Of a stretch of 64,000 nt of DNA, positions 1 through 64,000 are shown piece after piece. The translations under genes and the position numbers were made by a program. The notes beneath the pieces were generated by a model. The model was not told the origin of the DNA and searched no databases. It worked only from the letters and a program-made list of their open reading frames with translations. Source of the stretch: Actinomycetota bacterium. Its GTDB lineage: Bacteria > Actinomycetota > UBA4738 > HRBIN12. The stretch lies in the NCBI GenBank assembly GCA_039933515.1, contig JBDTNY010000022.1, positions 222 through 64,221 on the forward strand. Direction: 5' to 3'. Numbering within the stretch: the stretch's first letter is position 1; the number at the start of each line of letters is the position of its first letter.

Positions 1-833
1 AGCACGGATTCGAGCTCATCCAGGATCAGCTGCGCGAGCAGCATCCCGGCGGGTGAGTGGGTCATGAGGCTGCCGAAGTATGAGCACGTGGGACCCGCGG
101 CCTCGGCCAGCCCCTCTGCGAGCCGCAGCGAGACACACACGGCCGCCTCGAGATCGTTGGCTGCCCGCGCGTGATCTGACGGCGCGGACCCCTCTTCGCC
201 GTGGAGGATAACCGGCTCCGCGCCCGCAGAGCGGAGCTCCGCCGCGAGCGATCCCGCGATCTGGCCTAGTTCCACATCGCGTTCGGCGCTGCCCGCGTCG
301 ATCGCGATCACGCGGCCCTCGATCGACTCGCGGGCGCCTCGCAGTTCCTCCTCTTCGCGGACCAACGCCCGGCTGGGGGCGGACTCCCGCGGTCGCATCC
401 GCTCCAGCGAAACGATCATCGCAGGTCCCACGATGCCGTCGACGTCGTCGGCGACGTTGCGCTGGAACTCCCTGGCGGCGCGGTCGGTATGCGGGCCGTG
501 CATTCCGTCTTCCTTGCCCGCGTCGAAGCCCAGGGCGTTCAGCTTGCGTTGGAGGGCTCGGACATCGTCACCTCGGAACAGCGGGGAGTGCAGGTAGAGC
601 GTGCGGTCCCCGAGCTGCCAGCCCGCCTCGACGAGCTGTCCCCAGGTGTCGGGACCGACCAAGCCGTCGACGCGAAGGGTCCGGGCCTCCTGGAAGGCTC
701 GAACGGCGCGATCCGTGGATACGCCGAACCTGCCGCCGAGCTCAGCGGGGTCCAGGACCGCCCCGAGGTCGAGCAAACGTCGCTGGATGTCGAGGACCTC
801 GTTGCCCTCGTCTCCGAGGCGGAAGATGCGCAC
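1..833 (-). CDS. cwlM: N-acetylmuramoyl-L-alanine amidase, CwlM-like (N-terminal part; gene runs off the window start)
   Basis: My own minus-strand translation from GTG at 833 gives VRIFRLGDEGNEVLDIQRRLLDLG... It shows two tandem peptidoglycan-binding-like repeats (DGxVGPxT...FQ), then the start of an amidase_3-like region (RVIAIDAGS...). There is no stop before position 1. It is absent from the ORF track because it is truncated. It lies downstream of trxB-trxA, as in mycobacteria. Confidence 0.75.
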   Translation of the reverse strand, partial: MRIFRLGDEGNEVLDIQRRLLDLGAVLDPAELGGRFGVSTDRAVRAFQEARTLRVDGLVGPDTWGQLVEAGWQLGDRTLYLHSPLFRGDDVRALQRKLNALGFDAGKEDGMHGPHTDRAAREFQRNVADDVDGIVGPAMIVSLERMRPRESAPSRALVREEEELRGARESIEGRVIAIDAGSAERDVELGQIAGSLAAELRSAGAEPVILHGEEGSAPSDHARAANDLEAAVCVSLRLAEGLAEAAGPTCSYFGSLMTHSPAGMLLAQLILDELESV

Positions 834-882
834 GTTCCGAGTCTGCGCCCCGTGCGCGCGGAGCGGCAACCGTCGGGTCGGC

Positions 883-1209
883 TCAGCCGAGGTGCGGCTC
901 GAGGTCGCGCATGATCGCATCCTTCGGGCGGGCTCCGACGACCCGTGCGACTTCCTCGCCGCCCTTGAACAGGATCAGGGAGGGGATGCTCATCACGCCA
1001 TACTGGCGGGTGGCGTCGGGGTTGTCGTCGATGTTGAGCTTGACGACCTTGAGCGCCTCGCCCTTTTCCGCGCCGATCTCCTCCACGACGGGAGAGACCA
1101 TGTGGCAGGGGACGCACCATTCGGCCCAGAAATCGACGAGCACCGGGGTCTCCGAGTCCAGCACGGTTGTCTTGAATTCCTGGTCGGTCACGTCGCCGAT
1201 GTTCGCCAT
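883..1209 (-). CDS. trxA: Thioredoxin (active site WCVPC instead of the canonical WCGPC)
   Basis: 108-aa ORF with thioredoxin length and the signature VDFWAEWCVPC...SIPSLILFKGG. A GAGGAG Shine-Dalgarno lies upstream of ATG 1209. The gene sits directly after trxB. Confidence 0.93.
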   Translation of the reverse strand: MANIGDVTDQEFKTTVLDSETPVLVDFWAEWCVPCHMVSPVVEEIGAEKGEALKVVKLNIDDNPDATRQYGVMSIPSLILFKGGEEVARVVGARPKDAIMRDLEPHLG

Positions 1210-1303
1210 GTCGTATCGCTCCTCATTCGTGGGGTGGGGTCGGCAGCCCTCGGCCGCCCGTCTAGATTCTCAGAACGCGCCGACGCCGCCCGGGATTCCC
1301 TGC

Positions 1304-2233
1304 TCAGTCGTGCGCTTCGACCTCGAGCAGGTGCTCGGCATCGATCGCGGCTTTGCAACCTTGTCCTGCGGCGGTCACGGCCTGGCGATAGATCGTGTCC
1401 GTGACGTCACCGGCGGCGAATACCCCCGGCACCGAGGTGGCCGTGCGCGGTTCGGCGACGTTCACGTAGCCGTCGGCAAGCTCGAGCTGACCTTCGAACA
1501 GAGAGGTGTTGGGCGTGTGTCCGATCCCCATGAAGACCCCGTCGGTGCGGAACTGGGTCCGTTCGTCGGTCTTCAGGTCGCGGAGCAGGACCCCGGTGAC
1601 GGCGTCTTCGCCGAGGATCTCTTCGACCACGGAGTGCCAGATCACTTCGATCTTGGGGTTGGCGAGCGCGCGCTGGGCCATGATCGGCGATGCGCGGAAC
1701 TCGTCGCGCCGATGCACGATCGTCACTTTGCTCGCGAACTTCGTGAGGAAGGTCGCCTCTTCCATCGCGGTGTCGCCCCCACCGACGACCACCAGCTCGC
1801 GATCCCGGAAGAAGAATCCGTCGCATGTCGCACAGGCGCTGACGCCTCGGCCACGAAGCTTCTCCTCGCCGGGCACATCGAGCCACTTCGCGCTCGCGCC
1901 GGTCGCCACGATCAAGGTTCGCGCCCGCCATTCCTGATCACCGGCCCATACGCCGAACGGCCGCCCCGAAAGATCGACACGGGTCACGTGGACGGGCAGG
2001 ATCTCGGCTCCGAACCGTGACGCCTGCTTCTCCATCTGCTCCATCAGCTCGGGGCCCATGATGCCGTCGCCGAAGCCCGGATAGTTCTCGACATCGGTGG
2101 TCAGCATCAGCTGACCGCCCGCCTCCAGTCCCTTGAGCACGAGCGGGCTGAGGTTCGAGCGCGCCGCGTAGAGCGCCGCGGTGTACCCGGCGGGCCCCGA
2201 CCCGATGATGATCACGTCACGCACGTCGCTCAT
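1304..2233 (-). CDS. trxB: Thioredoxin-disulfide reductase
   Basis: 309 aa. Motifs: [15 protein letters not shown] motif, redox-active [23 protein letters not shown] motif. A GGGAGG Shine-Dalgarno precedes ATG 2233. Confidence 0.95.
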
Positions 2234-2244
2234 CCGAACCTCCC

Positions 2245-2270
2245 GACAGCTTCAACGTCCCCATATTCCC
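2245..2270 (-). promoter_or_regulatory. Candidate ECF-type promoter upstream of trxB (GGGAAT-N17-GTC)
   Basis: The minus strand reads GGGAAT (2270-2265), 17 nt, then GTC (2247-2245), about 12 nt before the trxB ATG. This resembles SigR/SigH-type thiol-stress promoters (GGAAT-N18-GTT). The match is imperfect and the implied leader is very short. Confidence 0.3.
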
Positions 2271-2289
2271 AAAGCGGGACGCGTCCGCC

Positions 2290-3036
2290 TCAGATGCGGG
2301 TGGTGGTGAAGCTCAACGCGTCGCACGTCGCGCGATCGACGACCCACACCGTGACGGTGTCGGCGGACTGGCCCGGCCCGGGGCCTTCCAGGACCACGGC
2401 CAGATAGGCGGGGGTTCCCCGGAACCTGGCGGCGAGCAATCTGATCGGTGAGCCGGGGAACCCGGGGAACGCGCTCGCCACGCAGCCCTGCGCCCGGGCG
2501 GTCTGGGCAGGCGTGCCTAACGGTCCCGACGTCGCGATGGCGCCGGAGGCGCTCGAGGCGGTCGATCGCGCGTAGCCACTCGCCAGGGTCTGGATGGCCA
2601 CCTCGTCGTAGTCGATCTTCTGCAACTCGAGGCCGAGGGCCGCGAGGGTCTCTGTGCCGGCCACCGTCGGCTGCGTGGCGTCGGCCGAGCTCGCGGCGCG
2701 ATCGGAAGCACCATCGGTTCCCACCTTGGGGAGCACGACCGCGATCAGGAGCACGATGACCGCGGCCGCAGCGACCCCCCCGTAGCGGAACCAGGGGGGA
2801 GCGGCCGGTGGCGCCGAGCCTCGCACGCCCGTTCTCATCACGGCGATCACCCGCCCAGCGAGATCGGGCGACCTCGGGTCGGGGAGGCGGGCAAGCGCGA
2901 GACGTCCTGCGTCGGCGAGCTCGACCTCGGCCCGGCAGCGAGGGCAGGTCTGGAGGTGGGCGTCGACCGAGGTCCGAAGCGATCCGGACAGCGTGCCGTC
3001 GACATAGTCGGCGAGGAGCTCTTCGGGGTGCGTCAT
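2290..3036 (-). CDS. Anti-sigma factor, zinc-finger (ZAS-type), single-pass membrane protein
   Basis: ATG at 3036 overlaps the sigma-factor stop (ATGA). The N-terminus MTHPEELLADYVDGTL...HLQTCPRCRAEV carries the H-x3-C-x2-C motif. There is one TM segment (VAAAAVIVLLIAVVL) and an extracytoplasmic C-domain. I rejected the track start at 3399. Confidence 0.85.
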   Translation of the reverse strand: MTHPEELLADYVDGTLSGSLRTSVDAHLQTCPRCRAEVELADAGRLALARLPDPRSPDLAGRVIAVMRTGVRGSAPPAAPPWFRYGGVAAAAVIVLLIAVVLPKVGTDGASDRAASSADATQPTVAGTETLAALGLELQKIDYDEVAIQTLASGYARSTASSASGAIATSGPLGTPAQTARAQGCVASAFPGFPGSPIRLLAARFRGTPAYLAVVLEGPGPGQSADTVTVWVVDRATCDALSFTTTRI

Positions 3037-3611
3037 CGTTCCTCCGACGCTTCCGGCACAGCCCCAGGTTCCGCGAGTGCGCGGGCCAAGGCAACCCGGC
3101 CTCGATGGACCCGAGACTTGACCGTACCGATAGGCACCTCGAGGACGCGCGCGATCTCCTCGTAGGGAAGGTCCTCGATGTCCGCGAGCACCAATACCAC
3201 CCGGAAGTCCTCCGGGATCAGGGCGAGGGCGCGCGCCACGTCGATCGTGCCCGCGATCTCGTCGGCGGGGTCGGGTGTGGGCGGCCCGTCGTCGAGCACG
3301 CGCTCGTCGGCCGGGTCGGCCCGGACGTGGAGCATCGGTTGCCGCTTCGCGCGCCGTAGCGAGTCGTAGCAGGCGTTCACGGCGATCCGATGGAGCCACG
3401 TACCGAACGCGGCATCGCCGCGGAACTGCTCGAGCTTGCGGAAGGCCGTCATGAAGGCGTCCTGGGCTGCGTCGCGCGCGTCTTCGGGGTCAGCCAAGAT
3501 CCGCAGACACACCGCGTAGATCCGCGTCTGATGCAACTGGACGAGCGCGCCGAAGGCCGTCGTGTCGCCCCCGCGGGCCCGGCGCAGCAGGAGGTCGTCG
3601 GGCCCGCTCAC
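3033..3611 (-). CDS. ECF (group 4) RNA polymerase sigma factor, SigM/SigT-like by synteny
   Basis: Sigma-70 region 2 (TRIYAVCLRIL...AQDAFMTAF...WLHRIAVNACYD) and region 4 (LPYEEIARVLEVPIGTVKSRVHRGR) are present. I chose GTG 3611 as start because it lies just after the upstream gene's stop at 3622. The exact start is uncertain. Confidence 0.85.
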   Translation of the reverse strand: MSGPDDLLLRRARGGDTTAFGALVQLHQTRIYAVCLRILADPEDARDAAQDAFMTAFRKLEQFRGDAAFGTWLHRIAVNACYDSLRRAKRQPMLHVRADPADERVLDDGPPTPDPADEIAGTIDVARALALIPEDFRVVLVLADIEDLPYEEIARVLEVPIGTVKSRVHRGRVALARALAEPGAVPEASEER

Positions 3612-3621
3612 GGCAGCGACG

Positions 3622-4029
3622 CTACACGGATGAGGGGCCGGCGGTTTCGGTGTGGACCACCTGCGCATAGTGCTTGGTGAAGCTGAGATGGCCCGCAAGG
3701 AACGTGTGTGCCGTCTTCTTCACGGTGATCGTGACCCGCCCCGTCTGAGGATCGACGGTGCAGAACCCCTTCTTGGGGATCTTGATCGTGTCGTCCTCGG
3801 CCCGGATCGCGGTGGCGGCTTCCTCGCACGCGCTCGGGGCACTCCCGGTCCGCGCGTAGGCGTCGACGCCAGAGCTCGCGGCTCTGGCGGCCGCGTCGGC
3901 GACGTGGAACGTCGTGAACATGATCGAGAGCGTGTCGACGGCCGCGACGCACGTGAGAGCGAGCAGTAGCAACCACACGATCACGAGCTTGCCCATCATC
4001 CCGGTCTCGCCTCGAAGACGTGTCTGCAT
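3622..4029 (-). CDS. Small membrane-anchored hypothetical protein
   Basis: ATG 4029 is preceded by a GAGGGAGG Shine-Dalgarno and lies 10 nt after the murJ stop. It has an N-terminal TM/signal-anchor (MGKLVIVWLLLLALTCVAAV) and high GC3. I recognise no family; it looks faintly TadE-like. Confidence 0.6.
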   Translation of the reverse strand: MQTRLRGETGMMGKLVIVWLLLLALTCVAAVDTLSIMFTTFHVADAAARAASSGVDAYARTGSAPSACEEAATAIRAEDDTIKIPKKGFCTVDPQTGRVTITVKKTAHTFLAGHLSFTKHYAQVVHTETAGPSSV

Positions 4030-4039
4030 CAGGCCTCCC

Positions 4040-5614
4040 TCAGCCGCGGAACCGGCTGAGCATCGCGCTCTTGACCTCTTCGACCTCTCGGAGACCGACG
4101 ATAAGCGCCCCGCCGAGGAAGACAAGCAACGCGGCCGAGACGGCGACGGCGACCTCCACAAGCACACGCACGCCCGACTCCCCCGCGGGGAAGACGTACG
4201 TGATCGCCCATGCTGCGAGGCCGGCGGCCGAGGATAACGGCAGCACTTTCGCCAGGGTCATGCCGATCCGGGCGCCGTCGAGTGCGTGGATCCGCCGGCG
4301 GGCGAGCAGCAGCAATACCCCGGTCCCGATCACGTACGAGGCGGCGTGCCCCAACGCGAGCCCCGGGATCCCGAGGTCGAGCACGAAGAAGAAGAAGAGG
4401 TCCGCGCCCACGTTCACGACGGCGGCACCGATGTTCACGAGCGCGGGCGTTCGGGTGTCTTGCATCGCGTAGAAGGTGCGCGTGAGCAGCTGGAAGACCG
4501 AGAAGAACGGCAGCCCGACCGCGAAGGCCCGTAGGGTGTCGGCGATCAGGGCCGCATCGCGCGAGTTCGACGCGCCGTGCTGGAACAGCAGCCGGGTGAG
4601 CGGCAACGCGATCGCGATGAATCCGAAGGCGGCAGGCACGATGATGACCGACGTGTCGCGTACGCCTCGCGAGAACAGGGTCCGCACGTCGTCGATCCGC
4701 CGGTCGGACCAGGCGGCCGACATCGCCGGAAGCAGGGCGGTGAAGATCGAGACCGCGAAGATCGCATGGGGAAGCGAGAACACGATGAACGCGGCCGCAT
4801 AGGCGGTGATCCCGCCCTGAACCCGGCGGTTGAGAACGATGATCACGAGGTAGGCGAGCTGGTTCGCGGCGACGTAGACCACGACCCAGACCGCGAGCCG
4901 CGCCATCCGGCGGAGCGCGGGGTGATCCCAATCGAACCTGAGGCGCCATCGATAGCCGGCCGAGCGGAGCGATGGCCACAGGGCGAATGTCATGGCGGCC
5001 ACGCCCAGGGTCGTTCCGGCTGAGAGCACGAGTCGCTGCGACGCGGTGATGTCGTCGACGCTGGCCGGGGAACCACCGTGCAACACCCATGCGTAGACCC
5101 CGAACGTGGCGATCACGACGAGGTTGTTCAACACCGGTGCGAACATGGGCGCGGCGAAGCGGCGGTTCGCGTTCAGGAGCCCCCCTGCGGCCGCTCCCAC
5201 GCCGTAGAACACGATCTGGGGCATGAACCATCGGAGGAAGTATGTTCCGAGGGCGAGCTGCGCGGCCTTGTCGGGTGCGTCGGAGATCGAGTTGTAGAGC
5301 CCGATGATCTGCGGGGCGAAGATCATCCCCATGACGGCGATCGCGGAGAGCACGACAAGCGTGAGGGTCAGGATGCGATCGGCGACCTCCCAGGAGGCGT
5401 CGCGGCCGTGCTGCTGCATCCGGTCCACGAACAGGGGCACGAATACCGACGTGAGCACACCCCCGAGCGCCAGCTCGTACAAGATGTTGGGCGTGGTGTT
5501 CGCGGTCGTGTACGTGTCGGCGAGGGCGCTCCCGGTGACGCCGATCGCGGCGATCTGCGCCGAAAGGCGCAGGAATCCCGTCACGCGCGACAAGGCCGTG
5601 CCTACGGTCATCAC
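4040..5614 (-). CDS. murJ: Lipid II flippase MurJ/MviN
   Basis: Polytopic membrane protein with a MurJ-type N-terminus (MTVGTALSRVTGFLRLSAQIAAIG...TANTTPNILYELALGGVLTSVFVP). Start taken at GTG 5614 or ATG 5611, after the upstream stop at 5677. The track start at 6103 overlaps the upstream gene and I rejected it. Confidence 0.88.
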   Translation of the reverse strand: MMTVGTALSRVTGFLRLSAQIAAIGVTGSALADTYTTANTTPNILYELALGGVLTSVFVPLFVDRMQQHGRDASWEVADRILTLTLVVLSAIAVMGMIFAPQIIGLYNSISDAPDKAAQLALGTYFLRWFMPQIVFYGVGAAAGGLLNANRRFAAPMFAPVLNNLVVIATFGVYAWVLHGGSPASVDDITASQRLVLSAGTTLGVAAMTFALWPSLRSAGYRWRLRFDWDHPALRRMARLAVWVVVYVAANQLAYLVIIVLNRRVQGGITAYAAAFIVFSLPHAIFAVSIFTALLPAMSAAWSDRRIDDVRTLFSRGVRDTSVIIVPAAFGFIAIALPLTRLLFQHGASNSRDAALIADTLRAFAVGLPFFSVFQLLTRTFYAMQDTRTPALVNIGAAVVNVGADLFFFFVLDLGIPGLALGHAASYVIGTGVLLLLARRRIHALDGARIGMTLAKVLPLSSAAGLAAWAITYVFPAGESGVRVLVEVAVAVSAALLVFLGGALIVGLREVEEVKSAMLSRFRG

Positions 5615-5676
5615 GCCCGCGTTGCGGACGTAACCGGCGTCTCGGGCCGCGAAGTCGCTCGGATCGGCAGGGGGGG

Positions 5677-7719
5677 TCAGGTCCGGCGTCGGATCACCCT
5701 CCTCGCCCAGAGCCCCGCCAGCAGCAGGGCGGCTGCCGCGGTGACGATCAGCGCGATCCGGTTCACCGCGGTGACGCGCACCACGAGTTGCTGTTGATGG
5801 ATCGGGAGGTTGTTGGGCGCCCTGGTGATGACCTCGATCGTTCCCGGGCCCGCCCCGGTGGCGAGCACCCGGAGGTTCACGATCTGGTTCGAGCCGGTGA
5901 GTTCGATCGTCTGGCGGTCTCCGTCGGGGAAGGTGAACCGCGAGGACCGGAACTGGAGTTGCACGGTGATCGGGGTGCCGCCTGGGTCGCCCATCCTGAT
6001 CGGGATCGTGCCCTCGCGCGACGTCAGGGTGAACACCTGGCTCGTGTCGGGCGCCGCATGCTCGAACAGGGCGCCCGTGACGGCGTCGACCGATGCGATC
6101 CAACGGGAGCCCGCCGACGGATCCGCCAAGAACTCACCGGACTCCGCCATGAGCAAGGCACGACGCAGCCGGTCGGGTACCGGGGACGCGTCGAGGAGCA
6201 TCGCCTCGAATCCGTCGATTCGGCGTCGAGCATCCCGGATCGCGTCGGCATAGGTACGCGGGAACACCACCGCGGGTGCCGGGGCGAGCGCCGTGGCGTC
6301 GCCAACCGGATACACCTGTCGCACGAGTTGGCGGGCGGTCACGCCTCGCAGGAACGGAGCCTCGGCGAGGCGGCGCGTGATCGGACCCCAGATGCCCGAC
6401 GGGAGGCTCGCGGGGAGGGCGAGCGAGACCCCCCGCACCGTGGGAGGCACGGGTACCGGCGATTCCCGCCAGATCGTGGCGAGCTCGCCCAGGACGACCT
6501 GGGCCGCGAGGATCGGGTCCTGATCGATCGCCGGATCGGCAAGCAGCCCCGTCAGGTCCGGGTCGGGGAGCACGATCGAGACCTCGCCCCCCCCGGTCAC
6601 CGGAACTCCCACCGTGGACAGCGGCGCGTATGCGTTCTCCTGTTCCGGCCGCTCCACGGTGTCGGCATCGCCGAGGACCGTCAGGATTCCACGCGAGGAT
6701 AGGAGGGCGATCGTGGCGCCGTCCAGGGCGCCTTGGGGGGGTCTGATCACCTCGCGGACGGGCGGATGATCCAGCGTGAGGGCGACCGTGCGGCGGCCGA
6801 GCGCGAGCTGTGTGGTCAGGTCGGGCGCGAGGGTCGTCGCGAGCAGGGAAGGCAGGAGCGGCGCCGAGAACGGCATCGCCGACGGCTCCACCTGGGGATC
6901 GCTCGCGAGGCGTGCAAGCCGACGGAGCATGCGGTCGGCATCCTGGGCCGGGGGATCGGCGGGGTTGACCTGGCTGCCGTCGGTGCGCTCGTACCCCTCG
7001 CGCATGCGGGCCAGCTGGTCCAACGTGGATGGCTGCAGCACGAGATCGAACGCCGCCTGGCGTTCGGCGTCGTCGGCGATCCGGACGAGCGCGTCGAGCT
7101 GCGACGAGAGGGCGCCCCCATCGGCGATGGAGGCTTCGAATCCCCGGTCGGCGAGCCGGCCGTCCGGATCGAAGGTCGCCCCCGCGGAGAACTCGGCCCA
7201 CCACGAGAGTCGCAGCGGCTGCTCGGGCGGGCGCACGAGATGGATCGCGGCTGAGTTGATCGCGGCCACTGGAACCCCACCGCTCCGCAGGTCGATCCGG
7301 AACGGGTAGACCAGGGAGTCGACGGCGCTCACCCCGCCGATCGAAGACAGGTCGATGTCCTCGGAGAAGCTGCGCGGTTCGCCGGGAGTCAGCGAGTCTT
7401 TGCGGGCGAAGGTCTGAGTGAAGACGGGAGAGTCGCCAGGCCCATCGACCAGCGAGGATCCATACAAGGTCCGGGAACGGATCGGCTGGCCGATCGTGAC
7501 GCCGAATGAGAGATCGTCGATGGAAGCCGCACCGTCGTTGCTCGCCTCGACGGTCACGGAGAGCACGGGGTCCTTCAGCGTGGTCCAGGCCGTCTGCGCG
7601 ACGAGCCGAAGGGTGACGTCCGTCTGATCCTGCGCTCGGGCGACCGGCACGCGGCTCAGGCACGGCAACGCCGCGAGGCACAGCGAGAAGAGCGCGCGGG
7701 ACACGCGTTGGGTGGTCAT
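5677..7719 (-). CDS. Large secreted/anchored protein, DUF6049-like (Rv3909-like by position)
   Basis: ATG 7719 gives a signal peptide (MTTQRVSRALFSLCLAALPCLSRVPVARAQ). There is a C-terminal TM anchor (IALIVTAAAALLLAGLWARRVIRRRT). It sits between the NUDIX/TauE genes and murJ, as in the conserved actinobacterial block. Confidence 0.75.
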   Translation of the reverse strand: MTTQRVSRALFSLCLAALPCLSRVPVARAQDQTDVTLRLVAQTAWTTLKDPVLSVTVEASNDGAASIDDLSFGVTIGQPIRSRTLYGSSLVDGPGDSPVFTQTFARKDSLTPGEPRSFSEDIDLSSIGGVSAVDSLVYPFRIDLRSGGVPVAAINSAAIHLVRPPEQPLRLSWWAEFSAGATFDPDGRLADRGFEASIADGGALSSQLDALVRIADDAERQAAFDLVLQPSTLDQLARMREGYERTDGSQVNPADPPAQDADRMLRRLARLASDPQVEPSAMPFSAPLLPSLLATTLAPDLTTQLALGRRTVALTLDHPPVREVIRPPQGALDGATIALLSSRGILTVLGDADTVERPEQENAYAPLSTVGVPVTGGGEVSIVLPDPDLTGLLADPAIDQDPILAAQVVLGELATIWRESPVPVPPTVRGVSLALPASLPSGIWGPITRRLAEAPFLRGVTARQLVRQVYPVGDATALAPAPAVVFPRTYADAIRDARRRIDGFEAMLLDASPVPDRLRRALLMAESGEFLADPSAGSRWIASVDAVTGALFEHAAPDTSQVFTLTSREGTIPIRMGDPGGTPITVQLQFRSSRFTFPDGDRQTIELTGSNQIVNLRVLATGAGPGTIEVITRAPNNLPIHQQQLVVRVTAVNRIALIVTAAAALLLAGLWARRVIRRRT

Positions 7720-7745
7720 GCCCGGCCCATCGTAGCGGTCGGCCC

Positions 7746-8510
7746 TCAGCCCCGGACGAGGGCGAGCGCTTCCTTCAGGCCGTACGCGACGGCAACGACC
7801 AACAGGAACGAGCCGACCGCGAGGCGCAGCAGCCGTTCCTGGGTTCCTAGCGCGAGCCGCGCGCCGACCAAGGCCCCGGGCACGGCGCCCAGGGTGATCC
7901 CCAGGAAGATCCACCAGTCGATATGGCCGAGCCAGCCGTGGACGATCGTGCCGGGGATCACGAGAACGACGATCGCGAGCAGCGAGGTCCCGAGTGATCG
8001 CTTGAGCGGCATGCCGAGCCAGCCGGCGAGCAACGGCACCATGATCAATCCGCCGCCGATCCCGAGGAGGCCGCTGATGAACCCGGCCGCGATTCCGATG
8101 CCGACGTACGCGCCGGTCGTGGCCTCGCGCGCCGACGTCGCGGCCCCGGCTCGCCGGGTTCGAAGGATCCCGACCGCCTGATAGGCCAGCAGCACGGCCG
8201 TCGAGACCAAGAGCAGATGGGTGTCGATGAACCTCGTGAGGGCCGCCCCGACGACGGCCGCAGCGATCCCGGGCACCGCCATCCACAGCGCCGCCTGCTC
8301 GTCGATCTCCCCGGCGTTGCGATACGTGAGGGCGCCAGCGATCGCGGTGGGCAAGATCGCGGGCAAGGGGGTGGCCAGTGCGACGATCGGAGCGGCGCCG
8401 AGCAGCACCTGGATGCCCGGCGTCATCACGATGCCGCCGCCGACCCCGAACAGGCCCGAGAGGGCCCCCGATACGAGCCCGATCAGCGCTGCGACCAGTA
8501 CGTCGGTCAT
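7746..8510 (-). CDS. Sulfite exporter TauE/SafE family membrane protein
   Basis: 254 aa with about 8 TM segments. It has the duplicated GxGGG motif (FGVGGGIVMTP and LLGIGGGLIMVP) typical of TauE/SafE. Its ATG overlaps the NUDIX stop (ATGA). Confidence 0.85.
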   Translation of the reverse strand: MTDVLVAALIGLVSGALSGLFGVGGGIVMTPGIQVLLGAAPIVALATPLPAILPTAIAGALTYRNAGEIDEQAALWMAVPGIAAAVVGAALTRFIDTHLLLVSTAVLLAYQAVGILRTRRAGAATSAREATTGAYVGIGIAAGFISGLLGIGGGLIMVPLLAGWLGMPLKRSLGTSLLAIVVLVIPGTIVHGWLGHIDWWIFLGITLGAVPGALVGARLALGTQERLLRLAVGSFLLVVAVAYGLKEALALVRG

Positions 8511-9232
8511 CTCAAGAGCTCGGCGGCTCGGATGATCACGTCGCGTTCGCCGCGGTAGGCCGCCCGCTTCATCGCCCGTTCGAGCGGGAACCAGCGGACC
8601 TCTTCCATCTCGTCGTCGTGATCGGCCGGATCTCCTCCGGTGTGCCGCATCAAGAAGAAATGGACGGTCTTACGGATCCGCGCGTCTCCCCAGACGTAGA
8701 AGTACTTGGTCTCGCCCAAGGAGGCTTCGATCACGGCGGTGAGCCCGGTCTCCTCATGGACCTCGCGGACGGCGGCCTCCTCGTGGCTCTCTCCCGGTTC
8801 GATCCCGCCTTTGGCCAGTCCCCAAGCGAGCTCGCCTCTACGGGTCCGCCGCGACGCCAGGACCACCTCGATGCCGTCGTCGATGCGCCGATAGACGACG
8901 CCACCGGCGGAGATCTCCTTGACGACGGGGCCTTTACCCGCGGTCTTGAGGGAGGCCTTGCCCGGTTGCTTCCCGGAAGTCTTGGACGCGGGCTTCTTCT
9001 TGCGGCGCTTCTTGGTGGTCTTCGGCTTGGCGGCGCCTCCGGCGCCGGAAATCGTGGCCACTCCCTTGGCGACGGGCGGCTCGGCAACGCGAGACGACTT
9101 CGTGCCGCCGGTGGGTGCCGCCTGGGTCGAGGCCGGCGAGGGGTCGGTGGTTGCCCCCGGCCGTCGTCGTCGCCGTCTGCGCCGCCGACCCGATCCGCCG
9201 GTCCCCGTCTCGTTGCCGTCTGGCGCACCCAT
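8507..9232 (-). CDS. NUDIX hydrolase (MutT4-like by position) with a long polybasic N-terminal extension
   Basis: NUDIX box GGIEPGESHEEAAVREVHEETGL. The first roughly 105 aa are low-complexity and very basic (a nine-residue arginine run RRRRRRRRR, and KKRRKKK). Confidence 0.85.
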   Translation of the reverse strand: MGAPDGNETGTGGSGRRRRRRRRRPGATTDPSPASTQAAPTGGTKSSRVAEPPVAKGVATISGAGGAAKPKTTKKRRKKKPASKTSGKQPGKASLKTAGKGPVVKEISAGGVVYRRIDDGIEVVLASRRTRRGELAWGLAKGGIEPGESHEEAAVREVHEETGLTAVIEASLGETKYFYVWGDARIRKTVHFFLMRHTGGDPADHDDEMEEVRWFPLERAMKRAAYRGERDVIIRAAELLR

Positions 9233-9348
9233 CGCGGGCGATTGTAGGCCGTGGGCTCAGGTGAGCCGGGACCACGGCCGATGTCTTCGGCATGCGGCCA
9301 ACGGACGGCCGCCCCATCGGCTCGAGCGTGAGGAGCGACGACGTCGGC

Positions 9349-10461
9349 ATGGATATCAACGAACTCCTGAGGTACGCCGTCGAGCGAGGTGCGAGCGACC
9401 TTCACCTCAAGGTGGGGAACGTTCCGTTCATCCGGGTGGACGGAGCGCTCGATCCCGCTCCGTTCGACGCGCTGACCGCCTCCGATACCGAGGCCTTCGC
9501 GATCGCTCTGATGTCCGAGCACAAGAGGCGCGAGTTCGAGGCGTCGAGCGAGGCGGACCTGGGCTACACCCTGGCGGGCGTGGGCCGGTTCCGCGTCAAC
9601 GTGTTCCGCCAGCGGGCGGTCATCGGGCTGGCGGTGCGTCGCGTGCGCTCCGAAGTGCCCACGTTTGAAGAACTCCGGCTGCCCACCGTGATGCGGTCGT
9701 TGGCCGAGTCTCCCCGGGGGCTCGTGCTGATCACGGGCCCGACCGGCACCGGCAAGACCACGACGATTGCCTCGATGATCGGCCATATCAACCGGACCCG
9801 CCGGGCCCACATCGTTACGATCGAGGACCCGATCGAGGTGATGCACGACGACATCCGCTCGATCGTGCAGCAGCGTGAGATCGGCATCGACACCGATTCG
9901 TACGGCGCGGCGCTCCGCCACGTGATCCGCCAGGACCCCGATGTGATCTTCATCGGAGAGATCCGCGACGCCGAATCGGCGCTTTCCGCGATCCAGGCGG
10001 CCGAGACCGGCCATCTCGTCATCTCGACCTTGCACACGATCGACTGCATGGAGACGATCAACCGCATGCTCGACCTGTTCCCCCCGCAGCAGCAGAAAGA
10101 GGTTCGTACCTCGTTCGCGGGCTCGCTCCGGGGCATCGTGTCGCAGCGGCTCGTGACCCGTGCCGATGGGAAGGGTCGAGTTCCTGCCATCGAGGTGCTC
10201 GTGAACACGGGCCGGGTCTTCGACCGGATCGTCGATCCAGACAAGACGGATTCGATCGTCGAGGTGATCGCCGACGGCGAGTTCTACGGGATGCAGACCT
10301 TCGATCAGTCGCTCGTACAGCTGGTGCGGGAAGGGCTCGTCGAAGAGGCCGAGGCTCGTCGCACCGCGACGAATCCGCATGACTTCGACCTGCAGCTGCG
10401 TGGGGTGCTCGATCGCGGCTCGGCGCTTTCGGCCGACGAGACCGCCGGGCTTCCCTTCTAG
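9349..10461 (+). CDS. pilT: Type IV pilus twitching-motility ATPase PilT
   Basis: MDINELLRYAVERGASDLHLKVGNVPFIRVDG..., Walker A GPTGTGKTTT, PilT-type IVTIEDPIE, Walker B DVIFIGEIRD, and HLVISTLHT. ATG 9349 chosen; the track start is 9292. Confidence 0.9.
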   Translation: MDINELLRYAVERGASDLHLKVGNVPFIRVDGALDPAPFDALTASDTEAFAIALMSEHKRREFEASSEADLGYTLAGVGRFRVNVFRQRAVIGLAVRRVRSEVPTFEELRLPTVMRSLAESPRGLVLITGPTGTGKTTTIASMIGHINRTRRAHIVTIEDPIEVMHDDIRSIVQQREIGIDTDSYGAALRHVIRQDPDVIFIGEIRDAESALSAIQAAETGHLVISTLHTIDCMETINRMLDLFPPQQQKEVRTSFAGSLRGIVSQRLVTRADGKGRVPAIEVLVNTGRVFDRIVDPDKTDSIVEVIADGEFYGMQTFDQSLVQLVREGLVEEAEARRTATNPHDFDLQLRGVLDRGSALSADETAGLPF

Positions 10462-10904
10462 TTGGAAGGGCGATCTGCCGGTGCTTCGCCCGAGGCGCGC
10501 TGCGCACTCAGCTCCATCGGATGTCGCCGATAGCCGTAGGGGAGCGCGAGTGCCAGGTACACCGGAATGAACAGAGGTCCCCAGGCGCAGTACTGACGGA
10601 TGTGATGCCGCTCGTGCGCGAGCAGCGTGCCGGTCAGCGGGTGGGCCGCGACGATCACGAAGCCGATCGTCATCGCCGCACGGTTCGCTCGAGGCATCAA
10701 TGCCGTCAGGCCTCTGGGCGCCCGATCGAAGATCAGCGCCCCGTCGGACAAGCGTGGTCGTTGGAACGTGAGGAGCCCGACGACGAGCCCGATCATCGTG
10801 TTCGGGAGCGTCCAGATGAACCCGAGCCAGGTAGGCACGTCTCGAACGTACCCGACGATGGAACGAGCGGCCCCCCTTTGGGCGGCGGGCGCCCTCGGCG
10901 GCAC
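10458..10904 (-). CDS. Hypothetical membrane protein with an HExxH-like motif (AHERHH)
   Basis: 148-aa ORF with 3-4 hydrophobic segments and HERHHIRQY. Its stop overlaps the pilT stop in a CTAG. I recognise no family. Confidence 0.55.
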   Translation of the reverse strand: MPPRAPAAQRGAARSIVGYVRDVPTWLGFIWTLPNTMIGLVVGLLTFQRPRLSDGALIFDRAPRGLTALMPRANRAAMTIGFVIVAAHPLTGTLLAHERHHIRQYCAWGPLFIPVYLALALPYGYRRHPMELSAQRASGEAPADRPSN

Positions 10905-10930
10905 AGGACGGGGGGTATCCTCGTGCCGTC

Positions 10931-12337
10931 ATGACCGAGCCCACGCCGCAGCCGGGGGGCGCCACGATCGAGGTCGACCCGCTCGCGGACGAGCTGGGAG
11001 CCCTGTTCGAGGCCGCCGGCCACCAGCTTTATCTCGTCGGGGGTTCCGTGCGCGACCTCGTGATGGGCCGGGTCCGACTCGACGAGGCCGATCTGGACTT
11101 CTGCACCGACGCGGCTCCGCACGAGACCACCCGGGTGATGCGCGGGTGGGCCGACGGCGTCTACCTCGTGGGGGTCAAGTTCGGAACCGTGGGGGCGCGC
11201 AGGTTCGGTCGCACGCTTGAGGTGACCACGTTCCGGACGGACGCCTACGACGAGGCCCACCGCAAGCCGGCCGTGACGTTCGCGAAAGACGTCGAGTCGG
11301 ACCTGTCGCGACGGGATTTCACGATCAACGCGATGGCGGTTCGGGTGCCGGGCGGCGCGTTCGTGGATCCGTTCGGCGGCGTGCGACACCTGGCCACGAA
11401 GACGCTCGACACGCCGCTCGAGCCCGAGGTGTCGTTCTCCGACGACCCGCTGCGGATGCTCCGTGCGGCTCGCTTCGTGTCGCAGCTCGAGGTGATCCCG
11501 GCGCCTCGCGTGGTCGAGGCCCTCGCGCGGATGCGAGAGCGTCTGTCGATCGTGAGCGCCGAGCGGATCGCCGACGAGCTCGTGAAGCTCCTGAACGGCG
11601 CGAACCCCTCGGCGGGTCTCGACCTCTTGGTCTCGACGGGACTTTCCGACGAGTTCGTCCCCGAGCTCTCGGCGCTCAGCCTCGAGCAGGACCCGGTCCA
11701 CCGCCACAAGGACGTCCTCCGCCATACGTACGCCGTGGTCGAGCGCTGCGAGCCCGATCCGACGGGCACGCTCCGGCTCGCGGCGCTCCTGCACGACATC
11801 GGCAAGCCGAAGACCCGAGAGATCACGCCGGGCGGTGTGACGTTCCACCATCACGAGGTCGTGGGCGCACGGATGGCGGAGTCTCGTCTGCGCGAGCTCC
11901 GGTTCCCGAACGCGGTGATCGACGATGTGCGCAGGCTCGTCGAGATGCACCTGCGGTTCCATGGGTACGGCGAGGGGTGGAGCGACTCGGCGGTGCGTCG
12001 GTATGTCCGCGACGCGGGGCCGCTCCTTGACAAGCTGAACCTGCTTACGCGCGCCGACGTCACGACACGCAACGAGCGACGCGCGGAAGCGTTCGCCCGG
12101 CTGCAGGACGACCTCGAAGAGCGCATCGCCCGTCTCGCCGAGCAGGAGAACCTCGACGCGATGCGGCCCCCGCTCGACGGCCGGCAGGTGATGGAGCATC
12201 TCGGGCTTCCTCCGGGACCCCAGATCGGCGAGGCGCTCGCGTTCTTGATGGAGGACCGCATCGAGCGCGGCCCGATCGAGGAGGCCGAGGCGCTTGCCCT
12301 GCTCGACGCGTGGGCGAAGGAGCGCGGGCTGCGCTAG
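10931..12337 (+). CDS. cca: CCA-adding tRNA nucleotidyltransferase / poly(A) polymerase family with HD domain
   Basis: 468 aa. Motifs: LYLVGGSVRDLVMG...DLDFCT nucleotidyltransferase motif, RRDFTINAMA, and HD domain LLHDIGKP...HHHEVVGA. Confidence 0.92.
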   Translation: MTEPTPQPGGATIEVDPLADELGALFEAAGHQLYLVGGSVRDLVMGRVRLDEADLDFCTDAAPHETTRVMRGWADGVYLVGVKFGTVGARRFGRTLEVTTFRTDAYDEAHRKPAVTFAKDVESDLSRRDFTINAMAVRVPGGAFVDPFGGVRHLATKTLDTPLEPEVSFSDDPLRMLRAARFVSQLEVIPAPRVVEALARMRERLSIVSAERIADELVKLLNGANPSAGLDLLVSTGLSDEFVPELSALSLEQDPVHRHKDVLRHTYAVVERCEPDPTGTLRLAALLHDIGKPKTREITPGGVTFHHHEVVGARMAESRLRELRFPNAVIDDVRRLVEMHLRFHGYGEGWSDSAVRRYVRDAGPLLDKLNLLTRADVTTRNERRAEAFARLQDDLEERIARLAEQENLDAMRPPLDGRQVMEHLGLPPGPQIGEALAFLMEDRIERGPIEEAEALALLDAWAKERGLR

Positions 12338-13530
12338 GGGGTCGAGAGTTCGGCGGTGTCTGGCCCCTGCTCGGCAGCCAGGCCCTCCCCACCCGCGCGC
12401 CGCACGTCGAGCGTGACGGTCACAGCCAAGACCACGAAGACCACGCCTGTGAGCGCGGCCGGCGGCATTCCCCGCCCGAGGCCGACGGTGGCCAGGAGAA
12501 GCGCGATCGCGATCAGCCGCTGGCTCATGACGGCGTCCCATGCCTGGATGTTCGCCTTGTGGATCACGGCCAGCGCGAAGAGCACAAAGCCCGGCCCGGC
12601 GCACAGCATCAGTCGGGTCGCCAGCGAAAGGCCGTGATCCCCGTGTGCGCCCGCCTCGATCGCGAGCTGGACACCGACCGCAGACGCCGCGATCCCCGAG
12701 TACGCGAACAGGTGGCCGTACCCCCAGAGGAACGACGCCACCACGCGCTCGCGCGACAGGGCCGATGACGACACGGTCTCGAAGTAGGCCCACCAGATCG
12801 CGGCGGCGATCCCGAAACCGAGGAGCGCTGATGCCACCGAGCCCCCGTCCAACGTCGCGCTACTCAGTCCCGTCGTCACCGCGACGACGCCCTCACCGAG
12901 CACGATGATCGCGAACAGACCGTAGCGCTCGGGGATGTGTCTGGCGTCGAACGGCTGACCGTCGTACGCGCGCACGGCGAACACCGGGGCCACCATGAGG
13001 ACGAGCAGCGCGAGTGCCCAGATCCAGTGCCGGGCCGAGGCGTCCACGGCGAGGGAGGCAAGCATCAACGCGCCGCCGATCGCGTCGCCGATCAGATAGT
13101 TCTTGGCGAGCCCCCGGGCGTCGCCGGCATGGGGAAGCACGCGAAGGAACATCACGACCAAGAGCACCTGCATGGCGGCATACGCGAGCACGAACGCCAC
13201 GTCGCTCCCGCCCGATACGACATCCCGGATCCCGGACGCGAGCACGATGACCAGCAGCATCGCGAAAAGCAGCGACAGCCGGTGGAACAGATCGTCGTTG
13301 TCCCACGCGGTGGCGAACCACGTGAACTCCATCCACGCCCACCACACCGGGACGAACAGCAGACAGAAATGCCACAGCCCGGCGAGCGTAGGGTCGGAGC
13401 GGAGACCGTCGGCGAGGGCGGTCACCGCCGCGACGAAGCACAGGTCGAAGAACAGCTCGAGCCAGGTGCTCTTGCGATCCTCGACCTCGAAGTCGCGCAT
13501 CGGCGCAGGCTTGAGCCACCGACCGTTCAC
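12334..13530 (-). CDS. Low-temperature-requirement protein A (LtrA) family membrane protein
   Basis: STWLELFFDLCFVAAV and a polytopic profile are typical of LtrA. GTG 13530 overlaps the upstream stop (GTGA). I rejected the track start at 14457 (707 aa) as an antisense extension. Confidence 0.8.
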   Translation of the reverse strand: MNGRWLKPAPMRDFEVEDRKSTWLELFFDLCFVAAVTALADGLRSDPTLAGLWHFCLLFVPVWWAWMEFTWFATAWDNDDLFHRLSLLFAMLLVIVLASGIRDVVSGGSDVAFVLAYAAMQVLLVVMFLRVLPHAGDARGLAKNYLIGDAIGGALMLASLAVDASARHWIWALALLVLMVAPVFAVRAYDGQPFDARHIPERYGLFAIIVLGEGVVAVTTGLSSATLDGGSVASALLGFGIAAAIWWAYFETVSSSALSRERVVASFLWGYGHLFAYSGIAASAVGVQLAIEAGAHGDHGLSLATRLMLCAGPGFVLFALAVIHKANIQAWDAVMSQRLIAIALLLATVGLGRGMPPAALTGVVFVVLAVTVTLDVRRAGGEGLAAEQGPDTAELSTP

Positions 13531-13928
13531 GCCGCTCCGGCTCCCAGACCCGCGAGGCGGAAGATGGTTGCGAGCGTCGCCGGATCCCCGCGCCAATGGC
13601 GGGTGACGGCGTCGCGCCCGGCGTGCTTCACGAGGTGGCGGAGGACGAGCGCAGTCACGATCACGTCGTCGAACGGCCCGATCACGGGGATGAACTCGGG
13701 GATCAGGTCGATCGGGTTCACGAGGTAGAGGAAGGCGAGCCCGACGAGGAGCTTCGACCCGAAGGGGGTGGCGGGATCGCGCATCAGCCTCCGGAACAGC
13801 GCGAGCACATCGGGGATCGCGCGCGCGAGTTTGGCTGCCGTCATCCGCCGGCCGAGGACGTAGAGGAGGCCGATAACCGCCGCCCAAACGACGAACGTGA
13901 TCCCCACGACGATCAGGAACGTGCGCAT
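13527..13928 (-). CDS. DUF1232 (YkvA-like) membrane protein
   Basis: 133 aa. The LAFLYLVNPIDLIPEFIPVIGPFDDVIV motif is characteristic of DUF1232. Confidence 0.8.
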   Translation of the reverse strand: MRTFLIVVGITFVVWAAVIGLLYVLGRRMTAAKLARAIPDVLALFRRLMRDPATPFGSKLLVGLAFLYLVNPIDLIPEFIPVIGPFDDVIVTALVLRHLVKHAGRDAVTRHWRGDPATLATIFRLAGLGAGAA

Positions 13929-13960
13929 CGGTCCAGGGTAGCGCCGCTAGGCTGCGAGGG

Positions 13961-16354
13961 ATGCCGCCGAACACCCTCGCTCCAGAGGTCGAAGCCGACC
14001 GTGGCCTGTCCTCGGGCGAAGTGGCCGCCCGCGTTGCCGACGGCCGCACGAACGACGTGCCTTCCGCACCCACCCGAACGGTCGCCCAGATCGTGCGGGC
14101 CAACGTGTTCACGCGATTCAACGCGATCCTCGGCGCGATGCTCGCGGTCATCGTCGTGGTCGGACCGGCGCAAGACGCGCTCTTCGGGTTCGTGCTGTTC
14201 GCGAACGCGCTGATCGGGATCGTCCAAGAGCTCCGCGCGAAAGGAACCCTCGATCGTCTGACGCTGCTGACGGCTCCCCGGGCGCAGGTAGTCCGAGACG
14301 GCGAGGTACGCGAGGTCGCGGTGGGCGACGTCGTCCAGGACGATGTGCTGGAGGCACCCGCCGGCGCGCAGATCGTCGTGGACGGGGAGGTGCTGACCAC
14401 CGAGGGGCTCGAGATCGACGAGTCGCTCCTGACCGGCGAGGCCGAACCGGTCGTCAAGCGAGCCGGCGACGAGGTCCGCTCCGGATCGTTCGCGTCCGCG
14501 GGGATCGGTCGCTACCGTGCCGTGACTGTCGGGCGCGAGGCGTATGCCGCCCGGATCGCCGAGGACGCGCGCAGGTTCACGGTCACGCGATCCGAGCTGC
14601 GGTCGGGCATCGACACGATCCTCACCTATGTCACGTTCGCGATCGTGCCGACGGCAACGCTGCTGTTCTTCAGCCAGCTGCGAACACACGATGCCTGGCG
14701 TCGGGCGGTGTCCGGTGCGGTGGCTGGAACCGTGGCGATGGTGCCTGAGGGACTCGTGCTCTTGACGTCGCTCGCGTTCGCCCTGGCCGCGATGCGGCTC
14801 GCACGGCAACGGGTCTTGGTGCAGGAGCTGCAGGCGGTCGAAGGGCTCGCCCGCGTGGATGTGCTCTGCGTGGACAAGACCGGCACCCTGACCGAAGGCA
14901 AGCTCTCGGTCGACCGGCTCGATCCGGTCGGAAGCGGAACCCTCGAGGTGGCCGAGCGCGCGATCGCCGCCCTTGCCGCGCACGATGCGTCGCCGAACGC
15001 CACGATGCAGGCGATCGGGAAGCGCTACCCCGATCAGCCCGAGGAGTGGCGTGCGGTCGCGTCGGTGCAGTTCTCGTCGGGGCGCAAGTGGAGCGGGATC
15101 GAGTTCGATGGAAAGGGCGCCTGGCTGCTCGGCGCGCCCGACGTGCTGCTCGCCGGGGGCACCCGCGACGACGCTGTGCTCGCGGACGTCGACGCCGAGG
15201 CCGATCAGGGACACCGCGTCGTCCTGCTCGCCCACGCCAACGCGCTCGACGCCGAGCGGCTCCCGGGGGCGCTGTCGCCGGTCGCACTCGTCGTGCTCGG
15301 CGATGCCCCGCGGCCCGATGCCGCCGACACGCTTCGCTACTTCGCTGAGCAGGGCGTGACCGTGAAGGTGATCTCCGGCGACGATCCGCGCACGGTGAGC
15401 GCGATCGCCTCGATGCTCGGTCTCGCCGGCGCCGACGAGCCGATCGACGCTCGCGACCTCCCCGGAGACGACGGCAAGCTCGCCGAGGTGATGGAAGCCC
15501 GCTCGGTGTTCGGCCGCGTCACGCCCCAGCAGAAGCGCGCCATGGTGAAGGCGCTGCAGGCTCGCGGGCACACCGTCGCGATGACGGGCGACGGCGTGAA
15601 CGACGCCCTGGCGCTGAAGGACGCCGACATCGGCATCGCGATGGGCTCGGGGTCCGACGCCACCCGCGCGGTGGCCCAGCTCGTGCTGCTGGACTCGAAC
15701 TTCGATGCGCTGCCCTCCGTCGTGGCCGAGGGCCGGAGGGTGTTGGGCAACATCGAGCGCACGTCGGGTCTCTACCTGACGAAGACCGTCTACGCGATGT
15801 TGATCTCGCTCGCGACCGGCGTGGTGGGCTTCGTGTTCCCGTTTCTGCCGCGTCATCTGACGCTGATCGGCGCCCTGACGATCGGGATCCCGTCGTTCTT
15901 CCTGGCGCTCGCCCCGAACACCGACCTGTTCCGCCCCGGATTCGTGCCGCGCATCCTGCGATTCGCGATCCCTGCCGGTGCACTTGCGGCGACCGCGAGC
16001 TTCCTCTCGTACTCGCTCGCTCGCGTGGAGCCCGGCGTGTCGCTCGAAGGGGCGCAGACCACGGCCGTGATGGTGTTGATCTGGATCGGGTTGCTGGTGC
16101 TCTCGATCCTCGCTGCGCCGCTCACGCGTGCGCGGCTCGCGCTGATCTGGACGATGGCCGGATTGTTCCTGCTCGTGCTGAATCTACAGGTGACGAGGAC
16201 ATTCTTCGCGCTGGACCCACCGTCGCTGATCGTGTGGCTCGCGGCCTTCGGCATCGCGGCGATTACCTGGTCGTTCGCGCGACTCTTCGTGCCCGGCGAA
16301 GAGCCGGTGGGACCCCGAGCACAGGGGCGCGCCGGAGGGTCCGCGAACCGCTAG
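13961..16354 (+). CDS. Cation-translocating P-type ATPase (type II, possibly CtpE-like Ca/Mg type)
   Basis: 797 aa. Motifs: TGEAEP, phosphorylation site CVDKTGTLT, MVPEGL in TM4, hinge MTGDGVNDALALKDADIGIAMG. Confidence 0.92.
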   Translation: MPPNTLAPEVEADRGLSSGEVAARVADGRTNDVPSAPTRTVAQIVRANVFTRFNAILGAMLAVIVVVGPAQDALFGFVLFANALIGIVQELRAKGTLDRLTLLTAPRAQVVRDGEVREVAVGDVVQDDVLEAPAGAQIVVDGEVLTTEGLEIDESLLTGEAEPVVKRAGDEVRSGSFASAGIGRYRAVTVGREAYAARIAEDARRFTVTRSELRSGIDTILTYVTFAIVPTATLLFFSQLRTHDAWRRAVSGAVAGTVAMVPEGLVLLTSLAFALAAMRLARQRVLVQELQAVEGLARVDVLCVDKTGTLTEGKLSVDRLDPVGSGTLEVAERAIAALAAHDASPNATMQAIGKRYPDQPEEWRAVASVQFSSGRKWSGIEFDGKGAWLLGAPDVLLAGGTRDDAVLADVDAEADQGHRVVLLAHANALDAERLPGALSPVALVVLGDAPRPDAADTLRYFAEQGVTVKVISGDDPRTVSAIASMLGLAGADEPIDARDLPGDDGKLAEVMEARSVFGRVTPQQKRAMVKALQARGHTVAMTGDGVNDALALKDADIGIAMGSGSDATRAVAQLVLLDSNFDALPSVVAEGRRVLGNIERTSGLYLTKTVYAMLISLATGVVGFVFPFLPRHLTLIGALTIGIPSFFLALAPNTDLFRPGFVPRILRFAIPAGALAATASFLSYSLARVEPGVSLEGAQTTAVMVLIWIGLLVLSILAAPLTRARLALIWTMAGLFLLVLNLQVTRTFFALDPPSLIVWLAAFGIAAITWSFARLFVPGEEPVGPRAQGRAGGSANR

Positions 16355-17004
16355 TTCAGCCCGCCGGCACGGCCGGGTGGCCAGATCACCAGGTCCGCCT
16401 TCCCGATCACCTGGCTCAGCGGAACGAACCCAAGTCCGAACCGAGAGTCGAGCGAGTTCCCGCGATTGTCACCCATCACGAAGAGCGTCCCGTCGGGAAC
16501 CTTGGTCCTGGGGAAGTCGTCGGTCTTCTGCGCGAGGTACGGCTCGTCGATCCGCACGTTGTCGACGTAGACGTCTCCGCCCTTGGCCCACACGGTTTCA
16601 CCGGGCAGCCCGATCACGCGCTTGATGAAGTCCTCGTTGTCGGGCGGCGCCGCGCCCAGGCCTTGCACGAGCCAATGGACGAAGCCGCCGACCAGGCCTC
16701 GGTCGGGAAGCTTCGAGGGGTCGGGGTCCTCGAACACGATCACGTCGCCGCGCTGGGGGTCGTGGAAGTAGTAGGGAACCTTGACCACGATCACCCGATC
16801 GCCGGGCATCAGCGTGGTCTCCATCGATCCCGACGGGATGAAGAACGCCTGGACCAGGAAGGTCTTGATGAGCAGCGCCAGGATGAACGCCATCAGGACG
16901 AGCCCCGGCAGTTCGCCGAGGAACTGGAGAACGGGATTCCGATGCTTCTGGGGGACCTCGGGGTCTGGGGCCTCGAGGGAATCCCGCTTCGCGGTCGTCG
17001 TCAC
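16351..17004 (-). CDS. lepB: Signal peptidase I
   Basis: S26 motifs IPSGSMETTL (catalytic Ser), KRVIGLPGE and VMGDNRGNSLDSR. GTG 17004 overlaps the upstream stop (GTGA). I rejected the track start at 18042. Confidence 0.9.
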   Translation of the reverse strand: MTTTAKRDSLEAPDPEVPQKHRNPVLQFLGELPGLVLMAFILALLIKTFLVQAFFIPSGSMETTLMPGDRVIVVKVPYYFHDPQRGDVIVFEDPDPSKLPDRGLVGGFVHWLVQGLGAAPPDNEDFIKRVIGLPGETVWAKGGDVYVDNVRIDEPYLAQKTDDFPRTKVPDGTLFVMGDNRGNSLDSRFGLGFVPLSQVIGKADLVIWPPGRAGGLN

Positions 17005-18254
17005 CCGCCAAGGGTACCGGGCGGCCGCACCTGCCGGAGGCGGACCGCCACATGCACCGCCACGAGCGCGACCGCCGCCGTGATCGCCAGGTTTCCGAAC
17101 CAGGCGCCGACCGCGCCCGCCGTCACGGCGATCGCGAGCTCCGCGCCGCGGAGGTCGCTGACGAGCCATGCGTGGCGCAATCCGGCGAAGGCCAGGAACG
17201 CCGCGAGTCCCCACACGGGGAGCAACCCGAGGATCTGTGGGACCTGCGGGGCGAAGAAGACGCCGAGCCCGATGAGTCCCGTGCCGAGCAAGAGGTTCAT
17301 GCCGGCGGTCCGCGCCCCGAGGCGTGCATGGGCGGTGAGGCCGCCGGCGCCGTGGCACATCGGCATGCCGCCGAGGATCCCGCTCACGGCGTTCCCGATC
17401 CCCGCCGACAGGCACACGCGGCTCGGCGTCACCCGGTCGGCGCTCGGGCCGAAATACCGGTGCGAGAGATCGTCCACCGCAACGACCGCGTTGCCGAAGG
17501 TGAGCGGAAGCTGCGGAACGACGAGCAGGAAGAACGCCCCACCGAACGCCGCGAACGGAGGGAAGGAAAGGGACGGCAGGGTGACCGTCGGCCCAGAGAA
17601 GCCGGGCGCCGCGGTGATCAGCGTGCCCGCGACCCCGGCGACGACGATCGTGATCGCGAGCCAGTAGTGGCGGGTCCGGGACGCGAACACCACCCCAGTG
17701 AAGGCGGCGATCATCAAGACCCACGGCCAGGGGGCCTCGGGCGTACCCGCGAACACGGTCGGGGGTTCGTTCACGAGCTTCATCGCAGCGATCGTGAGGA
17801 GCACCCCTACACCGAACTGCAGGGCGCGCACCACCGGCGTCGTGAACACTCGGGCCACGACGTCGGCCACGTGATGGAAGGAGAGGAGCATCAAGAAGGC
17901 GGCGATCTCGAGCCCTGCCGCGTGGATCACATCCGGAGACAGATGCTGAGCGACGGCGACGGCGGTGAGCGCTTTCAGCGGCTGCACCGGGAACGGGATC
18001 TTGAACGCGACACCGGCCCCGACCACTAGGAGGCCCGCGCACACGAGGACGCTGGAGGCGTCGAGCCCGTTCACGAGGATCAGCGCGGTGGCGAGCGGCA
18101 CCATCACCCCGAGATCGGCGATCGCCCCGGCGGCCTCTCCGGCTCCGATCCCGAAGGCGCGGATCGGACGTGGGGGCGCCGATGTGGGGTCGACGGCAGC
18201 CCTCATGCGACGATTTGAAGAGACGGCGACATGGGGGCGACGATACCTCATCAC
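17001..18254 (-). CDS. Putative molybdate/sulfate transporter, MOT1-like (MFS_MOT1) family
   Basis: Polytopic protein whose N-terminal GEAAGAIADLGVMVPL resembles the GDLGTxxP motif of MOT1-type molybdate transporters. It lies downstream of a Mop/TOBE regulator. The start could instead be ATG 18206. Confidence 0.7.
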   Translation of the reverse strand: MMRYRRPHVAVSSNRRMRAAVDPTSAPPRPIRAFGIGAGEAAGAIADLGVMVPLATALILVNGLDASSVLVCAGLLVVGAGVAFKIPFPVQPLKALTAVAVAQHLSPDVIHAAGLEIAAFLMLLSFHHVADVVARVFTTPVVRALQFGVGVLLTIAAMKLVNEPPTVFAGTPEAPWPWVLMIAAFTGVVFASRTRHYWLAITIVVAGVAGTLITAAPGFSGPTVTLPSLSFPPFAAFGGAFFLLVVPQLPLTFGNAVVAVDDLSHRYFGPSADRVTPSRVCLSAGIGNAVSGILGGMPMCHGAGGLTAHARLGARTAGMNLLLGTGLIGLGVFFAPQVPQILGLLPVWGLAAFLAFAGLRHAWLVSDLRGAELAIAVTAGAVGAWFGNLAITAAVALVAVHVAVRLRQVRPPGTLGG

Positions 18255-18302
18255 CGTGCGTGAGGCCTAGGCAAACCTAGCGAAAAGAGCGGTTAAACCT
18301 GG

Positions 18303-18695
18303 TCAGGACTCCGGCAGGTTCACCATGACGCTCGTGGCCTTCACCGTGGCGACGGCTTCCATGCCGGGCTCGAGCCCCATCTGGTCGGCGGCCTCGCGCG
18401 TGATGAACGCGAGCACGCGATGGGGGCCGGCCTGGATCTCGACGGTCGCTGCGAGCCCGTCGCGCTTCACCTCGGTGATCACGCCCGGGAACCGGTTGCG
18501 GGCGCTGCCGGCCGCGATCGGCGTCTGCCCGTGGTGCTCGGCGAGGATCCGCGCCACTTCGCCGGCCGGAACGAGCCGCTGGCCTCCCTCGGTGCGCTCG
18601 ACGTGCAGCGTGCCGTCGCGCTCCCACCGCCGGAGGGTCTCGACGCGGACGCCGAGCATCTTGGCCGCTTCCCCGATACGGTACGCGTCGCTCAT
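18303..18695 (-). CDS. MerR-type HTH fused to a Mop/TOBE molybdate-binding domain (molybdate-responsive regulator)
   Basis: The N-terminus YRIGEAAKMLGVRVETLRRWERDG is a MerR/excisionase-type HTH. The C-terminus SARNRFPGVITEVKRDGLAATVEIQAGP...ATVKATSVMV is a TOBE/Mop fold signature. Confidence 0.8.
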   Translation of the reverse strand: MSDAYRIGEAAKMLGVRVETLRRWERDGTLHVERTEGGQRLVPAGEVARILAEHHGQTPIAAGSARNRFPGVITEVKRDGLAATVEIQAGPHRVLAFITREAADQMGLEPGMEAVATVKATSVMVNLPES

Positions 18696-18778
18696 CGGCG
18701 CGAGCTTAGTGAAGATCGCCCCTACGGGTCACCGCGCAGCCTCGACCCGGCCACCGGCGCATCGCCGCCTGCGCGCGG

Positions 18779-19759
18779 TTAGACCGAGAAGCGCACGTGC
18801 AGGATGTCGCCCTCGGCGACCTCGTAGTCCTTGCCCTCGACGCGGATCCTGCCGTGGTGCTTCGCGGCCTCCATCGACCCCTGGGCGACGAGCTCGTCGT
18901 AGCCGATCACCTCGGCGCGGATGAACCCGCGCTCGAAGTCCGTGTGGATCACGCCCGCCGCCTCGGGCGCCCTCGCGCCCCGCCGCACCTCCCATGCTCG
19001 GGTCTCGTCCTCGCCGGTGGTGAGGAACGTGATGAGATCGAGCGCGCGGTACGACGCGTGGATCACCGTGTCGAGGCCGGGCTCCTCGACGCCGAACTCC
19101 TCCAGCAGGGCGCGCGCCTCCTCAGGGTCCATCTCCGCGGTCTCGGCCTCGATCGACGCGTACACACCCACGGCGTCCTCGCCCACGAGCTCGCCGGGAA
19201 CCTGGGTGCCCTCCTCCAGGTTTGCGATCACGACCAGGGGCTTCATCGTGAGGGGGGCGATCCCCCGGAGGACTTCCGCCTGCTGCGGATCGAGCTGCGC
19301 CGCTCGGATCGGCGTCTCGGCCTCGAGCGCTTCCTTCGCAGCCTGGAGCACCGCGGTCTCGTCGTTCGCTTTGCCCTTCGCGCGCTTGATCGCCTTCTCG
19401 AGCGCGCTCTCGATCACGGCGAGATCCGCGAGCAGCAGTTCCGCGCGCACGTTCGCGAGCTCGGCCGCCGGGGTCGCATCGGGCCCGAAGCACCGGAGGA
19501 CCACGGCGAGCGCGTCCACCTCTCGAAGCTTCGCGATCCCCTGCGCGCTCGCGACGCCGCCGGGAACGTCGACGAACCCGACCTGCGAGGCGACGGTCTT
19601 CTTCGATGACTCCATCTCGGTCAGCACGCCGAGTCGTGGGTCGGGCACCGCCACGACCGCGACATTGGCCTGACCCCCGTGCGCGCCGGCCCGAGTCAAC
19701 GCTCTGAAGAGCGTCGACTTCCCGCTGAACGACACCCCGACGAGCCCCACGTCCTTCAT
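18779..19759 (-). CDS. ychF: Redox-regulated ATPase YchF (Obg-like), shorter than usual
   Basis: ATG 19759 gives MKDVGLVGVSFSGKSTLFRALT (P-loop). The C-terminal TGS-like end reads VIHTDFERGFIRAEVI...GKDYEVAEGDILHVRF. At 326 aa it is shorter than the roughly 360 aa I expect for YchF. I rejected the track start at 20086. Confidence 0.85.
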   Translation of the reverse strand: MKDVGLVGVSFSGKSTLFRALTRAGAHGGQANVAVVAVPDPRLGVLTEMESSKKTVASQVGFVDVPGGVASAQGIAKLREVDALAVVLRCFGPDATPAAELANVRAELLLADLAVIESALEKAIKRAKGKANDETAVLQAAKEALEAETPIRAAQLDPQQAEVLRGIAPLTMKPLVVIANLEEGTQVPGELVGEDAVGVYASIEAETAEMDPEEARALLEEFGVEEPGLDTVIHASYRALDLITFLTTGEDETRAWEVRRGARAPEAAGVIHTDFERGFIRAEVIGYDELVAQGSMEAAKHHGRIRVEGKDYEVAEGDILHVRFSV

Positions 19760-19925
19760 CGACCGCCGAGTGTACGGAACGGGCGGGGACCCTCGGTCGG
19801 CTCGCCGGAGATCTCTCAGGCGTCCAGGCCGGATCCCTTCGTGCATTTCTGGCCCGTTGCCCGATACACAGATGAGACGACAACCTCGGCGAGGCCAGGG
19901 GCCTCCGAACGAAGGAGAGAGCCAC

Positions 19926-20402
19926 ATGGACGCAAAGAAGCGGATCACGATGATCGTCGCGGTCGTGATGGCCGGGATGCTCAGCGTGGGGATGGCCAGT
20001 GCGAGCGTGCGCCACTCGGTCGGCGGGTTGCTCGCCGGGCACCGCGGCAAGGTCGCCTCCGTGGTTCGACACAGCGCTCCGGCCACTTCGACGGACGACT
20101 CCGATGAAGCGGATGTTGCCGACGACTCGAAGGACGAGGCTGTTGAGATCGGCGATCAGGGCGACGACAGCCAGGGCGACACCACCGAGTCCGACCAGGG
20201 CGACCAGGGCGACGACAGCCAGGGCGACACCACCGAGCCCGACCAGGGCGACCAGGGCGACGACAGCCAGGGCGACACCACCGAGTCCGACCAGGGCGAC
20301 CAGGGCGACCAGGGCGACACCACCGAGTCCGACCAGGGCGACCAGGGCGACCAGGGCGACCAGGGCGACCAGAGCGGCCAGGGCGACGACAGCCAGTCCT
20401 AA
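19926..20402 (+). CDS. Secreted/anchored highly acidic tandem-repeat protein (DQGDQGDDSQGDTTES repeats)
   Basis: ATG 19926 follows a GGAGAGAG Shine-Dalgarno. It has an N-terminal hydrophobic signal (ITMIVAVVMAGMLSVGMASA). The C-terminal two-thirds is an Asp/Gln/Gly/Ser/Thr repeat array. Confidence 0.65.
   Translation: MDAKKRITMIVAVVMAGMLSVGMASASVRHSVGGLLAGHRGKVASVVRHSAPATSTDDSDEADVADDSKDEAVEIGDQGDDSQGDTTESDQGDQGDDSQGDTTEPDQGDQGDDSQGDTTESDQGDQGDQGDTTESDQGDQGDQGDQGDQSGQGDDSQS
20154..20396 (+). repeat. In-frame tandem DNA repeat (9-nt GACCAGGGC sub-units nested in roughly 48-nt units)
   Basis: The unit gaccagggcgaccagggcgacgacagccagggcgacaccaccgagtcc recurs with small variations about five times, and the array ends in a run of (gaccagggc)n. 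Confidence 0.9.
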
Positions 20403-20676
20403 CGCAGCGGACACATGTTGCTCCCGCGGAGGAGGCCCAAGGGCCTCCTCCGCTCCTGTTTTCCCCCGACCGTTCGGCCCGGCCCCCGGCCCGAGGCGCT
20501 CCCCCTTTTACCCCACAATTACCGTCGTTCGGTCACTGCGCCGCCGCGGCGTCCCATGCCGATGTGGTTCAACGAGACCGGGCGGAGTGGGGCGCCGCCA
20601 GACCCGCCCCACTCCGCCGGGCTCGTTCGCCGCGGGCTGCCTGCGCGGTGGGAACGGTCGGATGAGAGGGGGCAAT

Positions 20677-21411
20677 ATGCAGCGAACGCACAGATCGCGA
20701 CTCGGGATCGTGGTCGTGTTCGCGATGGTCGCCACGATGGTCGCCGCGACCACGGGCATCGCGTTGGCATCGGCCGGCACGCACGCGCGGGCCTCGGCCC
20801 ATCGGCTGAAGGACTCCGATGGCGACGGTATGCCGAACCGGTGGGAGCGGGCGCATCACACGAACCCGCATCGCCGCGACGCCAAGGCGGATCCTGACAA
20901 GGACGCGCTGAAGAACCTCGGTGAATACCGCCAGCGCACGCTGCCGCACCAGCCGGACACGGATCGTGACGGCCTGTACGACGGCGCTGAAGTCAAGCAG
21001 TTCCACAGCGACCCGAAGGACGCCGACTCTGACGACGACGGTGTCGAGGACGGGTCGGAGGACTCTGACGGCGACGGCGTCGTCGACGAGGGCGAGGACC
21101 GCGACCACCAGGGGTTCGTCGGCACCATCATCTCGTTCGACGCCGACACCGGTCGCCTGCTGTTCGAGAGCACGCTGGGTTGGCCTGTGACGGCGAAGGT
21201 CACCGATGAGACTCGGATCCTCGTCTCCGAGGACTGTCAGGGCGACGAAGGCGGTGACGAGGGCGGCGACGCTCCGGTGGTCAGGTGTGACACCGCGCTC
21301 TTGCAGGAGGGGCAAGACATCGTCGAGATCGGGTTCGCGTCCGGCTCCGACCACGGCGTGCCCGTCGTTAGGTGGATCGTGCTCGCCTGCCCATGGCAGT
21401 CGGGCGTCTGA
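20677..21411 (+). CDS. Secreted protein with thrombospondin type-3-like Ca-binding repeats
   Basis: ATG 20677 follows a GAGAGGGGG Shine-Dalgarno. Signal peptide: RLGIVVVFAMVATMVAATTGIALASA. Repeats of the DxDxDGxxDxxE type: DSDGDGMPNRWE, DPDKDALKNLGE, DTDRDGLYDGAE, DSDGDGVVDEGE. Confidence 0.75.
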   Translation: MQRTHRSRLGIVVVFAMVATMVAATTGIALASAGTHARASAHRLKDSDGDGMPNRWERAHHTNPHRRDAKADPDKDALKNLGEYRQRTLPHQPDTDRDGLYDGAEVKQFHSDPKDADSDDDGVEDGSEDSDGDGVVDEGEDRDHQGFVGTIISFDADTGRLLFESTLGWPVTAKVTDETRILVSEDCQGDEGGDEGGDAPVVRCDTALLQEGQDIVEIGFASGSDHGVPVVRWIVLACPWQSGV

Positions 21412-21512
21412 CCCGCTGAGGTTGCGCAGAGGGGGCGCATCGTCCGGGCGGGTGGGGAATCCGACGGCCCCGCCCGCCCGGCGTCTCGTACCAATTCACG
21501 GCCGGCACGAAC

Positions 21513-21540
21513 GAAGCCCGGGCCATACGGCCCGGGCTTC
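21513..21540. terminator. Bidirectional hairpin between convergent genes
   Basis: Perfect 12-bp stem gaagcccgggcc / ggcccgggcttc with a 4-nt loop (atac). It lies between the stop at 21411 (+) and the sodN stop at 21562 (-). Confidence 0.6.
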
Positions 21541-21561
21541 GTCTTCGATCAACGTCAGTGC

Positions 21562-21954
21562 CTAGCTCTTGGTCTCCCAGAAGATCTTCGCGAGCTCGTC
21601 GATCGCATCGAGGAGCTGCTGCCCCTGGGCCGGGTCGACGGACTTCTTCGACTCGCCTGCGAGCTTCGCGGCCTTCCAGAACTTGTCGTGGAGGTCGGGG
21701 AACTTCTCCAGGTGTTCGGGCTTGAAGTAGTCGGTCCACAGCACCCAGAGGTGCTCTTTGACCATCGTCGCGCGCTCTTCCTTGATCGCGACCGCTCGCC
21801 CGCGGAACACCGGGTCCTCGTTCCCTTGGTACTTCTCCTGGCAACCCTTGACCGACTCGGCCTCGATGCGAGCCTGGGCGGGGTCGTACACCCCGCAGGG
21901 CAGGTCGCAGTGCGCGTGGACGGATCGGTGCGGCTTGAGGAATGCTTCCAGCAT
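21562..21954 (-). CDS. sodN: Nickel-containing superoxide dismutase precursor
   Basis: A 14-aa propeptide (MLEAFLKPHRSVHA) is followed by the Ni-hook HCDLPCGVYDP. Total length is 130 aa. Confidence 0.93.
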   Translation of the reverse strand: MLEAFLKPHRSVHAHCDLPCGVYDPAQARIEAESVKGCQEKYQGNEDPVFRGRAVAIKEERATMVKEHLWVLWTDYFKPEHLEKFPDLHDKFWKAAKLAGESKKSVDPAQGQQLLDAIDELAKIFWETKS

Positions 21955-22012
21955 GGAACGGCCTCCTTCTGACGACGTCTCGACCGAAACCTACCACCGA
22001 GGTCGGAAACGG

Positions 22013-22414
22013 GTGGCGGCCCTCACGGCGGGCGTGTCGGTGGCGGCATGGGTCACCTGGGCGTGTCTTCGATTCCGGCCCCAGCGCGTCGAGATCGAAG
22101 GGGGTTCGATGGCCCCGACGCTTTCCCCCGGCGACTGGGCGCTCGCCGTCGTGCCGCGTCGGTTCTCGCGCGGCGACGTCGTCGTCGTGGAACATCCAGG
22201 CCGCCCCGGCTACGAGATGGTCAAGCGACTGAAGGGGGTACCCGGCGATTCGGTGTTCGAGCGCGTCTTGGGGCCCGATGAGTTCTGGGTCGAGGGCGAC
22301 CTCGAGCCGGCCTCGACCGACAGTCGCCACTTCGGACCGGTGCGAGCGGTCGCGATCAAGGCGAAGGTGCCGCTCGTCTACGGTCCGGGCAATCGGCGTC
22401 ACCTCGTCCGGTGA
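22013..22414 (+). CDS. sodX: Ni-SOD maturation protease SodX (S26 peptidase family)
   Basis: Divergent from sodN. Motifs GGSMAPTL (catalytic Ser) and GDLEPASTDSRHFGPV. I chose GTG 22013; the start is uncertain. Confidence 0.8.
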   Translation: MAALTAGVSVAAWVTWACLRFRPQRVEIEGGSMAPTLSPGDWALAVVPRRFSRGDVVVVEHPGRPGYEMVKRLKGVPGDSVFERVLGPDEFWVEGDLEPASTDSRHFGPVRAVAIKAKVPLVYGPGNRRHLVR

Positions 22415-22425
22415 TTTCCGTCATG

Positions 22426-22459
22426 AAGAGGGCGGCCCCCTCCCGGGTGCCGCCCTCTT
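22426..22459. terminator. Hairpin between convergent sodX and the RTX-repeat gene
   Basis: Perfect 11-bp stem aagagggcggc / gccgccctctt with a 12-nt loop. A second short hairpin (tcgacc/ggtcga) follows. Confidence 0.5.
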
Positions 22460-22503
22460 GCTAGAACGGACGGGACTCGACCGTTCGGGTCGAACGCTGC
22501 GGG

Positions 22504-23856
22504 CTAAGCCTCGCAGCGTTTGACGAAGTCGCCGGGGCCCACCAGGCAGGTGTCTGTCCCGGTGCCGCCGTCCAGGCTGTCCTTGCCACCCTTGCCGTTC
22601 AGCGTGTCGTCGCCTCCCATCCCCGAGATCGCGTCGGCGCCGCTCTGACCGATGAGCGTGTTCGCGTGGCCATCGCCGGTGAGGATGTCATCGAATCGTG
22701 ACCCGAAGACGTTCTCGATCGCGATCAGCACGTCGTTGCCCTTGCCGGTCTGCTTCACGTTCAAGATCGCGATGACCTTCGTCGTCGAGTTCTTGTAGGT
22801 GATCGTGTCGTTGCCCTGGCGCCCGTTCAGTTTGTTCAGACGGTTGCCGTCGATGAATCGGTCGTCGCCGGCGCCGGTCGCGATCCGTTCCATCGACTCG
22901 AAGTGATCGGTTCCCTGTCCGGTGACCATCCGGGTCCCGAGGTTCACGACGAGGCTGCCGGCCCCCGCGAAGTCCAGGAAGTCGCGCTTGCCCGCGCCGC
23001 CCCGGACCGTGTCGTCTCCGGATCCCGGCCGAAACGTGTCCGCCCCGCCCCGGCCCTCGAGCACGTCGTTGCCGTCCCCCCCGAGCAACGTGTCGGCCAG
23101 CGAGGTCCCGATGATGTGCTCGACGCCGGTGATCTGGTCGTTCGGCCCCGGGCCCGTGTTGGCGATACCGTCCTTGTAGACGAGCCGAGTGGTGTTCCGG
23201 AAGTAGTCGACGGTGTCCTTGTCGTCGCCGCCTCTCATCGTGATGCCGCCGTTCCCGTTACCGATGAATCGGTCGTTGTCGGGTCCCGCGTCGTAGATGC
23301 CACCGATGGCGCCTGTTCCGCCGATCAGGGAGATCTGGTCGCGCCCGAACGACGTAGTGGCCCCAGCAAGCACGGCGCCGCCGCTCACGAGCAGGTCGAA
23401 GTCCTTCGGCTGCTCGCGGGCGTTCAGGTTGACCTTCTTAGCCCCGAACGTGATGCGGTCGATCCGGTTGCCGCCCTGCACGAAGACGTCGCCGCCGTTC
23501 CCGCCCGCGGCCACGGTGATCTCGATCTCGGACCTGCCCTTGGACTCGTGCGTCGCGCCCGGCGCCAACGGTCCGTTCGCGAGCGAGATCGTCACCATGT
23601 TGAACCCGTTGTTTCCGGTGATCGTGATCGCGTCCGTGTTCTTGACGGTGGCGGAGCCACAGGGCGTGCCGCCGACAGTGATGCCGTCGGCACCGGTCTC
23701 ACGCTCGACGGTCGTCGAGTCCGATCCCCCGAGGGTGATCGTGACCTCGTGCGCAGCGGCGTTGTACGAGCAGTTCACGGCCGCGGAGGCGGGGATCGGG
23801 GTGAGCAGCGCGACCAGGAGGCCGGCCACTGCGGCGGGCAGCGTTCGAAGCTTCAT
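22504..23856 (-). CDS. Secreted RTX-type (hemolysin-type GGxGxD) Ca-binding repeat protein with a Sec signal peptide
   Basis: ATG 23856 gives MKLRTLPAAVAGLLVALLTPIPASA. Several nonapeptide repeats are present: LLGGDGNDVLEGRGGADTF, GSGDDTVRGGAG, LTGDGHANTLIGQSGADAISGMGGDDTLNGKGGKDSLDGGTGTD. Confidence 0.8.
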   Translation of the reverse strand: MKLRTLPAAVAGLLVALLTPIPASAAVNCSYNAAAHEVTITLGGSDSTTVERETGADGITVGGTPCGSATVKNTDAITITGNNGFNMVTISLANGPLAPGATHESKGRSEIEITVAAGGNGGDVFVQGGNRIDRITFGAKKVNLNAREQPKDFDLLVSGGAVLAGATTSFGRDQISLIGGTGAIGGIYDAGPDNDRFIGNGNGGITMRGGDDKDTVDYFRNTTRLVYKDGIANTGPGPNDQITGVEHIIGTSLADTLLGGDGNDVLEGRGGADTFRPGSGDDTVRGGAGKRDFLDFAGAGSLVVNLGTRMVTGQGTDHFESMERIATGAGDDRFIDGNRLNKLNGRQGNDTITYKNSTTKVIAILNVKQTGKGNDVLIAIENVFGSRFDDILTGDGHANTLIGQSGADAISGMGGDDTLNGKGGKDSLDGGTGTDTCLVGPGDFVKRCEA

Positions 23857-24116
23857 GGGTGTGGGGGGTCCTTCCGATCCGGGGGTGTACCGCGCCTGCA
23901 ATCATCCACAGCGAAGGGCACAGAGTCATCGGCCGAAAGTCCGAGAACGTGGGACCGGGCGCCGAGCGTGGGCGCGCCGCTCGAAGCCGGGTACGGTGCG
24001 GTCAAGAAGCTTCGCCCCGGTCCCGACTAAACCTTGTGAGCCTTCCCCCACCGTTCGGTGTCCCGCCTCGCCCCGACCTCGGGGGCGAATGCTTCCCGCC
24101 GCCTCCCGGTCCGCCG

Positions 24117-24872
24117 ATGCTGGGTGCCGAGGCGACGCCGCCGTCCCCGCGGTCCTCCTTGCCCGTCCTCGTGGCGCTCCTGGTGGTCGGTGCGCTCGTC
24201 GGAGCCCTGGTGGCACCGCTCCTGGGCTCCACGACGCTGGAGCCGAGTGCCGTCGGCACGAAGGGGGACTACTCGTTCATCCACACCCACGGCGGTGACC
24301 CCACCCGCTGGAACCCCTGTGAGCCGATCCACTACGTCTTGGGTCGCGCCGGGCTCACGGAAGGCGGGATCCAGGATGTTCGTGGGGCGATCGAGCGCCT
24401 GCACGACGTCACGGGGATGGCGTTCACGTATGACGGCCTCACCGACGAGGTGCCGAGCCGCGGCCGGGATCCGTACCAACCCGGTCGGTACGGCGACCGG
24501 TGGGCTCCCGTGCTGATCGCGTGGGTGGATCCGGCCACGACGGATATCTCGTTCGATGAGGACGGCCAGGTGGTGGCGGCCGTGGCGACGCCGCAGGTGG
24601 CCAGCGAGGACGACGACGAAACGTTCGTGACCGGCTGGATCGCCGTGAACGCCGACGACCCCAACCCTTCTGGATTCGGTCTCCCCGGCATGCAAGGCCT
24701 CGTGGTCCTGCACGAACTTGCGCACGTGCTCGGCCTCGGCCACGCCGAGTCGAACGGCAACCTGATGGAGTCCTCGGGTGGCGGCGTCACGTCCTTTGGG
24801 CCCGGCGATCTCGCGGGGCTCGAGCAGCTTGGTCGCGATGCGGGTTGCCTCGGTACCCGGCCCGCGCCGTGA
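24117..24872 (+). CDS. Membrane-anchored metzincin zinc peptidase (matrixin-like)
   Basis: HELAHVLGLGH (HExxHxxGxxH) with a downstream Met (NLM). N-terminal TM segment LPVLVALLVVGALVGALVAPLL. ATG 24117 chosen. Confidence 0.78.
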   Translation: MLGAEATPPSPRSSLPVLVALLVVGALVGALVAPLLGSTTLEPSAVGTKGDYSFIHTHGGDPTRWNPCEPIHYVLGRAGLTEGGIQDVRGAIERLHDVTGMAFTYDGLTDEVPSRGRDPYQPGRYGDRWAPVLIAWVDPATTDISFDEDGQVVAAVATPQVASEDDDETFVTGWIAVNADDPNPSGFGLPGMQGLVVLHELAHVLGLGHAESNGNLMESSGGGVTSFGPGDLAGLEQLGRDAGCLGTRPAP

Positions 24873-24978
24873 ACCTTCGAGGGCGTTGTTCGGAATAGCC
24901 GCCGTGGGGTAGGCTGTTGCACCTGCAAATGATCTGCACACGCGAAGCCGGCATCGTGGGGGCCATGATCCCCGACCG

Positions 24979-25005
24979 CCTCTGCTGTCAGCCCTGACAC
25001 AGAGG
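24979..25005 (+). terminator. Candidate intrinsic terminator after the metzincin gene
   Basis: cctctgctgtca-gccc-tgacacagagg forms an 11-bp stem with one bulge, followed by acgTTTcg. Confidence 0.35.
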
Positions 25006-25064
25006 ACGTTTCGCGCCGCTCCGCTCCCGCCCCATCCCTCGCTTAGCTCCTGGAGGTCTTCCGC

Positions 25065-25301
25065 ATGTCTACGACCGTCACCACCACCGTCGACGCCCGC
25101 GGCCAGTCCTGCCCCGGCCCGCTCGTCTCGCTCGCCAAGGCGCTGAAGGACGCTCGATCGGGTGACCTGCTCGAGCTGCTCGCCACCGACCCCGGCTCCA
25201 GGTCCGACGTCCCAAGCTGGGCCGAGATCAGCGGCAACGAGCTGCTCGAGTCGGCCGAGACCGACGATGGCGGCTACCGCTACCTGGTCAGGAAGGTCTG
25301 A
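25065..25301 (+). CDS. TusA/SirA-family sulfurtransferase
   Basis: 78 aa. VDARGQSCPGPLV carries the CPxP active-site motif and the size is typical. Confidence 0.88.
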   Translation: MSTTVTTTVDARGQSCPGPLVSLAKALKDARSGDLLELLATDPGSRSDVPSWAEISGNELLESAETDDGGYRYLVRKV

Positions 25302-25303
25302 GC

Positions 25304-25873
25304 GTGGCCACCACCGAAGATCGGATCGAGGCACCGACGTACGCGGAGCTCCTCGCGCGGATCGAGGCGCTCGAGGCCGCCCAGAGTCCGATCAAGAAGA
25401 AGAACAAGCTCACGATCATCGCGTGGGGCGGCGACCTCGACCGGATCTGGCCGACGACGATCCTCGCCACCACCGCCGCGGCGAGCGGGATGGAGTCGAG
25501 CGTGTTCTTCACCTTCTGGGGGCTGTTCGCGATCGTGAAGCCCGGCGTGCGTATCACCGGCGACAACTGGATGCAGAAGATGATGTCGGCGATGAATCCG
25601 GGCTCGGCCCAGAAGGCGAAGCTCTCGCACTACCACTTCGCGGGTGCCGGCCCTGCGATGTTCAAGAAGCTGGCGACCGACCGGCAGGTCGCAAAGCCTG
25701 AGGAACTGATCGAGACTGCCAAGGACTTAGGAGTGCGACTGATCCCGTGCCAGATGACGATGGACCTGCTGGGTCTCAAGCGAGAGGACCTGATCGACGG
25801 GCTTGAGGAGCCGATCGGGGCCGCCACGGCGATCGCCGAGATGCGCGACGCTGCTGTTTCGTTGTTCATCTGA
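25304..25873 (+). CDS. DsrE/DsrF/DrsH-like (DrsE_2) family protein
   Basis: A GTG start lies 3 nt after the TusA-family gene's stop. KLTIIAWGGDLDRIWP...GMESSVFFTFWGL matches the FFTFWGL signature of the DsrE2-like family. Confidence 0.8.
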   Translation: MATTEDRIEAPTYAELLARIEALEAAQSPIKKKNKLTIIAWGGDLDRIWPTTILATTAAASGMESSVFFTFWGLFAIVKPGVRITGDNWMQKMMSAMNPGSAQKAKLSHYHFAGAGPAMFKKLATDRQVAKPEELIETAKDLGVRLIPCQMTMDLLGLKREDLIDGLEEPIGAATAIAEMRDAAVSLFI

Positions 25874-25875
25874 GG

Positions 25876-26541
25876 TCAGGGCACCCACTGCTGCGCGATT
25901 CTGACGATTTCGCCGTCCGTCACCCTGATCCACCAACCCCAGTGCTCCATGTTGGGATAGTCCTTCTGATCGGTGCCGTTCACGGCCGCGCTCCATGCGT
26001 CGAGATCCCCCGCCTTGAGGTGGCAGCACGTGCCTTCTGGGACGTAGCGAACGATCCCGTCGGGTGACAGCGGCATCGTGCGGAGGGTCGGATTGTCGTT
26101 CACGATGTAGTAATCGTTGGGCACGGGCACTTCGCCCCCGTGCTCGCCGGCCGCTTCGTTCGCGGCCTCCCCACGGAGGAAGTAGGCGAGGTCGAACGTC
26201 AACGCGGGTCCGGTGGAGCTCGTGGAGACCGCCGTGGCGTACACGTAATAGCGACCGTCGGGCAGTGCGTCGCTCGCGGGCACAGGCGAGACGCTCTCAC
26301 TTGCCTCTTCCGAAGGGCCCTCGCTCGGCTCGGGCGACGAGGACGAGGGCGATGACGACTCGCCCGAGGGGGCCGATGGCGTCGGGCTTGCCTGGGTGTC
26401 GTTGCCGCGGCTCGCGACCACGTACCCGATCCCGAACGTGCCCAGCGCGATCAGGACGGGCGCGATGACGGCGATCGCGCGGTTGCGTCGCGCCCGCCCG
26501 TCGGTCGCCGGCTGTCCGTGCCCGTTGTCGCGCGCCGACAT
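25876..26541 (-). CDS. Membrane-anchored hypothetical protein with a Ser/Pro-rich linker
   Basis: ATG 26541 follows a GAGGGAGGAG Shine-Dalgarno. TM segment AIAVIAPVLIALGTFGIGYVVA, then an S/P/E linker and a globular C-domain. Confidence 0.65.
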   Translation of the reverse strand: MSARDNGHGQPATDGRARRNRAIAVIAPVLIALGTFGIGYVVASRGNDTQASPTPSAPSGESSSPSSSSPEPSEGPSEEASESVSPVPASDALPDGRYYVYATAVSTSSTGPALTFDLAYFLRGEAANEAAGEHGGEVPVPNDYYIVNDNPTLRTMPLSPDGIVRYVPEGTCCHLKAGDLDAWSAAVNGTDQKDYPNMEHWGWWIRVTDGEIVRIAQQWVP

Positions 26542-26631
26542 GCGATCTCCTCCCTCGTGATCCCGTCTCCGTTCACGGCCACGATAGCCCGCCGCCCGGA
26601 ACGGGCCTTGCATCTGCGCGCATGTGGTGGT

Positions 26632-26654
26632 GATAGTTAGCATTGCGAACTATC
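26632..26654. promoter_or_regulatory. Candidate MarR operator (inverted repeat GATAGTT-N9-AACTATC)
   Basis: Perfect 7-bp inverted repeat ending 9 nt before the marR-family ATG at 26663. Confidence 0.45.
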
Positions 26655-26662
26655 ATGTGGGC

Positions 26663-27109
26663 ATGACCGCCGCCCCCGTCCCCACCGTTGATCTGCCGGC
26701 CCTCGCGGCGGACCTTCGCATCTCGGTGTTCCGGACCGCCCGCAGGCTCCGGTACCAGGGCGACGCCGGGATCACGCCCACCCTTCTGGCGGCGCTCGCC
26801 ACGATCGAGCAACACGGCCCCATGACGCCGGGCGCGCTCGCCGCCCACGAGCACATCCGAAAGCCGACGACCACCCGCATCGTCGGTTCGCTCGCCGAGT
26901 TGGCGTTGATCGAGCGAACTCCCGACCCTCTTGACGGGCGCGTGTCCTGGGTGCAGATCACGCCCACGGGCCGCAAGCTCCTGCACCGTGTCCGCCGTCG
27001 CCACGACGCCTACCTGTCGGATCGCTTGAAGCGGCTGACGCCCGATGAGCTCCAGACCCTCGGCAACGCTGCCGAGATCCTCGATCGGATGACCGAGGCC
27101 GACCGGTGA
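26663..27109 (+). CDS. MarR family transcriptional regulator
   Basis: Winged-helix pattern TLLAALATIEQHGPMTPGALAAHEHIRKPTTTRIVGSLAELALIERTPDPLDGR, length about 148 aa, and overlaps the downstream MFS gene. Confidence 0.88.
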   Translation: MTAAPVPTVDLPALAADLRISVFRTARRLRYQGDAGITPTLLAALATIEQHGPMTPGALAAHEHIRKPTTTRIVGSLAELALIERTPDPLDGRVSWVQITPTGRKLLHRVRRRHDAYLSDRLKRLTPDELQTLGNAAEILDRMTEADR

Positions 27110-28356
27110 GCCCGCGCGTGGATGCGGCCGTTCGCCGCACGTTCTCCTCGCTCAGCGCGTCGCGCAACTTCCGGCTGTATCTGTTCGGGCAGCTGATCTC
27201 AGCCGTCGGGACCTGGATGAACTTCACGGCGTCGGCCTGGCTCGTCCTTCGGCTCACCGACAGCGGGACGGCCCTCGGGGCGAACGTCGCCATCTACTTC
27301 CTCCCGGTTTTGCTACTCGGCGCCTACGGCGGCGTCCTGGCCGACCGCTTCGACAAGCGTCGGATCCTGATCTGGACCCAGTCGGCCTACGCGTTCGTGG
27401 CCCTGACGATGTGGGGATTCGTGGCCACCGACCTCGTCAAGGGCCACATCTGGATCGTGTTCCTCCTGTCCCTTGCCTCGGGGTTCGTGACGGCGATCGA
27501 CAATCCGTCGCGCCAGAGCTTCTACGTCGAGATGGTGGGCGAAGAGCACGTGCGGAACGCCGTGAGCTTGAACAGTGCCGCCTTCACCGGATCGAGGGTC
27601 ATCGGACCGGCGGTGGCGGGCGTGTTGATCGCCACGGTGGGGATCGCGACGTGCTTCCTGATCGACGGCATCTCCTATGTCGCCGTCCTGACGGCGCTGC
27701 TGTTGATGCGCTCGGCAGAGCTGCACCCTCAGACGCGCAGTACGCGGGAGAAAGGACACCTCGTCGCCGGCCTGAGATACGTGTGGCGAACCGACGAGCT
27801 CCGGCGGCCCTTGCTCGCGATGGCCGTGGTGTTCACGTTCGCGTTCAACTTCGCGGTGTTCGTGCCCTTGCTTGCGGATCGCACCTTCGGCGGCGACGCC
27901 GGCACGTTCGGGATGCTCTCGGCGCTGGCGGGCGTCGGGTCGTTCCTCGGGGCGATGACGATGGCGAGCCGCGCGGCGGAGCCGCAGATGCGGGATCTCG
28001 CCCTCTGGTCGGTCGCGGCCGGGGTCGCGCTCGCGATGGCGGGGCTCGCCCCCACCCTCGTGATCGCCGCGATCGCGATGGTCCCGATGGGCTTCGCGAT
28101 CATGGCCTTCATGATCACGGGCAACACGATGCTACAGCTCAGGGCGCTCCCGCAGGCGCGCGGGCGCGTCATGGCCCTCTACGGAATCGTGTTCCTAGGG
28201 TCGACGCCGATCGGGGCCCCGATCGCCGGGGTGATCGGTCAACGGCTCGGCCCGCAGGTGGGTTTCGTGCTGAGCGGCCTCGTCGCCGCCGGGCTCGGGC
28301 TGCGGCTGCTGTGGGTGAGGCGCCGCGTCGTCGAGGCGGCGCCCGTGCCGGTCTGA
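27106..28356 (+). CDS. MFS transporter (MFS_3 / enterobactin-exporter-like)
   Basis: 416 aa with about 12 TM segments. NFRLYLFGQLISAVGTWM...GGVLADRFDKRRIL is typical of this MFS subgroup. Confidence 0.88.
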   Translation: MSPRVDAAVRRTFSSLSASRNFRLYLFGQLISAVGTWMNFTASAWLVLRLTDSGTALGANVAIYFLPVLLLGAYGGVLADRFDKRRILIWTQSAYAFVALTMWGFVATDLVKGHIWIVFLLSLASGFVTAIDNPSRQSFYVEMVGEEHVRNAVSLNSAAFTGSRVIGPAVAGVLIATVGIATCFLIDGISYVAVLTALLLMRSAELHPQTRSTREKGHLVAGLRYVWRTDELRRPLLAMAVVFTFAFNFAVFVPLLADRTFGGDAGTFGMLSALAGVGSFLGAMTMASRAAEPQMRDLALWSVAAGVALAMAGLAPTLVIAAIAMVPMGFAIMAFMITGNTMLQLRALPQARGRVMALYGIVFLGSTPIGAPIAGVIGQRLGPQVGFVLSGLVAAGLGLRLLWVRRRVVEAAPVPV

Positions 28357-28558
28357 GGGTTCTCACCGACGCGGTCGGTGCGCGGAGGGCCGACGGATCC
28401 CGGGCGGTGGCCGGTGACGGTGACCGAGGGGGGGTCGTCACCGATGCGTACGGGGAGGGGTACCGCTACCACCGCCCGGGATGTCGGGTACTGCGTGGCG
28501 CCGGGGGGCGCCATCGGGGGTCGTCCGGGAGGCTCTCGCAGCGTCCCGGACGGTCCGA

Positions 28559-28762
28559 CTAGAAGCCGGCCTTCGAACTCATCGCTCGCTCGGCGGAGAG
28601 GACGATCACGTCGCGCTCCTCCTTGGAGAAGGCGAGCATCGCCGCATACCAACTGGGCTCGTAGGCCAGTTGGCTGCAGTCCGTGCAGCTGTCCACTTCG
28701 CCTGCTCCGTGCGTCGCGTGATCGCCCATCATGTCCTCCGAGTGCCGTCTTGACTGGTGCAT
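28559..28762 (-). CDS. Small hypothetical protein (67 aa), family unknown
   Basis: ATG 28762 has an AGGAG 4 nt upstream and GC3 is high. Sequence: MHQSRRHSEDMMGDHATHGAGEVDSCTDCSQLAYEPSWYAAMLAFSKEERDVIVLSAERAMSSKAGF. It lies next to an unusually low-GC structured spacer. Confidence 0.4.
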   Translation of the reverse strand: MHQSRRHSEDMMGDHATHGAGEVDSCTDCSQLAYEPSWYAAMLAFSKEERDVIVLSAERAMSSKAGF

Positions 28763-28928
28763 CGTGCTCCTGAACCGCCCAGGAATGAATACCCGAGGGA
28801 AGGGGAACCTAGCTACCACAAGCTAAGTAAGCAGGACTACGTACGTTGCCGTAGGTAGTCATATCGTGTCAAGGGGGGTGGGGATATCGGGATGGGTCAG
28901 ATGCGAGGCGAAGATCAACGACGACAGG

Positions 28929-30392
28929 TCACTCGATCAGCTCGCGGTCGATCGTCCACGCGCCGCCCTGCTCATGGCTGCTGACGTCGATCGTCGTGCC
29001 GTCGGCCATGGCGAGCCGGAACGTGCGGAACTGCTCGCCGTCCCGCTCGACCAGCGCCGAGTGCAGGACCTCGACGGGCTCCTCCACCCCGCCCCAGACC
29101 ACGGCGCGGGGCCACGCTTCGGCGCGCGCGCCATCGTGGAACCGGAGCCGGACCTCGGGCTTGCCTCGGATCCACCGCGGCAACACGGGAGCCCACAGCA
29201 GGAAGACGACCCCGATCAGGGCGGCTGAGCCGTTCTCGCCGATCGTCGGCAACAGCACGATCGCGAGGACCGCCGCGAACAGACGCGACAGGTTGTAGGC
29301 GACGTCGTAGACCGCGAACACGCGTCCGCGCAGGCCGTCTGGGACGGCCTCCTGCACCATCGTGTCGACCGGGATCTTCTTCCAGGCGAACGAGAGCCCG
29401 ATCGCGAAGCTCGTGATCAGCACGGTCCAACGGTCGAGGAACAGGCTCACTGCCAGGAGCGAGATCCCGCCGAACACGAACGACCACGCGACGATCCGGT
29501 CGCGGGCGAAGCGTCGGTCGAGCCGCCCAACGGTGGCGAGCCCGATGAACACACCCACGCCGCCGGCTCCGATCAGCCACGAGAACGACCCCACGCCCTC
29601 GCCGAATCGCTCCTTGAACACCACGAGGGCCAGCACGAGCACGAGGCCCTGGCCCATCTGATCCACCGAGATCGAGGCTATCGGGCCGATCGCGCGCGGC
29701 GTGCGGACGATGTGCTTTATGCCCTCGGTGAACTCAACCACGACGCGCACGATCTGATGGCGGAGCAGCTCGGGCGCCTCCGGAAGCTGGTGCGGCCGCA
29801 GGTCGCTTCGGATCGTGACCGCGATCGCCGACGCGACGAGCCACGCGGTTGCGGCGAGGGTGACGATCGTGCCGTTGCCGAAGGACTCGGAGACGAGCCC
29901 GCCCGTGAACACGCCGACGAGCAGCGCGACGGTCCCGCCGACCGTGGCGACGGAGTTCGCCGCCAGCAGGTCTTCGGTGGGGACGAGTCGTGGCACGACC
30001 GCCTGGGCCGTGGCCAGGAAGAACCGGTTCACCGAGGTGACCCAGAGCGCGCCCGCGTAGAACAGCACGGCCCGCCGATCGGGGTTCAGTAGCACTAGGA
30101 ACGCCGGCGCGGCGCGGAGCAGCGGCGCGACGATCATGATCCTCCGGCGCGACCAACGGTCGATGAAGACGCCTGCGAACGGCCCGAGGATCGAGAACGG
30201 CACGATCACGATGGCCGATGCGAGCGCGAAGCCGGCCGCGGTGGTGGCCCGGTCCGGAGAGAAGGCGAGCGAGGCGACGAGGGCAGCTTGGATGAGCCCG
30301 TCCGCGGTCTGGCTTACGAGCCGGATCCCGAGGAGCCGCCGGAAATCCGCGTGGCGCAGCGCATCGCGCACGCTCCCTATCCTGCCGGCCAT
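28929..30392 (-). CDS. MFS transporter with an extra soluble C-terminal domain of about 85 aa
   Basis: ATG 30392. DFRRLLGIRLVSQTADGL...FIDRWSRRRIM is MFS_3-like, with about 12 TM segments. This is followed by PEVRLRFHDGARAEAW...FRLAMADGTTIDVSSHEQGGAWTIDRELIE. Confidence 0.82.
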   Translation of the reverse strand: MAGRIGSVRDALRHADFRRLLGIRLVSQTADGLIQAALVASLAFSPDRATTAAGFALASAIVIVPFSILGPFAGVFIDRWSRRRIMIVAPLLRAAPAFLVLLNPDRRAVLFYAGALWVTSVNRFFLATAQAVVPRLVPTEDLLAANSVATVGGTVALLVGVFTGGLVSESFGNGTIVTLAATAWLVASAIAVTIRSDLRPHQLPEAPELLRHQIVRVVVEFTEGIKHIVRTPRAIGPIASISVDQMGQGLVLVLALVVFKERFGEGVGSFSWLIGAGGVGVFIGLATVGRLDRRFARDRIVAWSFVFGGISLLAVSLFLDRWTVLITSFAIGLSFAWKKIPVDTMVQEAVPDGLRGRVFAVYDVAYNLSRLFAAVLAIVLLPTIGENGSAALIGVVFLLWAPVLPRWIRGKPEVRLRFHDGARAEAWPRAVVWGGVEEPVEVLHSALVERDGEQFRTFRLAMADGTTIDVSSHEQGGAWTIDRELIE

Positions 30393-30400
30393 AGGTCGAG

Positions 30401-30419
30401 CGTACCCGCGCGGGGTACG
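30401..30419. promoter_or_regulatory. Inverted repeat CGTACCC-N5-GGGTACG in a 59-bp divergent spacer
   Basis: Seen directly in the sequence. It lies between the MFS start (30392, -) and the PD40-cupredoxin start (30452, +). Confidence 0.3.
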
Positions 30420-30451
30420 GAAACGGGACCCCGCATGCCGATACCACCTGG

Positions 30452-32017
30452 GTGCGACGAACGCTATTCCTGCTGCCCGCAGTGATGCTCGCGGCCTCCT
30501 TCGTGGTGGCCGGCCGAAGCCTGCCCTCACTCGCGGTGGCGCCCGGCGGGAACGGCCTGATCGCCTTCGAATCCGACCGCGACGGCGATCTCGATATCTT
30601 CTCGATCCAACCTGACGGAACCGTGCTGACGAAGCTCACGCAGAACACCGTCGCGGATCGCGACCCGGCCTGGTCACCAGACGGCTCACATATCGCGTTC
30701 GTGCGCGACGGGTGTACGGGAACATGCCGGAACCTCTGGGTGATGAACGCCGACGGAACGGGCGAGCTGCAGATCACGAACGAGCCCTCGAGCGTGGCCG
30801 ACGCCAACCCGGCATGGTCGCCCGACGGGACCACGCTCGTCTTCGCACACCCGACGAACAACGCCGGTCAGTACTACAAGCAGATCTGGTCGGTCCCGGC
30901 GGCCGGCGGGGCGCTCACGCAGCTCACCGCGGCCGCCTTCGCGAGCTGGTCGCCGGATTGGTCTCCCGACGGCTCCAGGATCGTATTCACCTCGACCCGC
31001 GCCGGGGATGCCGCGATCTACACGATGAACGCCGACGGCAGCGCCCAAACGAAGGTTTCGTTCGCCGGGGCCACCGCGCCGCCGGCCTTCCTGCTCGGCG
31101 GCCCTTCGTGGTCGCCCGACGGTACGACGTTCGCGTTCCATGGCGCCGACAGCGCCACGCTCGACGTGCCCAGGCTGCTGCTGTCGGGCGCCGACGGCGC
31201 GGACACCCGCACCATCTACGACCCGGCCGGCGAGGTGTATCCACCCTCGTGGGCGCCCAACGGCAACAAGTTGGTCGTCACGGTGAACACGGGGAGCGGC
31301 GCGGTGACGAACATGCAGGTGTACGTCGTGAACCCCTCGACGGGCGCAGCTACGGCGCTCGCCGCCTCCGCTTCGGTGGAGCAAAACCCCAGCTGGCAGC
31401 CGGGGATCGCTCTTTCCCCGACGACGACCCCGAGTGCGTCCGCGAGCTCCAGTGCGTCGGCGTCCGGGTCGACCTCAGCCTCACCCCCACCGCCCGACGG
31501 GATCCAGGTGGCGGTGACCGACGATGTCTTCACACCGGCGACCGTCGATATCCCACGTGGCGGGACCCTGGTGTTCGACCACATGGGGCCTTCGCACCAT
31601 ACGGCCACCGACGCGACCGGGATGCTCCTCTATGACTCGGGCTCGGTCGACGAGTCGAGCCCGCCAACCTGGTACACGTTCGAGGCGGCCGGGGTCTATC
31701 CGTTCACCTGCCTGCTGCATCCGTTCATGGGTGGACGGGCGCGCGTGCCGCTACGCGCGGCGCCGGTCACCGGGACCCTCGGGAGGATCAGAACCGTCAC
31801 GTGGGCGACCGGCCCAGCGCCCGGAGGGTTCGTCTTCGACGTGCAGCTCCGACGCCCTAGCCAGGGATGGACCTCGTGGAGGAAAGCCACTCCGTGGCCC
31901 TCGGCCTCGTTCCACGCCGACGCGGGAACGGGCGGCTACCGCTTCCGTGCCCGGCTCCGCGAGGTGGGGGTCGCGGCATCGAGGTGGTCGCCGGCCGTCG
32001 CGATCCGCGTGGGTTAG
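30452..32017 (+). CDS. Secreted fusion: TolB-like PD40 beta-propeller, Ser/Ala/Pro linker, cupredoxin (type-1 Cu) domain and an Fn3-like domain
   Basis: Signal peptide MRRTLFLLPAVMLAASFVVA. Repeated PD40 motifs (PAWSPDGSHIAF, PAWSPDGTTLVF, PDWSPDGSRIVF, PSWSPDGTTFAF, PSWAPNGNKLV). The cupredoxin ligand pattern H...C-x2-H-x2-M (YPFTCLLHPFM) is amicyanin-like. Confidence 0.8.
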   Translation: MRRTLFLLPAVMLAASFVVAGRSLPSLAVAPGGNGLIAFESDRDGDLDIFSIQPDGTVLTKLTQNTVADRDPAWSPDGSHIAFVRDGCTGTCRNLWVMNADGTGELQITNEPSSVADANPAWSPDGTTLVFAHPTNNAGQYYKQIWSVPAAGGALTQLTAAAFASWSPDWSPDGSRIVFTSTRAGDAAIYTMNADGSAQTKVSFAGATAPPAFLLGGPSWSPDGTTFAFHGADSATLDVPRLLLSGADGADTRTIYDPAGEVYPPSWAPNGNKLVVTVNTGSGAVTNMQVYVVNPSTGAATALAASASVEQNPSWQPGIALSPTTTPSASASSSASASGSTSASPPPPDGIQVAVTDDVFTPATVDIPRGGTLVFDHMGPSHHTATDATGMLLYDSGSVDESSPPTWYTFEAAGVYPFTCLLHPFMGGRARVPLRAAPVTGTLGRIRTVTWATGPAPGGFVFDVQLRRPSQGWTSWRKATPWPSASFHADAGTGGYRFRARLREVGVAASRWSPAVAIRVG

Positions 32018-32079
32018 GCGGCCTCGGCTCCGCTCGTCCGCGGTACCGTCGTGATGTCGACGCGACGAGAGGGGATCCG

Positions 32080-32853
32080 ATGGCCCGCTTCAAAGTGGGG
32101 GCGCAGTTCCACCCGCAACACACGACGATGGATGTGCTGCGCGCCGGGTGGCGAGAGGCCGAAGCCCTGGGCGTCGATTCGCTCTGGACCTGGGATCACT
32201 TCTATCCGCTCTACGGTGAGTTGGACGGGGCGCACTTCGAGGGGTGGTCGCTCCTGGCGGCCATGGCATGCGACACCGAGCGCGCCGAGTTCGGGATGCT
32301 CGTGACCTGTAACTCGTACCGGAACCCCGAGCTCCTAGCCGATATGGCGCGCACGATCGACCACCTGAGCCACGGCCGCCTGATCCTGGGGGTCGGATCG
32401 GGATGGTTCGAGCGCGACTATGACGAGTACGGGTACGAGTTCGGCACGGCGATCGGGCGCCTACAGGCGCTCGAAGCCTCGCTGCCGCGGATCGAAGCGC
32501 GCCTCGCGAAGCTCGACCCGCCGCCCGCCCGCTCACCGATGCCACTCCTGATCGGCGGCAGCGGAGAGAAGGTGACGCTGCGGCTCGTCGCAGAGCACGC
32601 CTCGATGTGGAACAGCTTCGGCCCACCCGAGACGTACGCGAAGAAGAACGCGATCCTCGACGAGTGGTGCGAGCGGAGCGGGCGGGATCCCAAGGAGATC
32701 GAGCGCACCGTGCTCATCGAGGGAGCCGACGACGTCGTCAACGCCGACGCCTACCTCGAGGCGGGGGCGCAACACCTCATCGTGGGGCTCGGCACGACCG
32801 ACGATACGCCGTTCGACCTGGCGCCGGTGCGCGCGCTGCTCGACGCGCGCTAG
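32080..32853 (+). CDS. Luciferase-like monooxygenase (LLM) class oxidoreductase, probably F420-dependent
   Basis: ATG 32080 follows a GAGAGGGGA Shine-Dalgarno. DSLWTWDHF...RLILGVGSGWFERDYDEYG...LLIGGSGEKVTLRLVAEHA is typical of LLM/F420 enzymes. Confidence 0.82.
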   Translation: MARFKVGAQFHPQHTTMDVLRAGWREAEALGVDSLWTWDHFYPLYGELDGAHFEGWSLLAAMACDTERAEFGMLVTCNSYRNPELLADMARTIDHLSHGRLILGVGSGWFERDYDEYGYEFGTAIGRLQALEASLPRIEARLAKLDPPPARSPMPLLIGGSGEKVTLRLVAEHASMWNSFGPPETYAKKNAILDEWCERSGRDPKEIERTVLIEGADDVVNADAYLEAGAQHLIVGLGTTDDTPFDLAPVRALLDAR

Positions 32854-32884
32854 GACGCGTAGGCGTGCGCGGTAGCTGCGCGGC

Positions 32885-34033
32885 TCAGACGGTCGGCTGG
32901 GTCTCGCGCGTGTCCACGATCTGGATCGCCTGCTGGTGGCGCTGCTGCGCCTCGAGGTCGGCCGGCTTCCCGCCGATGTAGGCCTCCACCATCTTGTGGG
33001 CCTCCTCGTCGGTGAACTGCACCGGCGGCGACTTCATGAAGTACGACGATGGCCCGATCAGCGGACCGCCGATCCCGCGATCGAGCGCGAGCTTCGCGCA
33101 GCGCACCGCGTCGATGATCACGCCGGCCGAGTTCGGGGAGTCCCAGACTTCGAGCTTCATCTCGATCGTCAGGGGGATGTCGCCGAAGTTGCGGCCCTCG
33201 AGCCGGATCATGGCCCATTTGCGGTCCTCCAGCCACGGCACGTGGTCGCTCGGCCCGATATGGATGTTCTCCTTCGAGAGCGGCTCCTCGAGCTGGGATT
33301 GCACCGACTGCGTCTTCGAGATCTTCTTCGAGATGAGGCGCTCGCGCTCGAGCATGTTCATGAAGTCCATGTTGCCGCCGAAGTTCAGCTGGTAGGTGCG
33401 GTCGAGCTCGACCCCGCGGTCCTCGAAGAGCTTCGCGAGCACGCGGTGCGTGATCGTCGCCCCCACCTGGGACTTGATGTCGTCGCCGACGATCGGCACG
33501 CCGGCGTCGCGGAACTTCTTGGCCCACGCGAGGTCGCTCGCGATGAACACCGGGAGCGCGTTCACGAAGGCCACGCCGGAATCGAGCGCGCATTGCGCGT
33601 AGTGCCGCGCTGCCTGCTCGGAGCCCACAGGCAGGTAACACACGAGCACGTCGGCGGCCGTGTCCTTCAGGACCTGCACGACATCGACCTCGGGCGCGTC
33701 GGACTCGGTGACGACCTGGCGGTAGTAGACCCCTAGGCCGTCGAGGGTGCGTCCCTTCTGTACGGTCACGCCGATCGGCGGCACGTCGGAGAACTTGATC
33801 GTGTTGTTGGGCGCCGTGAAGATCGCCTCCGCGACGTCCTTGCCGACCTTCGCGGCATCCACGTCGAACGCGGCGACGACCTCGACGTCGCGGACGTGGT
33901 ACCCGCCCAGCTCGACGTGCATCAGACCGGGGACGCGGTCCTCGGGGCTGGCGTCCTTGTAGTACTCGAGGCCCTGGACCAGCGACGAGGCGCAGTTCCC
34001 CACGCCCACGATCGCGATGCGAACCTTGCTCAT
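32885..34033 (-). CDS. ino1: myo-Inositol-3-phosphate synthase
   Basis: [25 protein letters not shown]...[10 protein letters not shown]...[15 protein letters not shown]...LNFGGNMDF...[17 protein letters not shown] 34033 overlaps the PadR stop (ATGA). Confidence 0.93.
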
Positions 34034-34602
34034 GACGTGTGCTCCTTCCTGCGGAGCGAACGTCGCTCCGATGGGGTGGTCGTGGTACGTGATCGCTCTG
34101 CCGTCAGCAGGCCGTCGACCCACGCGAGATCGGACTCGGTGGCTGAACGGCCGTGCTCCATCAGCGAGAGCGTGTAGTCGTCGACGCGCACGCGGGTCGT
34201 GCGCAGCGAGTCGCTGATCGTGTTGAGTCGCTCCTCCAAGGTCGTCCGGCGACGCTCCAGAAGTCGGATCCGGGTCTCGGGCGGGAGGTAGCGGAAGAAC
34301 GCGAGTCGGACCCGGAACCGGGTGTCCTCGGTCGAGTTGTCGTGCGGGGTCTCCTGGAGCATCTCCAGGAAGGCGACCTCGCCCTGCTGGGTGATGCGAT
34401 AGACATGCTTGCGGCGCCCCGCGGCGGGCTGTTCGCCATCGACCTCGATCGCGCCGCTCTGCTCGAGTCGGCGAAGGGTCGGGTAGAGGGAGCCGTAGGA
34501 GACCCGCCAGAACCCCCCGAGCGCGTATCCCAGCTCGCGAGAGAGTTGGTAGCCGTGCATCGGCTGCTCTTTGAGGAGGCCGAGGATCGCGAGCTCGAGC
34601 AT
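34030..34602 (-). CDS. PadR family transcriptional regulator (Rv0047c-like partner of ino1)
   Basis: [24 protein letters not shown]...[19 protein letters not shown] is the PadR winged-helix signature. Confidence 0.88.
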
Positions 34603-34636
34603 CTGGTGTGGGCCCTTCCGGGGTCGAGTGACGGTT

Positions 34637-34671
34637 CGATATATCGCAAGCATATATCGCTTCGATATATC
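34637..34671. promoter_or_regulatory. Three AT-rich palindromic boxes (GATATATC / CATATATC / GATATATC) with a 13-bp period
   Basis: Boxes at 34638-45, 34651-58 and 34664-71, 35-70 bp upstream of the PadR ATG. This is the most AT-rich patch of the window. Confidence 0.5.
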
Positions 34672-34754
34672 TATACCCGGCGACCGGCGGAGGCGTCAAC
34701 CATACGAATGGCCGTTGGGAAGCGCGGCCGCTTCAGAGAAGATGTCCTCTGGAG

Positions 34755-34988
34755 GTGACCGAGATCCGCCAGCCCCCCATCCACGTCCCCCGGGCCGTCT
34801 ACGACGAGCTACGTACGGTCGCGCTCGTATCCGGGATCGATGTCGACGAGCACGTGGCGCGCGCCCTGCGCGCCTATCTCGCCGACGGCGGCCACCACGC
34901 CGCGGTCACGGGGTTCGCGGAGCGGGCCCGGCAGCGCCATCGTGGCGCGCTCGACCTGCTCGCAGCGCCATCGCGATCGCGTACCTGA
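34755..34988 (+). CDS. Putative ribbon-helix-helix antitoxin (Phd-like position)
   Basis: 77 aa with high GC3. IHVPRAVYDELRTVALVSGIDVDEHVARALRAYL fits a strand-helix-helix pattern. It lies directly upstream of a Doc-like ORF. Confidence 0.55.
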   Translation: MTEIRQPPIHVPRAVYDELRTVALVSGIDVDEHVARALRAYLADGGHHAAVTGFAERARQRHRGALDLLAAPSRSRT

Positions 34989-35365
34989 GCGCCGCCGACG
35001 TCGAGTCGATCGCCTCGACCGAGGTAGGGGCTGGCGGCGCCTGCGACGCCGGGGCGCTGCGGGCGGCCGTGGAGCTCCCGGGCTCCCGCGATGGGGACCG
35101 CGACGCCTATCCGGGCATCCATCTGAAGGCGGCCGCGCTGCTCGAGGCCCTCGTGCGGTTGCGACCCTTCGAGCGGGGCAACGACCAGGTGGCCCTGCTG
35201 GCCGTCACCGTGTTCTTGAACCTGAACGGCTGGGATCTCGAGGCGGAGCCCGACGAGCTTGCACTCCTGACCCGGATGTGCGCCCAAGGCCGATTGCCGA
35301 TGTTCGATATCGCAGCAGGGCTCGAATCGGCGACCGTCAGACTTTCGCTGGAGGAGGAGGAGTGA
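34970..35365 (+). CDS. Doc/Fic-family toxin-like protein with a degenerate active-site motif and no canonical start codon
   Basis: IAYLSAADVESI...AYPGIHLKAAALLEALVRLRPFERGNDQVALLAVTVFLNLNGW aligns to the Doc pattern (HPFxDGNKRTA), but reads RPFERGNDQ. The only in-frame ATG/GTG is far upstream (34742), running across the antitoxin frame. Confidence 0.5.
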   Translation: MAIAYLSAADVESIASTEVGAGGACDAGALRAAVELPGSRDGDRDAYPGIHLKAAALLEALVRLRPFERGNDQVALLAVTVFLNLNGWDLEAEPDELALLTRMCAQGRLPMFDIAAGLESATVRLSLEEEE

Positions 35366-36560
35366 CGGCCGCCGGCGAAGGACGCCGCCCGGCGGCCAGG
35401 GCGAGCCAGGCCGATGCGAGCCCGAGCGCGCCGCACCCGAGCCACAACGTCGTCGTGCTGATGTCGTAGACGGCGGTACCGACCATCGGCCCGGCGATCG
35501 CGGCGGTGGCGTACATCATCCCGAGCGATCCCTGATAGCGGCCGCGCGCGTGCTCGGGCGCGCGGTCGGCCACGAACGCCGAGGTCGAAGGGGATTCCAC
35601 GATCTCGCCGAGCGTCCAGATCACGACCATCAGCACGAGCCCAGGGAGCCCCTGGACGAGCGCGAGGGTCGCGAACCCCAGGCCGACCAGCACCGCGCCG
35701 CCCGCGACCATCCGCGTTCGCTCGCGGCGCATCGCCCACGCGGTGATCGGGAGCTCGAGCAACACGACGAGGACGCCGTTCGCCGCTTGCAGGAAGCCGT
35801 AGGTGGCGGTGGAGTAGCCGAGATCGCGCACGTGCAACGCGAACGTGCTCGCGTTCTGCATGTACACCACCGCAGTGAGGAACACAGCCCCCAGGAACAA
35901 CTGGAATCCGCGGTCTGCGGCGATCGACCGACCGGCCGACCCCAGACTGCGCTCTTCGTGTTTCGTCGTGCGCGTGCCGTGGGGGAGCGCGATCAGCGCG
36001 ATCCCCGCGAACGTCCCCGAGGTGATGGCGTCGCCGACGAACAGCAGGTCGAACGAACGCTGCGCGAGGAGTCCGGCGAGCGCGAGGCCGAACGCCCACC
36101 CGATGTTCAGCATCAGACGGTAGGCGCTGAACGCCGCCACCCGGTCCTGCGACGGAACCAGATCGGCGACGAGCGCGCTCGAGGCCGGCCGGTACAGCTC
36201 GGCGACGAACCCGAGCACCAGGATCAGGCCGACGATCTCGGGCAACCCGTCGGCCCAGACCAGCGACAGGGTGAAGGCCGCGCCGCCCGACATCGACAGG
36301 ACGATCGTGTTCCGCCTTCCGACGCGATCGGCGAGCAACCCGCCGACGCCTTGCGCGCCGGTCGCCCCCAGGCCATACGCGGCGAGCCCGAGCCCGGCCT
36401 GGGTCGCCGAGTATCCCCGGTCGGTCAGGTACAGCGTGATGAAGGGCAGCACGAACGTGCCGAGCCGGTTCACGAACGCGCCGATGAACAGGATCCAGAC
36501 CTCGCGCGGGAGCGATCGCAGGGTCGCCCGCAAGGAGCGCGCGTCGGGGACGGCGCTCAC
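35337..36560 (-). CDS. MFS transporter
   Basis: About 12 TM segments. LADRVGRRNTIV and EIVESPSTSAFVADRAPEHARGRYQG are MFS loop motifs. GTG 36560 overlaps the upstream stop (GTGA). Confidence 0.85.
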   Translation of the reverse strand: MSAVPDARSLRATLRSLPREVWILFIGAFVNRLGTFVLPFITLYLTDRGYSATQAGLGLAAYGLGATGAQGVGGLLADRVGRRNTIVLSMSGGAAFTLSLVWADGLPEIVGLILVLGFVAELYRPASSALVADLVPSQDRVAAFSAYRLMLNIGWAFGLALAGLLAQRSFDLLFVGDAITSGTFAGIALIALPHGTRTTKHEERSLGSAGRSIAADRGFQLFLGAVFLTAVVYMQNASTFALHVRDLGYSTATYGFLQAANGVLVVLLELPITAWAMRRERTRMVAGGAVLVGLGFATLALVQGLPGLVLMVVIWTLGEIVESPSTSAFVADRAPEHARGRYQGSLGMMYATAAIAGPMVGTAVYDISTTTLWLGCGALGLASAWLALAAGRRPSPAAVTPPPPAKV

Positions 36561-37186
36561 CGGTCCGACCGGCGATAGTCCGTGAGGTACGGGGGAACGT
36601 CGGTGCCATCCGCGAGCAGGGCATCGGGTTCGGGGGTGCCGATCGCGAGGCCGAGCGGCAGGACCCCGGCCCACACCGGCAGGTTCAGATCGGCTGGATC
36701 GTCGACGGCCGGGCCGACCCGGATCTTCGCGGAGGCCTCGACGATCGGCACCGCCAGGATGAGCGTCTGGCGGAACTCGTCCTCGGTGGGCAGGCGCGCC
36801 TCCGCGCCTCGTCCGGGCGCGACATGGTCGGCGAGCGCACGCGCCATCTGATCGAACTCCCGGCGGTCGGTGACCTCGCGCGCCCGCCCGTACACGATCA
36901 CGGATCGGTAATTCATCGAGTGGTTGAAGAGCGCCCGCGCGAATACAAGGCCGTCGACGATCGTGGCGGCGATGCAGAGCTCGGCGCCGTTACGGAGCGC
37001 GCGCATCGTCTGGGATGCGCGGGAGCCGTGGAGGTACAGCGTGTCGCCGACGCGCGCATGGAGCGTGGCGATCAGGCGGGGCGAACCCCCGTCGTCGATC
37101 CACGCAACGTGCACGATCAAGGCTTCATCGAGGATCTGACCGACGGCCTCGAGGTCGTAGCGGCCACGCTCGGGGTGGCGTCGCAC
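36557..37186 (-). CDS. Pyridoxamine 5'-phosphate oxidase-family (FMN-binding split-barrel) protein
   Basis: RRHPERGRYDLEAVGQILDEALIVHVAW...TLYLHGSRASQTMRAL...YRSVIVYGRAREV is typical of the PNPOx-like flavin-binding family. Confidence 0.8.
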   Translation of the reverse strand: MRRHPERGRYDLEAVGQILDEALIVHVAWIDDGGSPRLIATLHARVGDTLYLHGSRASQTMRALRNGAELCIAATIVDGLVFARALFNHSMNYRSVIVYGRAREVTDRREFDQMARALADHVAPGRGAEARLPTEDEFRQTLILAVPIVEASAKIRVGPAVDDPADLNLPVWAGVLPLGLAIGTPEPDALLADGTDVPPYLTDYRRSDR

Positions 37187-37300
37187 GCACGCGCGCTCAG
37201 TCGGCGCGCTCGAGCGACCCGACCCGACCGCCTCGGCGGTCCCCGTGTTCTCAGGCTCCGTGCTCAGCGCCGACCCCCGAGTGTCTGACCACGGAGCGCC

Positions 37301-38218
37301 TCACCGCGCGACCGGCACGCGCACGGGCGCATCCGCGAGGGCGGGGGGATCGTCGGCATCGGCGGGCTCCTCTCTCGTCGTCGGCGGCAGGGGCAGCTCG
37401 TTCATATCATCGCCGACGTCGAGTCGCATCCGGCGGGCCGCCCGGTCGAGCGCACCCAGAAGGGGCCGGCCGAGCGCGATGACGAGGACCGCGTTGCCGA
37501 CCGCGCGGAAGGTGTCCCACGCGAGAGAGGTCGCCGCGTAGAAGGTCGCGTAGTGGCGCAGGTTGCTCGCCGCGGTTGCATCGGCGCTCCAGCTGATCGA
37601 CGATCCACCCGTCAGGAAGGGCCACGACCACAGGTTCATCAGTGCGCCGAAGAGGTAGCCCGCCACGACGCCGTAGACGGCCAGCACCCCGATCCGAAGG
37701 CGCCATGAACCGGTGCGGGGCACGAGGCCCGCCCCCAGGCCCACCCAGCCGACCGCGACCATCTGGAAGGGTAGCCACGGCCCGAGTCCGCCGATGAACA
37801 ACCCGCTCGCGAACGTCCCCACGGCGCCCAGGAGGAATCCGAACGTCGGGCCGAACGCGTTGCCCGCGACCAGCACGACGATGAACATCGCGCTGAACCC
37901 CGCCACGAACCCCGGAAGACGCAGGGCGACCATCGCGGCCCCAAGCACGCCGAGTAGGGCGATCGTCTTGGGGCCCATGCCCCCGCGACCCAGCTCGAGG
38001 AAGAGCAAGGCACCCAGCCCGCCGAGCAGCACGATCAGCACGGCGGGCCCGTCGACGTGGTGGTTCTCGTTCCCGCGGGTGAGCGCGGGCAGCGCGAACG
38101 GCCAGAGGAACGCGAGCAGACCGACCAGGTTGAGGACGATCAGCCCGGCGACGCGCACGCGGGAGCCACCGGTCAAGGTGCGAACGCTCAGCGACCGCGC
38201 CGCGACCGCCGCGTTCAT
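37301..38218 (-). CDS. ECF transporter substrate-capture (S) component, long form with an acidic/proline C-tail
   Basis: Polytopic hydrophobic protein whose ATG 38218 overlaps the stop of the ECF ATPase gene (ATGA). It is the last gene of the T-A-S set. I infer the family mainly from context. Confidence 0.65.
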   Translation of the reverse strand: MNAAVAARSLSVRTLTGGSRVRVAGLIVLNLVGLLAFLWPFALPALTRGNENHHVDGPAVLIVLLGGLGALLFLELGRGGMGPKTIALLGVLGAAMVALRLPGFVAGFSAMFIVVLVAGNAFGPTFGFLLGAVGTFASGLFIGGLGPWLPFQMVAVGWVGLGAGLVPRTGSWRLRIGVLAVYGVVAGYLFGALMNLWSWPFLTGGSSISWSADATAASNLRHYATFYAATSLAWDTFRAVGNAVLVIALGRPLLGALDRAARRMRLDVGDDMNELPLPPTTREEPADADDPPALADAPVRVPVAR

Positions 38219-39783
38219 GCGAGCGCCTCGGCGACCTGCTCGGGGGTGAGCCATCCCGGCCCGAACGCCCGGGTCATCTGGGGTGCGAAGACGTGCGAGT
38301 CGCCGAGCACCTCGCCGGGGTCGCCGTCGTCGATGACCTCACCGCCCGCGAGCATGATGACGCGGGTGGCGACGGTGGCCGTGAGCTCGACGTCATGGGT
38401 GGCGAACAACACCGTGCCGCCTTCCGCGGCATGGGATCGCATGAACCGCGCCAGGCGATCCTTGGCATCGGGGTCGAGCCCGCGCGTGGGCTCATCGAGG
38501 AGGAGCACGGGAGCCCGCCCTGCGGCGATCGCCGCGGTGGCCACGAGGAGCCGCTGCCCGGCCGAGAGGTCCCGTGGGTGCTGCGCCGCGAGGTCCTCGA
38601 TCCCGAGCGCCGCGAGCACCGCCTCGGGTCGCACGCTGTCGATCCCCCGGGCCTTCAGGGTGACGGCGACCTCGCCCGCGACGGTCTCGGAGAACAGCAC
38701 GGCCTCGGGTTCCTGGGGACAGAGCGCCACGTCGACGCCGGGCCGTGGCGCATGGCCGCCGACCCGGACGGTCCCGGAGGCGGGAGTGTGGACGCCGGCG
38801 ATCGAGCGCAGCAGCGTCGTTTTCCCGGCGCCGTTGCGCCCCATCACCGCGACGATCTCGCCTTCGCCGGCGACGAGGTCGACGTCGTGCAACGCGGTGG
38901 CGTCGCCGTGTCGCGCGGTCAGATGGCGCAGCTCGACCCGTACGTCACCAGGCGCCGGGATCACCGGGCCGCGTCGTGCGGGGAGCGCCCCCGCGAGCCG
39001 CCGCGCGTCGCGGACGGTCAGAGGCACGGGGTCCCAGCCGAGCAGCCGTCCCAGCCGCGCGACGGGCGGCCCCATCGCCAGGCGGCGGATCACCGCGGCG
39101 GGGTCGCCCGCGGTCACGCGTCCCTCGTCGAACCCGATCGCGAGGTCGACCTGGCCGGCGACGCGCTCGAGCCGGTGCTCGGCGAGGACGACGGTCATCC
39201 CCTGGTCGTGCACGAGCCGCTGCAACGCCGCGAACACGTGCTCGGCGCCCTGCGGATCCAGCTGCGAGGTGGGTTCGTCGAGCACGAGGATCCGCGGGCC
39301 GGCGGCGAGCGCGGCGGCGATCGCCACGCGTTGCCGCTCGCCACCCGAGATAGCACGGACGCTTCTGCCGCGCAGCGGCTCGATATCCAACAGATCCAGC
39401 ATCTCCTCGACGCGCCGACGCATGTGGGCGGGGACGACCCCCAGGTTCTCCATGCCGTAGGCCAGCTCGTCCTCCACGCGGTCGAGCACGAACGACGCAC
39501 CCGGATCCTGGGCCACGAAGGCGACCACGTCGGCGAGCGCGCGGGGCGCGTGGGTGAGGGTGTCACGCCCCGCGGCGAGGACGCGCCCCGTGAATGCGCC
39601 GCCCGTGAAATGTGGGACGAGGCCGTTCGCCAGGCGCAGGAAGGTCGACTTGCCCGCGCCCGTCGGCCCGACCGCGAGGGCGAACGTACCCTCTTCGATG
39701 TCGAGGGTCACGTCGCGCAACGCGGGTTGCGACCCGTCGGGATAGCGGAACGACACGGCGTCGACGCGCAGGGCGTCGGTCAT
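38215..39783 (-). CDS. ECF transporter fused double ATPase (EcfA-EcfA')
   Basis: Two ABC cassettes. Walker A motifs GPTGAGKST and GRNGAGKTT; signatures ISGGERQRV and LSAGQRLLV; Walker B motifs ILVLDEPT and VLLLDEPT. ATG 39783 overlaps the EcfT stop. Confidence 0.9.
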   Translation of the reverse strand: MTDALRVDAVSFRYPDGSQPALRDVTLDIEEGTFALAVGPTGAGKSTFLRLANGLVPHFTGGAFTGRVLAAGRDTLTHAPRALADVVAFVAQDPGASFVLDRVEDELAYGMENLGVVPAHMRRRVEEMLDLLDIEPLRGRSVRAISGGERQRVAIAAALAAGPRILVLDEPTSQLDPQGAEHVFAALQRLVHDQGMTVVLAEHRLERVAGQVDLAIGFDEGRVTAGDPAAVIRRLAMGPPVARLGRLLGWDPVPLTVRDARRLAGALPARRGPVIPAPGDVRVELRHLTARHGDATALHDVDLVAGEGEIVAVMGRNGAGKTTLLRSIAGVHTPASGTVRVGGHAPRPGVDVALCPQEPEAVLFSETVAGEVAVTLKARGIDSVRPEAVLAALGIEDLAAQHPRDLSAGQRLLVATAAIAAGRAPVLLLDEPTRGLDPDAKDRLARFMRSHAAEGGTVLFATHDVELTATVATRVIMLAGGEVIDDGDPGEVLGDSHVFAPQMTRAFGPGWLTPEQVAEALA

Positions 39784-40580
39784 GGGTCCTCCCTCGGGGA
39801 TCGGACCACGCCCGGGAGCGCAAGGATCCCGATGACGGCGAGCATCGCGGGCCGGACCTGTGGCCAGGTGAGTGGAGAGGTGGCGGGATGCAGGTCGCGC
39901 CCCTGCTGCCACGCGGCCGCCAGCGAGACCGCCGCGCTCGCGAACGCGGACGCCGAGACGGCGACTGCCGCGGGGGTCCAGCGCGACGGCCGGTAGCGGC
40001 TCCGACGCCCACGGCCGTGCCCGCGCGCGTCCATGCTTTCGGCGAGCGTGAGCGCCTCCTCCATGCCGGTCTCGAGCACGGGGACCGCGAGGGCGGGAAG
40101 GGTCCGCCACGAGGTCGGGATGCCGCGGAGTGTCTGCGCCTCTCGAACGCGCCCCACCATCGCGACGGTGCGCGGCGCGATCGAGAGCGCGAGCGCAGCG
40201 GCGAGCGCCGGCTCATGGAACCGCCGTGGTGCGAGACGCACGACACCGAACGGATCTGTCACGGCGTTGAAGGTCCCGAAGATGATCAGCAGGGTCGCCA
40301 GACGGGCGCCCTCGAGCGCGGCGAATGCCACGTTGCCGGCATCGACGGTCCCCAGGAAGACCAGCGAGGTACGCACCGCCACCGTGACGAGGCCGGCGAT
40401 CGCGAACAACCGGAACGACCGCGCGGTGGGGCCCGGGATCCGCTGGGCCGCGTAGACGAAGAACGACACTGCCACGATCAGGGCCAGGTAGAAGGGGTTC
40501 GTCGTGGTGAACGTGACCAGGCCGGCGCAGGTCGCCCACGTGATCCATGCGCCCGGGTGCAGACCGCTATCGCGATGCAA
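39780..40580 (-). CDS. ECF transporter transmembrane (T) component, EcfT/CbiQ family
   Basis: 266 aa with about 5-6 TM segments. The conserved ARG-type coupling region reads EALTLAESMDARG. A TTG start at 40580 overlaps the upstream gene by 14 nt. Confidence 0.8.
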   Translation of the reverse strand: MHRDSGLHPGAWITWATCAGLVTFTTTNPFYLALIVAVSFFVYAAQRIPGPTARSFRLFAIAGLVTVAVRTSLVFLGTVDAGNVAFAALEGARLATLLIIFGTFNAVTDPFGVVRLAPRRFHEPALAAALALSIAPRTVAMVGRVREAQTLRGIPTSWRTLPALAVPVLETGMEEALTLAESMDARGHGRGRRSRYRPSRWTPAAVAVSASAFASAAVSLAAAWQQGRDLHPATSPLTWPQVRPAMLAVIGILALPGVVRSPREDP

Positions 40581-41451
40581 GGGCGCGCCTCCGGCGCATC
40601 GTCAGCCAGCCGGCGGCGCCGAGCGCCGCTACCGCGATGAGCGCGAGCAACGCCCCCGCGGGTGGCCCGCCCGATCCCGGCGAGGCGCCGGCGGCGAGGG
40701 CGCCGACCGGGCTTGCCCGAACGATCGTCTGGGCGAGCGACGGAGTGGGCTCCGCGCTGGGCGTACGCGTCGCGTGCGCGTTCGCGCGCGCGCTGGCGGA
40801 GGCGTGCGCGGGACTGGCGGCGCCCGAGGCGTTCGCGTCAGCGCCCGGGCTCGCATCGGACCCGCCGCTCCCGGAGCCGGTGGTTCCGCCGCCTGCCGGG
40901 GCGGGATCCAGACTGGGGCTCGGACTCGGTGCAGGCGATGGCGACGGCTCGGGCTCGGGTTCGCAGACGTCGCCGAAGGCGAGCGCCGGAGGCGAGGCGT
41001 GCGTTGTCCCGGAGTCACCCGGCCCCCAGACCCAGCCCTCCATGTCGCCTTCGCCGATCGACGCCGACGCGGCGCCGGATCCGGCCCAGCTCCAGTTCCC
41101 GTCCCCGTCGCCGTGCCAATACCCCCAGTAGTCCGGGTAGTCGGCGAAGCAGTCGCCTCCGCTCGGCCCGGTGCCGTCGAGCTGACAGACGGCCTGACCC
41201 CCGAACCCGAGCCCGTACTGCAGACCGTACTGCCGCCCGGCGAGCTGGATCAGGTGCAAGCCGCTCACGCTCGAGTCGTCGAGCGCGACGCAGTAGGTCG
41301 ACGTGCGGCTCCCGTTGTCGATCACGAGCGCCGCATGTGGCGCGCCTCCGACGGCCGCACATGACACCCCCGTTCCGGCAACGGCGGGGCCGAAGGCCGG
41401 GAACGTCAGCGCCAGCCCGACGACGAGCAAGCGGAGGCGACGGGCCTTCAT
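40567..41451 (-). CDS. Secreted DUF4430-like protein (transcobalamin beta-domain-like) with a low-complexity linker and C-terminal TM anchor
   Basis: Signal peptide MKARRLRLLVVGLALTFPAFGPAVAG. The core ...HLIQLAGRQYGLQY...YWGYWHGDGDGNWSWAGSGAASASIGEGDMEGWVWG resembles the DUF4430 pattern (yW.y.vNg...G.s...l.dGD.i.w.y). It continues with a Pro/Ser/Ala linker and the TM segment ALLALIAVAALGAAGWL. Confidence 0.6.
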   Translation of the reverse strand: MKARRLRLLVVGLALTFPAFGPAVAGTGVSCAAVGGAPHAALVIDNGSRTSTYCVALDDSSVSGLHLIQLAGRQYGLQYGLGFGGQAVCQLDGTGPSGGDCFADYPDYWGYWHGDGDGNWSWAGSGAASASIGEGDMEGWVWGPGDSGTTHASPPALAFGDVCEPEPEPSPSPAPSPSPSLDPAPAGGGTTGSGSGGSDASPGADANASGAASPAHASASARANAHATRTPSAEPTPSLAQTIVRASPVGALAAGASPGSGGPPAGALLALIAVAALGAAGWLTMRRRRALASR

Positions 41452-41454
41452 CGG

Positions 41455-42456
41455 CTACGTCGCACAGGGCGGGGTCGGGGTGATCGGGCCGACCACCGGG
41501 CCGCTGAACGGCAGCGCCTGCAGGAGCAGCCCGGGGACGGCGCCGATCGTGGCTCCGATATCCGGCGTGCCGCGCGGTCGGCCATCGTACGAGTACGCCC
41601 AGGCGCCGCAGTTCGGGTACTGGAGCGCGCGGAGCGCGCTGCGTCCTCCTGCGGGCACGGGGTCGCCGGCCGCAGCGTAGGCCTGCAGCACGAGCGCGGT
41701 TGAGTTCGCGTCGGTGGCGATGAACCCGGCCGAGTAGCTCCACCCTCCGTGGGCGTCGTCGCGCACCGCGTCGAAGAAGGCGAACGGATCGGCCCCGAAC
41801 GTGCCTCGGTTCGCGGCTTCGAGCGCCTGCACGACATAGGACGTGGTGTTCGAGTCGGAGGTGAAGAAGTCGTTGCCCGAGCCGTCGTCGCACGAGACGT
41901 CGTCGGTCCCCGCCGCGTACGGCTCGTCGTACGCCCATCCGCCGTCGGGGCACTGTGCTTCGAGCAACCATCCGGTCACGGCGGTCGAGGGCGTTATACC
42001 GGCGCTCTCGAGGGCGAGCGTGGCGAGCGCATCGTCGAAGACGGCCGCGTCGCCGAACCGCCCCGCCGAGATCGTGCCGCGCAGGCCGGCCACGAGGTTC
42101 GCGCCTCCGAACGCCCGTGGGTCACGCCCGGCGGTGCTCACCGCGAGCACGATCTTTGCCTGGAGGCCGACCCCGGTGACGTTGCCGGCCTCCACCTGGC
42201 GGGCCAGGTAGCCGAGCGCGTCGCGCACGACCCCTCTGCCATGTCCGACCGCGACGGCCGCGAGCACCGCGTCGGCCGTGGATCCGATCGGCGAGAACGC
42301 CGGGATCGAGCCGTTCGGCTTCTGCTGTGACGCGATGAAGCCGAGGCCACGCGTGGCGCGTTCGGCGTCGGTCGTCGCGAAGGCCGACGTCGGGACGACG
42401 AGCAGCAGCGCCCCGATGGTGAGAACGGTGAGGACCTTGATGCGGGCCGAGCCCAT
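41455..42456 (-). CDS. Secreted prenyltransferase / squalene-cyclase-repeat-like alpha/alpha-toroid protein
   Basis: Signal peptide IKVLTVLTIGALLLVVPTSAFA. Repeated helical-hairpin motifs carry QxxxGxW-like boxes (SQQKPNGSIPAF, EAQCPDGGWAY, DDAHGGWSY, PNCGAWAY). An AGGGGGAG Shine-Dalgarno precedes ATG 42456. Confidence 0.7.
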   Translation of the reverse strand: MGSARIKVLTVLTIGALLLVVPTSAFATTDAERATRGLGFIASQQKPNGSIPAFSPIGSTADAVLAAVAVGHGRGVVRDALGYLARQVEAGNVTGVGLQAKIVLAVSTAGRDPRAFGGANLVAGLRGTISAGRFGDAAVFDDALATLALESAGITPSTAVTGWLLEAQCPDGGWAYDEPYAAGTDDVSCDDGSGNDFFTSDSNTTSYVVQALEAANRGTFGADPFAFFDAVRDDAHGGWSYSAGFIATDANSTALVLQAYAAAGDPVPAGGRSALRALQYPNCGAWAYSYDGRPRGTPDIGATIGAVPGLLLQALPFSGPVVGPITPTPPCAT

Positions 42457-42479
42457 GTGAGGCTCCCCCTTTCCGAGCG

Positions 42480-42700
42480 TCCGCGCGCCCTAACGGAACG
42501 ACCCCCCGGAACAGCGCGGGAGGTCGTCGTCGGGGCGTGTCGCCCGGCGGCGCGATCCCCTGTCCACGAGGGTCGTTCGGCCGTGCGTCGCGCAGGGCGG
42601 CCTGGCTCGTCCACTCCGATGGTGGACCTACAGTTGCGGGACAGCGCCGGAATCCGACCGGCTTCGCCTCCGCGACGCGGTGTCGCCCTGACGCTAGCAC
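42480..42700 (-). promoter_or_regulatory. Cobalamin (B12) riboswitch candidate, compact form, with a downstream GC hairpin / anti-SD element
   Basis: The minus-strand RNA reads GGAGGCGAAGCCGGUCGGAUUCCGGCGCUGUCCCGCAACUGUAG. This matches the conserved core GGGAA..CCGGUG..AAUCCGG.GCUG.CCCGCAACUGUA. A B12-box-like GAGCCAGGCCGCCCUG follows. The core is closed by CAGGGCG/CGCCCUG pairing (42684-90 with 42593-99). An 11-bp hairpin lies at 42498-42527, and a CCUCCC could mask the GGGGGAG Shine-Dalgarno. Confidence 0.65.
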
Positions 42701-42852
42701 GCCGGCCTCGAGCGCGGCCAATCGCACGCACGCGACCCACGGACAAAGACCCGCGATCAGATTATGCCCGAGCATTGAGCCTTGCTTGGGGTGACCTTTA
42801 CCTTGGGAGGCGTTCCATAGGAGGCACGAACCCCGTGAGGAAAGGTGCACCC

Positions 42853-43368
42853 ATGGAGACGCTCCGCAAGGCATCGACCGAGGCAGCACCCGCCGCCACG
42901 CCCTCGGTGGCCGTGAAGAGGATCCCGCAGGCGGAGTCGCAGCATCCACGCTCGATGCCGTGGCTGGTGGCCGGCCTCATGGTCATGACCGCGGCGTTCC
43001 TGGTGCTCGCGATCTTGACGATCATGCCTCGACTGCGGCCGAGCGAGCCGGTCCGGCTGCTGGATCAGACGATCTCGACGTGGGACTCGGGAACCCCCGC
43101 GTCGTTCGCCGCCATCTACGCGCGCGACGCCGTGGTGGTCCACGCCGACGGCACGAAGGTGACCGGGCTCGCCGAGATCGTGGCCGACGCGAAAGCGGCC
43201 GGAGCCGACTTCACGATGGTTCGTACGGGCGACGTGTCGGTGACGCACAGCGGTACCTACGCCGCGGCCGTCTATCGCTACACGGGCGCAGGCCGAGGCT
43301 CGGGCCTCCTCGTGATCCAGATCGCGGACGGGAGGATCACGCATCAGTGGAGCTACGCGCTCCCCTGA
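42853..43368 (+). CDS. Membrane-anchored SnoaL/NTF2-like (DUF4440-like) protein
   Basis: ATG 42853 follows GAGGAAAGG. TM segment WLVAGLMVMTAAFLVLAILTIM. The C-domain ...FAAIYARDAVVVHADGT...VIQIADGRITHQW is typical of the NTF2-like fold. Confidence 0.65.
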   Translation: METLRKASTEAAPAATPSVAVKRIPQAESQHPRSMPWLVAGLMVMTAAFLVLAILTIMPRLRPSEPVRLLDQTISTWDSGTPASFAAIYARDAVVVHADGTKVTGLAEIVADAKAAGADFTMVRTGDVSVTHSGTYAAAVYRYTGAGRGSGLLVIQIADGRITHQWSYALP

Positions 43369-43406
43369 TGCTCGATTGACTGGCTGTGCCTACGCCGGCG
43401 TCCCGC

Positions 43407-44192
43407 TTACTCGCGTATGAACGAAAGCAAGGTGAGGTTGCCGGCGTCCTCGGTGCGCGCCGGGTCCAGGCGATAGCCGGAGGGGTGCCTCCATGCGCGA
43501 AGGTCGTCGGGTCCCGCGCCGGGATGCGTGAGGAGATAGCGCACGAGTATCCCCTTGAGCACCTTGTTCGAGTGCGAGACCGCGGCGAACGATCCGTCGG
43601 GGCGTCGCTCGAGGAACCGCACCGATCGCTGCACGATGCCGGAGGGAGCCCGCCAGGCCGCCGCGTGCTCTTGCGGGAGGAGGTTCCACACCGCACGGCC
43701 CACCGCCCGCTCCGCGATCGCCGCCGAGAGGTCGTCCCGCCACCAGGTCGACAGCCTCCCGAGACGGGGGAGAGCCGCGCCCATCTTCAGCTTGTAGTCG
43801 GGGATCGGATCGGCCGGCGCCACGGCCCCCCAGAGCCCCGAGACGATCAGCACCGAGGCGTCCAGTCGGCGCCGCTGCGCGGCGCCGAGCGATCGATGGT
43901 CGAGCGCGTCGTAGAGCACCCCGGTGTACCGCTCGATCGCGGGCATCGTGGGAGCCCGGCGAGCACCTCGGTCAGCCTCGGTGGCCGCCGCGAGCGCAGC
44001 TCCCTTGACGCCGAGAAGCTTGCCGCGGGCGGCCGCGCCTGAGCGCATCGCCCGCGCGACCGCGTCGAGCACCTCGTCACGACGGTCGTCGAGCGCGAGC
44101 GCCATCGTGCCGCGCGCCCACGGGTCCCCTTCGCCCCCCGGCGCTTTCCCTTCGGACGGGGGCAGCAGGATCAGGGGGAGCGACGCGGGCAC
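43407..44192 (-). CDS. yaaA: Peroxide stress protein YaaA (DUF328/UPF0246)
   Basis: LILLPPSEGK at the N-terminus, ERYTGVLYDAL, GLWG...IPDYKLKMG. Length 261 aa. Confidence 0.85.
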   Translation of the reverse strand: MPASLPLILLPPSEGKAPGGEGDPWARGTMALALDDRRDEVLDAVARAMRSGAAARGKLLGVKGAALAAATEADRGARRAPTMPAIERYTGVLYDALDHRSLGAAQRRRLDASVLIVSGLWGAVAPADPIPDYKLKMGAALPRLGRLSTWWRDDLSAAIAERAVGRAVWNLLPQEHAAAWRAPSGIVQRSVRFLERRPDGSFAAVSHSNKVLKGILVRYLLTHPGAGPDDLRAWRHPSGYRLDPARTEDAGNLTLLSFIRE

Positions 44193-44198
44193 GGGCGG

Positions 44199-45044
44199 CT
44201 ACCGGGGATCGTCGCCGGCTTCGCGCAGGTACCTCTCGATCTCGCTCGCGAGCTCGTCGCCCGAGGGGATCCCGTCCTCGGACTGCTGCGCCTCGAGCCG
44301 GGTGACGAAATCGCGGGTCTCGTCCTGGGCGCTCACGGCGCTGTCGAGTCCCACCCGCTGGGCGTTCGCCTCGTCCATCAGGGAACCGAGCGGCAGCTCG
44401 ATCTCCAGGTGCCGGGCGACGTGCTCGACGAGCGCGATCGTACCTGCGGCGTAGGGGCCGCCCACGTACGGCGGGATCTGCGCGTAGAACCCGGTCGTGG
44501 GGATACCCGCCCCGCTCACCCCCATCTCGAGGACGCTGAGCGCCGCGGCGGGCACGCGGAGCAGGCCCTCGGGCCCTTGCGTCTCGCCGTGCCGGAGCAG
44601 GCCGGTATCCGAGGCGGTCGCGAACACCGGCACGGGGCGCGTGTGGGGCACCGCCGCGGGCACCGCCCCGATGCTCACCCACTCCACCACGCCGTGCATC
44701 AGGGCGAACTCCATCACGTCGTCGGCGAGCTGCTTCCAACGGAAGTCGGGCTCGGCACCGTGCAGGACAAGGAGGTCCCGGCCGCCCACGCGCCGGCGCC
44801 GGATCTCGAGCTGCGGATAGTCGAGCCGGCTCAGCACTCCGTCGACGACGTCGAGCACCGGACGGCGTGAGCGATAGTCGAACAGCGCGTCGGGATCGAA
44901 CGTCGCGACCGTGTCGGCGCCCTCCGCCAGATGGGCGGCGGTCGTCGACGCGACGCCTGCCGCGTCGATCCACCCGTCGAACGCGCCCACCAGGACGGGG
45001 GCGACGAGATCGTCCAAGGGGACGATGAGCCGGATCAGGTTCAC
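44199..45044 (-). CDS. PAC2 (proteasome assembly chaperone 2-like) family protein
   Basis: PVLVGAFDGWIDAAGVA...FDYRSRRPV...LLVLHGAEPDFRW...IPTTGFYAQIPPYV is typical of actinobacterial PAC2 proteins. Confidence 0.8.
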   Translation of the reverse strand: MNLIRLIVPLDDLVAPVLVGAFDGWIDAAGVASTTAAHLAEGADTVATFDPDALFDYRSRRPVLDVVDGVLSRLDYPQLEIRRRRVGGRDLLVLHGAEPDFRWKQLADDVMEFALMHGVVEWVSIGAVPAAVPHTRPVPVFATASDTGLLRHGETQGPEGLLRVPAAALSVLEMGVSGAGIPTTGFYAQIPPYVGGPYAAGTIALVEHVARHLEIELPLGSLMDEANAQRVGLDSAVSAQDETRDFVTRLEAQQSEDGIPSGDELASEIERYLREAGDDPR

Positions 45045-45087
45045 CTACCCAGGATAGGCGGCTGCGTGGATCGTGGTGGGTTGTGGG

Positions 45088-45366
45088 TCAGCCGCGACGG
45101 AGCCGATCCATGTCGCGCCTGATCCGTGTCTCCGTCGGCTCATCGTGGCGGAAGGTCCGCCACGCATGGAACGCGATCCCGATCCCCCACCCCAAGATCG
45201 GGAAGATCGGCCAGAAGGACCCACCCCCGCTCATCCACCAGATCACAACGAGCGTCCCGTTCACCAGCACATAGGCGAGCAGGTTCGCGTAGAACTCCTG
45301 CGCGTGTTCGAGGCGGGTGAGCGCCAACTCCCGGAGCTCGTCATCGTCGCGCCCTCGGGCCATCAT
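45088..45366 (-). CDS. 2TM-domain small membrane protein
   Basis: 92 aa with two TM helices. FYANLLAYVLVNGTLVVIWW...WPIFPILGWGIGIAFHAW matches the 2TM family pattern. Confidence 0.75.
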   Translation of the reverse strand: MMARGRDDDELRELALTRLEHAQEFYANLLAYVLVNGTLVVIWWMSGGGSFWPIFPILGWGIGIAFHAWRTFRHDEPTETRIRRDMDRLRRG

Positions 45367-45531
45367 CGACGATCACCCCCTTGGGCCATGCTCCGGCAGC
45401 GGACCCTGGGCTCGTTCCGGCCGAAGGGCAGGCCCGCGGGGGGCCCATCGGGTAAGGGGAGGCTCTCGGCATGCCGATGGTGCGGCATGCGTCGGTTCCG
45501 GCATCCTGCGACCGAGGCCGGCTCGTCTCCG

Positions 45532-46239
45532 ATGGAGACGTTGCTGCTCGGGGCGCTCGTGTTCGTGCTGGCCGCGGCGATCGTGGGGTTCGCGCTGATG
45601 ATGACCTTGGCACCGCGGTCGGTCCCCGTGCCCGCCCCGGGCCCGATGCCGTCGGCGCAGGTGATCGAGATCGACTGCGGGACCGATGTCGCGGTCGTGA
45701 CGGGCGGGGCCGTTGACGCAGGTCCTCGCGGAGCCCCCGTACTCGTCATCGGCGACGAAGGCGCCACGCTGGTGTTCACCTCGCCCGGCAGCCCTGACTA
45801 CAGGATGCGGGTCTTCGAGCCCACCGGCCGCTACCTGCTCCCGCTCGCGCCCGGTGTGTGGGAAGTCGGGTGCGCCGTGCCAGGCTCGGGTCCCACCACG
45901 GTGTTCCTCGGCACGTTCGAGGTGCGCGACCCCGCTCAGATCTACCTCCGCTCGCTCCCCGATGGACCGCCGGAGGGAGCGTGCGCGCACGTCCTCGACG
46001 TGCCGCCGAGTTTCGCCGCCGATCAGCTCGGCGCGCTGCACGAGGGCCTCGCCGGCGTCGGCGTCCTGCCCACCGACACGATCGAACGCGCGGCGTACGC
46101 CGCGTCCCGCCTGAGGGCCGAGCCCCCGACCCCGCTCATCTTCCGGGTCGTGCGGGACGGGCGGATCGTCGCCCGTGTGGAAGTTGCCATCCACGGCGAC
46201 GCATGGACGGCCAGCGTGTTCGGCTGCCCCGAGGAGTAG
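45532..46239 (+). CDS. Membrane-anchored hypothetical protein
   Basis: ATG 45532 gives the TM segment METLLLGALVFVLAAAIVGFALMMTL, then a globular domain. GC3 is high. I recognise no family. Confidence 0.6.
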   Translation: METLLLGALVFVLAAAIVGFALMMTLAPRSVPVPAPGPMPSAQVIEIDCGTDVAVVTGGAVDAGPRGAPVLVIGDEGATLVFTSPGSPDYRMRVFEPTGRYLLPLAPGVWEVGCAVPGSGPTTVFLGTFEVRDPAQIYLRSLPDGPPEGACAHVLDVPPSFAADQLGALHEGLAGVGVLPTDTIERAAYAASRLRAEPPTPLIFRVVRDGRIVARVEVAIHGDAWTASVFGCPEE

Positions 46240-46313
46240 TGGCCGGCGGACTCGGCGACGACCTGCACGGGTCGTGGTCAGCTCGTGCCCGAGAGCACGG
46301 TAGGGTGCGTCAG

Positions 46314-47096
46314 ATGGCGGAACCGATCGGGACGGTGACCGGTCCGGGCGGGATCCGGGTCGATGAGATCGGGGTCGGTCCCCGGGTCGTGCTCGTGCAC
46401 GGCGGAGGCGCGCCCGGGTTCGGCGCGTTCGAGGCGCAGCTCCCGCTCGCGGCGAGGTGGCGGCTCGTCGCTCCTCATCGGTTCGGGTTCGCCGGGAGCC
46501 CCGACCGGCCCGAGGATTGGGAGATCGACGCGCCGGTCGTGGCCGAGCTCCTGGGGGACGGGGCGCATCTCGTCGGCGCGTCGTACGGCGGCACGGTGGC
46601 GCTGCTCGCGGCGGCGCGGCGCCCCGAGGCCGTGCGATCGCTCACGCTGGTCGAGCCCTCAGCGATCTCGATCGCGATGGACGACCCCGTGGTCATCGAA
46701 TTCGAACGCGAGACGCGTGCCGCGCTCGCCCTCCCCGAGCCGGGCGATGCCCTCAGATCGCTGTTCTCCGCGGTGGACCCGGCGGCGACGTGGCCGGACC
46801 CGCTCACGCCGCCGCTCGAGGAGTTGGGTCGGCGGCTGCAGAATATGCGGCTCCCGCAGGACGCGGTCTACGACGCGGGAACGCTCGCGGGCGGTGGCTT
46901 CCCGATCGTGGTCGTGACGGGAGGAGACCGGCCGCCGTTCGAGTCGATCGCCGCGGCCCTCGTTCGCGAGCTCGGGGCGAGACACCTGGTGATCGCCCAC
47001 GGGCCACATGGGACGCAGCACCTCGGAGCCCCTTTCAACGATCTCGTCGAACGGGTGTGGCGAGACGCCGACGCGGCGTCGTCACCCCCGGCCTGA
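46314..47096 (+). CDS. Alpha/beta hydrolase fold protein
   Basis: VVLVHGGG..., nucleophile elbow GASYGG, and a C-terminal His region (IAHGPHGTQ). Confidence 0.75.
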   Translation: MAEPIGTVTGPGGIRVDEIGVGPRVVLVHGGGAPGFGAFEAQLPLAARWRLVAPHRFGFAGSPDRPEDWEIDAPVVAELLGDGAHLVGASYGGTVALLAAARRPEAVRSLTLVEPSAISIAMDDPVVIEFERETRAALALPEPGDALRSLFSAVDPAATWPDPLTPPLEELGRRLQNMRLPQDAVYDAGTLAGGGFPIVVVTGGDRPPFESIAAALVRELGARHLVIAHGPHGTQHLGAPFNDLVERVWRDADAASSPPA

Positions 47097-47104
47097 AGGG
47101 TGCC

Positions 47105-47935
47105 TCAGCGCGAAGCAGGCCCAGCTCCAGCGGGCTCGGCGGCGCCCACGTGGCCGACGGTGACGAAGCCCGCCCGCTCGTAGACCCGGGCGATGTCGAC
47201 GTTGCCGGCCGACAGGCAGATCACCCCGATGCCGCGGCCGACCGCATCCTCGATGAGCGCAGCGGTCACCGCGGCCCCAAGTCCCCGCCGCCGGAACGCG
47301 GGAAGGGTCGCGACGCCGACGATCTCAGTGGCGCCCTCATGGGGTTGGTGGCTGCCGACCGAGACCGGCACACCGTCGACGAACGCCGCGGCCGTCACGG
47401 TGAGCCCGGCCCGAACCCGTTCGCGTGAAAAGGCCAGGATGCCCGCGTCCATCGCGGCCGCCGCGCCGGGGAGCGACGCAGTGCCGGCCTCACCGACCTC
47501 GGTGCCGGGCGCGCCGAAGCCCACGGCAGCGACCGCCGAGACCGTGGCGAGATCGTCGTCGGGGCCGGCGATACGCACGTCCACGCCGTCGGGAATCGTC
47601 ACCGCCTGCGGGGAGTTCGCCGGCAGGTGCATCAGCGGCATCCGATGGGAGACCATGCCGGTTGCAGCGGCCGCGGGCCCGACGCTGGGAGCGAGATCGA
47701 CGATCCACTCGATCGCCTCGGGCTGGCCTAGCTCGCGCTGACGGGCCCGGACGGCGTCGATGTCGCCGGGCTCGAAGCGCTCGGCGCCCGGGGCCGGCCG
47801 CGCGTAATAGCGCCAGCCGTTCCCGCTTTGGATGAAGAGCGTGAACGGTCCGATCGTCTCGGTACGGGCTGCGGTTCGCGGCACTGCGTCGAGGTAGACA
47901 TCGAGCCGTCGGAGCAGATCCGGGTCGCCTGGCAT
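47105..47935 (-). CDS. GNAT family N-acetyltransferase (two-domain)
   Basis: C-terminal acetyl-CoA motif VATLPAFRRRGLGAAVTAAL...ARVYERAGF. ATG 47935 chosen. Confidence 0.78.
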   Translation of the reverse strand: MPGDPDLLRRLDVYLDAVPRTAARTETIGPFTLFIQSGNGWRYYARPAPGAERFEPGDIDAVRARQRELGQPEAIEWIVDLAPSVGPAAAATGMVSHRMPLMHLPANSPQAVTIPDGVDVRIAGPDDDLATVSAVAAVGFGAPGTEVGEAGTASLPGAAAAMDAGILAFSRERVRAGLTVTAAAFVDGVPVSVGSHQPHEGATEIVGVATLPAFRRRGLGAAVTAALIEDAVGRGIGVICLSAGNVDIARVYERAGFVTVGHVGAAEPAGAGPASR

Positions 47936-48010
47936 GCGGCTCAGGCTACGCCGCGCGGGCGAGGCTCGGCACCTCCAGCCGACGACCGGCAGGACGCGGT
48001 TCATGAGGTT

Positions 48011-48028
48011 CTCAGGCAACGCTCAGCC
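48011..48028 (+). promoter_or_regulatory. Direct repeat CTCAGGC-N4-CTCAGCC (11-bp phase) just upstream of the response-regulator gene
   Basis: Seen directly in the sequence, 15-32 nt before the start at 48043. OmpR-family regulators commonly bind direct repeats in helical phase. Confidence 0.3.
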
Positions 48029-48042
48029 TCGGGGACTAGCCT

Positions 48043-48741
48043 GTGGCGATGAGTGAGCCGCGGGTCCTGGTCGTCGACGACGAGTCGAACATCACGGACC
48101 TAGTGTCGATGGCCTTGCGCTACGAGGGGTTCGAGGTCGAGACGGCTGCCTCCGGTCGTGAGGCGATCCGGATGGTCGAGAAGTTCCGGCCCGAGGTGGT
48201 GATCCTCGACGTGATGCTGCCCGACGTCGACGGGTTCGCCGTGACCGAACGGCTCAAGAGCGCCCGGGTGAAGGTGCCGATCCTCTTCCTGACCGCGCGG
48301 GACGCGCTGGAGGACAAGGTCCGGGGCCTCACGCTCGGCGGCGACGACTACGTGACGAAGCCGTTCAGCTTGGAGGAGCTCGTGGCGCGCGTCCGCGCAT
48401 TGCTCCGCAGATCCGGCGCTGAACTCGGGTCCGGCCCGCTCCAGTTCGCCGACGTCGAGCTGGATGACGACACGCACGAGGTGCGCCGCGCGGGTGCGAC
48501 CGTCGAGCTCACCGCCACGGAGTTCCGATTGCTGCGCTACCTGATGCAGAACGCCCCCCGTGTCCTCTCGAAGGCTCAGATCCTCGACCACGTCTGGAAC
48601 TACGACTTCGGGGGCGATGCGAACATCGTGGAGACCTACGTGAGCTACATCCGTCGCAAGCTCGACGCGGCGGGACCGCCGCTGATCCATACGGTGCGTG
48701 GCGTGGGCTACCGCCTGGCGGCGCCACCGCCCAAGGGCTGA
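48043..48741 (+). CDS. OmpR/PhoB-family response regulator
   Basis: Receiver domain (VLVVDDE...ILDVMLPDVDG...LTARD...GGDDYVTKPF) and winged-helix output domain (LTATEFRLLRYL...VETYVSYIRRKL...TVRGVGYRL). Confidence 0.93.
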   Translation: MAMSEPRVLVVDDESNITDLVSMALRYEGFEVETAASGREAIRMVEKFRPEVVILDVMLPDVDGFAVTERLKSARVKVPILFLTARDALEDKVRGLTLGGDDYVTKPFSLEELVARVRALLRRSGAELGSGPLQFADVELDDDTHEVRRAGATVELTATEFRLLRYLMQNAPRVLSKAQILDHVWNYDFGGDANIVETYVSYIRRKLDAAGPPLIHTVRGVGYRLAAPPPKG

Positions 48742-48744
48742 CGC

Positions 48745-50202
48745 GTGACCCTTCGCGCCCGCCTCACGATCGTGCTGATGATCGTGGTCGCCGCGGGCCT
48801 GACCGTGGCCGATGTCGCGACGTTCGCCGCGCTCCGTTCGTTCCTGATCCAGCGGGTCGATCAGCAGCTGCGGGCCTCGACGTCGACGATCGGGCACCTC
48901 CTCGCGTCGGCAGAGGCACCGTCGGGAGCCGTGGCGATCCCGACCGACGGGGACGACTCGTTCGTCCCTTCGGGAACGTACGCGGCGCTGTACGACACCG
49001 GTGGTCGCGAACTGAACCACGCGTCGTTCAGCTACGGAACCGTAGCCGGCGCCGCTCCCGACCTGCCCGCCGACGTCTCCTCGTTCGACGGAGGCTCGGT
49101 GCTCTCGTCGATCGGTTCGACGGGGGACGGTTCGGGGTTCCGCGTGATCGCCGAGAGGTTCGAGGGCGGCTACACCGTCGTGGTCGCGATCCCGTTGACC
49201 GAGGTCGAGCAGACGCTCCGCCAACTGGTGATCGTAGCCCTGCTCGTCACCCTCGCGGTGATCGCCGCGACCGCGGCGCTCGCGTTCTGGATCGTGCGGC
49301 GGGGGCTCACCCCGCTCGAGCGCATCGAGCACACCGCGGGGGCGATCGCGGCCGGCGACCTGTCCCGACGCGTCGAGGACGCCGACGCGCGACCGGAGGT
49401 CGGACGCCTCGGCGCCGCCCTGAACGTGATGCTCGGGCGGATCGAGCGTTCGATGGACGAACAGCGCGCCGCCGAGGAGGCGCTGCGCCGGTTCCTCGCG
49501 GATGCGTCGCACGAACTACGGACGCCCCTGACCTCGATCCGCGGCTACGCGGAGCTGTTCCGGCGCGGGGCCGGCGACGATCCGTCGGACACGGCGCTGG
49601 CGATGCGGCGTATCGAGCAGGAGAGCGCGCGGATGGGGGTGCTCGTCGACGATCTGCTGTTCCTGGCGCGCTCGGGCCGGGGTCGTCCCGTCGACCGCGA
49701 GCCGTTCGATCTCTCTCGCGTGACCGCCGACGCCGCGCAGGACGCGCGCGCGGTGGATCCCGCCCGGACGGTCGGTCTCGCCGTCCCGGGCTCGCTCACG
49801 GTGGTGGGCGACGAGGGCCGGATCCGTCAGGTGCTCGCCAACCTGCTCTCGAACGCGCTCGTCCACACGCCCGAAGGCTCGCCGATCGATCTCGTCGCGA
49901 GGACGATCGACGGGTATGCCGAGGTTACGGTGACCGACCGTGGACCCGGGATGACGGCCGAGGAGGCCGCCCGCGTCTTCGACGCGTTCTACCGCGCCGA
50001 TCCGGCGAGAGGCCGCGCGTCGAGCGGTGAAGGGGCAGGGTCGGGGCTGGGGCTCGCGATCGCTACGGCGATCGCCCAAGCGCATGACGGCTCACTGGCG
50101 GTGACGAGCGAGCCGGGCCGAGGCGCGACCTTCGTGCTGCGCCTGCCCCTGACCGGGCCGACGCTCACGCCGGACGAATCCGATCCACCGCCCGAAGCTT
50201 GA
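48745..50202 (+). CDS. Sensor histidine kinase (2 TM, HAMP, HisKA, HATPase_c)
   Basis: H-box FLADASHELRTPLTSI, N-box LLSNALVHTP, G-boxes DRGPGM and GSGLGLAI. A GTG start lies 4 nt after the regulator's stop. Confidence 0.92.
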   Translation: MTLRARLTIVLMIVVAAGLTVADVATFAALRSFLIQRVDQQLRASTSTIGHLLASAEAPSGAVAIPTDGDDSFVPSGTYAALYDTGGRELNHASFSYGTVAGAAPDLPADVSSFDGGSVLSSIGSTGDGSGFRVIAERFEGGYTVVVAIPLTEVEQTLRQLVIVALLVTLAVIAATAALAFWIVRRGLTPLERIEHTAGAIAAGDLSRRVEDADARPEVGRLGAALNVMLGRIERSMDEQRAAEEALRRFLADASHELRTPLTSIRGYAELFRRGAGDDPSDTALAMRRIEQESARMGVLVDDLLFLARSGRGRPVDREPFDLSRVTADAAQDARAVDPARTVGLAVPGSLTVVGDEGRIRQVLANLLSNALVHTPEGSPIDLVARTIDGYAEVTVTDRGPGMTAEEAARVFDAFYRADPARGRASSGEGAGSGLGLAIATAIAQAHDGSLAVTSEPGRGATFVLRLPLTGPTLTPDESDPPPEA

Positions 50203-50389
50203 GGGCCAGCACCGGACACGCGGTCACCGCGCGTTGCGCGTGCGCCATGAGGGCAGGCGGCACCTCTCGTCGATCGAGGATCGGGTAGCCCCAGTCGTCG
50301 AGGCGGATCATCTCGGGGAGCAGATCGGCGCACAGGCCATGTCCGTCGCACGCGATCGGGTCGAGAGAGATCGTGGTCGGTTCACGCAT
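50165..50389 (-). CDS. Small ferredoxin (single-cluster, Fer4_15-like)
   Basis: 74 aa. IACDGHGLCADLLPE...AVTACP gives a C-x4-C ... CP pattern. Its 3' end overlaps the convergent kinase gene by 38 nt. Confidence 0.7.
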   Translation of the reverse strand: MREPTTISLDPIACDGHGLCADLLPEMIRLDDWGYPILDRREVPPALMAHAQRAVTACPVLALKLRAVDRIRPA

Positions 50390-50400
50390 CGGCCGGTCCT

Positions 50401-51675
50401 TCAATAGAGGGGGAGGAGCGTCTGGGCGGGATCGGCGTCGCACTGCCCGTGGATCCGATGGCGTTCGATATCCGCGGCGAACACCTTGAGGCCGCTCCGC
50501 ACGAATCGCACGGCGCCATCGGGAAGCCGGCACGCACCGCGCCCCTCGACGTCGTCGCTCCACCGGCGGAGCTGCGCGGCCGTGTCGCGGCCACCGCCGC
50601 GAACGAGTGAGCTGAGCCCGCCGGCGATCGACGCCAGTCCGTGCACGCACGGCCCGCACTGGTTCGCCGTCTGGCCCGCGAACCACGTCGCGACGCGCTC
50701 GGTCTCGCGGAGCCCGCACGCGCCGCGCGGCAGGAACCACAGAACCCCCGCGCCGAACGCCGTCCCGTGGGCGGCCAGGTCCGGGTCGCTGAGCCTGACG
50801 TCGAGGGCGTGTGCGACGTCGATCCAAGCCCCGAAGTAGCCCCCCACGAGGACCGCGGCGACATCGTCGTCGCGTCCAGCCGCGGCCCGCAGCACGTTCG
50901 CGACCGGCGTGCCCCCCGCGACCTCGTACACCCCGGGCTTCGCGACGGCGCCGGAGACCGTCACGAGCCGGCTGCCCGGCTCGTCGTCGGCCCCCACCTC
51001 GCGGAACCAGTCGGCGCCGAAGGCGGCGATCTGCGCGAGGTGGGCGAGGGTCTCGACGTTCTGCACCAAGGTCGGCCGCCCATCGACCCCCCGCTCGAAG
51101 GGCCGCGGGCCCATCGCCGGGATCGCGGGGTCACCGCCGATCGCCCGCACGAGCGAGCGTTCCTCGCCCGTGATGTATGCCCGGGGCACGCGAACGATCC
51201 GGATCGTGACGCCGGTGTGCTCGGGGCCACGCCGTGCGGCGAGGGCCGTCTGGATCGATCGGGCCGCGTCGTCGGTGTCGATCCCGAACTCGATCCGGTC
51301 GGCGCCCACGGCCGCCGCCGCCGCGAGCGCGCCGTCGAGCACGAGATGGGGGCGTGTGGTCAAGAGCAGCCGGTCCTTCATGCTGGCCGGCTCGCTCTCG
51401 GCGCCATTGACGACCACGATCGCGCGGCGCCTGCCCGACGCCACGGCCAGGAGCTTCTTCGCGGTCGGGAACCCGGCGCCGCCCCGTCCGAGCAGTCCGG
51501 CGCGCTCGACCTCGTCGATCAGCGGCCGGTTCGCGCCTCGGCCGGGCCGCGGTGGTGGTGGCATCAGAGCCCGATGCGCCGCGAGGTCGGCGGGGCCGCC
51601 AGAACCCGGAGCCGCCGCCAGGATGCGCGGCAGCCCGGTGGGGCCGGTGGAGGTCAGGGGTTGGACGGCGGCCAA
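50401..51675 (-). CDS. NuoF-like (complex I 51-kDa subunit family) flavoprotein with SLBB and Fe-S regions
   Basis: GLLGRGGAGFPTAKKL (FMN site), VVNGAESEPASMKDR (NADH site), and Fe-S region NQCGPCVHG...GACRLPDGA. Confidence 0.82.
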   Translation of the reverse strand: MAAVQPLTSTGPTGLPRILAAAPGSGGPADLAAHRALMPPPPRPGRGANRPLIDEVERAGLLGRGGAGFPTAKKLLAVASGRRRAIVVVNGAESEPASMKDRLLLTTRPHLVLDGALAAAAAVGADRIEFGIDTDDAARSIQTALAARRGPEHTGVTIRIVRVPRAYITGEERSLVRAIGGDPAIPAMGPRPFERGVDGRPTLVQNVETLAHLAQIAAFGADWFREVGADDEPGSRLVTVSGAVAKPGVYEVAGGTPVANVLRAAAGRDDDVAAVLVGGYFGAWIDVAHALDVRLSDPDLAAHGTAFGAGVLWFLPRGACGLRETERVATWFAGQTANQCGPCVHGLASIAGGLSSLVRGGGRDTAAQLRRWSDDVEGRGACRLPDGAVRFVRSGLKVFAADIERHRIHGQCDADPAQTLLPLY

Positions 51676-51690
51676 GAGGATGCGGCTCCT

Positions 51691-52737
51691 TCAGATCGAG
51701 CTTCCCGCGGGGGTCAGATGCATCGTGCCGTGCGTGGTGCCTGCCTGGTCAACGATCTGCATCGTCAGGTCGACGTCGACGGTCGTGCCGGCCGCGTCGG
51801 TCAGCCGGGCGACGATGCGCCCGCCTTGGAGCGACTCGATCGCGCCCACGTACTTCGTGGGCGCCACGCCGAGCGAGACCTGCCCGCGCCGAACGGAGAG
51901 CCCGTCGGGCGTGGCGGTGCCGCCGAGCAGGATCTCGATCGGCATCTCCGAGGTGTCGAGCGTGCCGACGATGTCGAGCTCCACCGATCCGTCGGCGTTC
52001 GCGCGCTGGCTCGCCTGAGCGGTGAAGGCCGAATTCGTCGGGAGCGACGTGGAGGCGGACTGCACGCGCGCGGCGGGAGGCGTGTGCGCCGGGGTACCCG
52101 CGGCGTTCGCCCAGCCGGGGGCGAGCGGGCCGGCGAGCAGCCAGACGGCCACGCCGAACGTGCCGGTGGCGGTCGCGCCGAACGCTGCGAGCCGGGGCAG
52201 GGCTTGCGGTGGTTGCACGCTGTAGGCGCGCCACCAGACGGCGCCGACCACCGACGCCAGGCAGCCGGCGTCGAGCAGCAGCATCCAGGCGGCGCTCGTG
52301 TCGCTGCCGGTGCCGAGTCCGTGCAGGAGCGCGACCGGCCAGCATGCATACGCGAGCCAATGGATCGCCTTCCAGGATCGGTACCCGAGCCGGACCCGCA
52401 CGAGGCTCGTGATGACCAGGGCCACCAGCAGGTCGAAGCCGACCGCCCCCAGACCGAGCCAGACCGGCCGGTAGGCCGAGGTGAACGGCAGCAGCGCGTC
52501 CGCCCAACGGATCGGGGCGTAGCTATCGAAGACGGCGGTCGCCACGTGCACGCCGAGGAACGCGACGGCCATCAGGGAGAGGTTCCGGTGCAGCCCTTGG
52601 GTGATGAACCTGGGCCAGCGGCTCGAGGCCCAGCCCACCGAGCCCGTGATCCCGAGGACCACCACGCCGGTCAGCAGCAGGAGCGACACCGCTCCGGTGC
52701 CACGGGTCAGGAACCAGTACGCCTGGGTCGCGATCAC
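51691..52737 (-). CDS. Ferric-reductase-like (MsrQ/YedZ-like) transmembrane protein with an unknown C-terminal domain of about 130 aa
   Basis: Six TM segments with conserved His pairs (QGLHRNLSL...FLGVHV and KAIHWLAYA...ALLHG), which suggests di-heme binding. The beta-rich C-terminal region lacks a recognisable FMN_bind motif. Confidence 0.78.
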   Translation of the reverse strand: MIATQAYWFLTRGTGAVSLLLLTGVVVLGITGSVGWASSRWPRFITQGLHRNLSLMAVAFLGVHVATAVFDSYAPIRWADALLPFTSAYRPVWLGLGAVGFDLLVALVITSLVRVRLGYRSWKAIHWLAYACWPVALLHGLGTGSDTSAAWMLLLDAGCLASVVGAVWWRAYSVQPPQALPRLAAFGATATGTFGVAVWLLAGPLAPGWANAAGTPAHTPPAARVQSASTSLPTNSAFTAQASQRANADGSVELDIVGTLDTSEMPIEILLGGTATPDGLSVRRGQVSLGVAPTKYVGAIESLQGGRIVARLTDAAGTTVDVDLTMQIVDQAGTTHGTMHLTPAGSSI

Positions 52738-52753
52738 CGGTATCGGCCCACGT

Positions 52754-53674
52754 TCACGCCGCGGCTTCCGCCGGCCAGCCGGCGGTGCGCACGATCGTGC
52801 CGTCGATCCTGACCAGCCTGGCGGGAAGGCCGAGCCGCTGCAGCCAGAGTGCGGCCGGCTCGCCGCGCACGATCGCGGCGGTGGCGGCGACGTTCGCGTC
52901 CACGCAGGTGGCGGCGGCCACGCTCACGGTGCGCCAGACCTCAGCGGCGGGAAGCCCGGTCGAAGGATCGACGACGTGGTGAAGCTGGCGCCCGCCGCGG
53001 ATCCACCTGCGCACGGTCGTACTCGAGGTCGCGAGGCCGCCGGCGTCGATCCGGATCGTCTGGCCGGGCTCCGCGGGCGAATCGTGCGCGTCGGCGAGGC
53101 CGACGTCCCAGCCGCCACGCGGCGCGTCGCCCGCCACGGCGATATCGCCGCCCAGGCTGACCAGCACACCCGACTCGGAAGCGGCTGCCGCCGCCCGGGC
53201 CGCTCGGTCGGCGGCGAACGCCTTGGCCGTGGCGCCCAGGTCGAGCCGCACCCCACGCGGGATGCGAACCTGCACTCGCTCGCGGTCGAGCTCCACCGCG
53301 CGCCACCCAGGAGCGGCTCGGAGGGAACCGATCGGAGGACCGTCGCGGTCCATCCCCGCGAAGTCGCGGTCGTAGCCGACCAGCAGCAACGCCTCGCCCA
53401 CCGTGGGATCGACGTCGCCGTCGGTGAGCGCGGCGGCTCGGAGGGCGACCTCGATCGCGTCGATCAGGAGCGGCGCCACCCGCACCCACGTGCCGGCGCT
53501 CTCATGCAGACGCGCGAGTTCGCTGTCGGGCCGGAAACGGCTGCACGCGAGATCGATCGCGTCGACCTCGCGGCGCACGGCCAGGATCGCGCTGGGGAGG
53601 CCGTCGGGATCGGCGGCGACGACGGTCGCGGTCGTGCCGAACGCTCGGAACGAACACGTGGCCGGCGGGCGCAT
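52754..53674 (-). CDS. apbE: FAD:protein FMN transferase (ApbE family)
   Basis: FRAFGTTATV...SRFRPDSELARL...DPTVG...LDLGATAKAFAADRA...SLGGDIA...GLATSST...HHVVDPSTG are ApbE hallmarks. Confidence 0.88.
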   Translation of the reverse strand: MRPPATCSFRAFGTTATVVAADPDGLPSAILAVRREVDAIDLACSRFRPDSELARLHESAGTWVRVAPLLIDAIEVALRAAALTDGDVDPTVGEALLLVGYDRDFAGMDRDGPPIGSLRAAPGWRAVELDRERVQVRIPRGVRLDLGATAKAFAADRAARAAAAASESGVLVSLGGDIAVAGDAPRGGWDVGLADAHDSPAEPGQTIRIDAGGLATSSTTVRRWIRGGRQLHHVVDPSTGLPAAEVWRTVSVAAATCVDANVAATAAIVRGEPAALWLQRLGLPARLVRIDGTIVRTAGWPAEAAA

Positions 53675-53977
53675 CTACGAGCCCCCCGAGACGGCCTGGC
53701 CGCCGCCGATCCCCTGGAAGGGCGGGTTCGGAGGTGGCTGCAGTCCCGACCCTCCGGTCGAGGCCCAGGGATCGTTCACGTCGTGCGCACGCAGCGTGCC
53801 GGTGTTCGAGGATCCGGCGGTGGACGAGGACGTTCCCTGGGTCGAGCTATCGCTCGCCCATGCGACGCCCACCGAGACGATCGCCGCCGCAGCCACCGCG
53901 GTGACCGCGAGCCAGCCGGTGATCGACGAGATCCTTCGCAGTCCCGCGTCGCGGGCGTGGGGATGGGGATGGGCCAT
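53675..53977 (-). CDS. Small membrane-anchored Ser/Gly/Thr-rich protein
   Basis: ATG 53977 follows a GAAGGAG Shine-Dalgarno. TM segment ITGWLAVTAVAAAAIVSVGVAWA. The stop abuts the apbE ATG. Confidence 0.55.
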   Translation of the reverse strand: MAHPHPHARDAGLRRISSITGWLAVTAVAAAAIVSVGVAWASDSSTQGTSSSTAGSSNTGTLRAHDVNDPWASTGGSGLQPPPNPPFQGIGGGQAVSGGS

Positions 53978-54090
53978 CGTGCTCCTTCGTCGGAGAGGGG
54001 CGCCCCGCCCGGCCGGCTGGGGATCGGAGAGAAGGGAGGGTGGCCGGCCGAACGGGGTGCCTCCTGTGGTGCATGCCTGAAGTCTGCGGC

Positions 54091-54123
54091 ACTCAGCTGA
54101 GTCCACCCCGAGAGGAGCCTGAG
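54091..54123 (-). promoter_or_regulatory. Perfect palindrome ACTCAGCTGAGT plus a CTCAGGC box 22 nt upstream, in the promoter region of the ApbE operon
   Basis: Palindrome at 54091-54102, and CTCAGGC (minus strand) at 54117-54123. They lie 115-145 nt upstream of ATG 53977. Confidence 0.3.
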
Positions 54124-54156
54124 GGATCGATGAGCGTTCGGAGCGGTGGTGCGGCC

Positions 54157-55086
54157 TCAGTACCGGGCACCGACGGCCGGGGGCAGCGCGTCGAGCTCGT
54201 CGAGGTCCTCGGACGAGAGTCGGATCCTTGCGGCGGCGAGATTCTCCTCGAGGTACCGCAGCCGCTTCGTGCCGGGGATCGGCGCGACGTTCGGGCCCTG
54301 CGCCAGCACCCACGCCAGGGCGATCTGGGCAGGCGTGGCGCCATAGCGCTCGGCCACCGCCCGCACGCGCTCGACGATCGCGAGGTTCGCGTCGATCGCC
54401 TCGGGCGCGAAGCGCGGGTTCTTCGCGCGGAAATCCAGTTCCTCGAACGCCGCCCCGGTGATCGTTCCCGTCAGGAACCCGCGGCCCAGCGGCGAGAACG
54501 GCACGAAGACCACGTCGTGAGCGAGACACCACGGCACGACGTCGTCGAGTGCCTCCCGTGTCCAGAGCGAGAGTTCGGATTGCAGGGCGGCAACCGGGTA
54601 GATCGCGTGGGCGGTCTCGAGCTGGTCCACGGTGGCCTCCGAGAGTCCGAGCGCGCGGACCTTCCCGGCCTCGACGAGCCCGGCCAGGGCGGCCCAGGAC
54701 TCCTCGAGAGGGACGCCGGGGTCGATCCGGTGGAGGTAGTACAGGTCGATCGCGTCCGTGCGCAGCCGCCGGAGCGACGCATCGGCGGCGAGCGCGATGT
54801 GGTCGGGGCGGGCGTCGTTCGCGAGCGGGTAGCCGCCGTTGGGTCCGACGAGGAGCCCGACCTTGGTCGCGATGCCGACCCGGTCGCGGATCGGCTCGAG
54901 CGCCTCTCCGACCAGCTCCTCGTTCGTGAACGGTCCGTAGACGTCCGAGGTGTCGACGTGGGTGACGCCCAGCTCGACCGCTCGCCGTATCAGCGCGACC
55001 GGATCGTCGTCGCTCTCGCCGAGGTAGGCGAACGACATCGGCATGCAGCCGAGTCCGATGCCGCGGAACGCCGCTCGGGTCTCCAC
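54157..55086 (-). CDS. Aldo/keto reductase
   Basis: 309 aa. GLGCMPMS, HVDTSDVYG, IDLYYLHRID, LGLSE, PIPGTKRLRYLEEN. Confidence 0.9.
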   Translation of the reverse strand: METRAAFRGIGLGCMPMSFAYLGESDDDPVALIRRAVELGVTHVDTSDVYGPFTNEELVGEALEPIRDRVGIATKVGLLVGPNGGYPLANDARPDHIALAADASLRRLRTDAIDLYYLHRIDPGVPLEESWAALAGLVEAGKVRALGLSEATVDQLETAHAIYPVAALQSELSLWTREALDDVVPWCLAHDVVFVPFSPLGRGFLTGTITGAAFEELDFRAKNPRFAPEAIDANLAIVERVRAVAERYGATPAQIALAWVLAQGPNVAPIPGTKRLRYLEENLAAARIRLSSEDLDELDALPPAVGARY

Positions 55087-55209
55087 GCGGCGATGCTAGC
55101 CGGTGGTGCGGTGTTGAAGCGACCCACGTCGGGGCGACAAGGCTGACGTCACGTACGGCCGGCTCGGAGCGCGGCTGACCCCACTCGCGAGCCCGGCTAG
55201 GCTTGACCT

Positions 55210-55707
55210 ATGGCGATCAAACGGATGAATCACGCGGTGCTCTACGTGCGAAATGCCGATCGGACCTTCGCGTTCTACCGGGACGTCTTGGGCTTCAAGC
55301 TCGTGGGCGAGATCCCGCAGGCGGGCGCGAAGTTTTTGCAGGCGCCGGACTCGACGAACGATCACGACCTCGCGCTCTTCACGATCGGCGCCGAGGCCGG
55401 CGATTCCACGGCCGGCCGTCAGACCGTCGGGCTGTATCACATCGCCTGGGAGGTCCAGACGCTCGGCGACCTACAAGAGATCGCGTTGAAGCTCGCGGAC
55501 GCAGGGGCGATGGTCGGCGCCACCGACCACTCGACCACCAAGGCGCTGTACGCGAAAGACCCCGACGGGCTCGAGTTCGAGGTGTGCTGGATCGTTCCGA
55601 AGGAGTTCCTGAGCGGCGACGTGGTGGCCGCGAAGACGCAGCTTCGTCCCCTGGATCTGGAGGCCGACATCGAGCGTTATGGCGTAGGGACGCTGGGCGG
55701 TGTCTAG
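55210..55707 (+). CDS. VOC (glyoxalase/extradiol dioxygenase-like) family protein
   Basis: MNHAVLYVRNADRTFAFYRDVLGF...YHIAWEV...ALYAKDPDGLEFEV. Confidence 0.85.
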   Translation: MAIKRMNHAVLYVRNADRTFAFYRDVLGFKLVGEIPQAGAKFLQAPDSTNDHDLALFTIGAEAGDSTAGRQTVGLYHIAWEVQTLGDLQEIALKLADAGAMVGATDHSTTKALYAKDPDGLEFEVCWIVPKEFLSGDVVAAKTQLRPLDLEADIERYGVGTLGGV

Positions 55708-55728
55708 CGTGTTGCAGCCACCGCGCTC

Positions 55729-56418
55729 ATGAACGTTGAGCTGACATCGCTGGCCCGCGTGCGCGAGCTCATGGCGCGCGCCATCGGGGATGAGAAGCAC
55801 GACGAGAGCAGCACCTCGACGCTCGATGCGCTCTGGGCGCTCTACGACCGGATCTTGCGCGTCGATCCGGCTGACCCGGCGGCGGAGGATCGCGATCGGT
55901 TCATCCTGAGCAAGGGACACGGACCCGTGGCGTTCTATGCGGTGCTTGCCGCCAAAGGGTTCTTCCCCGAGGCGTGGCTGGACGGGTTCATGACCTGGGG
56001 TAGCCGGCTCGGCTCGCATCCCGACCGGCTTCTGGTGCCCGGCGTCGAAGCCTCGACGGGTTCGCTCGGCCACGGTCTTCCCATTGCCGTGGGAGTGGCA
56101 CAGGCGCTGCGTGCCAAGGGCCTCGAGGGTCCGCGCGTGATCGTGTTGACCGGCGACGCCGAGCTCAACGAGGGCTCCAACTGGGAGGCGATCATGCTCG
56201 CGCCCCATCTCGGGCTCGGGAACCTCACGCTGCTCGCGATCGACAATCACAGCTCGACGATCCCGATGGCGCCATGGGAGGCCCGGCTAGGGTCGTTCGG
56301 GTGGCGTGTCCAGGTCGTGGACGGCCACGACCTCGAAGCCCTCGAGGCCGCCCTCTCGGTCCGGGAGGATCGGGTGCCCACCGCGGTCGTCGCCGACATC
56401 CCGGAAGGGGAATGGTGA
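55729..56418 (+). CDS. Transketolase, N-terminal (TPP-binding) subunit
   Basis: DRFILSKGHG, GSLGHGLPIAVG, GDAELNEGSNWEA. Confidence 0.85.
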   Translation: MNVELTSLARVRELMARAIGDEKHDESSTSTLDALWALYDRILRVDPADPAAEDRDRFILSKGHGPVAFYAVLAAKGFFPEAWLDGFMTWGSRLGSHPDRLLVPGVEASTGSLGHGLPIAVGVAQALRAKGLEGPRVIVLTGDAELNEGSNWEAIMLAPHLGLGNLTLLAIDNHSSTIPMAPWEARLGSFGWRVQVVDGHDLEALEAALSVREDRVPTAVVADIPEGEW

Positions 56419-57320
56419 GCGAGATGCGTCCCTCGATCGCGGTGACCCTGACCGAGCTGTTCGAGCGCGACGAGCGGCTCGCGATCGTGCTCGCCGAGAT
56501 CAGCGCGGATCTGTTCCGCCGTGCGCGCCGATTCGATCCCGCTCGAGCCGTGAACGTCGGGATCATGGAGGCGACGATGGTGGGCGTCGCGGCCGGCTTC
56601 GCGATGGAGGGGTTCCATCCCGTCGCGCACACGCTCGGCCCGTTCATGGCGGAGCGTCCCCTCGAACAGCTCAAGCTCGACTTCGGGTACCAGGGCCTGG
56701 AAGGGACGTTCGTGAGCGTCGGCGGCTCCTACGATTACGGCGCCGAGGGCGGCACGCATCATGCGCCGGGCGACGTGGGCGTGCTCTCGACGATCCCGGG
56801 CATGGAGATCTTCGCGCCGGGCACCGCGGCCGAGGCTGACCGACTCGTTCGTTCCGTGTACGCGAACGGGCGTGCGTCGTACCTGCGGGCGAGCGCCGCC
56901 CAGAACGGGGAGTCCTTCGACGTGGAGCCCGGGCGCCTCCAGGTGGTGCGCCGCGGGAGCGTCAGCGCCCCCACGGTCGTCGCGTTCGGGCCGATGCTGT
57001 CCCGCACCCTGGAGGCGGCCACCAGCCTCGACGTCACGGTGGCCTATACCGCCAGCGTCGTGCCGTTCGACGGCGAAGGTCTCGCATCGATCGCCGGCGA
57101 CATCCCCCATGTGATCGCGGTCGAGCCGTGGTTCGAGGGCTCGGTGACCGGCGCGATCGCTGCCGCACTCAGCCACGTGCCCAGCCGCATCGAGGCGATC
57201 GGTGTCCCCAGGCGGTTCCTCCGTTCGTACGGCTCCGCCGCCGAGCACGACCGGGACCTGGGGCTCGACGCCGCCGGGATCGGCCGCCGCCTGCGGGCGA
57301 GGCTCGATCACCCCGCCTAA
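56412..57320 (+). CDS. Transketolase, C-terminal (pyrimidine-binding) subunit
   Basis: NVGIMEATMVGVAAGFA..., GGTHHAPGDVGVL..IPGMEIFAP. ATG 56412 overlaps the upstream stop. Confidence 0.85.
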   Translation: MVSEMRPSIAVTLTELFERDERLAIVLAEISADLFRRARRFDPARAVNVGIMEATMVGVAAGFAMEGFHPVAHTLGPFMAERPLEQLKLDFGYQGLEGTFVSVGGSYDYGAEGGTHHAPGDVGVLSTIPGMEIFAPGTAAEADRLVRSVYANGRASYLRASAAQNGESFDVEPGRLQVVRRGSVSAPTVVAFGPMLSRTLEAATSLDVTVAYTASVVPFDGEGLASIAGDIPHVIAVEPWFEGSVTGAIAAALSHVPSRIEAIGVPRRFLRSYGSAAEHDRDLGLDAAGIGRRLRARLDHPA

Positions 57321-57417
57321 CGGCCGCCTCACCTTCTTCCCTCGGTCCCTGTAACGACGAGGCGCCGCATCGCCACTGTCCCCCATCGGAAGGCACACCT
57401 CATGGGAGGGGGAGCAG

Positions 57418-58455
57418 ATGGATCAGGAAGGTATGCAGGGAACGGCTGGGGCCGTCTTCGTGCAGACGAACGAGCCGAGAAACGCGGTGATCGTGTATGA
57501 GCGCGCGGCCGACGGCCGGCTCGCACGAGGCTCGACCGTTGCGACCGGCGGGGCCGGCAGCGACACTCCGCACCTACCGTCGCAGGGATCGGTAGTGCTG
57601 TCGGGCGACGGGCGCTTCTTGCTCATCACGAACGCGGCGAGCGATGACGTCAGCGTGTTCTCGGTGCATGGCACCGAGGTGACGCTGGTCCAGACCGTCG
57701 CCGCAGGGCAGGCGCCGCGGAGCATCGCCGAGCGAGACGGTCTGGTGTACGTGCTCGCGACGGGCAAGCCGGGGATCGCGGGCTTCCGGCTGAACGACGA
57801 CGGCCTCATCCCGATCGCCGGTGGCGAAGTGTCGCTCTCGGATGCGAGCGCAGATCCCGCACAGATCGGCTTCACGCCCGACGGCTCCGCGCTCGTCGTG
57901 ACCGAGCGGGGCACCGATGCGATCGAGATCGTCCCCGTGGCGCCCGACGGGATGCTCGGCATGGGCACGGTCGTTCCGTCCTCGGGCCCCACGCCCTACG
58001 GGTTCGCGTTCACCTCCGACGGCCGGCTCGTCGTGACCGAGGCGTTCCGCGCCGAGAAGGGTGCGGCGGCCGCCTCCTCGTACGTGTTCCAGGACGGCGC
58101 GCTCACGCCGGCGACCGCGTCGGTGGGCAACGGCCGCAGTGAGATCTGCTGGGCCGTGATCTCGACCGACAACCGCTACGCGTTCACTTCGAACTTCGCC
58201 GACGGGGCGGTCTCTCGGTACGCGATCGCGGCCGACGGGAGCCTCACGCTCGAGGACCCTATTGCCGGGTCGGCGGTGGAAGGCGCCGCAGGTCTGCGCG
58301 ACGAAGACCTGTCGGCCGATGGCCGGCACCTGTACGCGATCGACGCCGACGGAGGCCAGATCTACGGCTGGTCCGTGGGTACGGGCGGCGCGCTCGCCCC
58401 GGTCGGTTCGTGGGACGGCGTCCCGATGACCGTCGCCGGCCTCGCGGCCAGCTGA
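57418..58455 (+). CDS. Lactonase-type 7-bladed beta-propeller protein
   Basis: Repeated blade pattern (VLSGDGRFLLITNAASDDVSVF, FTPDGSALVVTERGTDAIEI, FTSDGRLVVTEA, LSADGRHLYAID). Confidence 0.75.
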   Translation: MDQEGMQGTAGAVFVQTNEPRNAVIVYERAADGRLARGSTVATGGAGSDTPHLPSQGSVVLSGDGRFLLITNAASDDVSVFSVHGTEVTLVQTVAAGQAPRSIAERDGLVYVLATGKPGIAGFRLNDDGLIPIAGGEVSLSDASADPAQIGFTPDGSALVVTERGTDAIEIVPVAPDGMLGMGTVVPSSGPTPYGFAFTSDGRLVVTEAFRAEKGAAAASSYVFQDGALTPATASVGNGRSEICWAVISTDNRYAFTSNFADGAVSRYAIAADGSLTLEDPIAGSAVEGAAGLRDEDLSADGRHLYAIDADGGQIYGWSVGTGGALAPVGSWDGVPMTVAGLAAS

Positions 58456-58460
58456 CGCCG

Positions 58461-58898
58461 ATGCGCCTCGAGCCGCTGTACCGCGTCACGTTCACCACAC
58501 CCGAGGCGTGGACTGCGGAGCTCGAGGGCGATACCGGGACCGAGGGACGAAGCTTCCTGATCGCCGAGGGGCGCTCCACGGGGCGCCTCTCGGCACGGTA
58601 CCGGGCCGCCAACTTCCCGAGGCGCCGCGTCGACGGCGCACTCGTCCCCGAGTTCCGCGGGGTGCTCGAGACCGACGACGGAGCGGCGATCCTGTTCGAG
58701 TGGGTGGGGCTCGCCGTGCTGACGGCGACCGGGATGCGCCGGCTCCTCGGCAGCATCACGCACACGACGAGCGACGAGCGCTATCGATGGCTGAACGCCG
58801 CGGTGGGCGCCGTGGAAGGTGAGGTCCGGCCCCGGCCGGAGGGGGGGTTCGACGTCGTCTTCGAGGTCGCCGAGATGATCTGGGAACCGACCGACTGA
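58461..58898 (+). CDS. DUF3237-like protein
   Basis: 145 aa. The family call rests on overall resemblance (EPLYRVTF...GRSTGRLSARY...LETDDGAAILFEW) and is tentative. Confidence 0.55.
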   Translation: MRLEPLYRVTFTTPEAWTAELEGDTGTEGRSFLIAEGRSTGRLSARYRAANFPRRRVDGALVPEFRGVLETDDGAAILFEWVGLAVLTATGMRRLLGSITHTTSDERYRWLNAAVGAVEGEVRPRPEGGFDVVFEVAEMIWEPTD

Positions 58899-58948
58899 GG
58901 CCGGGGCTGCGGGCGGGTTCGCCCACCCGCAGCCCGGGCTCGCGAGCT

Positions 58949-59686
58949 TCAGGCGCCGGGCGTGTATCGCACGAGCTCGAGATGCTCGTCGCCGCCGGAC
59001 AGGTCCGACTCCATCACGATCCCGAAGCCGGGCGCGTAGAGCTTCTCGGTGACGACCGCGGCCTCGAGCCGGGTCCACTCCATCGATCGCAGGACGTGCT
59101 GGAGCGTTCCGTAGGGAACCGTGACGCTGGTCCCGCGCTGCACGATCCATGCCTGGTCCTCGGCATGCCCCTTGTAGAACTCCTGTCGATACGCATCGGT
59201 CGGCTGGGGGTTAGCCGGCATCGTGATGCCCGCGACCGCGCTGTCGACGCCGGCTTCCCAGGAGCCCTCGGTGCTGATCACCGCGCCGGACGCGTCGTAC
59301 TCTGCCGTCGCCTCACCGAAGTACCAGACGTTGCCTTGGTCGTCAGCCGCGTACCAGTCATCGGTCTTCTCGATCACCGACCCGTGGCTGCGGAGCACGT
59401 CCCGGACCACGGTCGTGGTGACGCCCTGGATCACCTTGGTGCGGTCGGTCACGACCGCGCGCTCCACGACGGGCTCGCCCTCCTTCACGCCTTTGAGCAC
59501 GGCGACCGAGCCGGGCACGAGCGGGAAGTAGTCGTTCGCCACCGGGCTGGTGTACGCGGCCGGGTCGAGCGCGGCGGGCCGCGGCCGTGCCGTCACGGGA
59601 CCTCCGAGCGTGGACAGTGCGAGTGCGACGGTGATCACGGATCCCGCCGCCACGGTCGTGATGGCCTTCCTGTGTCGTCCTGCCAT
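58949..59686 (-). CDS. Secreted hypothetical protein
   Basis: Signal peptide ITTVAAGSVITVALALSTLGGPVTA and high GC3. It is divergent from the second two-component system. Confidence 0.65.
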   Translation of the reverse strand: MAGRHRKAITTVAAGSVITVALALSTLGGPVTARPRPAALDPAAYTSPVANDYFPLVPGSVAVLKGVKEGEPVVERAVVTDRTKVIQGVTTTVVRDVLRSHGSVIEKTDDWYAADDQGNVWYFGEATAEYDASGAVISTEGSWEAGVDSAVAGITMPANPQPTDAYRQEFYKGHAEDQAWIVQRGTSVTVPYGTLQHVLRSMEWTRLEAAVVTEKLYAPGFGIVMESDLSGGDEHLELVRYTPGA

Positions 59687-59732
59687 GGTGCTCCTCCTCC
59701 TGTCGGGATGTCGTCAGCCTGCGGGGAGGCCC

Positions 59733-59780
59733 CTGAACCGGCGCTGAACCATCGCCGCCGCGCTTCAGGTGGCGTTCAGG
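59733..59780. promoter_or_regulatory. Four phased half-sites: CTGAACC-N4-CTGAACC ... CTTCAGG-N4-GTTCAGG
   Basis: Two direct repeats 11 bp apart (59733, 59744) and their inverted copies 11 bp apart (59763, 59774). They lie in the spacer between 59686 (-) and the response-regulator ATG at 59822. Confidence 0.45.
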
Positions 59781-59821
59781 CGAACGAGAGAAGATGGCGG
59801 GTCACGCAGAGCGAGGCAAGG

Positions 59822-60496
59822 ATGCGCGTACTGGTCGTCGAGGATGAACGAGCCCTCGCCGACGGGCTCCGCAAGGGGCTCGAGGCGGAAGGGTTCGCCG
59901 CCGACGTGGTGCACGACGGCGGAGAGGGACTCTGGATGGCGCGGGAACACCCCTACGACGCGATCATCCTGGACCTCATGCTGCCGACGCTGAACGGCTA
60001 CCGCGTGTGTGCCGCATTGCGCGAGGAGGGGATCTGGACTCCAATCTTGATGCTCACCGCGAAGGACGGCGAGTACGACGAGGCCGAGGGTCTCGATACC
60101 GGGGCCGACGACTACGTCACGAAGCCCTTCTCGTACGTGGCGCTGATCGCGCGGCTCCACGCGTTGATCCGTCGCGGTGCGGCCGAGCGCCCCTCCGCGC
60201 TCGCCGTCGGCGACCTGCGGTTCGACCCCGCATCACGCCGAGCGTGGCGGGGTGACCACGAGGTGGCTCTGACGGCGCGCGAGGCATCCGTCCTCGAATT
60301 CCTGTTGCGGCGTCCCGGGGTGGTGCTGTCGAAGCTCGACATCTTGGACCACGTGTGGGACTCGGCGTTCGACGGCGATCCGAACATCGTCGAGGTCTAC
60401 GTACGCCATCTGCGGAACAAGCTCGACCGTCCGTTCGGGCGGACCTCGATCGAGACGGTGCGCGGCGCCGGCTACCGCCTGGTAGACGGAGGGTGA
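59822..60496 (+). CDS. OmpR/PhoB-family response regulator
   Basis: MRVLVVEDE...ILDLMLPTLNG...LTAKD...GADDYVTKPF and a winged helix (LTAREASVLEFL...VEVYVRHLRNKL...TVRGAGYRL). Confidence 0.93.
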   Translation: MRVLVVEDERALADGLRKGLEAEGFAADVVHDGGEGLWMAREHPYDAIILDLMLPTLNGYRVCAALREEGIWTPILMLTAKDGEYDEAEGLDTGADDYVTKPFSYVALIARLHALIRRGAAERPSALAVGDLRFDPASRRAWRGDHEVALTAREASVLEFLLRRPGVVLSKLDILDHVWDSAFDGDPNIVEVYVRHLRNKLDRPFGRTSIETVRGAGYRLVDGG

Positions 60497-61833
60497 CGGC
60501 GGTGGGCCGGCGAGGATCGGTGCGCGTCCGGGCGACCGCCGCCGCAATGCTGGTGGTGGGCCTCGCGCTGCTCGTGGCGGCCGTAGCGATGGTGCGGCTG
60601 ATGGACCGTTCCCTGACCGCGAATGTCCGGACGTTGGCCGAAGACCGCGCCGACGCGATCGTCTCGGAGCTTCGCGCGGGCCGAGGCCCCGATCTGAACG
60701 CGGGCCAGGCCGATGACGAGTTCGTGCAGATCGTGGATGCGAGCGGCACCGTGGTTGACTCGAGCGAGAACGTGCGGGGCCGCGACGCCGTGTCCCCCGG
60801 AGCCGCGGTGGCGATGGGTCTTCGCACCGCTCCGTCCTCCCAGTTCCTGGTCGTGGCCTCGGTGCCGAGCCTGCCGGGCGGGAAACGAACGGTGGTCGTG
60901 GGCAGGAACCTCGACGACGTGCGCGAGGCCATCGACACGGCCTCGCGGTTGCTCTCGATCGGCGTGCCGATCCTGCTGCTCGTCGTCGGCGCGGTCATGT
61001 GGTGGATCACGGCCAGGGCGCTGCGTCCCGTCGAATCCATGCGCGCCGAGGTCGAGACGATCTCGGCAGGCGACCTCGCCCACCGGATCGAGGAGCCCGC
61101 GACGCGCGACGAGATCGCGCGCCTGGCCGCGACCCTCAACACGATGCTGGCGCGCCTCGAGGAGGCGCAGCTCCGGCAGCGGCGATTCGTCTCCGACGCC
61201 GCGCACGAGCTGCGGTCACCTGTTGCCGCGATCCGCCAGCACGCCGAGGTGTCGATCGCCCATCCCGGGTCGGCCCCCGCCCATGTCCTCGCAGGGGTCG
61301 TGCTGGAGGAAGCGCTCCGCCTCCAGCGGCTGGCCGACGATCTGCTGTTCCTCGCGCGGCTCGACGAGGGCGCGAAGGGAACGGCCGAGCCTGTGGATCT
61401 CGACGACCTCGTGCTGGCCGAGGCCGCGCGGCTCCGCTCCGCGTCGTCGCTCCGGATCGACACGACGGGGGTCGCGGCCGCCCGCGTCGCCGGACGGGCA
61501 AGCGAGTTGACCCGGGTAGTGCGGAACCTGGCCGACAACGCAGGCCGACACGCCCGCGCCACGATCGCGTTCTCCTTGTCCGACGAGGGTCGCCACGTCG
61601 TGCTCATCGTCGACGACGACGGTCCGGGCGTCGCGCCCGACGCGCGTGACCGCGTGTTCGAGCGCTTCGTCCGGCTGGACGAAGCGCGAGCACAGGACGA
61701 CGGAGGGAGCGGACTCGGACTCGCGATCGTCCGCGACGTGACGATCGCCCACGGCGGCACGGTCGAGCTCACGGAAGCGCCGTCGGGTGGCGCACGCGTT
61801 CACATCGTGCTCCCGGCGGGTTCCTCCGACTAG
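60493..61833 (+). CDS. Sensor histidine kinase (HAMP, HisKA, HATPase_c)
   Basis: GTG 60493 overlaps the regulator's stop (GTGA). H-box FVSDAAHELRSPVAAI, N-box LADNAGRHA, G-boxes DDDGPGV and GSGLGLAIV. Confidence 0.9.
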   Translation: MTAVGRRGSVRVRATAAAMLVVGLALLVAAVAMVRLMDRSLTANVRTLAEDRADAIVSELRAGRGPDLNAGQADDEFVQIVDASGTVVDSSENVRGRDAVSPGAAVAMGLRTAPSSQFLVVASVPSLPGGKRTVVVGRNLDDVREAIDTASRLLSIGVPILLLVVGAVMWWITARALRPVESMRAEVETISAGDLAHRIEEPATRDEIARLAATLNTMLARLEEAQLRQRRFVSDAAHELRSPVAAIRQHAEVSIAHPGSAPAHVLAGVVLEEALRLQRLADDLLFLARLDEGAKGTAEPVDLDDLVLAEAARLRSASSLRIDTTGVAAARVAGRASELTRVVRNLADNAGRHARATIAFSLSDEGRHVVLIVDDDGPGVAPDARDRVFERFVRLDEARAQDDGGSGLGLAIVRDVTIAHGGTVELTEAPSGGARVHIVLPAGSSD

Positions 61834-61837
61834 GTGC

Positions 61838-62308
61838 CTAGGTCGATCCGCCAGTGAACCCGAGCGCGCGGCAGATCGCGTTCGACGGAGCGTTCGTTGC
61901 GCCGGGGAAGGTATGGACCACCCCCCACCGGCGCTCTCGGCGAGCCTTGTCCAAAATCGCGAGCGCCGCGTCACGGCCGAGCCCCTGTCCCTGGAACTCG
62001 GGCAGCACCATCCAGCCGATCTCGTTGATGTGCTCGCCGTCTTCGTCGTGATCCCAGATGCAGACGTGCCCGACCGGCGTGCCGTCCGCTTCGACGATGA
62101 CGATCCACGCCCGGTCGCTCTCGGCGTCGCCCACGTCGCGGGCGACCTTGCCGGGGATCCCTTGGGATGGAAGCGGCCCGCCGAGCTCGGCCATCATCGC
62201 GGGGTCGCAGCGCATGCGTTCGTAAGGCTCGGCGAGATGGAATGCATCGCTGGCGCTCGGCGTTGAGCGGCATACCCGAGAAGGAGCGCCACCGATGCCT
62301 GCTATCAC
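61838..62308 (-). CDS. GNAT family N-acetyltransferase (start uncertain)
   Basis: EIGWMVLPEFQGQGLGRDAALAIL...NAPSNAICRALGF is the acetyl-CoA-binding core. A GTG 62308 start gives 156 aa but overlaps the divergent pirin start by 14 nt. The alternative ATG 62215 gives only 125 aa. Confidence 0.7.
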   Translation of the reverse strand: MIAGIGGAPSRVCRSTPSASDAFHLAEPYERMRCDPAMMAELGGPLPSQGIPGKVARDVGDAESDRAWIVIVEADGTPVGHVCIWDHDEDGEHINEIGWMVLPEFQGQGLGRDAALAILDKARRERRWGVVHTFPGATNAPSNAICRALGFTGGST

Positions 62309-63293
62309 CGTCGACGACGCCACCGGTCTTCCGCGCGTCCCCGGTACGGGCGTCGCGGTCCAGCGGCCGGTCCGATCCGTCACCACGGCGCCCAGCGCGC
62401 TCGAAGGGGAGGGGTTCCCCGTGCGGCGCGCGTTCGCCGGGGTCGATCTGGCGGACCTCGATCCGTTCATCCACATGGACCAGATGGGCGAGGTGGAGTA
62501 CGCGCCGGGCGAGCCCAAGGGCACGCCCTGGCACCCTCATCGCGGGTTCGAGACCGTCACGTACATCATCGACGGCACGTTCGAGCATCAGGATTCGAAC
62601 GGCGGCGGCGGCCTGATCACGAACGGCGACACGCAGTGGATGACGGCCGGTGCCGGCATCCTCCACATCGAGAAGCCGCCGGAGCAGCTCGTGATGAGCG
62701 GTGGGCTGTTCCACGGGTCACAGCTCTGGGTGAACCTGCCCAAGGCGCAGAAGTGGGCGCCGCCGCGCTACCAGGACCTGCGCGCGAGCGAGGTCGGCTT
62801 GCTCGCGTCGGCCGACGCCGGCGCGCTCGTGCGGGTGATCGCCGGCGACCTCGCCGGGTACCGGGGCCCCGGCGACACCTACACGCCGATCACCTACGCG
62901 CACGCGACGCTCGCGCCCGGCGCGCGCCTCGATCTCCCCTGGAACCCATCGTTCAACGCCCTCGCGTACGTCCTTGCCGGGCGGGGCACCGTCGGCGCCG
63001 AGCGTCGACCCGTGGAGATGGGCCAGCTTGCCCTGTTCGGCGCCGGGGAGGCGTTGCGGCTGGAGGCCTCAACGGCGCAAGAGAGCCGTTCGCCGTCGCT
63101 CGACGTGCTGCTGCTCGGCGGCCGGCCGATCGGTGAGCCGGTGGCGTGGTACGGACCGTTCGTGATGAACACCCGGGCCGAGCTGATCGAGGCGTTCGAG
63201 GACTACCAGGCGGGCAAGCTCGGCTCGATCCCCGCCGCCCACCACACGCCCGACGAGATCGTCGAGACCGGCGGTTCGCCGAGCCGCGACTGA
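62295..63293 (+). CDS. Pirin family protein
   Basis: PWHPHRGFETVTYIIDGTFEHQDSNG...MTAGAGILHIE...GSQLWVNLP is the cupin/pirin metal-site signature. Confidence 0.9.
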   Translation: MPAITVDDATGLPRVPGTGVAVQRPVRSVTTAPSALEGEGFPVRRAFAGVDLADLDPFIHMDQMGEVEYAPGEPKGTPWHPHRGFETVTYIIDGTFEHQDSNGGGGLITNGDTQWMTAGAGILHIEKPPEQLVMSGGLFHGSQLWVNLPKAQKWAPPRYQDLRASEVGLLASADAGALVRVIAGDLAGYRGPGDTYTPITYAHATLAPGARLDLPWNPSFNALAYVLAGRGTVGAERRPVEMGQLALFGAGEALRLEASTAQESRSPSLDVLLLGGRPIGEPVAWYGPFVMNTRAELIEAFEDYQAGKLGSIPAAHHTPDEIVETGGSPSRD

Positions 63294-63297
63294 GGCA

Positions 63298-64000
63298 TTA
63301 GGCGCGGTCGCGCCACGCCTGCATCCGCCGAGCGGACGCGACGTTCCCCTTGCGCTCGTACATCGCGAGCGCGTCCGAGAACGCGGCCTGGGCGTCCTCC
63401 CGACGTCCCGCGACCCACAGGATCTGGCCGCGGTACCTGACGGTGTCGGCGTGGAACGTCAGGTAGTCGGTCTCCCGCACTAACGCGAGCGCCGCGTCGA
63501 TGGCACGGAGCGCCTCGTCGTGCTGGCCGCGCGCCGATGCCACGAGGCCGCTCGCCCAGCCGATCGGAACGATCGCCCCGAAGTCGTCCGCAGAGGCCAT
63601 CGCGCACGCCTCCGCGATCAGCGGTTCCGACTCCTCGATCCGCCCGACCTCGGCCAGGAAGGTCGCGAGCAGCGACGTCATCGTCGAGTTGAAGCCCGTT
63701 TCGCCCTGGCGGTCGAAGAACGCCTTGGCATCACGCATCTGCGCCTCCGCCTCGGCCTCACGGCCGAGCCTCCAAAGGCTCTCCGCCCGGCTCTGGTTCT
63801 GGATGAAACTTTCCTGCGGGTTCCCGAGTTCGGCCCAACCACGATCGACGCGCTCGTACGCCAGGTCGTACCCATCAGCGTCGCCGGCCATCGCGAGGAG
63901 GCTGCCCGTGAGGGCGTCACAGCGGATGCGGCCTTGGACCCTGTCCCCCGTGACCTCCTTCATGCGTTCCACCAGGTCGAAGGCCTCGTTGACGGGCGTC
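63298..64000 (-). CDS. TPR-repeat C-terminal part of a larger regulator-like protein (5' end beyond the window)
   Basis: The reading frame stays open through position 64000 (...TPVNEAFDLVERMKEVTG...). TPR-like helical repeats run to the stop at 63298. This resembles the C-termini of large ATPase/TPR signalling proteins. Confidence 0.55.
   Translation of the reverse strand, partial: TPVNEAFDLVERMKEVTGDRVQGRIRCDALTGSLLAMAGDADGYDLAYERVDRGWAELGNPQESFIQNQSRAESLWRLGREAEAEAQMRDAKAFFDRQGETGFNSTMTSLLATFLAEVGRIEESEPLIAEACAMASADDFGAIVPIGWASGLVASARGQHDEALRAIDAALALVRETDYLTFHADTVRYRGQILWVAGRREDAQAAFSDALAMYERKGNVASARRMQAWRDRA

Follow-up and report, generated by a model that had tools for sequence, protein, structure and literature searches.

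The minus strand of the analysed window (a 64,000-nt stretch of DNA) encodes a five-gene operon that probably provides an uncultured actinobacterium with a surface corrinoid-capture pair and a dedicated ECF importer for cobalamin or related corrinoids, repressed by B12. Two of the five genes encode exported proteins, hereafter A and B, which we infer to pair with each other and to bind the corrinoid. The remaining genes encode the complete ECF module, and the operon is preceded by a cobalamin riboswitch.

Operon structure and ECF module

An ORF check of the window placed the five minus-strand ORFs at 37301-42456, with the same coordinates as in the preliminary description. They encode protein A (333 aa, 41455-42456), consisting of a signal peptide and a 12-helix alpha/alpha toroid; protein B (294 aa, 40567-41451), with a signal peptide, a beta-grasp domain, a stalk and a membrane helix; the T component EcfT (266 aa, TTG start, 39780-40580); a fused EcfA-EcfA' ATPase (522 aa, 38215-39783); and an ECF S component (305 aa, 37301-38218). 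The tight packing originally claimed was confirmed by reading the junctions from the sequence: the TAG stop of A is followed by CCG and the ATG of B (a 3-nt gap), the TTG start of the T gene overlaps the stop of B by 14 nt, and ATGA is common to each of the pairs T/AA' and AA'/S, which therefore places the true starts of the ATPase and the S component at 39783 and 38218. A Shine-Dalgarno region, GGAAAGGGGGAG (42463-42474, minus strand, read from the sequence), ends 6 nt before the ATG of gene A, and its GGAAAGGAG is kept at the same place in related leaders. The operon would form one five-gene transcript encoding a group I (dedicated) ECF-type importer.

The identities proposed for the three ECF genes are upheld by Pfam and NCBIfam matches and by orthologs. 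The S component exceeds the cut-off of PF12822 ECF_trnsprt (39.6 vs 30.7 bits), with no sequence match among solved S components, including CbrT. EcfA-EcfA' contains two ABC_tran domains (Pfam, E=1e-48) and scores 287 and 276 bits against the ECF ATPase models TIGR04520/TIGR04521. EcfT scores 21.6 bits against Pfam CbiQ, under the cut-off of 25; its orthologs at other loci are annotated as PF02361 CbiQ, and its translation shows two coupling-helix motifs, AQTLRG and MDARG.

Cobalt uptake is often under the control of cobalamin riboswitches. Import of a metal, cobalt or a different one, to supply B12 synthesis, as by riboswitch-controlled CbiMNQO and with B as a metal-binding protein, would agree with this and with the names CbiQ and cbiO of the Pfam and NCBIfam models matched by the T and ATPase components, as well as with the deposition of 3u7z, the best structural match of B, as a 'putative metal binding protein'. 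We nevertheless regard metal import as quite improbable: ECF modules bear the names CbiQ/CbiO generically, and PF12822, not CbiM/CbiN, is what the S component matches. A 12-helix toroid that pairs with, or is fused to, a transcobalamin-beta-like domain is built like a binder of a large ligand.

Cobalamin riboswitch leader

At the Rfam gathering threshold, no match was obtained in the leader or elsewhere in the window, and with laxer filters RF00174 matched partially at 42601-42662 (minus strand; 31.3 bits, E=4.8e-6), short of the cut-off of 31.5 by 0.2. This partial match, core conservation and covariation support an aptamer at 42585-42700 (minus strand), which starts with the conserved GTGCTAGCGT (42691-42700, coordinates from the sequence) and is closed by a stem of GCGTCGCG (42671-42678) and CGCGACGC (42585-42592). 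It contains the B12-box-like GAGCCAGGCCGCCCTG (42593-42608) and a 21-nt core, CCGGCGCTGTCCCGCAACTGT (42630-42650), which occurs once in the window vs 0.01 occurrences expected by chance and is found in exact form upstream of the A homolog in 69/80 loci. When 23 related loci were tested, RF00174 scored at or above the gathering threshold in 13, the highest at 96 bits. A further 4 loci gave matches below threshold at the corresponding position, and all 4 loci of distant relatives tested had RF00174 upstream (39.7-65.3 bits). Since the element is present in at least 77 of 80 related loci, 17 tested loci in all reach the RF00174 cut-off and the stems covary (compensatory changes in 10 of the 25 predicted pairs of the consensus), the leader, once compared with its relatives, is judged a real cobalamin riboswitch despite its own score, in line with the original reading. 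The related loci have common ancestry, and all locus counts given here are accordingly not counts of independent events.

Two hairpins separate the aptamer from the operon. A small hairpin, CCCTCGNGG..AGGGG (42557-42572, minus strand), lies 13 nt downstream of the closing stem; its columns are nearly invariant in an alignment of 37 leaders, and it may be the partner in a loop-loop contact with the aptamer. Further downstream, a G+C-rich hairpin (GACGACCTCCCG-loop-CGGGGGGTCGT, followed by TCCGTT; 42492-42528, minus strand) reads as a terminator-like expression platform whose U tract is weak. The latter also forms in the centroid structure predicted for this leader, and hairpins with other but complementary stem sequences occupy the same place in L001, L002, L004, L027, L030 and L058; the canonical rule of a terminator scan did not recover it. 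The riboswitch would turn the operon off when cellular B12 is sufficient, presumably by termination.

Exported proteins A and B

Protein B begins with a signal peptide, in which GTGVS-C31 may be a lipobox. A beta-grasp domain (SLBB, transcobalamin-beta-like; AF2 pLDDT >90) follows at approximately residues 37-165, and then a Pro/Ser/Gly/Ala-rich stalk (approximately residues 166-260) that AF2 predicts to be disordered. The C-terminal part carries a conserved GGPPxGA motif, then the membrane helix at residues 265-293 and behind it an Arg-rich tail. The only strong structural matches of the globular domain in Foldseek are 3u7z (DUF4430) and transcobalamin beta domains, which fill the first 16 places; target TM-scores against the stand-alone domain entries are 0.68-0.76, and the E-values are modest (8.7e-4 to 4e-2). 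[quoted passage not shown] By sequence, B matched 0 Pfam families and scored 29.1 bits against the NCBIfam SCO2322 family protein model (NF040672, cut-off 85); its close homologs carry PF28005 SCO2322. The DUF4430 model matched none of 20 members of the B family even at E<=10. Export, the stalk, the C-terminal membrane helix and a DUF4430-like fold are hence retained from the preliminary description, and the DUF4430 Pfam match that it expected is not.

Protein A carries a Sec-type signal peptide (residues 1-27, AFA/T) and is confidently predicted to be an alpha/alpha toroid of the prenyltransferase/terpene-cyclase type, as first proposed (AF2 model with 12 helices, mean pLDDT 92.5). Its family profile matches squalene-hopene cyclase 1gsz (E=1.2e-10), and its best Foldseek matches are the squalene-hopene cyclase-like 8paj/8pak and the beta subunits of RabGGTase and FTase (E 3e-7 to 5e-5; TM-scores 0.4-0.6). 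Profile comparison identifies A as a relative of the SCO2321 family (SCO2321_fam, SCO2321 family membrane protein, NF053823; 91.5 bits, cut-off 300); SCO2321 and SCO2322 (NF053823, NF040672) are the best sequence-family matches of A and B, and the names carry no function. The Prenyltrans match predicted for A was not found, with 0 Pfam families assigned.

Among the 50 structural matches listed for A, the closest are all enzymes, drimenyl diphosphate synthase and AprG included, which would suit an exported terpene-cyclase- or prenyltransferase-type enzyme acting on an envelope lipid or glycan and linked to B12 by regulation alone. We give this reading hardly any credence: no DxDD motif is visible in the translation of A or in the invariant columns of its family, B and the ECF importer always come after A, and toroids of the A type are fused to B-like domains in some organisms.

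Such fusions are encoded by P0463 and P0459, in which a toroid (34% and 29% identity to A, respectively) and a B-like domain (40% identity in both; E=2e-25 for P0463) form one chain that continues into a stalk and anchor. Their domain order equals the N-to-C order of transcobalamin, and is reversed in P0456. Transcobalamin, intrinsic factor and haptocorrin (e.g. PDB 2bb5, 5no0) likewise combine an alpha6/alpha6 toroid with a beta-grasp domain outside the cell, and B superposes on the transcobalamin beta domain with target TM-scores of 0.68-0.73 (stand-alone entries) and an rmsd of ~2.5-3.6 Å in most matches. However, A and B are two polypeptides, and profile searches against all PDB sequences (E<=10) revealed no sequence similarity to these three proteins. 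Furthermore, the A/B pair would be tethered to the membrane and work with an ECF importer, where transcobalamin relies on receptor-mediated endocytosis. Of the split transcobalamin originally proposed, the B half is matched structurally; no transcobalamin alpha domain or other cobalamin binder occurs among the 50 matches listed for A. Judged from the models, the link to transcobalamin is structural only and was demonstrated for B alone.

Conservation and gene neighbourhood

The order A>B>T>AA'>S is found in 68/80 loci, and the remaining 12 are all cut by contig ends. The order is hence kept in every complete locus, and the homologous clusters are consistently tied to RF00174 and to no other riboswitch. 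Distant relatives (33-43% identity to B) retain the toroid, SCO2322 and S/T/AA'. In L081, a cobalamin adenosyltransferase gene (PF01923) directly follows the ECF genes, and in L082 a MerR/B12-binding gene begins ~2.9 kb downstream.

The adenosyltransferase gene fits the salvage of any corrinoid, and the cobalamin riboswitch reports B12 status, not cargo identity. The cargo might therefore be a B12-related molecule other than complete cobalamin, such as an incomplete corrinoid (cobinamide, for instance) or a cobamide that is not cobalamin and would be remodelled, and A and B would be tuned to it. ECF-CbrT of Lactobacillus delbrueckii, likewise an ECF-type importer, accepts cobinamide as well as cobalamin (Santos et al., 2018; PMC5997447), whereas the S component described here lacks detectable sequence similarity to CbrT and is encoded with its own T and A genes and two exported partners. 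We consider such a cargo unlikely: the transcobalamin-beta-like fold is known from binders of complete cobalamin, although the present evidence does not tell one corrinoid from another.

Comparison with known systems and proposed function

Among systems built in this way, only lsa1836-1840 of L. sakei has been studied experimentally; its five genes were assigned to heme uptake on genetic evidence, as their deletion lowered heme accumulation and complementation restored it (10.1101/864751). Compared by description, this Firmicute system also comprises an S component, a fused ATPase and a T component; its other two proteins, one transcobalamin-beta-like and the other a prenyltransferase-like 'alpha' protein, were modelled as a split transcobalamin. 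No riboswitch is mentioned in its paper. Corrinoids, like heme, are tetrapyrroles, and import of heme or another non-corrin tetrapyrrole by the present operon would follow this precedent. It is highly improbable, as a cobalamin riboswitch precedes every complete locus examined, so that heme uptake makes no regulatory sense; in addition, no iron or heme genes were found among the operon's neighbours, and DUF4430 is undetected here, which sets the present proteins apart in sequence family from those of L. sakei.

The idea of a capture pair is, on our comparison, already known, since Burroughs, Balaji, Iyer and Aravind predicted such an arrangement as a B12 scavenger in 2007 (PMC1796856). In that account, bacterial SLBB proteins share with B a secreted or anchored beta-grasp domain with a post-helix beta-hairpin, and an alpha/alpha toroid is fused or encoded alongside in operons with CbiO/CbiQ (ECF-type ATPase and T) genes. 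Tandem SLBB paralogs occur there and in L082, P0456 and P0473. Unlike those proteins, B belongs to the SCO2322 family (PF28005), and the 2007 text, as far as consulted, describes neither the riboswitch link nor this actinobacterial SCO2322-type family. Given the 2007 prediction (PMC1796856) and the five-gene equivalent in L. sakei (10.1101/864751), the preliminary statement that the protein pair was, to its author's knowledge, experimentally uncharacterised was overstated.

In the favoured reading of corrinoid capture, B would be held in the membrane by its C-terminal helix and display its transcobalamin-beta-like domain on the disordered stalk, whose ~100 residues would suffice to extend into the cell wall or past it. 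A, an exported soluble toroid, would pair with B, and the two would clamp the corrinoid between them like the alpha and beta domains of transcobalamin. The corrinoid would then be passed to the S component, with uptake driven by EcfT/EcfAA'. BtuG and BtuH of Bacteroides are likewise surface corrinoid-capture lipoproteins, whose genes accompany a B12 transporter downstream of a cobalamin riboswitch, but they have unrelated folds, reside at a diderm outer membrane and feed the TonB-dependent BtuB. If the proposed function is correct, the operon most likely represents a cell-surface B12 trap with the two folds of animal transcobalamin in an uncultured actinobacterium.

Organization of the operon

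The ORF listing of the window contains five minus-strand ORFs where the preliminary description had placed them, and direct reading of the sequence bore out both their coordinates and their junctions. The gene of the exported toroid protein A (41455-42456, minus strand) ends in a TAG stop codon, followed by CCG and the ATG start of the gene encoding protein B, an exported beta-grasp protein with a stalk and a membrane anchor (40567-41451, minus strand), which leaves a gap of 3 nt. The EcfT gene (T; 39780-40580, minus strand) starts with TTG and overlaps the end of the B gene by 14 nt, and an ATGA overlap links T to the ATPase gene and the ATPase gene to the S gene. From these junctions, the fused EcfA-EcfA' ATPase spans 38215-39783 (522 aa) and the S component 37301-38218 (305 aa); for either gene the ORF listing had given a longer frame. 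High third-position G+C, as in real genes, was found in all five genes of the operon, the G+C content of the window being 70%.

A domain scan of the flanks identified MFS transporters, a PNPOx-like protein, a SnoaL-like protein, YaaA and PAC2 around the operon, and no B12-related genes among the flanks scanned. Elsewhere in the window, three adjacent genes (50401-53674, minus strand) code for a flavoprotein of the Nuo51/RnfC type that has an SLBB domain of its own, for a membrane protein resembling ferric reductases and for an ApbE flavin transferase; together they look like a small membrane electron-transfer module unrelated to the ECF operon. A 388-aa ORF (45073-46239, plus strand) has a coding-like composition and no Pfam match at E<=0.001.

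A predicted cobalamin-type riboswitch in the leader

The region 5' of the A gene, with the aptamer at 42585-42700 (minus strand), had been read as a cobalamin riboswitch. At gathering score, no Rfam family, tRNA included, was identified across window positions 1-64000, and RF00174 (clan CL00101) gave no match at this threshold. When the leader alone was searched with laxer filters, RF00174 matched partially at 42601-42662 (minus strand; model positions 51-163) with 31.3 bits (E=4.8e-6), the gathering score being 31.5 bits. As this score taken alone is borderline, the leader was examined by comparison with its relatives. A profile of A searched against species-representative genomes retrieved 80 related loci, all from uncultured Actinomycetota MAGs and with 39-92% identity to A.

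The conserved core CCGG..GCUGUCCCGCAACUGUA and the B12-box GAGCCAGG are both present in the leader upstream of the operon. The 21-nt core (42630-42650) occurs as a single copy in the window, compared with 0.01 copies expected by chance, and is found exactly once in 69 of 85 loci, with the toroid gene downstream every time. An 11-nt core, CCCGCAACTGT, precedes the A homolog by 133-335 nt in 69/80 loci, with one single further occurrence elsewhere in those loci. The RF00174 gathering score was reached in nine of 12 sampled core-positive loci and exceeded in all four complete distant loci, just upstream of the toroid gene. Among the 11 loci without the exact core, four contain a canonical cobalamin riboswitch (86-96 bits) and four further loci have sub-threshold RF00174 matches at the same position; of the last three, L072 has only 190 nt upstream, L033 was scanned at gathering threshold only, and the leader of L042 yielded no RF00174 match at E<=0.1. 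Furthermore, the RNAalifold consensus of 37 aligned leaders comprises 25 pairs, ten of them with pair-keeping changes on both sides, predominantly in the closing stem (window: GCGTCGCG/CGCGACGC) and in a variable hairpin. Conservation of the core, the RF00174 matches of the relatives and covariation together argue that the leader is a genuine riboswitch of the cobalamin type, presumably cobalamin-binding, whose lineage-specific form the Rfam model scores poorly. The riboswitch reading therefore stands on comparative evidence, although the score of the window itself falls just short.

The same operon is preceded by two leader forms, a canonical one (86-96 bits; loci L018, L031, L037 and L046) and a divergent one (23-37 bits; the window and most other loci), which keeps the core and differs in its peripheral stems. 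The leader of a further related locus, L061, is best matched by the AdoCbl family RF01482 (67 bits). Just 3' of the aptamer, a small hairpin, CCCTCGNGG..AGGGG (42557-42572, minus strand), is nearly invariant in most leaders and may be a candidate loop-loop partner of the aptamer.

Also 3' of the aptamer, a G+C-rich hairpin is followed by TCCGTT (42492-42528), and other loci contain the same hairpin with different but complementary stems. A scan of the leader for canonical promoters and terminators returned nothing, this hairpin not conforming to the canonical terminator rule. With a z-score of -0.5, the free energy of the expression platform does not stand out, so that support for the hairpin comes from its conservation across loci; we infer that it acts as a terminator-like expression platform.

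Protein A, an exported alpha/alpha toroid

The Pfam match to Prenyltrans or SQHop_cyclase anticipated for A was not found, as no Pfam family matched at E<=1, and no NCBIfam model exceeded its cut-off, the best being SCO2321_fam (91.5 bits, cut-off 300). At the family level, 40 of 46 A relatives weakly match SQHop_cyclase_C (best E=2.3e-6), and the A family profile matches squalene-hopene cyclase among PDB sequences (E=1.2e-10). The AlphaFold2 model of A, based on a 46-homolog alignment (mean pLDDT 92.5), consists of a signal-peptide helix and twelve further helices. Foldseek identified 88 PDB matches at E<=0.001, led by the small squalene-hopene cyclase-like structures 8paj and 8pak and by beta subunits of Rab geranylgeranyltransferase and farnesyltransferase. 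The fold assigned to A in the preliminary description is thus upheld by model and profile, and A is predicted to be an exported alpha/alpha toroid, a twelve-helix alpha6/alpha6 barrel of the terpenoid cyclase/prenyltransferase type. A tblastn search of A against annotated plasmids returned nothing.

With such structural neighbours, A could be an enzyme. However, the DxDD motif of class II cyclases was not seen by eye in the A sequence or in its conserved columns, and a toroid without this catalytic motif that is always linked to B and an importer makes an enzymatic role the least weighty of the alternatives considered here. Among the best 50 of the 88 Foldseek matches of A, chains of transcobalamin, intrinsic factor and haptocorrin are absent. 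Likewise, PF01122 matched neither A nor B, and neither family profile retrieved a chain of these three proteins from PDB sequences at E<=10.

Protein B, a stalked protein with a transcobalamin-beta-like domain

B carries an N-terminal hydrophobic signal and a C-terminal helix, and its CbiO/CbiQ-type operon context is conserved. It has no match in the local Pfam copy; its close homologs match PF28005 (named SCO2322), a family newer than that copy, and B itself scores 29.1 bits against NCBIfam SCO2322_fam (cut-off 85). The AlphaFold2 model comprises a signal helix, a domain at residues 37-165 with pLDDT >90, a disordered Pro/Ser/Gly/Ala stretch and a C-terminal helix (residues 265-293) followed by Arg residues. 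The modelled secondary structure of the domain runs E39-45, E50-56, H64-75, hairpin E79-82/E87-91, E107-114, E120-122 and E137-144. [quoted passage not shown] (2007; PMC1796856), the mark of the transcobalamin-like SLBB clade.

The best 16 Foldseek matches of B comprise only 3u7z, which is a DUF4430 protein from Ruminococcus gnavus, and beta domains of transcobalamin (5no0, 5np4, 2bb5 and others), with E-values of 8.7e-4 to 4e-2, target TM-scores of 0.68-0.76 against stand-alone domain entries and, in most top matches, an rmsd of about 2.5-3.6 A over ~110 columns. In sequence searches, DUF4430 (PF14478) was absent from 20 B family members even at E<=10, and the B profile retrieved only low-complexity stalk noise from PDB sequences. 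Judging from the model, the B domain probably adopts a transcobalamin-beta-like fold whose link to DUF4430 and transcobalamin is invisible at the sequence level. The DUF4430-like character proposed for B is hence borne out by structure, signal, stalk and C-terminal helix but not by a sequence match, and the likeness to transcobalamin proposed for the pair was recovered for the B domain but not among the best 50 Foldseek matches of A.

B also contains a lipobox-like motif, GTGVS-C31 (residues 26-31; 41359-41376, minus strand), whose Cys reaches at least 90% conservation across the family and is absent from the fusions with toroids described below. A conserved GGPPxGA lies just before the C-terminal membrane helix (about residues 263-276; 40624-40665, minus strand), and some B homologs carry the JGI label LPXTG-anchored. 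B may be held at both ends, or the GGPPxGA motif may be a sorting signal.

Conservation, distant relatives and natural fusions

The order A, B, T, ATPase, S was found in 68 of the 80 loci and the other 12 are all cut by contig ends, so the order is kept in 68/68 complete loci; co-occurrence with RF00174 holds at nearly every locus. The B-domain profile also reaches proteins with 33-43% identity, one of them on a contig labelled Anaerolineae, and the distant contigs combine a squalene-cyclase-like toroid and an SCO2322 protein with genes for ECF S, T and a double ATPase; the gene order differs in some of them.

In two of the related loci, other genes accompany the operon: a cobalamin adenosyltransferase gene (PF01923) lies directly 3' of the ECF genes in L081 (11149-11712), and L082 contains two tandem SCO2322-type genes (6362-7756) as well as a gene for a MerR and B12-binding (CarH-like) regulator (14326-14756), which starts ~2.9 kb downstream of the operon. 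An RNase P RNA gene (RF00010, 263-295 bits) is located shortly downstream of the ECF operon in four more distant loci (L061:10509-10893, L072:5885-6307, L077:11510-11893 and L080:10735-11127); RNase P RNA is not matched in the window.

An exhaustive search with the B domain yielded 1,907 cluster representatives at E<=0.001. Two of the proteins retrieved, P0463 (547 aa) and P0459 (529 aa), consist of a signal peptide, a toroid, a B-like domain, a stalk and a membrane anchor, in this order. Their toroids are 34% and 29% identical to A, respectively, and match Pfam SQHop_cyclase above its cut-off, and their B-like domains are about 40% identical to B. In P0456, two B-like domains precede the toroid. 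Fusion is classically taken to mean that the two proteins work together as a unit where they are encoded separately. Transcobalamin is a single chain in which the alpha domain precedes the beta domain, whereas the window encodes A and B as two separate genes; the toroid-then-B order of P0463 and P0459 is the domain order of transcobalamin. A further candidate fusion, P0369, was rejected as a frameshift artefact because the signal peptide of B is kept mid-chain. Another protein from the search, P0473, bears two B-like domains and a very long stalk, rich in Pro and Thr, that carries them.

The ECF module and its putative cargo

Of the three remaining genes, which would form a group I (dedicated) ECF transporter, the assignments to a fused EcfA-A' and an S component held, and that of T to EcfT is probable. 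S matches PF12822 (39.6 bits, cut-off 30.7). T matches PF02361 (CbiQ) just under the cut-off (21.6 bits, cut-off 25), its orthologs are annotated as CbiQ, and two candidate coupling motifs of the Ala-Arg-Gly class, AQTLRG and MDARG, were seen by eye in its translation. The ATPase contains two ABC_tran stretches and scores 287 bits against TIGR04520 and 276 bits against TIGR04521, under their equivalog cut-offs of 315 and 330, and 254.7 bits against the cbiO subfamily TIGR01166, above its cut-off of 211.8. S, T and ATPase genes thus share one operon with overlapping junctions. A phmmer search of S against PDB sequences retrieved no S component, the B12-specific CbrT included. With its CbiQ- and CbiO-type components, the module could carry cobalt, the second weightiest of the alternatives; however, S is not CbiM/N, and the accessory pair A and B appears built for a large ligand.

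For related bacterial proteins, Burroughs et al. (2007; PMC1796856) describe alpha/alpha toroids fused on either side, pairs of paralogs, Gram-positive anchors and operons containing CbiO and CbiQ, and predict scavenging of B12 or its precursors. The cargo could be an incomplete or variant corrinoid, to which we give the greatest weight among the alternatives. [quoted passage not shown] That paper does not mention a riboswitch (bioRxiv 10.1101/864751). The cobalamin riboswitches found at nearly every locus fit heme poorly and favour corrinoids.

The best-supported reading, in line with the surface capture device of the preliminary description, is corrinoid capture and import in four steps. The riboswitch, the folds, the co-inheritance and the fusions come from the analysis itself, whereas the pairing of A with B, the ligand and its hand-over are putative. 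When B12 is scarce, the riboswitch would allow transcription of the operon. Membrane-anchored B would hold its beta-grasp domain out on a stalk of ~100 residues, and A, which would be secreted without an anchor of its own in this lineage, would pair with it, the corrinoid being held between the toroid mouth of A and the hairpin face of B. The ligand would then pass to the S component and be imported by the ECF module.

Implications for B12 acquisition

In full-text searches, no paper on the function of SCO2321/SCO2322 turned up, and DUF4430 or prenyltransferase-like proteins, ECF transport and cobalamin were combined nowhere except in one proteomics paper that contains each term once. The earlier statement that the pair is uncharacterised therefore holds for the SCO2321/SCO2322 family and for B12 binding generally, but it overlooked the 2007 prediction and the L. 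sakei genetics. Given that prediction, the concept of corrinoid capture is not new, and the locus is a divergent case of a biochemically untested kind. What is added here are the near-universal riboswitch link, the natural fusions and the model-based placing of SCO2322, a Pfam/NCBIfam family without assigned function, in the transcobalamin-beta fold.

To our knowledge, the capture of B12 at trace concentrations in soil and water by bacteria without an outer membrane is poorly understood, and CbrT is the sole characterised ECF route for B12. Bacterial transcobalamin-like proteins were predicted in 2007, and we know of no demonstration that they bind B12; the single genetic study known to us assigned heme. 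In the window and in roughly 85 related loci, a toroid, a beta-grasp protein and an ECF module almost always go together with a cobalamin riboswitch. This link and the single-chain fusions argue for a corrinoid ligand and point to constructs for binding and transport experiments.

We see an even chance that the SCO2321/SCO2322-type pair corresponds in bacteria, as two chains, to transcobalamin and clamps corrinoids with high affinity on a stalk that spans the wall, loading a dedicated ECF S component; that, comprising some 1,900 clusters at 50% identity, the pair provides a major route of B12 uptake, overlooked until now, in soil and sediment Actinomycetota and in some other phyla; and that L. 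sakei-type systems are primarily corrinoid rather than heme importers. As the NCBIfam names SCO2321 and SCO2322 presumably derive from locus tags of Streptomyces coelicolor, it may be possible to test the idea in an organism amenable to genetics. The concept itself will not surprise a specialist, and the data presented here make the ligand of bacterial transcobalamin-like proteins directly testable.
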